A stretch of DNA of 32,000 bases from Acaryochloris marina MBIC11017 (GTDB taxonomy: Bacteria > Cyanobacteriota > Cyanobacteriia > Thermosynechococcales > Thermosynechococcaceae): assembly GCF_000018105.1 (NCBI RefSeq), contig NC_009925.1, positions 6,390,001 through 6,422,000 on the forward strand. The letters are read 5' to 3'. Numbering within the stretch: the stretch's first letter is position 1; every line of letters starts with the position of its first letter. The translations under genes and the position numbers were made by a program. The notes under the pieces are model-generated. The model was not told the origin of the DNA. It saw only the letters and a program-made list of their open reading frames with translations, and made no database searches. Shown here one piece after another: positions 1-32,000 of the stretch.

Positions 1-635
1 GGCAGTATGGTGAAGGGCAAATCAAAGATCAGTCGGTCTCAGCCTATCGACTCGAATCGCGGGTGTCTCCAGAATCCAATACGGAAACCTTTGCAGCCTT
101 AAAGCTCACCATTGATAACTGGCGGTGGGCGGGGGTGCCCTTTTACCTGCGCACGGGTAAACGACTGCCGGAGCGGGTGAGTGAAATTGCGATTCAGTTC
201 AAACACGTCCCCTCCCTGCTGTTTCGGGAGACCTCTATTGATCAGCTTACGGATAACTTTTTAGTCCTCAGGCTGCAGCCTAACGAAGGCATCAGCCTCC
301 AGTTTGGAGCAAAAGTTCCTGGCCCCAAAGTGCGCATGGGCAGCGTCAATATGGACTTTTGCTATGCCAATTTCTTTGATGCCACCCCCACCACTGGCTA
401 TGAAACCTTGCTGTATGACTGCATGATTGGCGATGCCACCCTGTTTCAGCGATCCGACAATGTGGAGCTGGGCTGGCAGGTCATCACGCCGATTTTAGAT
501 GTGTGGAGCGCTCTCCCCAGCCGAGATTTCCCGAACTATGGGGCGGGAAGTTGGGGACCGCAAGCTGCCACAGATTTACTCACGCGAGACGGACGCCAAT
601 GGCACAGCAGCAGTCCTCAGTTTTGTAGTGCTTAG
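1..635 (+). CDS. zwf: glucose-6-phosphate dehydrogenase, C-terminal part (5' end lies upstream of the window)
   Basis: The frame is open from nt 3 ([35 protein letters not shown]...). It contains the G6PD C-terminal signature [26 protein letters not shown]. Stop TAG at 633-635. Confidence 0.9.
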
Positions 636-644
636 GGAAAAGAG

Positions 645-1640
645 ATGAGTCATCCCACCACCTTTAACAGTCATCTATGGCAACAACATCGCTTGGCTCA
701 GCAACCGATTGAAATCTCCATCTTGTTAACTCAGATGGGCTTTGCCGCCAAGGTGCTGGCCCGTGAAATCAGTCGAGCAGCCCTGATGGGAAATTTGGGT
801 CTGATGGGTGAGACCAATGCCACGGGGGATGCCCAGAAAAAGCTGGATGTCTTTAGCAATCAGATTGTGATTGATGCCTTTTCGAATATTGGTTTGGTGG
901 CTGTGATCGCATCCGAAGAACTAGACCAGGTGAAGCTGATTGAGTGCGGCCAGCAGGCCCAGTACATCCTCTGTACTGATCCCCTAGATGGGTCCTCTAA
1001 CACCGATACGGGTAGCGCGGTGGGCACTATCTTTGGCATCTACCGTCGGCAAACGAGTGGATATTGCAGTACCGAAGCCGATGTCCTGCAGCCGGGTACA
1101 GAATTGGTGACCGCAGGCTATGTCCTCTATGGCACCAGTACGATGTTGGTTTACACCACTGGTGGACGAGTCGACGGCTTTACCCTTGATCCAAGCTTAG
1201 GGGAATTCCTCCTCTCCCATGAGAATATTCGCTGCCCTGAAACGGGCAAAACCTATAGTGCTAACCTGAGCTACTACCAGGAATGGCATCCCCATATTCA
1301 AAACTTTGCGGATTACTTAAGCGATCGCAAGTCTCATACGGCCCATACCCTTCGTTATAGCGGTGCCCTTGTTGCTGATGTCCATCGCTGTCTACTGGAA
1401 GGAGGACTCTATTTTTATCCCCCCACAGCAGATCAGCCTGAGGGCAAGCTGCGGTTGCTCTATGAATGTGCCCCCTTGGCATTTTTAGTGGAACAAGCCG
1501 GGGGGAAGGCCACTTCCGGTCTTGCCCGAATTATGGATCTAGAAGTGACCTCTATTCACCAGCGCTCGCCCCTAGTGATTGGTAGCCAAGTGGCTGTTAA
1601 TTTATACCAAACCTTTCTGGAGCAAGGGAAAGCAGCTTAG
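645..1640 (+). CDS. fbp: class I fructose-1,6-bisphosphatase
   Basis: 331 aa with ATG 9 nt after the zwf stop. FBPase class I motifs are present: DPLDGSSN, GYVLYGTSTMLV, YECAPLAFLVEQAGG. Confidence 0.9.
   Translation: MSHPTTFNSHLWQQHRLAQQPIEISILLTQMGFAAKVLAREISRAALMGNLGLMGETNATGDAQKKLDVFSNQIVIDAFSNIGLVAVIASEELDQVKLIECGQQAQYILCTDPLDGSSNTDTGSAVGTIFGIYRRQTSGYCSTEADVLQPGTELVTAGYVLYGTSTMLVYTTGGRVDGFTLDPSLGEFLLSHENIRCPETGKTYSANLSYYQEWHPHIQNFADYLSDRKSHTAHTLRYSGALVADVHRCLLEGGLYFYPPTADQPEGKLRLLYECAPLAFLVEQAGGKATSGLARIMDLEVTSIHQRSPLVIGSQVAVNLYQTFLEQGKAA
1321..1328. repeat. HIP1 palindrome
   Basis: Exact GCGATCGC. Confidence 0.95.
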
Positions 1641-1772
1641 CCACCTCTAATGAATGGGATTTCTTAGATGGAATAAGGCGATTGCTTAACTCGAATTCAG
1701 TGTGCCTTCAGCAAACCTTAAGTCCCCAGCCGTAAGCTCACAGTCACCATTTACAAGGAAGAGATTTGAACC

Positions 1773-2171
1773 ATGATTACTAAATCTTTAATCACAGCCG
1801 CTGCCATTCTCACAGTTACACCCACCTTAGCCTGGGCCGCTGACGTCTTAGAGGGGGCAACGGTGGTTGAATCGGCCACCTTTACAGGGGAAAGCGACCA
1901 TACCGTAAGTGGAAAAGTTGAGATTGTTAAAAAAGGCAAAGTTTATTATCTCGTTCTCGGTGAAGACTTCTCCTTTGATGGTGCTCCTGATCCTCGACTG
2001 GGCTTTTCGAGTCAGGATTCGTATGTTGAAACCAGCACATTTTCTGGCCTCAACCTTGATAGCGGCAAGCAAATCTATCGGCTACCAGCCACCCTCGATA
2101 TCAGCAACTTTGATGAAGTCACGATTTGGTGTGAAAAGTTTGGTGTACCTTTGGCAGAAGCAAAATTCTAA
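1773..2171 (+). CDS. secreted DM13 domain protein
   Basis: 132 aa. N-terminal signal peptide (LITAAAILTVTPTLAWA). DM13-like core: HTVSGKVEIV...YYLVLGEDFSFDGAPDPRLGFS...FDEVTIWCEKFGVPLAEAKF. AAGGAAGAG lies upstream of the ATG. Confidence 0.7.
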   Translation: MITKSLITAAAILTVTPTLAWAADVLEGATVVESATFTGESDHTVSGKVEIVKKGKVYYLVLGEDFSFDGAPDPRLGFSSQDSYVETSTFSGLNLDSGKQIYRLPATLDISNFDEVTIWCEKFGVPLAEAKF

Positions 2172-2404
2172 AGGGCAAGGCCGACCTTACCCGGAATTCG
2201 GGCTAACTCATCTGAGGCACCAAAATAATTGGGGTGTAGCTGCTACCATTACATTAACTTGCCGTAATTGCTAAACTTCATGTGATTTTGTGGCAGACAG
2301 TTGCGGCATCTGGGTGTCCGAAAGAGAAGGGGATTATTGCGGCCATGACCACAAAATTCCCTTCTGAAGCGTAAGTTATAGGGATATTGAGTTGAGCGAA
2401 CTAA

Positions 2405-2833
2405 GTGCAAACGATCCTGTTTATCTGCACTGGGAATTACTACCGAAGTCGATTTTCAGAGCATTACTTCAACCATTTAGCAGCGCAAAAGGAACTTGGT
2501 TGGCGGGCAGAGTCTCGGGGGCTTGCTTTGGAGTGGGGACAAAACAATGATGGCCCCATTTCTAAATATGCTCGCCAAGGATTACTGAGTCGCAATATCC
2601 AGCTCTCCGATGAGCTTCGTTTTCCCTTGCCGCTGACCTTAGCTGATCTCAATGCATCCCATCAGGTGATTGCCGTTGATGAAACAGAGCATCGACCCTT
2701 GATGCACGCACGATTTCCAGACTGGGAAAACAAAATCGACTATTGGTGCGTCCATGATATCGATCGTGAGAATCCAGAAGAGGCCCTTAAACAATTAGAA
2801 AACCACATCCAAGATCTGATTTCTAGACTGTAG
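2405..2833 (+). CDS. low-molecular-weight protein-tyrosine phosphatase / ArsC-like phosphatase
   Basis: 142 aa with a GTG start. N-terminal P-loop ILFICTGNYYRS (CX5R-S) with Cys codon at 2426-2428. A C-terminal acidic loop is typical of the LMW-PTP fold. Confidence 0.8.
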   Translation: MQTILFICTGNYYRSRFSEHYFNHLAAQKELGWRAESRGLALEWGQNNDGPISKYARQGLLSRNIQLSDELRFPLPLTLADLNASHQVIAVDETEHRPLMHARFPDWENKIDYWCVHDIDRENPEEALKQLENHIQDLISRL

Positions 2834-2865
2834 GATCGGTTTCAAACCCCTAGGGAAAAACCGTC

Positions 2866-4143
2866 ATGGCTTGGTCTCGGAGAAACTTTCTACTTACTGC
2901 AGGTTTGGGAACGGCTGCAGGTACTCTGGTTACCCCTCAAATCGCAACCAGCCAATCAGCCAACCATCGAGCTAAACACCAAAACATCAAGAATTGGCGG
3001 GCCGTCCGCACTCACTTCAATTTGGACCCCAAATATATTCATATGGCGGGTTTGCTACTAGCCTCCCATCCCACTCCCGTTCAATCTGCCATCGATGAGC
3101 ATCGGGATGGTCTCGATCAAAACCCGACCCATTATCTCTATGACCATCGACCCGATTTAGTGGCAGCGGTGCGAGCCAATGCGGCGGATTATTTGGGGGT
3201 TCAAGCTAAGGACATTGCCCTTACGGACAGTACAACAATGGGGACTGCGCTGGTAATCAATGGGCTGAGCATTCGACCTGATCAGGAAATGTTGACCACC
3301 ACCTTTGATTACTACTCCACCCATACATCTTTGAAATATAAAGCTTCCAGAACTGGAGCAACGGTCAATGAAATTCCCCTGTATCGAGATATCCAAACTG
3401 TTAGCCAAGACGAAATGGTCGAGACCTTGATCAAAGGGATTGGCCCCAAAACGCGTCTGGTTACGGCAACCTGGGTTCATTCCAGCACGGGTCTCAAAGT
3501 TCCCATTGCTAAAATTGCAGACCAGTTAAAGCAACTCAACCAAAATCGCTCAGAGGAAGATCGGGTCCTATTTTTTGTCGATGGTGTTCATGGTTTAGGG
3601 GTCGAAGATGATGCATTGCCTACCCTAGGATGTGATTTCTTTGTTGCGGGCACCCATAAATGGATGTTTGCCCCGCGAGGTTCTGGTTTTATTTGGGGCA
3701 AACCTGAAACCCAAGATGCCGTTACACCGACAATTCCAACATTTTCGGGCGGGGCAGGCTGGGGGGCTTGGATGACCCCTGGAGGATTTAAAACCTTTGA
3801 GCACCAATGGGCGATGGCTCAAGCCTTTGCCTTTCACCAACAGATGGGCAAAGAGCGCGTCACCAAGCGCCTGCATTCCCTCAGTCGGCAACTGAAAAAG
3901 GGGTTGTCAAAAATGCAGCATATCAAGCTGTATACGCCCATCGACGATGATTTATCTGCCGCAATTGTTTGTTTTGATGTGGAGGGACTCTCGCCCAAGG
4001 CAGTGGTTGCTAAGCTAAAGGCTAAAAATATCATTGCCAGCACTACCCCTTATGACGTGTCCTATGCTCGCTTGACGCCTGGCGTTTACAACACCCCTGA
4101 CGAAATCGATCGCGTATTGAACCAGATTCGTGATTTAGCTTGA
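2866..4143 (+). CDS. class V aminotransferase-fold PLP enzyme with a twin-arginine (Tat) signal peptide
   Basis: 425 aa. N-terminus MAWSRRNFLLTAGLGTAAGTLV is a Tat consensus (S-R-R-x-F-L). The PLP-lysine context AGTHKWMFAPRGSGF has its Lys codon at 3658-3660. The overall pattern resembles isopenicillin-N-epimerase or cysteine-desulfurase family members. Confidence 0.8.
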   Translation: MAWSRRNFLLTAGLGTAAGTLVTPQIATSQSANHRAKHQNIKNWRAVRTHFNLDPKYIHMAGLLLASHPTPVQSAIDEHRDGLDQNPTHYLYDHRPDLVAAVRANAADYLGVQAKDIALTDSTTMGTALVINGLSIRPDQEMLTTTFDYYSTHTSLKYKASRTGATVNEIPLYRDIQTVSQDEMVETLIKGIGPKTRLVTATWVHSSTGLKVPIAKIADQLKQLNQNRSEEDRVLFFVDGVHGLGVEDDALPTLGCDFFVAGTHKWMFAPRGSGFIWGKPETQDAVTPTIPTFSGGAGWGAWMTPGGFKTFEHQWAMAQAFAFHQQMGKERVTKRLHSLSRQLKKGLSKMQHIKLYTPIDDDLSAAIVCFDVEGLSPKAVVAKLKAKNIIASTTPYDVSYARLTPGVYNTPDEIDRVLNQIRDLA

Positions 4144-4478
4144 AAAGCTAACGACGAGCAAGGCGACGAGCTTGAAAGATCCACTGGGTCACTTCCGCGA
4201 CGGTTGGGCAAAGGGAGTTTCGTCCTAGCATCGCCACATGTAATCGGAGTAGTTGTCGATGCAGACGCTCAGCTGTCATCTGGGCAAGTTGCTCTGTCGA
4301 ACCCACTCCTGCATGTAAGAGCAAACCACAGTTCTTCGTTCCCACACCAGGAATTAAAGACAGTTCTGCGAGAGCAGCCCATTTATTGATGTATTTTTGA
4401 TGCAGTTTCAGTTGCGCTGCTAATTGTTGGCGTTGTTGGAGCGATTGGGTTTGAGTGTGGAGTTTGTGAATGGTTGTA

Positions 4479-4487
4479 ATTCCACAT
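4479..4487. repeat. 9-bp target site duplication (left copy)
   Basis: ATTCCACAT lies immediately outside the left IR and is identical to 5547-5555. Confidence 0.9.
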
Positions 4488-4504
4488 GGCTTTGTTGCAT
4501 GAAT
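4488..4504. repeat. IS terminal inverted repeat (left end)
   Basis: GGCTTTGTTGCATGAAT. The reverse complement of 5530-5546 is GGCGTTGTTGCATGAAT, a single mismatch. Confidence 0.9.
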
Positions 4505-4542
4505 CGCGTAAAGGCTAGATGAATTGCCTCTCCTCGTTATTC

Positions 4543-5472
4543 TTAAGCTTCAACCCAAACAGTCTCGGGTTTGGCGATCTGAATCATTCGATTGAGTGCC
4601 GCACACTGCAGGAGTAACTCTGTGGCTTGATTATCAAAGTTACGGGAACGTACCTGACCCCCAAAGATAGTTTTGAAGCGAAACATCGTCGTTTCAGCTA
4701 GAGACCGCCGATGATAGTGGGCTTGTTTTTTCCACCTCTTTCGTCCCTGTTTTCGGATGGCTCTGAGATTTTGATCTCGTGGATGGGGTGGAGCATTGCA
4801 GTTTCCATGTTGCCAAATTTTGGCATTCTTCCTTGGGGGAATTGCAGCTGTGGCATTGCGCTCCATGAGGGCATCATAGCAATGACTTTGGTCATAGGCT
4901 CCGTCAGCAGAGACCTGTTCAATCTCATCGTCGATGCCTTCAAGGAGATCTTCAAACACTTCACCATCCTGAACGTCATTGGTTGTCACGACACCCGTGA
5001 GAATTTCTCCAGTGGACTCATCAACACTCAAGTGAAGTTTACGCCACGTCCGACGTTTGCTCACACCATGTTGCCTGGTTTTCCACTCTCCTTCACCATA
5101 GACTTTGACCCCTGTGCTATCGATAACGACGTGAATGGCACCTTGCTTAGGTATAACGGGCAATGAAATCGATAGCTGACCTTTCCGCCGAGAGACGGTG
5201 CTGTGGTCACAAACGGGAAGCTCAATTCCCATCAACTCAAACAATGAATTTAGAAATCCTTCGGTTTGACGCCCTGCTAAACCATAGATACATTTGACGG
5301 TCTCGAAGGTGGAGATTGCTGTATCGCTATAGGTCAGAGAGGCTCCCCGCTTTTGTCTCGGTGTGGTTTCTAGCCAATGAACGATAGCTGATTGTTCGAG
5401 CCAGAAGGTCACACTTCCCCGCTGTTTGAGACCAGCGTTATACTCGGACCAGTTGCGGATTTGGTAACTCAT
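4543..5472 (-). CDS. IS5/IS903-group DDE transposase
   Basis: 309 aa. The N-terminus YQIRNWSEYNAGLKQRGSVTFWLE is typical of IS903-like transposases. DDE candidates are VIDSTGVKVYGEGEW, SADGAYD and RSLAETTMFRFKTIFG. Confidence 0.93.
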   Translation of the reverse strand: MSYQIRNWSEYNAGLKQRGSVTFWLEQSAIVHWLETTPRQKRGASLTYSDTAISTFETVKCIYGLAGRQTEGFLNSLFELMGIELPVCDHSTVSRRKGQLSISLPVIPKQGAIHVVIDSTGVKVYGEGEWKTRQHGVSKRRTWRKLHLSVDESTGEILTGVVTTNDVQDGEVFEDLLEGIDDEIEQVSADGAYDQSHCYDALMERNATAAIPPRKNAKIWQHGNCNAPPHPRDQNLRAIRKQGRKRWKKQAHYHRRSLAETTMFRFKTIFGGQVRSRNFDNQATELLLQCAALNRMIQIAKPETVWVEA

Positions 5473-5529
5473 GGGCTAGCGGTTTTTGGTGGTACATAAA
5501 CTCTAGCCCGCGCCTAATCCGCAGCACCT

Positions 5530-5546
5530 ATTCATGCAACAACGCC
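5530..5546. repeat. IS terminal inverted repeat (right end)
   Basis: ATTCATGCAACAACGCC, the inverted partner of 4488-4504. Confidence 0.9.
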
Positions 5547-5555
5547 ATTCCACAT
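5547..5555. repeat. 9-bp target site duplication (right copy)
   Basis: ATTCCACAT lies immediately outside the right IR and is identical to 4479-4487. Confidence 0.9.
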
Positions 5556-5738
5556 TGCTGAAGTTGGCTGAGATGGTCAGAACTCAGACCGGACAGTTGG
5601 GAAAGGGGTTCCGCAGGTGTATAAGTGTTGGAGGGCTTCACTGGGATGGGTCCCCGCGCTTAGGGACTTGATTGGGCTTGTCCACTGTAGCGAGTTGGGG
5701 GCAGGGTCGTCTAGAAATGGCGGTCGGTCCCTGCACAA

Positions 5739-6866
5739 TTAGATTCCTTTGGCTTGAATTTGATATCGACCTTGCTCACCTCGATCAGATGTCGTTACTC
5801 CAATGTAATAGAGGCCATCTTGGGGGAGTGAGAGATTCAATTGAGCAGTGAAATCAGCGGGTCCACGGTCATCATTTTTGGCCACTGGAATGTATTTTGG
5901 TTTGGGGCTGGATTGATCCACAAAGAACAGCTGGAGAACCGGATTAAATTCATCACTTTTGAGGGTTAAAGTTACCGATTGTCCGGCTTTACCCTGGAAT
6001 TGGTACAAGTCAATAAAGGTTTGAGGGGTTAATTGGATATCTGTTTTTTCCAGACGGGCATTGAAGTTTCGATTGGCGAGTTGGGGAATCGATCGTTTCT
6101 GGCTTTGTTTGGGTAAGGTCGAAACGCGAGAGATTTTTCCGGATCGCATGGCCTTTAGAAAAGTGTGCAAGCGATCAACTGAAATGGCGAAGTTTATGCC
6201 ACTTTTGGTAACCCCAATGGGTCGGCCAGTGGGACTATAGACGAGACCCTGTAGATCTCCACTGAAATGGACGCCGACAACCTGTCCCTGGCGATTGAGA
6301 ATGGGACCACCGGAATTACCTGGATTAGTATTGGCACTATGTTGAAGTGTGCCATTTTGTTGGCTTATTCGGCTGACCATTCCCCTTGCCAGGGTATTCT
6401 GATAGTCCTCGGTTAGGGGTGTGCCAATCACGAAAATATCGTCTCCCACTTGAGTAGAGCCTGCTGGGGACAGGGGGATTGAGGGCAAATTCGTGAGGCC
6501 ATAGATTTTGAGTGCTGCTAGGTCTACGCCATGATGGGCAAAGCCAATCACATCAGCAGAGACCTGCCGACCGTCATTGAATTTGACGGTAACGATCCGG
6601 GGACCATTGGCAACGACATGGGCATTGGTAATAATCCAGCCATCAGCACTGACGATAAATCCACTCCCATGTCCTGAGCCGTTTTTAATCGTGACGACGG
6701 CAGGGCTCGCTTGCTGATAGATTTGTGTTGCTGTGGATTGGGCCGATTGGGCTACAGCCCGTTGGACCAGGGAGGGATGGAGGGAAATGGCGGGTGTAAT
6801 GATGCCTGCTGTCAACAATAGGGCGTTAATGGAGATGAATTTAGAAATCAGTTTTGGGGTGGTCAT
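5739..6866 (-). CDS. secreted S1C (HtrA/trypsin-like) serine protease with a C-terminal pre-peptidase (PPC) domain
   Basis: Triad contexts are ITNAHVV (His), VDLAALKI (Asp) and GNSGGPILNRQGQVVGV (Ser). The C-terminal ~90 aa look PPC-like (YQFQGKAGQSVTLTLKSDEFNPVLQLF...NDDRGPADFTAQLNLSLPQDGLYYIGV). The tracked ORF reaches 7070 but overlaps the upstream gene. ATG at 6866 (MTTPKLISKFISINALLLTAG...) gives a signal/anchor sequence. ATG at 6917 is an alternative. Confidence 0.85.
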   Translation of the reverse strand: MTTPKLISKFISINALLLTAGIITPAISLHPSLVQRAVAQSAQSTATQIYQQASPAVVTIKNGSGHGSGFIVSADGWIITNAHVVANGPRIVTVKFNDGRQVSADVIGFAHHGVDLAALKIYGLTNLPSIPLSPAGSTQVGDDIFVIGTPLTEDYQNTLARGMVSRISQQNGTLQHSANTNPGNSGGPILNRQGQVVGVHFSGDLQGLVYSPTGRPIGVTKSGINFAISVDRLHTFLKAMRSGKISRVSTLPKQSQKRSIPQLANRNFNARLEKTDIQLTPQTFIDLYQFQGKAGQSVTLTLKSDEFNPVLQLFFVDQSSPKPKYIPVAKNDDRGPADFTAQLNLSLPQDGLYYIGVTTSDRGEQGRYQIQAKGI

Positions 6867-7035
6867 CGTTCTATCACCAATGCATTGATTCATCAATCGT
6901 TGTGGTGGCTTGTTCATATGCAGGAAAGATATATCGTGCCGAGACTTTTGACCGATTGAGACGCTGAATGGTAGTCCATGAATGGCAATCAGACTTAGCT
7001 GATATGGCGCAAGGAACATGCATGGATCCAAGGGC

Positions 7036-10000
7036 TTATAGTGCAGGATCTGAAAAAAGTTGTTGGGCATCTGCGATTAACTGATCTCCCCAGAGATTTT
7101 GCTTGAGGAATTCAACATCTCGCAATCTAGAATCTTTTGTGAGGGCAAATTTGGCTGAGGCTATTGCTTGTTGTTGTTGACCGCTGTGATACAGAGCAAT
7201 AGCTAGCGCAAGTTGTGGTTCTGCCAACTTGTCGTCTAGTTCCATGGCTCTTTTGAACTGAGCGATGGCTAGATTTCGTTCCTCTTGCTCGTAGTAAATG
7301 AGGCCCATATTAATGGTGGGTATAATTGCTTTTTCGTCCAGCTCAACAGCCTGCTTAAAATCTTTGAGTGCATGCTGAGCGTTGTTCGTTAATGCATATA
7401 AAATTCCCCGTTTGGTATAAGCAACAGGTTGTTTAGGATTTAGCTCAATATATTTGCTGGCATCTGATATTGCTTCTTCAAAACGTTGGAGCCTTCGATG
7501 AGTCTGGCTGCGCAGGTCGTAAGCTGGAGAAGCCTGGGGGTTGAGTTCAATGATGGTATTAAAGTCAGATAGGGCTTGCTCATAGCGTTTGGTTTCGAGA
7601 TAGATTGGACCTCGCCCCGCATAGGCCAGGATATTTTTGGAATTAATTTCAATCGCTTTACTAAAATCTCCTACTGCGCCCTCTAAACGCTGCCAATTTA
7701 AGAAATTTCTCCCTCGGGCTTCAAAAAGCTCTGATACATAGGGTGATCGAGGATTTGGGTGGAGGACTATGGCTTGGGAAAAGTCCGTTTTGGCTTGCTC
7801 ATATTGCTGTAATTCACTATGGACCCTAGCTCGACTGCTGTACAAAATGCTGGTTCTTAGACCATTTTGGGGGGCTAACTCAATGGCTTTGGAATAGTCC
7901 GAAATCGCTTCTGAGTAACGTTTCAGTGATTTGTTAATCCCAGCCCGCACTCGATATCCTTCACTATCTTTGGGTTCAGTTTTGAGAGCGGTTTGAAAAT
8001 CTGCTGTTGCTTCTGCTTCCCGTCCCATTTTTTGGTAAAGTTGCCCTCTACTCACGCGGTACTTAGGGTTTTGAGGGGCAATCTCTATCGCTTTAGTGTA
8101 GTCAGCGAGTGCTTTGTCATACTGCTTTAAATTGATGTAGCTGATTGCACGGATATTATGCAAATTGTCAGTTTTGGCCAGGGGAATTCCGTTCGGATTA
8201 TCAGAGTTAGATCGAAGCTCAATGGCCTGAGTGAAATCGGCAATGGCCTGTTCAAATTTCTCTAACTCAACGTGTAAATACCCACGGGCAGTATAGGCAA
8301 ACCCTTTTTTCTGCTGAATATATTGGTTGTCAACTGCTGTGGCTTGGGGATAATCTGCATTCTTTATCGCTTGATTAAAGTTTGCGATCGCAGCTTCATA
8401 TTGCTGCAGACTTTGATAAGCTTGCCCTCGACCTGTGTAACTCTGCACATCTCTTGGGGCGAGCTGTATCGCTTGTGAAAAGTCGGCAATAGCAGCTTTG
8501 GGCTGGTTTAAACCAGCGTAGGCTTCCCCTCGACCTTGAAAATAGGTCGGATTTTGAGGATCCAGTTCAATGGCTTTGGACCAATCTGCGATCGCATTTT
8601 CATACTGCTGCCTGAGTAGATAAATATTAGCTCGACTCGATAGGTGGCTAGGAAGATTAGGTTCCAGTTGGATGGCTTGAGTATGGGCTGCGATCGCATC
8701 TTCATATCGTTTTAGTCCAAAGTAAACATGCCCTTGTCCAGAATAATGAGTGGTATTTTCAGGATCGATGCTGATGCCTTTTTTGAATTGAGCCAAAGCC
8801 TGCTCAAACCGTCGCTCAGCAAGATAGAGTTGCCCCAAACCACTGTAAACATACGAGTCTTGTGGATCGAGCTGGATCGCTTGCTGATGATCGGCTAAGG
8901 CCGCATCATAACGTCGCAATAATTGATGAATAACTCCACGGTTGGTGTAGGCAATCGCTAGCCTAGGATCAAGCTCAAGAGCTTGATTAACCGTAGCCAG
9001 AGATGCTTCAAACTGATCCATCCACATAAGCACCACACCACGATTGATATAAAATGCCGCTCTAGGGGCCTGGGCAATTGCTGCATCAATGGTTGCCAGG
9101 GCTTCAGGGTAACGCCGTAAACGACCTAAAACCGTGTATTTTTCATTGAGTAGTTGTGCATCATTTGCCTTAATTTGGAGCCCCTTCTCAATCGCAACTA
9201 GGGCTTGTTTAGGTTGTTTGAGATTTCGGTAAACGACGCTTAGCAGTTGCCAACTTGGTTTATAGGTTGGTTTCAACTGAACCACTTTCTGCAACGCCGT
9301 TTCAGCTGCGGAATAGTCTTCCTGAGCACGATAAACTAACGCTTTACCATACCAAGCTAGATGTACAAACTCAGGATTAAATTGAATCGCTTGCTCAAAA
9401 GCTGCTAAGGCTTCAGCATGTTGTTCCAACCGCCACAGTTGATTACCCCGCTCGATCCAGACTTCTGGTTTAGCATTGCTAGTCGGGACTTGTGCTTTGA
9501 GAACCGAAGCTTGCCATTCTTCTTGTTGCAGAGATGATAGGGTTGCTGGCGCTGTAGTGTTGATCTGCAAAGCATTTAAGTCAACATTGAACTTCGGCAT
9601 CACCCCCAACACTGAACTCGTGGGAATGCCTAAGCTCCATCCCAATTGGATGTTTATATTTCCCGTCTCAGATTCGCCTTCAGCTAATCCATGAATACCG
9701 ATGACCTGGCCTTGGCGATCAAGGACAACACCCCCACTCATCCCCCCGTAGGTGATGCTGGAATACACCAATTCATAGCCACCCCAAAAACTGGCTTGAG
9801 GGATGGAAATGACGTTATCAGCTTGTTGCATCCGATAGCTAGCAACTTCTAGAAAGCCTCGGTTTTTATCAAAAACTTTGCCTCCATTAAACTGCCAACT
9901 CGCTTCTGATTGATTGACTTTTGGAAAACCAGCGACGAACACCTCATCATCGGTTTTCGGGTTGTAGTCACCAAAGGCGGCAATCTCAAAGTTAGCCTCA

Positions 10001-11088
10001 CTTTGGAACTTGAAAATGGCCAGATCGACCCCTTCCTGACGTCGAATGGTGTTGGCATTAATCGGATGAGTTTGCCCATCTGGTGTGACCACAGAATAGC
10101 GCTGAGCAAGGCAAGGAGGCGAACCATTGGCAGTTTCACAGACGACATGATTTGCAGTTAGAACGGTATAGGTTTGCCCTTGCCTGGCAATAATGACACC
10201 AGAACCATTCGAACCACTAGAGCTGTCAATGCGAACCGAAATGTTTTTGGCTTTGGCTTCTAGGTCTGCAACCCATCCCTGTGACCGGGCCATTTTCACT
10301 GTCGATGCCACTAAGGGTTGGGGTAGGCCATAGGCGGTAAGGATATTGGGCTGGATTTGAGCTAGTACGGTTTGTAGAGAGATACCCCAGTTGAGTTGTC
10401 GGAGTTGTTGGATGGTCTCAGGGTTGAGAGAAGTCCCATCAACGGTTTCGTAGTTATCTACCACCGGAGATACACTCTGACCGTTGATGCCTACAAGTTC
10501 TCCAGTGGTTGTTTCTATAATGGGTCCTCCACTCATTCCCTGCTTAACATCACCTGGGTATCCCAATTGATATCCCCCTTTCAAAGGCTGATCGAGGATC
10601 TGTTGCAATGGATGAGTGCTGATTTGGAACTGTTGTGAGTCAGCTGCATAGCCCGCACTAGCGAGGGATTGTCCTGGGCGGGGGGTAAAGTTGCCTAGCT
10701 CTGGCAAGGTATAGGACTGATTGCCCTCGAAGGAGACTAGGGCCAGATCATAGCCAGATGAGAAAGAGTTCTGAACGAGAGTGGCAGTATGGGTTTGACC
10801 ATCATAGGTCTGGATTTGAATGGTTTTTGCTCCTTGCAGGATGTGTTGATTCGTCAATACCAGATAGGTGTTGTTCTGCTTAGAGATAAGAGTGCCACTG
10901 CCCTGATTGTTGTTTGTCCTGATCCGAACCGTAATTTCTTGGGTATAGGTGGTGATGGCATCAACAGACTGTGCTTGGGCAAGATGAGTTGCAGGGAGGC
11001 TACCGTGGGTAGGTTGAGCACTTGCGGAAGTACAGAGTGTTGTGGACAAGACCAACAGAGAGAGTAAAGATAATGTCCTTTGCATCAT
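7036..11088 (-). CDS. secreted dual trypsin-like serine protease fused to a long TPR array (paralogue 1)
   Basis: 1350 aa with signal peptide MMQRTLSLLSLLVLSTTLCTSASA. Protease domain 1 (about aa 50-205): LTNQHIL / YDLALVSF / GMSGGPII, with Ser186 codon at 10531-10533. Protease domain 2 (about aa 283-470): LTANHVV / VDLAIFKF / GGMSGGVVLDRQGQVIGIHG. From about aa 545 to the C-terminus there are roughly 23 34-aa TPR units (A..F..AI.L.P....AY..RG pattern). Confidence 0.9.
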   Translation of the reverse strand: MMQRTLSLLSLLVLSTTLCTSASAQPTHGSLPATHLAQAQSVDAITTYTQEITVRIRTNNNQGSGTLISKQNNTYLVLTNQHILQGAKTIQIQTYDGQTHTATLVQNSFSSGYDLALVSFEGNQSYTLPELGNFTPRPGQSLASAGYAADSQQFQISTHPLQQILDQPLKGGYQLGYPGDVKQGMSGGPIIETTTGELVGINGQSVSPVVDNYETVDGTSLNPETIQQLRQLNWGISLQTVLAQIQPNILTAYGLPQPLVASTVKMARSQGWVADLEAKAKNISVRIDSSSGSNGSGVIIARQGQTYTVLTANHVVCETANGSPPCLAQRYSVVTPDGQTHPINANTIRRQEGVDLAIFKFQSEANFEIAAFGDYNPKTDDEVFVAGFPKVNQSEASWQFNGGKVFDKNRGFLEVASYRMQQADNVISIPQASFWGGYELVYSSITYGGMSGGVVLDRQGQVIGIHGLAEGESETGNINIQLGWSLGIPTSSVLGVMPKFNVDLNALQINTTAPATLSSLQQEEWQASVLKAQVPTSNAKPEVWIERGNQLWRLEQHAEALAAFEQAIQFNPEFVHLAWYGKALVYRAQEDYSAAETALQKVVQLKPTYKPSWQLLSVVYRNLKQPKQALVAIEKGLQIKANDAQLLNEKYTVLGRLRRYPEALATIDAAIAQAPRAAFYINRGVVLMWMDQFEASLATVNQALELDPRLAIAYTNRGVIHQLLRRYDAALADHQQAIQLDPQDSYVYSGLGQLYLAERRFEQALAQFKKGISIDPENTTHYSGQGHVYFGLKRYEDAIAAHTQAIQLEPNLPSHLSSRANIYLLRQQYENAIADWSKAIELDPQNPTYFQGRGEAYAGLNQPKAAIADFSQAIQLAPRDVQSYTGRGQAYQSLQQYEAAIANFNQAIKNADYPQATAVDNQYIQQKKGFAYTARGYLHVELEKFEQAIADFTQAIELRSNSDNPNGIPLAKTDNLHNIRAISYINLKQYDKALADYTKAIEIAPQNPKYRVSRGQLYQKMGREAEATADFQTALKTEPKDSEGYRVRAGINKSLKRYSEAISDYSKAIELAPQNGLRTSILYSSRARVHSELQQYEQAKTDFSQAIVLHPNPRSPYVSELFEARGRNFLNWQRLEGAVGDFSKAIEINSKNILAYAGRGPIYLETKRYEQALSDFNTIIELNPQASPAYDLRSQTHRRLQRFEEAISDASKYIELNPKQPVAYTKRGILYALTNNAQHALKDFKQAVELDEKAIIPTINMGLIYYEQEERNLAIAQFKRAMELDDKLAEPQLALAIALYHSGQQQQAIASAKFALTKDSRLRDVEFLKQNLWGDQLIADAQQLFSDPAL
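8384..8391. repeat. HIP1 palindrome
   Basis: Exact GCGATCGC within TPR coding sequence. Confidence 0.95.
8588..8595. repeat. HIP1 palindrome
   Basis: Exact GCGATCGC within TPR coding sequence. Confidence 0.95.
8690..8697. repeat. HIP1 palindrome
   Basis: Exact GCGATCGC in the context GCGATCGCATCTT (codes ..DAIA.. on the minus strand). Confidence 0.95.
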
Positions 11089-11247
11089 GGTTTTAAATTA
11101 CTTTCTAAAAGAATAGTTGAGATGATTGAGGCATAATCCCTTTGTTCTACATCGTGGTGATTTAGACGTAATATGCACCTTGCCCTCAACTGCTATCGGC
11201 CTTTACCTGTCCAGAACTAGTGGAAATTCTACCCCTATAGATGTTGA

Positions 11248-11281
11248 GTGGTTGTTAGTCGTCTTTTGACTCTTCAACCAC
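11248..11281 (-). terminator. stem-loop downstream of paralogue 2 (possible terminator or processing site)
   Basis: GTGGTTG (11248-11254) pairs with CAACCAC (11275-11281), and there is an inner AGTC/GACT stem. It starts about 20 nt after the TAA at 11304-11306 on the minus strand. There is no U-tract, so the call is weak. Confidence 0.2.
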
Positions 11282-11303
11282 CATCTATGCTCATGAATAT
11301 GGA

Positions 11304-14300
11304 TTACGGGGCCTGAAAGGCTGGCTCTGTCAGAAGTTTTTTTACATCTACAATCAAGCGTTCTCCCCAGAGATTTTGCTTGAGAAATGCGACTTCTTGA
11401 AATTTGGGATCTAGCTTGAGGGCAGATTGGGCTAGGGCAATCGCTTGTTTTTGCTGACCCCCGTGATAGAGCGCAGTAGCCAGGGCAAGCTGGGGTTCAG
11501 CTAGAGAACCATCAAGCTCAATTGCACGCTGGAATTGGGCAATCGCTTGCTTCCGATTCCCTTGCTCGTAATAAATTAGGCCCAAGTTGACGGTAGGGAT
11601 AATGGCTTTGGGGTTGAGGGTGATAGCCTGCTGAAAGTCATTCAACGCGAGGGATGGATTGGCCCCTAAGACATGTAAAATGCCTCTACGGGTATAGCTG
11701 GCTGCATTGGCCTGGCGTTCAATCCATTGATCTGCATCTGCGATCGCATCTTCTATACGATTCAACGCCTGATAAGTTCTACTGCGAAAGTCATAGACAA
11801 ACCCTAGCTTTGGATTGAGTTTAATCACGGTACTGAAGTCGGCCAAGGCGTCCTGATATTTCTGGGTTCCCAAGGATAGACGACCTCTACCGACATAGGC
11901 CATCACATTTTTGGGGCTTATGCCAATGGCTTGGTTAAAATCAGCCAAAGCATCATCTTGGCGCTGCCAACTTAAAAAGTTGTTACCCCGAGCAATGTAT
12001 AGGTCCGCCGCAAAGGGAACGGTGGGATTGGGAAGGAGGGCAAGTGCTTTTGAATAATCTAAATTGGCCTGTTCATATTGCTGCAAATTGCCATGCATTT
12101 GGGCGCGGCTACTATGTAACAGACTTCGTTGGAATGGGTTTTGGGGGGCTAACTCAATGGCCTTGGTATAGTCAGCCAGGGCTTCTGGATACCGTTTTAA
12201 TGATTTATAGACATCTGCTCGGACACCATACCCCTGACTGTCCGATGGTTCAGTCGTCAGAACCTTTTGAAAATCTGCATTAGCTTCAGTTTCCTGGCCT
12301 AATGTGCGGTAAATCTTGCCTCTTCTGATATAGGTGGATAGATCCTTGGGGGCAATTTCAATGGCTTGGGTATAGTCTGCGATGGCCTCTTGATATCGGT
12401 TTAAGGCCGTGTAATTCAGGGCGCGGGCGCGATAGAGATAGGTGACTTTAGGGGATAGTTCGATAGCTTGGGAAAAATCGGCAATGGCCTGTTCCAGCTT
12501 GCCAAGGTCGCTGTAAAGAAAACCCCGAGCGGAGTAGGCCAACCCCTTATACTTTTTATCTGTCTCTAATTTTTGGGGGAAATCAGCAACTTCAATGGCT
12601 TTGTCAAACTGTGCGATCGCACGTTGATACTGCCGCGCCCTTTGATACACCGTCCCCAGACCGATATAAGCCCGAGTATTATTTTTGTCCACCTCAATAG
12701 CTTGGGAGTAGTCGGCAAGGGCTGCTTCTGGCTGGTTCAAGGCGTCATAGGCATCACCTCGGTTGTTGAAATAAATTGGATCGGGCGGAGCCAGCCGGAT
12801 GGCTTTGGTTAAATCTGCGATCGCATCTTGGTATTGCTGAGTCGTGATATAAACGTTAGCCCGACTGAAGTAGTCATTGGCACTGTCTGGCTCTAGCTCA
12901 ATGGCTTTGGTATGGGCTGCGATCGCATCTTGATATTGTTTTTGGGCAAAATAGACAAATCCTTGGCCCGAATAATTGATGGGATTTTTGGGGTCGATGG
13001 CAATCCCTTGGTTGAATTGAGCCAGAGCTTCCTGATAACGGCCTTGGGAGTGATAAAGCATTCCTAAGCCGCCATAGGCAGAGATATATTGCGAGTCCAG
13101 GGCGATGGCCTTTTTAAGATCTGCAATCGCTTCCTTCGGACGTTTCAGAAAAGAGTACGTCACCCCTCTGTTCGTATAGGCAATGGCCATATTGGGGTCG
13201 ATTTCGATGGCCTGGTTAAGGGCAGTCAAGGTCTCTTCGTATCGATCCATCTTGATTAGCACCCAGCCGCGATTGATATAAAAAGCAGCCCGAGGAGCCT
13301 GGGCGATCGCGGCATCTATGGCTGCAAGGGCTTCTGAGTACCGATACAGTTCTGATAGAACAACATACTTCTCATTTAGTAACTGGGCATCCGTTGGTGC
13401 AATTTTTAATCCTGAATTGACGGCAGTTAAAGCCTGTTCTGGTTTCTTCTGGAGGCGATAGGCCGCACTCAGTACTTTCCATCCGGGCTTATAGTTTGGC
13501 TTGAGATTAAGAACTTTGAGTAAAGCCGTTTCAGCCGCAGGAAAGTTTTCCTGAGACCGATACACAAGTGCTTTGCCATACCAAGCCAAATGCACAAAAG
13601 AGGGATTCAATTGAATCGCCCGATCAAACGCAGCCAGGGCTTCCGCATATTGTTCCAGCCGCCAAAGCTGATTACCACGCTCGATCCAGACCTCTGCTTT
13701 AGCGTTACCTGTTGGTACATCCACCTGCAAAACCGAGGCTTGCCACTGAGCTTGTTGGCCCGCCGACAGGGGCGTTGGTGCAGTGGAACTGACCTGAAGG
13801 AGTTCCGGTGAGAGGTTGAACTTAGGCAGGGTTCCCAAAACCGAACTGGTGGGAATGCCTAAACTTAGCCCCAACTGAATCTTTAAATTCCCGGTTTCTG
13901 ATTCCCCTTCTGCCAGACCATGAATGCCAATCACCTGGCCCTGACGATCCAGAACGACTCCTCCACTCATCCCCCCATAGGTAATGCTGGTATAGACCAA
14001 TTCATACCCCCCTCCAAAGTTGGCTTGGGGAAGGGCAAAAACGGCATCATTTTGGCGGACGCTATAGCTGTTGACGCTGAGAAATCCATCGGTTTTATCG
14101 AATACTTTGCCACCGTTGAACTGCCAACGGGCTTCGGATTGATTCACTTTGGGAAAGCCAGCCACAAACACTTCATCATCTTTTCTGGGGTTGTAATCTC
14201 CAAAGGTGGCTAACGCATAATCCGCATCGCTCGTAAACGTAAAGATCGCGAGATCGACCCCCTCTTGGCGCTGAACGGTTTGCGGATCGACTTTAAAGAT

Positions 14301-15344
14301 CTGTCCATCTGGGGCAACAACGGCATACTGTTGCAGGGGACAAGGCGGTTTGCCATTGGGCGTTGCGCAGAGCACATGGTTGGCGGTTAGTACGGTGTAG
14401 GTCTTGTCTTGCTTGGCAATGAGTACTCCCGAGCCGTTGGCCCCAGTCGAGCTGTTGATCTGTAGGGTGAACGTTTTCGCTCTAGCTTCCAGATCTGCGA
14501 CCCATCCTTGAGCCTGAGCCGTTTTTACTGTAGAGGCCACCAGGGGTTGGGGTAAACCATAGGTTGCCAGTAGGTTTGGCTGAATTTGGGCCAGGACCGT
14601 TTGCAGGGGAATTCCCCAGTTCTGTTGGCGTAGGGTCTGAACCGTTTCAGGGGGAATGGCTTGACCGTCTAAGGTCTTGTAGTCATCCACGAGAGGGAAG
14701 GCACTCTGACCATTGATGCCGATCAGTTCCCCTGTGGTGGTTTCTATGATCGGCCCGCCACTCATGCCCTGTTGGATGTCTCCTGGATATCCCAGTTGAT
14801 ATCCCCCTTGAAGGGGCTGGTCAAGAATCAGTTGTACTTGATTGGGTCTGACTTGGAACTGTTGGGAGTCTGCTGCATAGCCTGCACTAATAACCGATTG
14901 ACCTTTGCGAGGGGTAAAGTTGCCTAGCTCAGGTAGCGTATAGGATTGGTTACTGACAAAGGTGACGAGTGCCAGGTCATATTTAGCGGGGAAAGGATTC
15001 TCTACCGCCTTAGCTGTATAGATTTGACCATCATGGGTTTGAATGTTTAGAGACTCTGCTCCGCGCAGAATATGGGCGTTGGTCAGCACTAGGTATTCAT
15101 TATCCTGCTTGGTGATTAGGGTTCCGCTCCCTTGATTGTTGTGGGTCTGAATCCGAACCGTAATTTCTTGAGCATAGGCGTTTACAGTGTTATCTGGATT
15201 GGCCTGGGCAATGGGAGCAACAATCGATGAATTAGGTGTTGAAGGGAGAGTTGCACTGATGGCTGGACGGAAGGCTGTCGATAAAATCAACAGGGGTAAC
15301 AAATCCACAAGAAAAGGTAAAACGGGTAGAAAACGTCGCAACAT
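11304..15344 (-). CDS. secreted dual trypsin-like serine protease fused to a long TPR array (paralogue 2)
   Basis: Same architecture as 7036-11088. By eye it is about 70-75% identical in the protease half and lower in the TPR half. Triads: LTNAHIL / YDLALVTF / GMSGGPII and LTANHVL / VDLAIFTF / GGMSGGVVLD. The tracked ORF starts at GTG 15362. ATG at 15344 (MLRRFLPVLPFLVDLLPLLILSTAFRPAISA) gives a more canonical signal peptide. Confidence 0.9.
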   Translation of the reverse strand: MLRRFLPVLPFLVDLLPLLILSTAFRPAISATLPSTPNSSIVAPIAQANPDNTVNAYAQEITVRIQTHNNQGSGTLITKQDNEYLVLTNAHILRGAESLNIQTHDGQIYTAKAVENPFPAKYDLALVTFVSNQSYTLPELGNFTPRKGQSVISAGYAADSQQFQVRPNQVQLILDQPLQGGYQLGYPGDIQQGMSGGPIIETTTGELIGINGQSAFPLVDDYKTLDGQAIPPETVQTLRQQNWGIPLQTVLAQIQPNLLATYGLPQPLVASTVKTAQAQGWVADLEARAKTFTLQINSSTGANGSGVLIAKQDKTYTVLTANHVLCATPNGKPPCPLQQYAVVAPDGQIFKVDPQTVQRQEGVDLAIFTFTSDADYALATFGDYNPRKDDEVFVAGFPKVNQSEARWQFNGGKVFDKTDGFLSVNSYSVRQNDAVFALPQANFGGGYELVYTSITYGGMSGGVVLDRQGQVIGIHGLAEGESETGNLKIQLGLSLGIPTSSVLGTLPKFNLSPELLQVSSTAPTPLSAGQQAQWQASVLQVDVPTGNAKAEVWIERGNQLWRLEQYAEALAAFDRAIQLNPSFVHLAWYGKALVYRSQENFPAAETALLKVLNLKPNYKPGWKVLSAAYRLQKKPEQALTAVNSGLKIAPTDAQLLNEKYVVLSELYRYSEALAAIDAAIAQAPRAAFYINRGWVLIKMDRYEETLTALNQAIEIDPNMAIAYTNRGVTYSFLKRPKEAIADLKKAIALDSQYISAYGGLGMLYHSQGRYQEALAQFNQGIAIDPKNPINYSGQGFVYFAQKQYQDAIAAHTKAIELEPDSANDYFSRANVYITTQQYQDAIADLTKAIRLAPPDPIYFNNRGDAYDALNQPEAALADYSQAIEVDKNNTRAYIGLGTVYQRARQYQRAIAQFDKAIEVADFPQKLETDKKYKGLAYSARGFLYSDLGKLEQAIADFSQAIELSPKVTYLYRARALNYTALNRYQEAIADYTQAIEIAPKDLSTYIRRGKIYRTLGQETEANADFQKVLTTEPSDSQGYGVRADVYKSLKRYPEALADYTKAIELAPQNPFQRSLLHSSRAQMHGNLQQYEQANLDYSKALALLPNPTVPFAADLYIARGNNFLSWQRQDDALADFNQAIGISPKNVMAYVGRGRLSLGTQKYQDALADFSTVIKLNPKLGFVYDFRSRTYQALNRIEDAIADADQWIERQANAASYTRRGILHVLGANPSLALNDFQQAITLNPKAIIPTVNLGLIYYEQGNRKQAIAQFQRAIELDGSLAEPQLALATALYHGGQQKQAIALAQSALKLDPKFQEVAFLKQNLWGERLIVDVKKLLTEPAFQAP
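11740..11747. repeat. HIP1 palindrome
   Basis: Exact GCGATCGC in the context GCGATCGCATCTT. Confidence 0.95.
12613..12620. repeat. HIP1 palindrome
   Basis: Exact GCGATCGC. Confidence 0.95.
12817..12824. repeat. HIP1 palindrome
   Basis: Exact GCGATCGC in the context GCGATCGCATCTT. Confidence 0.95.
12919..12926. repeat. HIP1 palindrome
   Basis: Exact GCGATCGC in the context GCGATCGCATCTT. Confidence 0.95.
13303..13310. repeat. HIP1 palindrome
   Basis: Exact GCGATCGC. Confidence 0.95.
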
Positions 15345-15830
15345 AGACTTTGGATGACTCACCGTAACAATGGTAAAGATAAACGTGACCTAGAGATTTA
15401 GATGTATATCGTTGACGAGGCTTTCCATATGCAACGTCTCAGTAAATTGCCGAGACTTTAAATTGATGCAGCAGATTTTTTGGCCGACTCTACTCCTTTG
15501 AGCGGCCTCATCACATGGTCATAGCTTTCAGTCCGATTACCTTTGAGATAGAGATCTGCTGCTGTCTTTAAATCAGATCGGTATGACTTTGTATGGTGAA
15601 TTTGTTTGCACTCACCAACAGATCAAGGTAGATGACCCAGAACGTTCCTTCATTGGATGGATGCATCAAGGAAATGACAGCAAGTTCAAAAGTGGTTTAT
15701 AGAAGTTGAGTGCTTATTCATTCCATCGTATAAGCTATGAAAAACTGGTGGAGAGAATGGCTAGGAGTCACTCTCTCGAAGAGATTTTGACGTGCCATCA
15801 TGGAGATTAGAGTCATTCTTTGATCCAAGT

Positions 15831-16547
15831 ATGAAACCCACCATACTCATTGTTGAAGATGAGAAAGAAATTGCTCAACTGGTTCGCAATATGCTTGAAA
15901 CTGAAGGGTTTATATGTGAAACCTTAAGCAATGGGGCAGATGCGCTGCGGGTTGTAACCGTGCTGCAACCAGACTTGGTCATATTAGATCTGATGTTGCC
16001 AGGTTTAGATGGTTTGGAAGTTTGTACCCGAATTCGTCAGCAATCACTCGCCAAGGATCCTTATATTCTGATGTTGACTGCTAGGGCTGAAGAACTTGAC
16101 CGGATCATTGGCCTTACAACCGGAGCAGATGATTACCTAACGAAACCTTTTAGCCCTAGAGAGTTAATAGCTAGGGTAAGAGCATTGTTGCGTCGGAGTT
16201 TGCGGGGTGAACAATCTGACCATTTACTCTATAGAACTGAATCTTTCACCGTTGATGTTGAGCACCATATCGCGCAAAGGCATTTGTCAGGTCAGGAGGC
16301 TGAGATGCTGGATTTAACAAGTCTTGAATTTAAGCTTTTGCAAACATTCCTGAGTTACCCTGGACGGGCCTGGAGCCGTACTCAACTCATTGATAATCTT
16401 TGGGGCAATGATTTCTTCGGAGACGATCGCGTTGTGGACACGCAGGTTGCTCGGTTGCGCAAGAAAATTGAGGTTAACCCTACCCAACCTCAATTTATTA
16501 AAACAATTCAGGGAGTGGGGTATAAGTTTGAAGACGGGCCATGCTAA
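15831..16547 (+). CDS. OmpR/PhoB-family response regulator
   Basis: Receiver domain (MKPTILIVEDE..., LVILDLMLPGLDG, YLTKPF) plus a winged-helix output domain (LTSLEFKLLQTFLSYPGRAWSRTQL...VDTQVARLRKKIE...GVGYKF). ATG at 15831 is preferred over the upstream GTG at 15792. Confidence 0.9.
   Translation: MKPTILIVEDEKEIAQLVRNMLETEGFICETLSNGADALRVVTVLQPDLVILDLMLPGLDGLEVCTRIRQQSLAKDPYILMLTARAEELDRIIGLTTGADDYLTKPFSPRELIARVRALLRRSLRGEQSDHLLYRTESFTVDVEHHIAQRHLSGQEAEMLDLTSLEFKLLQTFLSYPGRAWSRTQLIDNLWGNDFFGDDRVVDTQVARLRKKIEVNPTQPQFIKTIQGVGYKFEDGPC
16541..16547 (+). promoter_or_regulatory. 7-nt RR/HK overlap (ATGCTAA), translational coupling
   Basis: The kinase ATG at 16541 overlaps the regulator's TAA at 16545-16547. 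Confidence 0.7.
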
Positions 16548-17653
16548 AAACAATTGGTTTGAAGTCGCGATTGTTTTTCTCTCATATGCTGGTAATGTTT
16601 ATCAGCCTGGATTTTTACATCATTATTAACCGATTGACCTCCTTTAACCGTTTCAACGAAGATCTTGATCAGTTAGTGCAGCGCCAAATCGAAATTACTG
16701 AATTAAAGTCCATTCTGATTGCAGAATTCGAAACTGCTTGGCACATCAGTATGATTTGGTCCATTCTTTCAGGTGTGACTGCTGCTCTTCTATTAAGCTA
16801 TTGGGTGGCTCGACGAATTACAGCTCCCCTCATTCAGATAGAACAGACCACTAGAAAATTTGCAGATGGGCAGTTAGATATTCGTTTACCTACTAGCTCT
16901 ATTCCTGAAATCAATCGGCTCAGTCGAAGTTTTAACCGCATGGCCATGAGTTTAGAGCAGGTTGAACAAAAACGACGAGAGCTTATTGGCGATTTGGCTC
17001 ATGAATTGCGCACCCCCATGACCACTATTCGAGGCTATTTAGAAGAAATAGTAGATGAGCGCATACCTCCCACTGCGGATCTATTGGATCGCTTGATCAA
17101 AGAAGTGCGGCGGGTTGAACGATTAGTCATGGATTTGCAGCTACTTTCAAAAGCAGAAGCCGGACATTTGCCACTGCATTTACAATCAATTTCTCTAAAT
17201 TCACTTTTACTACACGTCAGCGAAAATCTCTCAACTCAATTGAGAGAAGATGGCCCCACTCTGACCTTAGACTGTCCATCTAACTTACCTCCAGTTTGGG
17301 TGGATCCTGATCGCACAGAACAAATTTTAGTGAATCTTGTTGGCAATGCCCTTCGCTATACAGAACAGGGGCAAATTGTGGTACAAGTCCGACGAGATGA
17401 TCGTAATGCTTGGGTTACGGTAGCTGATACAGGCTTAGGCATTGCTCCGAAAGATTTACCTCATGTATTTAACAGATTCTGGCGATCGCAACATTCCCGC
17501 ACCCGTCATTCAAGTGGAACTGGATTAGGATTAGCTATTACACAACGCCTAGTAGAACTGCAGGGTGGGACGATTAACGTCGATAGCCAGTTAGGTATCG
17601 GGAGTAAGTTTCAGTTTTCACTCCCTCTAACGGTATCTACGTTGACACAATAA
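16541..17653 (+). CDS. sensor histidine kinase (TM-HAMP-HisKA-HATPase)
   Basis: 370 aa with two hydrophobic segments. H-box LAHELRTPMTTIRGY has its His codon at 17000-17002. N/G boxes: LVNLVGNALRYT, DTGLGI, GTGLGLAITQRLVELQGG. Confidence 0.9.
   Translation: MLKTIGLKSRLFFSHMLVMFISLDFYIIINRLTSFNRFNEDLDQLVQRQIEITELKSILIAEFETAWHISMIWSILSGVTAALLLSYWVARRITAPLIQIEQTTRKFADGQLDIRLPTSSIPEINRLSRSFNRMAMSLEQVEQKRRELIGDLAHELRTPMTTIRGYLEEIVDERIPPTADLLDRLIKEVRRVERLVMDLQLLSKAEAGHLPLHLQSISLNSLLLHVSENLSTQLREDGPTLTLDCPSNLPPVWVDPDRTEQILVNLVGNALRYTEQGQIVVQVRRDDRNAWVTVADTGLGIAPKDLPHVFNRFWRSQHSRTRHSSGTGLGLAITQRLVELQGGTINVDSQLGIGSKFQFSLPLTVSTLTQ
17482..17489. repeat. HIP1 palindrome
   Basis: Exact GCGATCGC. Confidence 0.95.
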
Positions 17654-17911
17654 ATCGGTAGTTTTGACACAACTTTGCCACACGTGGTTGATACGCTAAT
17701 TACTTGCCTAATATGCCATTTGGAAATTCCAATGCCATCATTGGTGATTACTGTGTGTATGATCGCCACTATTTTATCCATAGAAATTAGTAAAGAGGAT
17801 CATCACTCTCTAGTTTTCAACCTCTTCTACTGAAGAACTATTGGATAAATAGTTCTAGGGTTGATTTCCTGATGGTCATAAAGAATTTTGTGTAAAAACT
17901 GGAAGATTAAC

Positions 17912-18415
17912 ATGAGTTACAACCGTGTTTTAGTAGCAATTGATACCTCATTCTCGGGTGGGGTTGTCTTTGAGCAGGCTCTAGAAACTGCTCAATTCCA
18001 CAAAGCAAAACTATATCTACTCCACTGTGTAGAAACTTCAATGCAGCGGTCTAGTTTATTAACTGCTTCCCAAACAAGAACCACCAAAGGCGCTAATTAT
18101 TTTACTCCATATGATGACGCTGATTTACAGTTCGCTCAACAAAAATGGGAGACTCAGATTGAACAAGCTAATGAGTGGCTTTTGCAATATTATCAACAAG
18201 CAACTCAGCGAGGCGTATTAGCTACCTGTGAGTCTGTTTTTGGAGCACCAGGATATCAAATTTGTACCTTGGCAAATGAATGGCAAATTGATCTAATTGT
18301 CATGGGACGTAAAGGTCACTCAGGTCTGGCAGAGCTTTTTATTGGCAGTGTGAGTAACTATGTGTTGCATCATGCACACTGTTCAGTATTGGTCGTTCAA
18401 GACCATAAAGCTTAA
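17912..18415 (+). CDS. universal stress protein (UspA family)
   Basis: MSYNRVLVAIDTS..., LYLLHCV, DLIVMGRKGHSGLAELFIGSVSNYVLHHAHCSVLVV. ATG at 17912 is preferred over TTG at 17888. Confidence 0.85.
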   Translation: MSYNRVLVAIDTSFSGGVVFEQALETAQFHKAKLYLLHCVETSMQRSSLLTASQTRTTKGANYFTPYDDADLQFAQQKWETQIEQANEWLLQYYQQATQRGVLATCESVFGAPGYQICTLANEWQIDLIVMGRKGHSGLAELFIGSVSNYVLHHAHCSVLVVQDHKA

Positions 18416-18527
18416 AGAACCCCCCTTTATGGAAAGTGTATTTGACTCGTATGAAAGCTTTGCTCTGGGCGGCTTAACTTTTATTTGAGATTTAAAGTTA
18501 ATGCATACCTTCTCCATAAGCAGATTT

Positions 18528-18560
18528 CTAAAGCCCGATTTTCGCAAAAGTGGGCTTTAG
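18528..18560 (+). terminator. long hairpin between usp and the ATPase gene (terminator or attenuator candidate)
   Basis: CTAAAGCCC (18528-18536) pairs perfectly with GGGCTTTAG (18552-18560). The 15-nt interior can extend the stem through TTTT/AAAA around a CGC loop. The sequence that follows (TGAATTTATC) is only weakly U-rich. Confidence 0.3.
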
Positions 18561-18668
18561 TGAATTTATCAAGAGATCACGAAACATCATTAATTTTACA
18601 TCCTAAAACTGAGTAGCACAAAACTCCTGGAAATAAGGAGCGATGCTTAATTAGGAGAGCTATCTAAA

Positions 18669-21401
18669 ATGCTAAAAACTATGGAGCCAGTTGAAAACTC
18701 ATCTCGCTCTTATTATCAACTTTCTGTGACGGAATCTATTGAGCTCTTTGATAGTAATTCTGAATGGGGGTTAACTTCAGAGGAAGTTGCCAATCGCTAT
18801 GAAATTTATGGCTGGAATCAGCTCCCCATAAAACCTGGAAAACCTATTTGGTTGAGATTTCTATTGCAATTTCATCAACCACTTCTCTATATTCTGTTGA
18901 TTGCAGGGGGAGTTAAGGCATTTTTAGGATCTTGGACTAATGCCGTCGTGATTTGGGGGGTGACGGTAATTAACGCTGTCATTGGTTATGTGCAAGAAGC
19001 GAAAGCAGAGGGTGCGATCGCTTCATTAGCCAAGGTCGTAACCACCGAAACTACGGTTCTACGTGATGGACAAACGCTACGAATTCCCTCCCAGGACCTC
19101 GTCCCTGGCGATATTGTTCTATTGACATCTGGGGACAAAGTACCAGCAGATTTGAGGCTTATAAGCATAAAAAATTTGCAGGCTGATGAGTCGGCATTGA
19201 CTGGGGAATCTGTACCTGTGGATAAATCTATCCAATCTTTACCAGAAGAAATTTCATTGTCAGAGCGAACCAATATGGCTTTTGCAGGCAGTTTCATCAC
19301 TTTTGGGCAAGGGACTGGGATTGTTGTTGCCACTGCAGATGCAACAGAAGTTGGGCAGATTTCTCAATCCATGATGCACAGAATTAACCTAAGTACGCCC
19401 TTGACCCGCAAATTTACTAAGTTTAGCCGCATTTTGCTCTATGGAATTTTGACCTTAGCAACCCTAACTTTTGTTATTGGGTTAGGGCAAGGAGAGTCTT
19501 GGATTTATATGTTTGAGGCTGCTGTTGCCCTAGCTGTCAGTGCGATTCCAGAAGGGTTGCCTGCTGTTGTCACGATTACTTTGGCGATTGGGGTTAATCG
19601 GATGGCACGCCGTCATGCAATTATTCGTAAGCTGCCAGCAGTTGAGGCACTGGGAGGCGCAACCGTTATTTGTTCGGATAAAACTGGAACATTAACTGAA
19701 AATCAAATGACTGTCCAATCGATTTATGCGGGAGGAATGCATTTCGAGGTGAGTGGTAGTGGCTATAGTCCCAAAGGAGACATTAGTGCTACAGACCCTT
19801 GTGATCGTGAGAAGTGGCTCGAATATCAGTTACCACCACCTCTGGAAGAGTGTCTGATAGCTGGAGCGCTTTGTAATGACTCCCAGCTTAGACAAACAGG
19901 AGACGATTGGTTAGTCGTTGGGGATCCGACAGAAGGGGCACTGATTACGGCAGCTTCTAAAGCCAGTCTCAACCAAGCCAGTCTAGTGGCGTCAAAACCT
20001 CGATTAGATGGGATTCCCTTTGAATCTCAATACCAATATATGGCAACCTTGCATGATCATGTCTCCCCAGTCATTTATATCAAAGGATCCGTAGAGGCAT
20101 TATTGGGTCGGTGCTCCCGGATGATGGGCCACGATAGTCAGACGACGGCTCTGGACGCTGTGCGAATTCAGAAGGCGGTTGAAATAATGGCAGAGCAAGG
20201 ATTGCGAGTGCTTGCCTTTGCAAAAAAAGAAATGCATATCCATCAGCATTCGATTGATCATGAAGATATTGAATCAGAACTCATGTTTTTAGGATTACAG
20301 GGGATGATTGATCCACCTCGCCCAGAGGCTATTGCTGCTGTTCATGCTTGTCAAGCGGCTGGGATCCAGATAAAAATGATTACTGGAGATCATATTGCAA
20401 CCGCTCGGACCATTGCTCAGCGCATGGGAATTCAAAAGGCTGAGCAAGTGGTGGCCTTTGGGGGGCAGCAATTAGCCAGTATGGATGATCATCAGCTTGC
20501 CCAGGCAGTTGAAGAGGGAGATGTTTTTGCCAGAATTGCTCCGACCCAAAAGCTGCGATTGGTTGAAGCACTTCAGTCTAAAGGTGAAATTGTTGCTATG
20601 ACAGGCGATGGTGTGAATGATGCGCCTGCTCTCAAACAGGCTGATATCGGGACTGCGATGGGAAAAGGCGGTACTGAGGTAGCAAGGGAAGCGGCTGATA
20701 TGCTCCTCACTGACGATAACTTTGCCTCCGTTGAGGCGGCTGTGGAAGAAGGGCGCACCGTCTATCAGAATCTGCGAAAAGCGATTGCATTTCTCCTGCC
20801 TGTCAACGGAGGTGAATCGATGACCATTTTGATTAGTGCCCTCCTGGCAAGGGATTTGCCCATCCTTTCACTCCAAATTTTGTGGCTAAACTTGATCAAC
20901 TCCCTAACAATGACAGTACCTTTGGCCTTTGAGCCGAAGTCAAAGGGGTTGATGCAGCAGCCTCCACGAAATCCCAACGAGCCCTTAATTACAGGAAAAT
21001 TATTACGCCGGATTTTGGTGGTTTCACTGTTTAATTGGATTCTGATTTTCGGTATATTTGAGTGGGCTAAATCCACTGGAAGCGATATCACCGTAGCTCG
21101 AACAATGGCCATCCAAGCCCTCGTCGCTGCTCGCATCGTCTATCTTCTTAGTATTAGCCAGTTGGGTTTGAGTTTGTTCAACTCTATTTGCCATCGGGAC
21201 TTATCGATCACCCATACTCCTATTTTGGTAATGGGGATTGTTGGAGCTGTGGCTCTTCAACTCCTTTTCAGTCAGTGGCCTGTGATGAACCAACTTTTTG
21301 AGACCGCTCCCTTAACCTTGATGCAATGGCTTATTTGCTTGTTACCGATGTTACCCATGATACCCATGGCAGCCTTGGCTAACTGGATAGATCCATCATA
21401 A
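18669..21401 (+). CDS. P2-type cation-translocating P-type ATPase (PacL / SERCA-like)
   Basis: 910 aa. Features seen: N-terminal cation-ATPase domain (GLTSEEVANRYEIYGWNQLP), TGES, and PEGLP in TM4. The phosphorylation site ICSDKTGTLTENQM has its Asp codon at 19677-19679. MITGDH and the hinge MTGDGVNDAPALKQADIG are also present. Confidence 0.92.
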   Translation: MLKTMEPVENSSRSYYQLSVTESIELFDSNSEWGLTSEEVANRYEIYGWNQLPIKPGKPIWLRFLLQFHQPLLYILLIAGGVKAFLGSWTNAVVIWGVTVINAVIGYVQEAKAEGAIASLAKVVTTETTVLRDGQTLRIPSQDLVPGDIVLLTSGDKVPADLRLISIKNLQADESALTGESVPVDKSIQSLPEEISLSERTNMAFAGSFITFGQGTGIVVATADATEVGQISQSMMHRINLSTPLTRKFTKFSRILLYGILTLATLTFVIGLGQGESWIYMFEAAVALAVSAIPEGLPAVVTITLAIGVNRMARRHAIIRKLPAVEALGGATVICSDKTGTLTENQMTVQSIYAGGMHFEVSGSGYSPKGDISATDPCDREKWLEYQLPPPLEECLIAGALCNDSQLRQTGDDWLVVGDPTEGALITAASKASLNQASLVASKPRLDGIPFESQYQYMATLHDHVSPVIYIKGSVEALLGRCSRMMGHDSQTTALDAVRIQKAVEIMAEQGLRVLAFAKKEMHIHQHSIDHEDIESELMFLGLQGMIDPPRPEAIAAVHACQAAGIQIKMITGDHIATARTIAQRMGIQKAEQVVAFGGQQLASMDDHQLAQAVEEGDVFARIAPTQKLRLVEALQSKGEIVAMTGDGVNDAPALKQADIGTAMGKGGTEVAREAADMLLTDDNFASVEAAVEEGRTVYQNLRKAIAFLLPVNGGESMTILISALLARDLPILSLQILWLNLINSLTMTVPLAFEPKSKGLMQQPPRNPNEPLITGKLLRRILVVSLFNWILIFGIFEWAKSTGSDITVARTMAIQALVAARIVYLLSISQLGLSLFNSICHRDLSITHTPILVMGIVGAVALQLLFSQWPVMNQLFETAPLTLMQWLICLLPMLPMIPMAALANWIDPS
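19014..19021. repeat. HIP1 palindrome
   Basis: Exact GCGATCGC. Confidence 0.95.
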
Positions 21402-21459
21402 TAATGATGGATAGCCACTTTCAATTGAATTACTGTTGAATACTTGATGAGGTATTGGG

Positions 21460-21897
21460 ATGAACATATTAGTTGCATTGGACCTTTCCCCATCCTCTCA
21501 AGAAATTGTGAAACAGGTAGAAGAGCTGTTCAATTTACCGCATGTGAAATTTTGGCTATTACATGTTGCAGATCCTGAACCAGAATTTATTGGATATGCA
21601 GATGGTCCTCAATATATTAGGGATGCAGTAGCTCAGGAATTTCACGCAGAACATAAAGCTATACAAGCAATAGCAACAGAGATGCGAAATGCTCAAATTG
21701 ACTGTACAGCTTTACTAATTCAGGGATATTGCCCCGACACAATTTTGTCAGAAGCTCAACGCCTCAAAGCGCACCTTATCGTCATGGGTTCTCATGGTAA
21801 AAATATGATGAAACAGCTCATTTTGGGTAGCACAAGTCAAGCGGTCATACAGGATTCGAAGATCCCTGTGTTAGTGATTCCTACAAAAACTAACTAG
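21460..21897 (+). CDS. universal stress protein (UspA family)
   Basis: MNILVALDLSPSS..., WLLHV, LIVMGSHGKNMMKQLILGSTSQAVIQDSKIPVLVI. Confidence 0.85.
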   Translation: MNILVALDLSPSSQEIVKQVEELFNLPHVKFWLLHVADPEPEFIGYADGPQYIRDAVAQEFHAEHKAIQAIATEMRNAQIDCTALLIQGYCPDTILSEAQRLKAHLIVMGSHGKNMMKQLILGSTSQAVIQDSKIPVLVIPTKTN

Positions 21898-22118
21898 GAG
21901 TCAAATGCGATTAAAATTTACCCCTGGCACATTCGCTCATAGAAACAGTTGCCATAGGTAAGATATCTGCATAATGTGGACCAAGATAAATCTTTGGCCT
22001 GGAGGGGGGAGTAGCTCAATCAACCGCGTTCAGCCCTATACTTTACTGTTTTTCCTGGAAAGATATGTTGCTATCGGGAAAATTTTCTTCGTTTTGTTTG
22101 CAGTGATCATGCACAGAG

Positions 22119-22787
22119 CTAGGGGGAGGCCGACTCTTGAGCTTGGGATAGCGATCCGTCCCCTGGAGTAGACTTCATTTGAGTTCCTGCAGATTTTCGA
22201 CGACGCGGCGGGGTGCGATCGGTAATGGGAGCACGACGAAATAACTCAGGTATCGGAACTAAGGTCTCTCCGCCAGAATTTTGCAGCAGCATATCAGCCG
22301 TCTTGCCCTTAAGAATATCCATCAGTTGGTGAAGTAGCTGATTGGGATTATCGTGGGGCTTCATGGTAAACAACTGGCGACTGCTTTCGCAGATATCATT
22401 CTCCTGGGTTAGAGCACAGACAATTGGATAGCCATTGGAGTACCCCGTTGTTAGATATTTAAGCTGTTTGGCGTCATAAAACTGTTGGAATTTGGGGGTT
22501 ACCGCTGCACATCTTTTTTGGGGATTCCAGCCAAACCGAGAGAAAAACTCAGACTTCCAACCAATAATGCGAATATTGCCTTGCCGTTGGGGAATCCAAA
22601 CAAGGGTCGCTGGAATCTCAGAACCACTGGCTGGGTCATAGACCTCTTTGCAAAAAAAGGTCACTTGATCAGGAGAAGCTGTTTGCGCTTGAGAGACAGG
22701 GGTTTGCCCCCAAGCTGGCAGACTGCTCAATGAGAGGGTGACAGCCATTGTACTGGTTAAGCCCCAATGCCAAAGATGATGCGTCAT
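22119..22787 (-). CDS. secreted COP23 (circadian oscillating protein 23)-family protein
   Basis: Signal peptide: MTHHLWHWGLTSTMAVTLSLSSLPAWG. Core pattern with four Cys that I recognise as COP23: VTFFCKEV...IPATLVW...IIGWKSEFFSRFGWNPQKRCAAVTPKFQ...GYPIVCAL...ICESSRQLFTMKPHDNP. ATG at 22787 follows AAGGAG. The longer ORF to 22862 would overlap the upstream gene. Confidence 0.65.
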   Translation of the reverse strand: MTHHLWHWGLTSTMAVTLSLSSLPAWGQTPVSQAQTASPDQVTFFCKEVYDPASGSEIPATLVWIPQRQGNIRIIGWKSEFFSRFGWNPQKRCAAVTPKFQQFYDAKQLKYLTTGYSNGYPIVCALTQENDICESSRQLFTMKPHDNPNQLLHQLMDILKGKTADMLLQNSGGETLVPIPELFRRAPITDRTPPRRRKSAGTQMKSTPGDGSLSQAQESASP

Positions 22788-22833
22788 AAGGTGGTATCTC
22801 CTTGAATTTGGTAAGCGGGTCAGCTTCACTGTC

Positions 22834-25314
22834 TTATCGTTGCGTGATGATCTGATATGCACGGGGCAAAGACCGAATCGCCAGCCCCCCTATAGCAGTC
22901 GCTATAAAAGCAATGCCCGCTGGGATAACAGGCACCCATAGGCCGCCTCCATAGAGCAGAACCGCGCATATTCCCCCTAAACTAATGAATATGCAGCTAA
23001 GTAAGGCCCATTTTATCCTGCCAGAAGACAAAGTCGAGAGACTCATATTACCGAGACTTGCCCAAACTGCGATCCACAGGGTTTCTAACCAGGTCGGCCA
23101 AAAAACGATGGCAGGCCGTCCGTCTAACATAGTGCTCAAAAGCTGACTGGTGGCGTGAGCATGTAAATAGACCCCTGGAACCATCGCCCCTGGGCTTAAG
23201 GGGGTAAGGAAATCATCTTTCCCCGGTTCAGTCACACCAATAAGAACAATCTTGTCTCGAACGGATTCACCATTAAAGATAGGGGAGAGAACCTGCCGCA
23301 GGGATTTTTGCGGTGCAATTTTGGTGACTGCCCCTCGGGGAGTATTCGATAGGCGTCGGTAGTGGAGCATGATTTGGCGACCTGCCAGAGCTTCTCCTTG
23401 CTGGCTGCGGTAAGGTCCAGAGCTTTGCTGGAGCCAGTCGCCGAGTTGAGCATCCCCAACATTCACTTCTAAGTCACCTCGCTGGAGGTTTTTACAGTCA
23501 AAGTCTTTGTTCTGGGACTGTAGGTATTGCTTTGCAATCAGCAATCCAAAGCTAAAAGCATAGTCCTCTAATTGACATTGATCCAACGACGTTGTTGTCT
23601 GAGAGTTCCGGATGGCTCCAGGTGACAAGCACGGTGACCCTGGATCAAAACTGGCTTGGTAGAGATATCTTCGGACAATGTCCTGACTAGGTGTTGCTCC
23701 GTAATCTAGAGGAACATCACTAAAGCCAATTTGATTCAGCGGCACTTCTGGGGGTGGGGCGATGCCTGAAAATGCTTCTGCAGGACGGCTGGGGGTGCAA
23801 ATACCGATGAAGTTTGTCTGACGCAGTTGATTCACTAAAGCAGAATTGGAGGCAGGAATGGGGCGAAGAATATCCAGACCAATCACACTAGGTTGGTAGG
23901 TTTGCAATTTTTCCAGCAATTGAGCAAGAGCCTTGCCAGAGAGGGAACGTCGTTGGGAGGTTCCAGGAATAATGGACCGCCCCAACCCTTGCTGGTCTTG
24001 AAACTGCATATCCTGTTGATCAATGGTGATGATTAAGAAACGCTCATCCCATTTTTCTTTGGGCTTGAACCGTAACATCAGGTCATAGGTTTTCAGCTCG
24101 ATGGATTCCATCCATCCCATTTCACGGATGCCAATGACTCCTGCTGCCACGATTAGGCTAATGCCGAGGGCAATTCCCAGACGACGACGTTTAGGGGGAG
24201 ATGGACTGGGTTGTAGAGACTGCCAGGTTGGCGGTACTTCTGTGGGGTTGGGACAGACGACCGGAAGCCAACTGGCACAGGGATAGGTTTTCTCCCAGTC
24301 ATCATGCAAAATGCGTTGGGCTTGCTGGACTGAACTATAGAGGGATTGATTTTGAGTAAACGCGTCTAAAAAAGCGCGCAGAAATTTAGGAGAGATGGCA
24401 TCCGGGAGCTTCTCGCGCATAAAGACCAAATGAGGCAAAGCGATGTTTTTCTCAGCGGCTAGCTGATGGGCTAAACCAATACCATCACAGGAGTTGAAGA
24501 TGGCAAGACGTAACCCTTTGGCGGCTGCTTCTCGCAGCGTAAATCGAAAATCAGGAATCGCCAGTTGCTCTGTTTCATTGAGCTGAATCGCAAACCGCTT
24601 GCCATCTTCTGAACTGGCGCTATGTCCGCTGAAAAAGAGAATGTCCCAGCGGTCTTGCCGCAGTACTTGATTGAGCTGCTGTGGAGTAGGAGCAACCTGC
24701 CAGACAACTTCGGCTCCGGCTTGTCCGGCAATCTGGTCCAGTAATTGTTGGTCTTCGGGTAAATGCTGCAAATCTGTGGCATGGCCCAGGATCGCTAAGA
24801 TTCGAATCTTACCTGGGTGATGGTAGGGTCTTGGAACGGTGGTGTATTGGTTTAAGGCCAAGGCAACGGTGGCCTCGATCTTTTCCACCACAGACCATCT
24901 CTCCCAGGGCAGTCGTTGTAGCCAGACATTGTCGGTCTGTATCCACAGACAAGCTTGCTGGCCTGCCATTAACAAGGCTTGGCGAATCTCTTCTAAGTCC
25001 TCTGTATTGAGCCACTGGTTCAGCTGTTTCTCGACTTGGGACGCGGTGGTGTGACAGGCTGCGATCGCATCTTCTCGTTCCGAACTATGGGTAATCTGAT
25101 CCGGGTCGCTGTGGGTTAAGGCTCGGAATAAGCTTTCTAGGCTGGCGTAGCGTTGTTGCCACTGGCGATAAGTGGCTAATAAGGCTGGATTACTGGGTAA
25201 TTTCCCCCGAACAACAGTTTGAGGTAGAGACGGCAAGTTCTCTCGAATCTCAAGTTTGACGCGAAATCCCTGTTCGAAATCGCCATCCAATTCCAGAATT
25301 AGCAGTTTCGTCAT
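22834..25314 (-). CDS. membrane protein with N-terminal cytoplasmic CHAT (caspase-like) domain, TM helix, periplasmic CHASE2 sensor domain and C-terminal TM bundle
   Basis: 826 aa. CHAT-like region is about aa 165-345 (nt ~24280-24822). It has His in DILFFSGHS (codon 24622-24624) and Cys in LAIFNSCDG (codon 24487-24489). TM1 is LGIALGISLIVAAGVIGI (about aa 379-396). The CHASE2-like region starts at LKTYDLMLRFKP...FLIITIDQQ...VIGLDI and ends in about three hydrophobic helices (aa ~741-815). Only about 10 residues follow the last helix. Confidence 0.8.
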   Translation of the reverse strand: MTKLLILELDGDFEQGFRVKLEIRENLPSLPQTVVRGKLPSNPALLATYRQWQQRYASLESLFRALTHSDPDQITHSSEREDAIAACHTTASQVEKQLNQWLNTEDLEEIRQALLMAGQQACLWIQTDNVWLQRLPWERWSVVEKIEATVALALNQYTTVPRPYHHPGKIRILAILGHATDLQHLPEDQQLLDQIAGQAGAEVVWQVAPTPQQLNQVLRQDRWDILFFSGHSASSEDGKRFAIQLNETEQLAIPDFRFTLREAAAKGLRLAIFNSCDGIGLAHQLAAEKNIALPHLVFMREKLPDAISPKFLRAFLDAFTQNQSLYSSVQQAQRILHDDWEKTYPCASWLPVVCPNPTEVPPTWQSLQPSPSPPKRRRLGIALGISLIVAAGVIGIREMGWMESIELKTYDLMLRFKPKEKWDERFLIITIDQQDMQFQDQQGLGRSIIPGTSQRRSLSGKALAQLLEKLQTYQPSVIGLDILRPIPASNSALVNQLRQTNFIGICTPSRPAEAFSGIAPPPEVPLNQIGFSDVPLDYGATPSQDIVRRYLYQASFDPGSPCLSPGAIRNSQTTTSLDQCQLEDYAFSFGLLIAKQYLQSQNKDFDCKNLQRGDLEVNVGDAQLGDWLQQSSGPYRSQQGEALAGRQIMLHYRRLSNTPRGAVTKIAPQKSLRQVLSPIFNGESVRDKIVLIGVTEPGKDDFLTPLSPGAMVPGVYLHAHATSQLLSTMLDGRPAIVFWPTWLETLWIAVWASLGNMSLSTLSSGRIKWALLSCIFISLGGICAVLLYGGGLWVPVIPAGIAFIATAIGGLAIRSLPRAYQIITQR
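25061..25068. repeat. HIP1 palindrome
   Basis: Exact GCGATCGC in the context GCGATCGCATCTT (REDAIAAC in the CHAT protein). Confidence 0.95.
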
Positions 25315-25390
25315 AGATTTAATGATTCTCGAACCTGAAACAGAGGATTGTTATGAAACGGTTGGGTTGTCCCATATTTTATCTTTAGGT

Positions 25391-26527
25391 CTATACCTGA
25401 AAGGCTTCTGATACCGAAGCTGTTCCTAAACTGACCTGTATTGTGAAGCGATCACCCGTTGATGCATCAAAGCGATACCGAATAAATTCATCATCACTGC
25501 GGCTAATCACTTCCTTAAACACGTCTCCAGAATCCGTCAGAATTTTTAGGTGTAAATCGGGGGGCAAGGTTAACCGTTCACCTGTTGGATAGACACTGGC
25601 CTGAAGATTAATTCCCGACTCCATGGCAGAAATCGTCATCATTAGGGACACCTGGCAGCCCCCTAACTCAACCCCCAAGTCGATCAGTTTAGCCCGTTTG
25701 ATTTGGGTATCCATAAACGCCCCAACTAGCTGAGGGGCAATCAGCTCATTGATGGCCTGCCAGCCTTGCTCAAACTGATGATTTAACCATTGGCTGAGCT
25801 GAATGGCTTGGGAAACAGAGGGCTGGGGTTGCGAGAGTGTGATCGCATGTCGTCGCCATTGCTGATTTCCGAGAATGCTGGCCCAAGTATTAAAGCTAAT
25901 ATGTCGAGCTGCAAAGGGTAGTGGGGTTTCCCTTAGCAAGTCCCATGCATGGGTCAATTCATCTAAGTGTGGGGCAGTTAAGGCTGAAACTCCGTCCCTA
26001 ACTTGGGTCTCAGGAAAATACTTCTGCTGCAACCACAATAAATTTAGGGTTTCGGTTAACTGCTCACGCTCCAGCCTATAGGTTCGATTTCTGGGGATAA
26101 ACTGCCCCTTTTTCTTCACGGTTTTGTGCGTGGTCACGCCCCATAACCGCAACCTTCCTTCTTCTAAATCCACCTGGACTGCTACGAAATAATCGGCTGC
26201 CAAATTGGGACTATTGACCCATTCTTGAGGAACCTGTACTCCGTCTAAATCCCAAGCTCTACTGGGTAAACAAACGAAACGAAAATTGTCGGATTCAATT
26301 CCAATACCATTCAGCCCCAACTGCCACAGATCTTGTTGCAGGTCCAGTCCCTTAGCATTGGGAAAGTATTCACGAAAATAGGGCAAAACTACCGTTTCAC
26401 AGATTTGATTTAGCGCCATAAGATCATCAATCTGTGGGGAGAGGGGACCTGTTGTCTCGTTGGAAAGGATCAGAGGTTCAGGAAGTTCTAACCAAACATG
26501 GTCAGGAGTCAAATCATAGAGACTCAT
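25391..26527 (-). CDS. DUF1822-family protein (function unknown)
   Basis: The pattern VQVPQEWVNSPNLAADYFVAVQVDLEEGRLRLWGVTTHKTVKKKGQF...RTYRLEREQL matches my recollection of cyanobacterial DUF1822 proteins. ATG at 26525-26527 overlaps the sigma gene's TGA (ATGA). The tracked ORF start at 26572 would overlap by 49 nt. That this is a real gene is high confidence; the family name is moderate. Confidence 0.7.
   Translation of the reverse strand: MSLYDLTPDHVWLELPEPLILSNETTGPLSPQIDDLMALNQICETVVLPYFREYFPNAKGLDLQQDLWQLGLNGIGIESDNFRFVCLPSRAWDLDGVQVPQEWVNSPNLAADYFVAVQVDLEEGRLRLWGVTTHKTVKKKGQFIPRNRTYRLEREQLTETLNLLWLQQKYFPETQVRDGVSALTAPHLDELTHAWDLLRETPLPFAARHISFNTWASILGNQQWRRHAITLSQPQPSVSQAIQLSQWLNHQFEQGWQAINELIAPQLVGAFMDTQIKRAKLIDLGVELGGCQVSLMMTISAMESGINLQASVYPTGERLTLPPDLHLKILTDSGDVFKEVISRSDDEFIRYRFDASTGDRFTIQVSLGTASVSEAFQV
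26524..26527 (-). promoter_or_regulatory. ATGA stop/start overlap (translational coupling of the sigma factor and DUF1822)
   Basis: On the minus strand, ATG (26527-26525) of the DUF1822 gene overlaps TGA (26526-26524) of the sigma gene. Confidence 0.7.
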
Positions 26528-27711
26528 GACTCGTTGCCTCCTGACTGGGTTTGACAAATAGACCATAGCCATTGGCTCACTGCTGCATTAATAGTTTCTA
26601 CATCGTTGACCTGGAGAGAAATATGCAGATGATCCCTAGACCATTCCAGAAAGCGATCGGTCACAATGGTTTTTACTTTATTGAGGGTACGGGACACAGT
26701 GGATTGATTAATGCCGAGCTGTTGGCTAATGTCTTTTTGTTCTTGCCCTTCCCCGTAGTAAAGCTGGACGATCGTTTTGGTGTGGACATTTAAGCGATAG
26801 GTTTTGAGGTCTAAACCCTGCCATTCTTCCCGCAACCAAGCCAAGATTTTGGTATGAATCGCACCATAATCGTGAAGGGAGTCAGCCCTCTCTGGGTCGT
26901 CTGGGGCTGCAATTACATCAATCAGTTCCTGTTGCCCTTCCGTTGAGAGGGGCTGGTTGATAGAGACTTCGGCTGGAGCCATATATCGAAAGACCGCTTG
27001 ACCACTCGTTTTGACCCATTGTTGGATGGTCTCCAGCTCTTGAGGGTGCGGCATTAAGAGGTTGTAGGTAGACACAATATCTGACCATATTTCTGGAGAG
27101 GGGGCTTGCGTTTTTCCCTCTCGTTTAATTTTCGCTGGTTTATAAAGCTCCACATAGCAATCCCAGGCCTGTAGATGACACTCCAGCAGTGAGTCCTGGA
27201 TTCCCATCGCGATTAAGGCTTTGCGGACGCGGGTCTCGCTGGTATGGAGTAACAAACTCCAAAGGGTATGACCATAGCTTTTGTCCTGACGGCGGAGTTC
27301 ATCCAGAATGCGCCATTTGAGAAAGAAGCTAGCATAAGCCCCTAAGTTGGGATTAAGGATAGGATTGAAGGAGGTCAATAGTTTCTGGAAACACAGCACG
27401 CCTTGGCTAAACAAATCGAACAATGGCCGATCATTGCGATGTTGGTAGGTGGACCAAAGTTGAGATGCAACCCGATAACACGGCTCTTGGAGATAGGCAT
27501 ATAGATGATCTCGGCTGATCGTCTGGTTATGCTGTTGCCATTGCTGATGCCAGTAAGCGACCCAATATTGACTTTCGCCGCTACTCACCTGTTGGAGACT
27601 TCTTTCCATGTGGCGGCTTAATCGTGGATCAGTTTGCCAGCGTTGAAACCGTTCCTCCGACCACGCAATAAAGGTGGAGAATTGCTCAATCAGACTCTCT
27701 CGTTTATCCAT
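26524..27711 (-). CDS. atypical sigma-70-family RNA polymerase sigma factor
   Basis: 395 aa. Region-2-like: FDLFSQGVLCFQKLLTSFNPILNPNLGAYASFFLKWRILDELRR. Region-4 HTH: IVQLYYGEGQEQKDISQQLGINQSTVSRTLNKVKTIV. There is an N-terminal W/Q-rich extension of about 90 aa and a spacer of about 150 aa between regions 2 and 4. Confidence 0.8.
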   Translation of the reverse strand: MDKRESLIEQFSTFIAWSEERFQRWQTDPRLSRHMERSLQQVSSGESQYWVAYWHQQWQQHNQTISRDHLYAYLQEPCYRVASQLWSTYQHRNDRPLFDLFSQGVLCFQKLLTSFNPILNPNLGAYASFFLKWRILDELRRQDKSYGHTLWSLLLHTSETRVRKALIAMGIQDSLLECHLQAWDCYVELYKPAKIKREGKTQAPSPEIWSDIVSTYNLLMPHPQELETIQQWVKTSGQAVFRYMAPAEVSINQPLSTEGQQELIDVIAAPDDPERADSLHDYGAIHTKILAWLREEWQGLDLKTYRLNVHTKTIVQLYYGEGQEQKDISQQLGINQSTVSRTLNKVKTIVTDRFLEWSRDHLHISLQVNDVETINAAVSQWLWSICQTQSGGNES

Positions 27712-28274
27712 AAACAGTCAAGAAACGTTATGGGGGCGTCATCCTTGAAGAGTATCGTTGGCCCCTAATCACAATATGCAGATGGACTGATGCATACTCC
27801 GTTTTTACCTCATGATACTGGTCCCTTGTAGAAGGAATCCTGTTGGTACTTCCCTGGGTAGGGGCCTCTATCCGTCTATTCACCACCAGACTATTAAGTG
27901 GAGTCTATTTTCTTTATTGACGAAATATCTTGAGAAGTAAACGCAAAAACATTTAGAAAATATAAATAATTTTGCTTTGGATGATGTTTAAAAAGGGGAT
28001 TAACTGAAAAGTGGGTTGTTATATGAATATAAACAACCTGATCTGTCCTCAGATATACGGAAGACGGCTGACCCACACCACTAAATCTCTCCATAGTTAT
28101 ACGGAAAAACCCCTGAAAACCATAGACTTCAGTATTTCTACCGTTAGCTAATGGCGTCTGGGTTGGCACTATATTACTAACCAGCTACCGTTGCGAGCTG
28201 ACTGAGGATAGTAAGGGAGACTTCCTCAAATCACATCAAATGAATACCCCTTTCTTTTTTTGGATTAGGCAATC

Positions 28275-28496
28275 ATGTCATCTTCACTTCAGCAAAAATT
28301 TATAAATTTTCTCCAAAATGATTTAGCGATTTCCACCGCAGAATTGAATGTTGCCCTGCGTCGTCAAGATCCATCGTTGGGGCAGCTACATATGGTCCTA
28401 TGGCAACATGGACTGATCAGCCTTAATCAACTCAATTCCGCCTTCGAATGGCTTGAGCGGGAAGCCTCAAATCCTTTGGAAGTGCAGGTTGCCTAA
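28275..28496 (+). CDS. DUF2949-family small protein
   Basis: 73 aa. FLQNDLAISTAELNVALRRQDPSLGQLHMVLWQHGLISLNQLNSAFEWLE resembles the conserved cyanobacterial DUF2949 pattern (LAI...ALR......LPMVLWQYGL..L.QL...FDWLE). Confidence 0.6.
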   Translation: MSSSLQQKFINFLQNDLAISTAELNVALRRQDPSLGQLHMVLWQHGLISLNQLNSAFEWLEREASNPLEVQVA

Positions 28497-28601
28497 CATC
28501 GCTATCAATATCCAACTCCTTCATAGTCCGGTGCTCTTTTGCCGTCCACAGTAAGCTTAAGAAGGATAAATCAGGAATTTGGAAGGATATCGATCTGATT
28601 C

Positions 28602-28790
28602 ATGGAAACCACATCAGACTATCAATGCGCCTATTGTGGAGAATTTAACACCACGTTTATCGATATCAGTGCAGGCTTCAGCCAGTCCTATGTAGAAGAT
28701 TGTCAGGTCTGCTGTCGTCCCAACTTACTGTCTGTGAGTGTGGACCGAGAAAGCTTAGAGATTCAAATCGCTACAGAATATAACGGATAG
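28602..28790 (+). CDS. CPXCG-motif cysteine-rich (zinc-ribbon-like) protein
   Basis: 62 aa. YQCAYCGEFNTTFIDISAG...YVEDCQVCCRPNLL gives four Cys in a CxxC...CxxCC arrangement typical of the CPXCG family. Confidence 0.75.
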   Translation: METTSDYQCAYCGEFNTTFIDISAGFSQSYVEDCQVCCRPNLLSVSVDRESLEIQIATEYNG

Positions 28791-29215
28791 TTGTATTGCT
28801 ATTGGCCATGCGGGAGTATGTGCCTGCTTTGTATCAGTAATTTAGCAACTTCAACTAGGAAAAGGGTTTTGCCGCAAACAGAAATTGCAGGTATTAGACT
28901 TCTATGAGTTTCATAGATGAAAAAGCGACCTTGTTTTGCAGCTTTAGTATCCTACTTGGTTATGAGAATAAATTAAGATTGTTGTCATCAGAGTCTACAA
29001 CCCGATAAATTCACCTTTATTTTTCCTGCCTCTTGATCTAGCTGTCGTCTGCTCTTCTGGAGTTGTTAGTAGACTTGAAAAAATCAGAGGGTTGAGCTGT
29101 GGTTGAAATTTGGCATTCAGATTACTGATTCCAAGGCTAAATATAAAGTTCTACTCAGTGAAAAAAATAATAAACGAAAATTTAAATGATTTTCTAGGAA
29201 GTTAGGAGCGGGTTG

Positions 29216-32000: not shown

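Follow-up and report, generated by a model that had tools for sequence, protein, structure and literature searches.

[quoted passage not shown] Protease activation is proposed there to feed a sigma-driven transcriptional response, as a purely computational prediction. The core triad and the idea of a protease-gated sigma factor are thus not new. What goes beyond the available portions of its text and supplements is the association of COP23 with secreted proteases, the location of these genes in the window (the 32,000 nucleotides of Acaryochloris marina DNA analysed here) and a bipartite promoter-like motif; there, trypsin-like peptidases occur only as C-terminal fusions, whereas here they are encoded by neighbouring genes, and no shared promoter motif is described. 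The same portions call DUF1822 a "TPR protein" and the sigma factor ECF, whereas our AF2 model of DUF1822 combines alpha/beta, helical and beta-sandwich parts, and the sigma factor possesses a third helical domain and finds its closest fold matches among three-domain sigmas.

In Craspase, a type III-E CRISPR system, the TPR-CHAT protein Csx29 has been shown experimentally to cleave RpoE-bound Csx30 (PMC9825189, PMC9729208). Craspase resembles our locus in that the gene for a CHAT-family protease has as neighbours those for a sigma factor and a sigma-binding protein (here a candidate one), with activation of the protease leading to cleavage of the partner, as proposed for DUF1822; it differs in being activated by RNA-guided target binding of Cas7-11/gRAMP rather than through a transmembrane CHASE2 sensor, and in the architecture of its sigma factor. 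No Pfam match to Cas families was found among the window ORFs of at least 120 aa. Outside-in signals also lead to proteolytic sigma release in the sigmaE-RseA-DegS/RseP and sigmaW-RsiW systems, where sigma factor and regulator are co-transcribed and autoregulated, and where a single-pass membrane anti-sigma factor with an anti-sigma domain is cut by separate serine proteases and site-2 metalloproteases. In our locus, in contrast, sensor and caspase-like protease form one polypeptide, and the candidate regulator is a soluble protein with no relation to anti-sigma domains. With moderate confidence, we regard the cluster as a member of the cyanobacterial EACC2-caspase/DUF1822/sigma systems and as a variant with its own extracytoplasmic output module, in which a CHASE2-gated CHAT protease would control an autoregulated sigma factor.

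Gene order and its conservation

The four co-directional ORFs of the preliminary description were recovered (Table 1), and so were their junctions, namely an ATGA overlap of the sigma stop codon and the DUF1822 ATG at 26524-26527, a 76-nt gap between DUF1822 and the receptor-protease at 25315-25390, and a 46-nt gap between the latter and COP23. The DUF1822 start was set at Met16 of the longest ORF because the identical protein is recorded in the database with 378 aa, and that of COP23 at the ATG at 22787, not the GTG at 22862, because its homologues have 222 aa. In a Pfam scan of the window that covered ORFs of at least 120 aa, the CHAT, CHASE2, DUF1822 and COP23 assignments all scored above the curated cut-offs.

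Table 1. Genes, promoter-like motif copies and insertion in the window
Feature	Position	Strand	Evidence or remark
Sigma-70-family factor, 395 aa	26524..27711	-	TIGR02937 and Sigma70_r4
DUF1822 protein, 378 aa, soluble	25391..26527	-	PF08852, 201.7 bits
Receptor-protease EACC2-CHAT-TM-CHASE2, 826 aa	22834..25314	-	Pfam domains
COP23-family protein, 222 aa, signal peptide, four Cys, extracytoplasmic	22119..22787	-	PF14218, 126.6 bits
First secreted tandem-trypsin-TPR protein, 1352 aa	11304..15362	-	Trypsin_2, 145.7 bits, and TPR families
Second secreted tandem-trypsin-TPR protein, 1350 aa	7036..11088	-	Trypsin_2, 154.2 bits, and TPR families
Secreted trypsin-like protease with C-terminal PPC, about 375 aa	5739..6866	-	Trypsin_2, 113.4 bits, and PPC
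Strain-specific insertion, 6.6 kb, outside the system	15503..22099	+	Pfam and comparison with L092 and L093
Motif copy 1, perfect, N13	27754..27780	-	42 nt upstream of sigma start codon
Motif copy 2, perfect, N12	26602..26627	-	Inside sigma 3' end, 74 nt upstream of DUF1822 start
Motif copy 3, perfect, N12	22836..22861	-	Over last receptor codons, 48 nt upstream of COP23 start
Motif copy 4, perfect, N12	15408..15433	-	45 nt upstream of first trypsin-TPR gene
Motif copy 5, one mismatch (CCACGAT), N13	11151..11177	-	62 nt upstream of second trypsin-TPR gene
Motif copy 6, perfect, N13	6896..6922	-	29 nt upstream of probable trypsin-PPC start

Of 80 independent cyanobacterial loci, 72 show the gene order sigma, DUF1822, EACC2-CHAT (56 of the 72 with CHASE2), which is therefore not a matter of chance. 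This conservation extends to the triad; the quartet put forward earlier is not a conserved unit, with COP23, like the trypsin-TPR genes, not found in the 79 more distant loci (L002-L080). The distance from the sigma stop codon to the DUF1822 start is at most 30 nt in 82 of 88 pairs, 12 of which overlap, while DUF1822 and CHAT may overlap by as much as 76 nt or lie several kb apart. Sigma factor and DUF1822 are a tightly coupled pair, with translational coupling at this locus. Microcoleus arrays hold DUF1822 and CHAT pairs that have no sigma gene of their own, so DUF1822 may primarily partner the protease rather than the sigma factor.

Receptor-protease, DUF1822 and sigma factor

In the receptor, an EACC2-like constant N-terminal domain (about 1-78) is followed by CHAT (101-359; PF12770, 46.7 bits over residues 102-349), TM1 (378-396) preceded by KRRR, CHASE2 (PF05226, 178.3 bits, residues 390-755) and C-terminal TM segments, two of which pass the threshold (769-787 and 786-804). 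The cytoplasmic placement of CHAT and the periplasmic placement of CHASE2 suggested previously thus stand, but the description of a single TM helix is incomplete, given the further segments behind CHASE2. A fourth, weaker hydrophobic stretch can be seen by eye at about 740-760. His231 (GHS) and Cys276 (FNSC), the catalytic dyad, are invariant in all 89 homologous CHAT domains, and the overall parts list and outside-in logic of the preliminary description fit this intact dyad and the conserved synteny. The constant domain precedes CHAT without exception in 96 ORFs, and the C-termini behind EACC2-CHAT are swappable sensors, comprising NACHT, STAND-TPR-RelA/SpoT, WD40, periplasmic-binding and lectin domains. 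In many Nostocales, the CHASE2 version is present as one vertically conserved locus with retained synteny.

DUF1822 was modelled with AF2 at a pLDDT of 80.8 as an N-terminal alpha/beta domain (1-155), a helical middle (161-232), a floppy linker (233-275) and a C-terminal beta-sandwich (276-377). Low-confidence stretches (236-239, 264-266, 268-272 and 286-288) lie within or just after the linker, and an insertion at about 270-285 is present in many homologues. Topology prediction gave no TM segment, a search of solved structures found neither a sequence nor a fold relative, and comparison with anti-sigma domains, Csx30 and TRADD-N revealed no resemblance. In the reading that we favour, a periplasmic cue would act on CHASE2 and the signal would cross the membrane to switch on the CHAT protease, which would then cleave DUF1822, most plausibly in the linker that leads to the beta-sandwich and is exposed and variable in length, or disable it in some other way, and so set the sigma factor free.

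Stimulated CHAT might instead cut its own polypeptide, for instance between the protease and TM1, as proposed by Kaur et al. (PMC8195603), and the freed EACC2-CHAT fragment would then act on DUF1822 and the sigma factor or together with them, making DUF1822 an adaptor and not an inhibitor. The constancy of the EACC2-CHAT module in front of so variable a remainder, the sigma-less pairs in Microcoleus and the lack of anti-sigma features in DUF1822 speak for such autoproteolysis, which we nevertheless consider unlikely, as there is no sign of a conserved self-cleavage site and the tight coupling of sigma factor and DUF1822 is what one usually sees for a sigma factor and its direct regulator.

The sigma factor matches the TIGR02937 sigma-70 family model over residues 67-347 (57 bits; cut-off, 42.9) and Sigma70_r4 (27.9 bits; cut-off, 24.1); region 2 is detected by TIGR02937 and the FliA/WhiG model, not by the Pfam r2 model, and FliA_WhiG, its second NCBIfam match, scores 40.5 bits, below its cut-off of 189.6. 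The AF2 model (pLDDT 79.9) comprises an N-terminal beta-hairpin with the invariant FSTF, sigma2 (about 47-142), a helical domain in the position of sigma3 (150-244), a disordered linker (247-279), sigma4 (282-361) and a C-terminal helix; its best fold matches are SigD, SigB, sigmaS and sigma32, with Bacillus subtilis SigD at the top, and no TM segment is predicted. Alignment of homologues shows a conserved N-terminal extension of 45 residues (invariant R4, F11-S12-T13-F14 and W25) and a linker 247-279 that varies in sequence and length. Bacillus pro-sigmaE and pro-sigmaK are made inactive and then processed, and one could imagine that CHAT similarly activates this sigma factor by removing residues 1-45 with the FSTF motif or by cutting at linker 247-279, with DUF1822 as a chaperone or targeting factor. 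Both the conserved N-terminal and the C-terminal extension lie outside the standard sigma domains, which speaks for this, but the linker is variable, no conserved cleavage motif was found, and a confident part of the model shows the N-terminal extension as a packed beta-hairpin with helices and not as a free propeptide, which makes processing of the sigma factor very unlikely.

A promoter-like motif upstream of the system genes

Footprinting revealed a motif, TGCATAT-N12/13-CAACGAT, usually followed by A, whose copy upstream of the sigma gene is invariant in four Acaryochloris lineages with diverged flanks; the 10-nt core of the motif is TGCATA-16/17 nt-CGAT. The window holds five perfect copies and one single-mismatch copy of the 14-nt core (expected, 0.000 and 0.02), all on the strand of the system and 29-74 nt upstream of its genes (Table 1); directly upstream of the receptor gene there is none. 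The position of copy 3 is also occupied in L001, L081, L084, L088, L092 and L093. Being in coding sequence (codons LHISLQVND), the DUF1822-proximal copy owes part of its conservation to the protein; its CGAT half is not kept in Nostocales. The motif recurs in ten related loci, and across the 13 loci of the subclade there are 32 perfect matches to the 10-nt core (0.73 expected), of which 30 precede a system gene of the same strand by 29-80 nt. The motif also stands before the sigma gene in the Microcoleus loci and L052; no copy was found in the loci of Nostocales, which make up most of the family.

The halves of the motif do not form an inverted repeat, and the distance between them is that expected in a promoter. 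Its -10 half has CGATA in common with the consensus of sigma28/FliA/SigD promoters, TAAAGTTT-n11-GCCGATAA (PMC2859248). This likeness to group-3 factors is matched by the SigD fold and the partial FliA/WhiG profile matches of the sigma factor, whereas the -35 half (TGCATA) is unrelated and FlgM-like or flagellar genes do not occur here. In our preferred reading, the released sigma factor would guide RNA polymerase to this motif, raising its own level in a positive loop and that of DUF1822 as a reset, and switching on COP23 and the secreted proteases. The shared motif makes the pathway directly testable.

The motif could also be read by another sigma factor or regulator, that is, be an operator or the promoter of another alternative sigma factor (e.g., a housekeeping group-3 factor) that coordinates these genes from outside. 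The Nostocales loci do without the motif despite a similar sigma region-4 helix; on the other hand, the motif accompanies the cluster in distant lineages, in most of them upstream of the cluster's own sigma gene, is asymmetric and gene-oriented with -35/-10 spacing, and has a sigma28-type -10 half in line with the nearest relatives of the sigma factor, so that we find outside control improbable. Since 32 kb of the genome were scanned for the motif, the regulon could extend further and need not be specific to the cluster.

COP23, the secreted proteases and the insertion

COP23 is confined to the Acaryochloris-like subclade, where it always occurs with secreted tandem-trypsin-TPR proteases, and every COP23 homologue looked up belongs to the same kind of system. 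In the window, the protease genes span 5739-15362 and had been left out of the system by the preliminary description. The first tandem protein has two trypsin-like domains with intact His/Asp/Ser motifs and then a long TPR array; the second (signal peptide MMQRTLSLLSLLVLSTTLCTSASA) and the trypsin-PPC protein, whose start at 6866 is probable from the position of its signal peptide, also have intact catalytic motifs. Signal peptides are present on all three proteases and, as previously noted, on COP23. Orthologues of the first protease lie in the cluster of L081, L084, L086-L088 and L092-L096, and those of trypsin-PPC in L081, L087 and L094-L096. COP23 usually adjoins the receptor gene, and COP23 and the trypsin-TPR genes are within the cluster in most subclade lineages, with shuffled order: L087 and L088 have them between DUF1822 and the receptor gene, whereas their transcription is divergent in L094.

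COP23 had been suggested to act as a co-sensor; because its gene shares the promoter-like motif with the sigma gene, it is more likely an output of the sigma factor than (only) a co-sensor. Were it the input, COP23, possibly processed by the trypsin-TPR proteases, would be a ligand or co-sensor of CHASE2, in keeping with their common compartment, with their occurrence only alongside CHASE2-type receptors in this subclade and with the usual proximity of COP23 to the receptor gene. We doubt this reading, as most CHASE2-type systems (56 loci) have neither COP23 nor trypsin genes and the motif marks COP23 as regulated by the pathway. Under the favoured reading, the exported products would reach the compartment of CHASE2 and could feed back on the sensor; a role of COP23 as input is compatible with such a loop.

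The cluster could also be an immunity or programmed-death device, in line with the conflict theme of Kaur et al., that senses envelope damage or an invader-derived molecule and answers with a sigma-driven burst of secreted proteases as lytic or defensive effector. STAND, NACHT, WD40 and TIR-type conflict domains are found as fusion partners of related EACC2-caspase proteins, Microcoleus has diversified paralogue arrays, and strain-specific neighbours and insertions occur at the cluster. The core proteins, however, gave no specific match to the defence systems catalogued in PADLOC, the CHASE2 version is vertically conserved in many Nostocales as described above, and the proteases are exported and not cytoplasmic toxins; we therefore hold a conflict role to be distinctly unlikely.

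The insertion separates COP23 from the protease genes and encodes, by Pfam, an OmpR-type regulator, a HAMP histidine kinase, a Usp, a P-type ATPase and another Usp. In L092, with 91% identical DNA, 184 nt stand in its place, and L093 is likewise contiguous.

Gene organisation and conservation of the core triad

The four co-directional minus-strand genes of the preliminary description lie at the positions it gave (see the table), with the sigma stop and the DUF1822 start sharing an ATGA at 26524-26527, a gap of 76 nt (25315-25390) between the DUF1822 gene and the receptor gene, and one of 46 nt before COP23, whose start at 22787 is set by its 222-aa homologues. In profile-HMM searches all domain assignments exceed their curated cut-offs, including those of CHAT (PF12770, 46.7 bits against 24) and CHASE2 (178.3 bits) in the receptor, of the DUF1822 protein (378 aa in the database, 201.7 bits), and of the sigma factor to TIGR02937 (57 bits against 42.9, residues 67-347, covering regions 2 and 4) and Sigma70_r4 (27.9 against 24.1).

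The presumed catalytic dyad of the receptor, His231 and Cys276, is invariant in all 89 homologous CHAT domains. The receptor's first transmembrane helix (378-396) is preceded by KRRR, and two further hydrophobic segments pass the threshold after CHASE2 (769-787 and 786-804), with a possible weaker fourth at about 740-760 by our own reading of the sequence. This places CHAT in the cytoplasm and CHASE2 in the periplasm, as proposed earlier, but not with a single membrane helix. A profile seeded with receptor residues 1-100 found this domain immediately before CHAT in 96 open reading frames, regardless of what follows CHAT; from this architecture we infer that it corresponds to the EACC2 domain of Kaur et al., for which Pfam holds no model.

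A profile-guided scan of one genome per species yielded 254 DUF1822 relatives, of which the best 80 loci were kept and annotated with profiles built on the proteins of the window itself. All loci with a taxon name are cyanobacterial; a few others are named only 'uncultured bacterium'. The order sigma, DUF1822, EACC2-CHAT is found in 72 of these 80 loci (56 with CHASE2); the proposed synteny holds for the triad but not for COP23 as a core member. In three of the eight exceptions the contig ends; sigma lies downstream or is missing in three more, CHAT lies upstream in one, and the last has no CHAT gene within 5 kb. What follows CHAT varies, and includes NACHT, STAND-TPR-RelA/SpoT-TGS-ACT, nSTAND1-WD40, a periplasmic-binding domain and a ricin lectin. 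This is the arrangement described in the text of Kaur, Burroughs, Iyer and Aravind (2021; PMC8195603), where EACC2 and a caspase domain are followed by a variable C-terminal region, for which CHASE2 with transmembrane helices is one option. The window matches it in its CHAT domain with intact dyad, its variable CHASE2/transmembrane sensor and its adjoining sigma and DUF1822 genes, and the central idea of the preliminary description is therefore an already published prediction. Such EACC2-caspase/DUF1822/sigma systems are a comparative-genomics prediction only: our literature search (CHAT-CHASE2; orthocaspase with sigma) found no experimental work on them in cyanobacteria.

Clustering of the flanking open reading frames over the 80 loci revealed no universal fourth gene. 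The neighbours it returned are all restricted to particular lineages, among them HlyD, an ABC ATPase, proteins with a TPS domain (two-partner-secretion, filamentous-haemagglutinin type), which lie beside the triad in about 15 loci of Nostocales, and a small signal-peptide protein 3' of the receptor gene on the same strand (9 loci). In their own lineages the TPS and small secreted proteins may take the place of the COP23/protease module described below. In one further locus (L008), a 1996-aa fusion of the constant N-terminal domain, CHAT, a STAND ATPase, TPRs and a complete RelA/SpoT-TGS-ACT adjoins the sigma-DUF1822 pair, which suggests a possible link between the caspase system and (p)ppGpp signalling. 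Six loci from Microcoleus and relatives (L021, L023, L029, L038, L073, L074) carry arrays of three to five EACC2-CHAT paralogues with differing C-termini (NACHT, zinc ribbon and others) and a second full-length DUF1822 around one sigma-DUF1822 pair, which looks like several sensors feeding one output.

The predicted structure of the sigma factor (pLDDT 79.9) opens with a conserved β-hairpin and helices in which R4, FSTF (11-14) and W25 are invariant, continues with sigma2 and a helical domain in the sigma3 position (150-244), and ends, after a disordered and variable linker (247-279), with sigma4 and a conserved C-terminal helix; it contains no hydrophobic segment. Its best structural matches are three-domain sigma factors (B. 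subtilis SigD and SigB, sigmaS and sigma32, over 310-390 columns), and together with the extra helical domain they indicate that it is not a minimal two-domain ECF factor. Nor does its score place it in the sigma28/FliA-WhiG subfamily: TIGR02479, the next profile match after the family model, reaches 40.5 bits against a subfamily cut-off of 189.6.

DUF1822 is a large family, with 2,368 representative clusters at E≤1e-3 in a profile search of 1.84 billion proteins. The window protein has no hydrophobic segment and is modelled (pLDDT 80.8) as an α/β domain (1-155), a helical middle (161-232) and a β-sandwich (276-377), with a linker containing low-confidence stretches at 233-275. A TPR solenoid is rejected by this model and by the lack of a TPR profile match, and no segment matches a TPR, TRADD-N or anti-sigma family in Pfam at E≤10. 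Sequence searches found no relative in the PDB and fold searches only generic β-sandwiches, with no Csx30 chain among the profile and model matches to solved structures. In many homologues extra sequence is inserted at about 270-285, within the linker or shortly after it. For many of those with 460-500 aa (P0113, P0114, P0118, P0125 and others) the profile match falls into two stretches with a break at that same query position, which places the insertion in, or shortly behind, the low-confidence linker that precedes the β-sandwich, the proposed cleavage target. When the candidate start closest to the sigma stop is chosen, which gives consistent N-terminal lengths, 82 of the 88 sigma-DUF1822 pairs have a gap of at most 30 nt, and an overlap is seen in 12; the spacing from DUF1822 to CHAT is far more variable. 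The Microcoleus arrays also contain pairs of DUF1822 and CHAT genes without sigma, which ties DUF1822 at least as closely to the protease as to the sigma factor. These pairs speak for the published proposal of autoproteolysis with DUF1822 as an adaptor, which we nevertheless regard as unlikely.

A COP23 and secreted protease module in a subclade

COP23 is, to our knowledge, known so far only as a circadian-oscillating protein, and our literature search found no biochemical role for it. The window protein has a signal peptide and matches PF14218 with 126.6 bits (cut-off 27). It does not belong to the conserved core: no COP23 was found in the 79 more distant loci (L002-L080), even with an improved profile. 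Among the closest relatives of the window's system, by contrast, it is nearly always present, together with secreted proteins combining two tandem trypsin-like domains and a long TPR array (TrpTPR), and all five COP23 homologues whose loci we examined, out of 22 detected, lie in this system. The order of the genes is reshuffled between loci: TrpTPR, TrpTPR, trypsin, COP23, sigma, DUF1822, CHAT-CHASE2 in L081-L083; sigma, DUF1822, CHAT-CHASE2, COP23, TrpTPR in Lyngbya confervoides (L084); and sigma, DUF1822, TrpTPR, CHAT-CHASE2, COP23 in L088. Trypsin and COP23 genes lie between the DUF1822 and receptor genes in L087, and in L094 the COP23-protease genes run divergently from the triad. The set is complete in a second A. 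marina lineage (L096) and appears split over two contigs in Pannus (L086 and L095). The locus L090 has no COP23/protease module. That membership is kept despite such reshuffling is good evidence of functional linkage.

All three window proteases have signal peptides and intact His/Asp/Ser motifs. In the Acaryochloris relatives L092 and L093 the cluster is contiguous, and DNA comparison with the 91%-identical L092 shows that 6.6 kb of the window, which separates COP23 from the first trypsin-TPR gene, stands in place of 184 nt. With this strain-specific insertion inside it, the unit thus spans about 22 kb of the window instead of the 5.6 kb originally outlined. A DDE transposase gene (DDE_Tnp_1_5/DDE_Tnp_1) lies directly past the cluster's last protease gene and, with the insertion, suggests that the locus is a rearrangement hotspot. 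Secreted proteins of a 123-aa family, which share 60-72% identity, also recur beside the system in L096 (two copies) and L088.

Features of the window and of compared loci, with the distance from the promoter-like motif to the start codon where a copy was found
Feature	Position	Strand	Motif upstream of start (nt)	Content or basis
DDE transposase	4543-5472	-		
Trypsin-PPC gene	5739-7070 (probable start 6866)	-	29	Pfam
TrpTPR-B	7036-11088	-	62	Pfam
TrpTPR-A	11304-15362	-	45	Pfam
6.6-kb insertion	15503-22099	+		OmpR-type response regulator, HAMP histidine kinase, Usp, P-type ATPase, second Usp
COP23	22119-22787	-	48	PF14218
Receptor	22834-25314	-		EACC2-CHAT-TM-CHASE2
DUF1822	25391-26527	-	74	
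Sigma factor	26524-27711	-	42	
73-aa ORF	28275-28496	+		DUF2949-like, small, conserved
62-aa ORF	28602-28790	+		Cys-rich, zinc-ribbon-like
683-aa protein	29213-31264	+		Peptidase_C2
123-aa family	L096, 751-1122 and 12853-13224			
123-aa family	L088, 1631-1999			
1996-aa fusion	L008, 9081-15071			
TPS-domain proteins	L015, 12647-13513; L002, 45-2372			

COP23 is absent from the main text and the 26 text-form supplementary files of Kaur et al. (PMC8195603). As far as we searched, the COP23 and tandem-trypsin-TPR module, the insertion-split cluster and the promoter-like motif that its genes share are new.

A shared promoter-like motif and a candidate regulon

Alignment of the regions upstream of sigma from four Acaryochloris lineages revealed a single block of sharp conservation, TCTGCATATT-N12-CAACGATA, some 42 nt ahead of the start codon. 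Its 14-nt core, TGCATAT-N12/13-CAACGAT, is matched perfectly at five sites in the window and with a single mismatch at a sixth, where Markov simulations predict 0.000 perfect matches and 0.02 at up to one mismatch; allowing two mismatches added no window copies. All six, at 27754, 26602, 22836, 15408, 11151 and 6896, lie on the minus strand, upstream of the genes marked in the table, and no copy was found in the 76-nt gap before the receptor gene. Over 13 subclade loci (210 kb), TGCATA-N16/17-CGAT occurs 32 times without mismatch against 0.73 expected (maximum 4 in 100 simulations), and in 30 of these cases a system gene on the same strand begins 29-80 nt downstream, both arms of the divergent L094 included. 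This 10-nt core is twelve-fold less dense in the other 80 loci, the exceptions being Microcoleus loci and L052, where it again precedes the sigma gene. In L002-L080, strict and relaxed searches and inspection by eye of 20 sigma upstream regions gave nothing convincing for Nostocales, and we accordingly restrict the promoter claim to the Acaryochloris-like subclade, the Microcoleus loci and L052. The DUF1822-proximal copy lies within the codons LHISLQVND of the sigma gene, and protein conservation accounts for it in part; the equivalent coding segment of Nostocales reads TGAATAT...CCAACC(A/T)A and lacks CGAT.

The form of the motif speaks for a promoter, since its halves are not inverted repeats, its orientation follows gene direction and its spacing is that of -35 and -10 elements. 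The CGATA of its -10 half also occurs in the sigma28 consensus GCCGATAA (PMC2859248), in agreement with the nearest structural relatives of the cluster's sigma factor, whose likeness to sigma28/FliA-WhiG is limited to fold and this core. The most economical reading, drawn from sequence and from a scan covering 32 kb of the genome, is that the motif would be the promoter used by the cluster's own sigma factor; that some other factor reads it is rather doubtful in our view. Recognition by the cluster's own sigma would imply autoregulation, co-induction of DUF1822 and a regulon of COP23 and the secreted proteases. The motif thereby defines a candidate regulon and recasts COP23 as a candidate output, and we give a low probability to the alternative in which this secreted protein is a ligand or co-sensor of the receptor.

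A generic scan of the window for sigma70 promoters and terminators gave nothing above shuffled expectation, and Rfam no RNA family anywhere in it. The 1.5-kb 'intergenic region' upstream of sigma is not empty, as two small conserved open reading frames divergent from the sigma gene lie there, the same pair being annotated in L092. One L096 copy of the 123-aa family lies directly upstream of sigma, with the promoter-like motif 41 nt before its start.

A possible route from caspase-like receptor to transcription

Bacterial caspase homologues are abundant in multicellular cyanobacteria, and we know of a substrate, trigger or output for almost none of them. One reading, to which we give less than even odds, is a complete and self-contained route from a transmembrane caspase-like receptor to transcription, with a regulon that can be read from the DNA: the sigma factor would recognise TGCATA-16/17 nt-CGAT (usually followed by A) and induce itself, DUF1822, COP23 and the secreted tandem-trypsin-TPR proteases. 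Upstream of this, CHASE2 would gate the CHAT protease, which would act on DUF1822, its exposed, length-variable linker being the obvious target (predicted site at 233-285, close to the conserved IKRAKLIDLG), and this would release the sigma factor. Direct processing of a pro-sigma is, in our judgement, very unlikely. These models are not all mutually exclusive.

The protease-gated sigma switch of the preliminary description is supported in part but is not novel, its core having been predicted in 2021 and an experimental analogue being available. Type III-E CRISPR systems contain a CHAT protease, Csx29, whose cleavage substrate Csx30 binds the sigma factor RpoE (PMC9825189, PMC9729208), and this Craspase is an experimental example of the same general principle, a CHAT protease acting on a sigma partner. 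The two differ in their components: Pfam identified no Cas protein, and hence no Cas7-11/gRAMP effector, among window open reading frames of at least 120 aa (two overlapping ones of 121-151 aa excepted), and DUF1822, resembling only generic β-sandwiches among solved structures, shows no likeness to Csx30. Nor does DUF1822 resemble the single-pass membrane anti-sigma factors of regulated intramembrane proteolysis, which carry an anti-sigma domain.

If true, the route would provide a sequence from bacterial caspase to sigma factor to extracellular proteases, a first functional context for COP23, and a first defined output for the widespread DUF1822/EACC2-caspase systems. For experiments the locus provides a candidate promoter in six copies, a catalytic Cys to mutate and a candidate regulon that comprises COP23 and three secreted proteases. 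Natural controls are at hand too: related strains either carry or lack the 6.6-kb insertion, and some lineages have no accessory module. Should the motif be the sigma factor's promoter, a reporter fused to it would be a direct read-out for the CHASE2 ligand and the CHAT substrate. A widespread, uncharacterised family of bacterial caspase systems is made directly testable by this locus.

PADLOC gave no specific match to a catalogued defence system, only generic trypsin/TPR matches and a weak BovA match (18.5 bits). Beyond the small divergent reading frames, the window also encodes a 683-aa protein with a C-terminal calpain-family cysteine protease domain (47.5 bits), whose N-terminal region has the look, by eye and unconfirmed by Pfam, of a toxin-type leader. 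L092 contains nothing that corresponds to the region around this gene (about 28793-31435), which is therefore strain-specific.

Follow-up and report, generated by a model that had tools for sequence, protein, structure and literature searches.

CHASE2 is the ligand-sensing module of cyclases and kinases. Classical CHASE2 receptors, namely adenylate cyclases, histidine kinases and GGDEF proteins, possess one transmembrane (TM) helix, an extracellular CHASE2 domain and then three TM helices. The locus studied here raises the question of what such a sensor does when its output is a putative caspase-like protease placed at the N-terminus. We addressed this question using a 32,000-nt stretch of DNA from Acaryochloris marina MBIC11017 (NC_009925.1:6390001-6422000), referred to as the window. 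Coordinates are counted from its first nucleotide, and the genes and motifs of the cassette described below are all on the minus strand.

AM1_6338 is a predicted four-pass membrane protein

A minus-strand ORF spanning exactly nt 22834..25314 encodes an 826-residue protein that is an exact match to AM1_6338 (ABW31268.1/WP_012166445.1) of A. marina MBIC11017. According to the ORF, Pfam and an AF2 model with a mean pLDDT of 85.4, the protein comprises an EACC2-like domain, a CHAT domain, a TM helix, a CHASE2 domain and three TM helices. The CHAT domain (PF12770; aa 102-349, nt 24268..25011) is N-terminal to CHASE2 (PF05226; aa 390-755, nt 23050..24147; 178.3 bits, E 2.8e-52), as the original prediction had held. 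Conservation and charge were evaluated over a set of 43 homologues of 37-85% identity, in which Cys506 and Cys562 of CHASE2 were invariant. A sequence search of the PDB with the family profile returned no relative.

The single TM helix expected between CHAT and CHASE2 was located by hydropathy and the AF2 model at aa 378-396 (nt 24127..24183), just after a KRRR sequence. This segment has a Kyte-Doolittle value of 2.15, and the modelled helix extends over residues 375-398. The same two approaches placed TM helices 2-4 within aa 741-813 (nt 22876..23094), at about 741-760, 765-790 and 796-813. The last helix is followed by a positively charged tail of 12-13 residues (nt 22834..22875 including the stop codon), for which the median in homologues is 14. 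The three helices and the very short tail agree with the layout originally proposed. The DNA encoding the tail overlaps the promoter-like motif of the COP23 gene, described below.

The charge distribution was used to orient the protein. Averaged over the 43 homologues, the net charge flanking TM helix 1 was +3.05 on the N-terminal side and −1.09 on the C-terminal side. In the same set, the net charge was +2.05 for the loop between TM helices 2 and 3 and +0.23 for that between TM helices 3 and 4. This positive-inside pattern predicts that CHAT is cytoplasmic, the side of the membrane to which it had been assigned, and that CHASE2 is extracytoplasmic. Overall, sequence and model describe AM1_6338 as a four-pass inner-membrane protein in which the EACC2-like and CHAT domains are predicted to form the sole cytoplasmic module and CHASE2 to be periplasmic. 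The protein shares the 1+3 TM layout of the classical receptors but has no C-terminal cytoplasmic output domain (cyclase, kinase or GGDEF); the output is instead an N-terminal putative protease.

The region preceding CHAT had been described as an unassigned module of about 160 residues. Such a module is present and is EACC2-like, but it is about 100 residues long because the Pfam CHAT domain begins at residue 102. In the AF2 model, residues 1-100 (nt 25015..25314) form an alpha+beta domain of three β-strands (4-12, 16-24 and 33-39) and helices, and this domain is conserved as a unit with CHAT. It corresponds to the EACC2 domain of Kaur et al. (PMC8195603), an identity that rests on the published description.

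The CHAT domain has an invariant His/Cys dyad and a caspase-like fold

The CHAT domain was recognized by Pfam with an E value of 3.9e-12 and a score of 46.7 bits (cutoff 24). Its putative catalytic residues are His231 (nt 24622..24624), which follows the strand 225-229, and Cys276 (nt 24487..24489), at the end of the strand 270-277. Both residues, whose codons had been singled out as the dyad in the original prediction, were invariant in 43/43 homologues, as were the GHS and NSCDG motifs that contain them. A full-length profile-profile comparison of the AM1_6338 family with canonical TPR-CHAT proteins did not align the dyads. When the profiles were trimmed to CHAT, His231 and Cys276 paired with the canonical dyad in a weak alignment (E 0.043) in which Cys276 corresponds to the cysteine of the canonical LSAC motif.

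According to Foldseek, the model of AM1_6338 resembles separase (7nj1, 4.6e-9), Csx29 (8eex_B, 1.3e-8), SAVED-CHAT (8tl0, 2.2e-8) and DdvA (8rot_A, E 2.5e-6), as well as caspase-3, -7 and -8 at about 5e-4 to 2e-3. All of these matches had a probability of 1.00, consistent with the caspase-hemoglobinase fold that had been anticipated. By its HMM score, the position of the dyad at strand ends and its modelled caspase-like fold, the domain qualifies as a CHAT peptidase. From these features we infer that it has protease activity.

AM1_6338 is encoded with a sigma factor and a DUF1822 protein

Upstream of AM1_6338 are genes for the DUF1822 protein AM1_6339 (nt 25391..26572; database start 26527, 378 aa; PF08852, E 2.5e-59) and for AM1_6340, a sigma-70/ECF-type sigma factor of 395 aa (nt 26524..27711). 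The latter was identified by TIGR02937 (57 bits; cutoff 42.9) and by Sigma70_r4. In the window, the start of DUF1822 adjoins or overlaps the stop codon of the sigma gene, and the two ORFs also abut or overlap in loci L001, L079 and L083. In 76 of 78 genome loci, the CHAT-CHASE2 gene is immediately preceded by DUF1822. A sigma-like gene precedes DUF1822 in about 55: in 21-23 loci it is of a long form, and in 34 it is short and only weakly ECF-like. A search within 8 kb detected no homologue of the sigma factor at about 20 of the 78 loci. Linkage to the CHAT-CHASE2 gene is thus tighter for DUF1822 than for the sigma factor. A calpain-like gene (nt 29213-31264) was considered as a further member of the system and rejected: the segment is absent from a 93%-identical relative and a homologue occurs near 2/78 loci. 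The window gave no hits in Rfam and tRNA scans.

The CHAT-CHASE2 architecture is shared by 1182 proteins in the database, and species-representative cyanobacterial genomes contain it at no fewer than 595 loci. Its topology was described in 2012 by Asplund-Samuelsson (PMC3501461). Kaur et al. (2021; PMC8195603) reported "EACC2 + caspase + CHASE2" proteins beside a sigma factor and DUF1822, exactly the gene neighbourhood of the window. AM1_6338 fits their EACC2-caspases in having an N-terminal alpha+beta domain joined to a caspase-type domain, variable partners that include CHASE2 and TM helices in the C-terminal part, and adjoining sigma-factor and DUF1822 genes. Their description is computational and brief, and does not include COP23, the trypsin-TPR genes or the promoter motif. 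A metacaspase-CHASE2 protein of Trichodesmium erythraeum (Jiang et al. 2010, PMC2853523; PMC3501461) likewise has a caspase homologue at its N-terminus and CHASE2 in its C-terminal part, with 1+3 TM helices and a protease predicted to be cytoplasmic; it was presented as a single curiosity and labelled a metacaspase. The architecture and its sigma/DUF1822 neighbours are thus already known, catalogued and discussed in print. The architecture itself therefore adds nothing new, and the novelty implied by the original prediction does not hold.

The DUF1822 protein has no TM segment. Its structure model (pLDDT 81.5) consists of an alpha+beta, then a helical, then a beta-sandwich region, in contrast to the TPR protein described by Kaur et al. 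(PMC8195603). Foldseek of the model found only generic Ig-like beta-sandwiches and no likeness to known anti-sigma factors or Csx30, and so provided no support for either an anti-sigma or a TPR assignment. AM1_6339 is a candidate cytoplasmic sigma partner or protease substrate.

A promoter-like motif precedes the operon and genes for secreted proteins

The bipartite motif TGCATAT-N12-14-AACGAT, a new result of this analysis, occurs in 6 copies in the window and in none of 100 shuffles. All 6 copies are on the gene strand, 29-75 nt upstream of the start codons of cassette genes: those for the sigma factor, DUF1822, COP23 and three secreted trypsin-like proteases. The first, at nt 27754..27780, precedes the start codon of the sigma gene by 42 nt and is conserved before the sigma gene in L081, L001, L002 and L080. 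A second copy (nt 26602..26627) precedes DUF1822 and falls within the 3' end of the sigma coding sequence; it is retained in L081, L001 and L002 and is degenerate in L079 and L083, and coding constraint in the sigma gene may contribute to its conservation. The third (nt 22836..22861) precedes the ATG of COP23 by 48 nt, is found in the same place in L081 and also precedes COP23 in L080.

The remaining copies are associated with the trypsin-like genes. One (nt 15408..15433) is upstream of trypsin-TPR gene 1 and has a counterpart in the same place in L081. The motif scan identified two more, at nt 11151..11177 upstream of trypsin-TPR gene 2 and at nt 6896..6922 upstream of the likely true start of the trypsin-PPC gene (Met69, nt 6866). 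Equivalents of the latter site precede trypsin genes in L079 and L083. Overall, the motif recurs at matching places in relatives of 50-93% identity, Microcystis among them. It was not found in Nostocales-type loci, and the documented regulon is thus that of the Acaryochloris/Microcystis subclade only. Scans of nt 21800-28400 for sigma-70 consensus promoters yielded fewer sites than shuffled sequence, and those for terminators about as many; none was informative. The positions of the motif suggest that it is a promoter of the AM1_6340 sigma factor.

The gene following AM1_6338 encodes a COP23-family protein of 222 aa (nt 22119..22787, ATG at 22787; PF14218, E 7.8e-37). Its signal-peptide-like N-terminus, common to homologues, indicates secretion. 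To our knowledge, COP23 is known solely for circadian oscillation in Cyanothece. The trypsin-like proteins comprise a predicted regulon member of 1352 aa (nt 11304..15362) with a signal peptide, Trypsin_2 and TPR repeats according to Pfam, a secreted trypsin-like and TPR paralogue of 1350 aa (nt 7036..11088), and a secreted trypsin-like and PPC protein (nt 5739..6866). COP23 belongs to the cluster in L079, L080, L081 and L083. In L081, which derives from the 93%-identical relative, the trypsin-TPR gene directly follows COP23 and the order sigma, DUF1822, CHAT-CHASE2, COP23, trypsin-TPR is uninterrupted; the same genes are contiguous in L079 and L083. A profile-profile comparison of COP23 with DUF928, which occurs in Nostocales-type loci, revealed no homology, indicating that they replace each other by analogy and did not diverge as orthologues.

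A model for proteolytic control of the sigma factor

The window resembles protease-gated sigma modules in that a protease and a sigma gene occur together with a recurrent motif, the pairing of motif and sigma factor being our proposal. In Craspase (Cas7-11, Csx29, Csx30 and CASP-sigma; Strecker et al. 2022, PMC10028731), the locus that encodes a signal-activated CHAT protease also contains genes for a soluble inhibitor and an ECF-like sigma factor. Csx29 cleaves Csx30, and the freed sigma factor autoregulates its own locus (PMC10028731). Csx29 is also a top structural match to AM1_6338. The two systems differ in that the Craspase protease is soluble and responds to target RNA on a CRISPR effector, whereas AM1_6338 presumably receives a periplasmic signal through CHASE2; in addition, DUF1822 is unrelated to Csx30. 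In the SAVED-CHAT/PCaspase cascade, a putative sigma factor is cleaved. Finally, Kaur et al. proposed that stimulus-induced caspase activation acts via the coupled ECF sigma factor (PMC8195603).

We propose that a periplasmic cue would act on the CHASE2 domain of AM1_6338 and that the TM helices would relay this signal to switch on the CHAT protease, probably through a changed oligomeric state. The protease would then cut a cytoplasmic factor that inhibits or tethers the sigma factor, the likeliest target being DUF1822 and a possible one AM1_6338 itself. The freed sigma factor would transcribe from TGCATA-N(12-14)-AACGATA promoters, which would drive its own operon and the genes for secreted COP23 and the three secreted trypsin-like proteases, of which two carry TPR arrays. 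The resulting envelope or extracellular response would be irreversible and would amplify itself. We assign this scheme as a whole, from CHASE2 cue through CHAT cleavage and sigma release to the COP23/trypsin regulon, a probability of roughly one half. Within it, AM1_6338 probably controls the neighbouring sigma factor, while the assignments of a CHAT substrate, a DUF1822 function and a periplasmic cue are putative. Proteolytic signalling by AM1_6338 is a reasonable inference, strengthened by the conserved sigma/DUF1822 operon and by the published cases of CHAT proteins linked to sigma factors (PMC10028731, PMC11506125).

The EACC2-CHAT unit and a possible effector role

Residues 1-370 of AM1_6338 matched 1342 cluster representatives as a single unit at E<=1e-30. 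This EACC2+CHAT unit of ~370 aa is kept constant across proteins with differing partner domains and occurs at either protein end. Its partners are nSTAND1 and WD40, WD40 alone, pentapeptide repeats, none, or a cyclase insert. In protein P0119, CHAT and a cyclase domain are both N-terminal to CHASE2, and an N-terminal output on CHASE2 is thus not unique to AM1_6338. Moreover, the fusions to intracellular nSTAND1/WD40 or pentapeptide modules indicate that the C-terminal part need not always be a sensor.

A constant unit with exchangeable partners would also be expected of a conflict or abortive-infection system of the EACC type, in which an intracellular cue, for instance infection, triggers self-cutting by EACC2+CHAT and the CHASE2/four-TM part is a membrane effector that is thereby released or altered, not a sensor of an external ligand. 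EACC2 was named by analogy with EACC1 conflict systems, and Kaur et al. proposed activation by an autopeptidase (PMC8195603). Several observations nevertheless make effector release unlikely. PADLOC found no defence system in the window, returning only generic protease or TPR domain matches and, for the CHAT-CHASE2 protein, one marginal match to BovA (E 2e-4). The products of the cassette are not toxins but a sigma factor and secreted proteases, and no phage or mobile-element context was conserved around the loci examined. Furthermore, CHASE2 is by its domain description a ligand-sensing module.

Alternative relationships between the protease and the sigma factor

DdvA of Myxococcus xanthus, a TPR-CHAT anti-sigma factor (Bernal-Bernal et al. 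2024, PMC11506125), provides a further precedent: like AM1_6338 it is a transmembrane CHAT protein, and it controls the ECF sigma factor DdvS. It also suggests that AM1_6338 could itself be the anti-sigma factor, with EACC2/CHAT tethering the sigma factor, with or without DUF1822, until trans autoproteolysis in a dimer frees it; DUF1822 would then be an accessory protein or chaperone. The structural match of DdvA to AM1_6338, the trans autoproteolysis proposed for DdvA and the absence of an anti-sigma-like fold in DUF1822 all speak for this arrangement. However, DdvA is inverted: its CHAT domain faces the periplasm and has an incomplete dyad, while its zinc anti-sigma domain is cytoplasmic (PMC11506125), whereas in AM1_6338 a CHAT domain with a complete dyad is predicted to be cytoplasmic and the periplasmic part is CHASE2. 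DUF1822 is, moreover, the most tightly linked gene, beyond the sigma factor itself. We consequently consider a tethering role for AM1_6338 improbable.

The protease might also have targets unrelated to the sigma factor, in general proteolysis or in programmed cell death of the kind suggested for membrane-bound orthocaspases, with gene linkage reflecting co-expression only. Reviews on caspase homologues in cyanobacteria have proposed a cytosolic death cascade initiated by CHASE2-linked caspases (PMC7475262), but that source offers no experimental support for such a cascade in cyanobacteria. The order of sigma, DUF1822 and CHAT-CHASE2 genes, with its abutting ORFs, is very well conserved, and the shared promoter-like motif points to a single functional unit; unrelated targets are thus quite unlikely. 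That CHAT is a non-catalytic scaffold, as the modest Pfam score and the incomplete active site of DdvA might suggest, is highly improbable given that His231, Cys276 and their flanking motifs are invariant down to 37% identity and align, albeit weakly, with the canonical dyad.

Significance

In the more general and more tentative form of the proposed circuit, which we regard as possible though rather doubtful, sigma/DUF1822/CHAT-CHASE2 would be a widespread, cyanobacteria-specific mode of sigma control. A periplasmic CHASE2 signal would lead directly to caspase-like cleavage, in the cytoplasm, of DUF1822, a new sigma inhibitor, without regulated intramembrane proteolysis, and the TGCATA-N12-14-AACGATA regulon would constitute a feed-forward circuit of extracellular proteolysis. 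The products of that regulon would be secreted TPR-linked proteases and a small secreted protein, COP23 with trypsin-TPR in the Acaryochloris type. Their Nostocales-type counterparts would be DUF928 with TPR-CHAT proteins, which are so far tied to the system by gene neighbourhood only, as the search of these loci did not find the motif.

For the CHAT-CHASE2 family, interest remains in function and not in architecture. The promoter-like motif offers a concrete candidate regulon and ties COP23 and the giant secreted trypsin-TPR proteins to the CHAT-CHASE2 pathway. If the proposed circuit is correct, it would couple an extracellular cue directly, across the membrane, to the irreversible activation of a sigma factor by a caspase-like mechanism, a parallel to CRISPR-linked Craspase and to DdvA that would serve envelope or extracellular physiology.

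Identity, domains and fold of AM1_6338

To characterize the ORF at 22834..25314(-), we compared it with sequence and domain databases. It matched exactly AM1_6338 (826 aa; ABW31268.1), a chromosomal gene of Acaryochloris marina MBIC11017 whose product is annotated as a "CHASE2 domain protein". According to Pfam, residues 102-349 form a CHAT domain, which passes the gathering threshold (E 3.9e-12), and residues 390-755 form a CHASE2 domain (E 2.8e-52). When 43 full-length homologues (37-85% identity) were aligned, neither His231 nor Cys276 varied, and the surrounding motifs, GHS and NSCDG, were likewise invariant. The ORF call, Pfam and the alignment agree with the coordinates, reading frame and both dyad codons of the original prediction.

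The AlphaFold2 model of AM1_6338 (mean pLDDT 85.4) was searched against the PDB using Foldseek. Human separase (4.6e-9) was matched, as were Csx29 from the Craspase complex (1.3e-8), a SAVED-CHAT filament (2.2e-8), DdvA, an anti-sigma factor from Myxococcus (2.5e-6), and many caspases (∼5e-4 to 2e-3), all with a probability of 1.00. The CHASE2 part accounted for none of the 50 matches listed, and no PDB relative emerged from a sequence-profile search. In the model, strand 225-229 is followed by His231 and strand 270-277 ends at Cys276, predicted positions that are canonical for the caspase-hemoglobinase fold. The two residues also aligned with the His/Cys dyad in canonical TPR-CHAT proteins when trimmed profiles were compared, with a weak statistic.

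Residues 1-370 behaved as a single conserved unit, of which the first 100 were modelled as three β-strands and helices. An exhaustive HMMER search yielded 1342 cluster representatives at E ≤ 1e-30, in which the unit was matched at full length and occurred at either terminus of proteins of 386-1763 aa. The N-terminus of a 1567-aa nSTAND1+WD40 protein matched with 34% identity (E 3e-58). Among the sampled proteins, the unit was joined to nSTAND1+WD40, to WD40 alone or to pentapeptide repeats, or had no partner. In the EACC2 + caspase proteins described by Kaur et al. (eLife 2021, PMC8195603), an α+β domain and a caspase are constant at the N-terminus and the C-terminus varies. By that description, the unit, including the N-terminal stretch left unassigned in the original prediction, corresponds to EACC2 + caspase. 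The metagenomic homologue P0119 (1017 aa) carries an adenylate/guanylate cyclase domain inserted between CHAT and TM1 and thus has two differing cytoplasmic outputs, both N-terminal to CHASE2.

Membrane topology

Hydropathy and the AlphaFold2 model placed TM1 at residues ∼378-396, preceded by KRRR, and TM2-4 at residues ∼741-760, 765-790 and 796-813, followed by a basic C-terminal tail of 12-13 residues. Across the 43 homologues, the net charge was +3.05 on the N side of TM1, −1.09 on its C side, +2.05 in the TM2-TM3 loop, +0.23 in the TM3-TM4 loop and +2.42 in the tail. This pattern is as expected for an N-in protein, predicting a cytoplasmic CHAT and a periplasmic CHASE2. Cys506 and Cys562 (codons 23797-23799 and 23629-23631), within CHASE2, were invariant in 43/43 homologues; they would fit an oxidising compartment and may form a periplasmic disulfide. 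Overall, AM1_6338 is a membrane protein in which a CHAT protease with a complete dyad is the only predicted cytoplasmic module. Domain assignment, alignment, fold and charge pattern together confirm an N-terminal CHAT with a His/Cys dyad joined to CHASE2; the initial reading was essentially right.

Distribution and earlier descriptions

A word-indexed search returned 1182 proteins at E ≤ 1e-5. PF05226 and PF12770 co-occurred in nearly all of the 120 matches listed, among which every named source was cyanobacterial. At least 595 loci were confirmed in species-representative genomes; the 78 retained came nearly all from named cyanobacteria, one being titled only 'uncultured bacterium'. A caspase-CHASE2 fusion had been noted earlier in Trichodesmium (PMC2853523, PMC3501461), with a 1+3 TM topology and an inferred cytoplasmic protease, as in AM1_6338, and a review depicts CHASE2-linked caspases as death receptors (PMC7475262). 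The sensor-protease reading is therefore sound but not new: contrary to the novelty originally implied, the architecture is known, widespread and annotated, and the computational literature covers it together with its gene neighbours.

Gene neighbourhood and cassette types

AM1_6338 is preceded by AM1_6339, encoding a DUF1822 protein (25391..26572(-)), and AM1_6340, encoding a sigma-70 family sigma factor (26524..27711(-)). DUF1822 lay immediately upstream of CHAT-CHASE2 in 76 of the 78 loci, the remaining two having no upstream DNA. Upstream of DUF1822 was a sigma factor of ∼400 aa resembling that of the window in 21-23 loci and a short, weakly ECF-like protein of ∼220 aa in 34. Downstream, 68 of 78 loci encoded a secreted DUF928 protein, and a secreted TPR-CHAT protein and a TPS-domain protein were often nearby. 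The operon partnership is thus invariant for DUF1822 and frequent for the sigma factor. Neither the sigma factor nor DUF1822 has a TM segment.

The window represents a second cassette type, its closest relatives being L079, L080, L081 and L083 (50-93% identity). All four carry COP23 in place of DUF928, with no detectable homology between the two, and L079, L081 and L083 carry trypsin-TPR and trypsin proteins in place of TPR-CHAT. COP23 and the trypsin proteins have signal peptides. In Nostocales-type cassettes (L003, L013, L036, L082 and ∼60 other loci), DUF928, secreted TPR-CHAT and often TPS-domain (filamentous-haemagglutinin-like) genes occupy the place of COP23 and trypsin-TPR. Four Nostoc loci (L024, L026, L054, L057) contain two complete cassettes head to head, each with a short sigma-like gene, DUF1822, CHAT-CHASE2 and DUF928.

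L081 has the unbroken order sigma, DUF1822, CHAT-CHASE2, COP23, trypsin-TPR. In the window, a 6.6-kb opposite-strand block (15503-22099), absent from the 93%-identical L081, is inserted in the cassette and separates COP23 from the trypsin-TPR genes. Within the block are genes for an OmpR-type response regulator, a HAMP histidine kinase, a P-type ATPase and a pair of Usp proteins. The trypsin-TPR genes at 7036-11088(-) and 11304-15362(-) encode paralogous proteins of ∼1350 aa (∼68% nucleotide identity). Both carry a signal peptide as well as two trypsin-like domains and a long array of TPRs; counterparts accompany the cassette in L079, L081 and L083. Just past the last trypsin gene is a DDE transposase (DDE_Tnp_1_5 / DDE_Tnp_1; 4543-5472(-)), which places an insertion sequence at the cassette edge. 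Divergent from and upstream of the sigma operon, 29213-31264(+) encodes a product of 683 aa that contains a calpain-type Peptidase_C2 domain. L081 lacks the segment carrying this gene (28792-31436), and only 2 of the 78 loci had a homologue detected nearby.

A promoter-like motif in the cassette

When the upstream regions of the cassette genes were compared, a bipartite element emerged, TGCATAT-N12-14-(C)AACGAT(A), present in six copies in the 32-kb window, all on the minus strand, and in none of 100 dinucleotide-preserving shuffles. The copies precede the sigma factor (27754-27780; 42 nt to the start codon), DUF1822 (26602-26627; 29 or 74 nt), COP23 (22836-22861; 48 nt), trypsin-TPR 1 (15408-15433; 45 or 63 nt), trypsin-TPR 2 (11151-11177; 62 nt) and the internal Met69 of trypsin-PPC (6896-6922; 29 nt). 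The trypsin-PPC signal peptide also begins at Met69, so the mechanical 443-aa ORF (5739-7070(-)) probably begins too early, its likely start being Met69 at nt 6866. The DUF1822 copy lies within coding sequence, where protein constraint may add to the conservation. The short CHAT-CHASE2 tail (22834-22875; RAYQIITQR) shares bases with the COP23 motif, and its sequence may be shaped by the DNA signal.

In L081, five copies occupy the same positions as in the window and lie, without exception, on the gene strand. The motif also occurs upstream of the sigma gene and DUF1822 in Microcystis L001 and L002, the sigma gene and COP23 in L080, and the trypsin genes in L079 and L083; a search of Nostocales-type loci did not find it. 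Within the cassette of the window, the promoter-like motif is locus-wide. Its spacing is compatible with −35 and −10 elements ∼16 nt apart, and a scan upstream of the operon found no sigma-70 consensus promoter. On the simplest reading of these sequences, the motif is probably the promoter for the sigma factor that the cassette itself encodes, and this factor would then be autoregulated.

Proposed mechanism and alternatives

By analogy with Csx29-Csx30-CASP-sigma (PMC10028731), the SAVED-CHAT/PCaspase cascade, in which a putative sigma factor is cleaved, and DdvA-DdvS (PMC11506125), occupancy of CHASE2 would switch on the CHAT protease. The protease would cut a sigma inhibitor, for which DUF1822 is a candidate by position, and the freed sigma factor would amplify its own operon and induce the secreted proteases and COP23. 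Judging by its AlphaFold2 model, DUF1822 is the weak point of this scheme. In the model (pLDDT 81.5), an α+β domain is followed by a helical middle region and, at the C-terminus, a β-sandwich of eight strands; the model has no informative structural relative in the PDB. The modelled fold does not bear out the description of DUF1822 in the literature as a TPR protein. Loops 236-239 and 269-273, modelled with low confidence, are possible cleavage sites.

The modularity of the family, with its many partner domains, would suit an EACC-style effector-release system instead of a sensor-protease; we consider this unlikely, as CHASE2 is identified as a sensor and defence hallmarks are absent. Equally doubtful is that the CHAT-CHASE2 protein is itself a DdvA-like anti-sigma factor, and slightly less probable again that AM1_6338 is a general or death protease. 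Least plausible is a pseudoprotease, given the invariant dyad.

For the proposed sensor-protease, the interest lies not in the domain order but in a system that has seen no experimental work so far, in its regulon motif and in its cassette variants.
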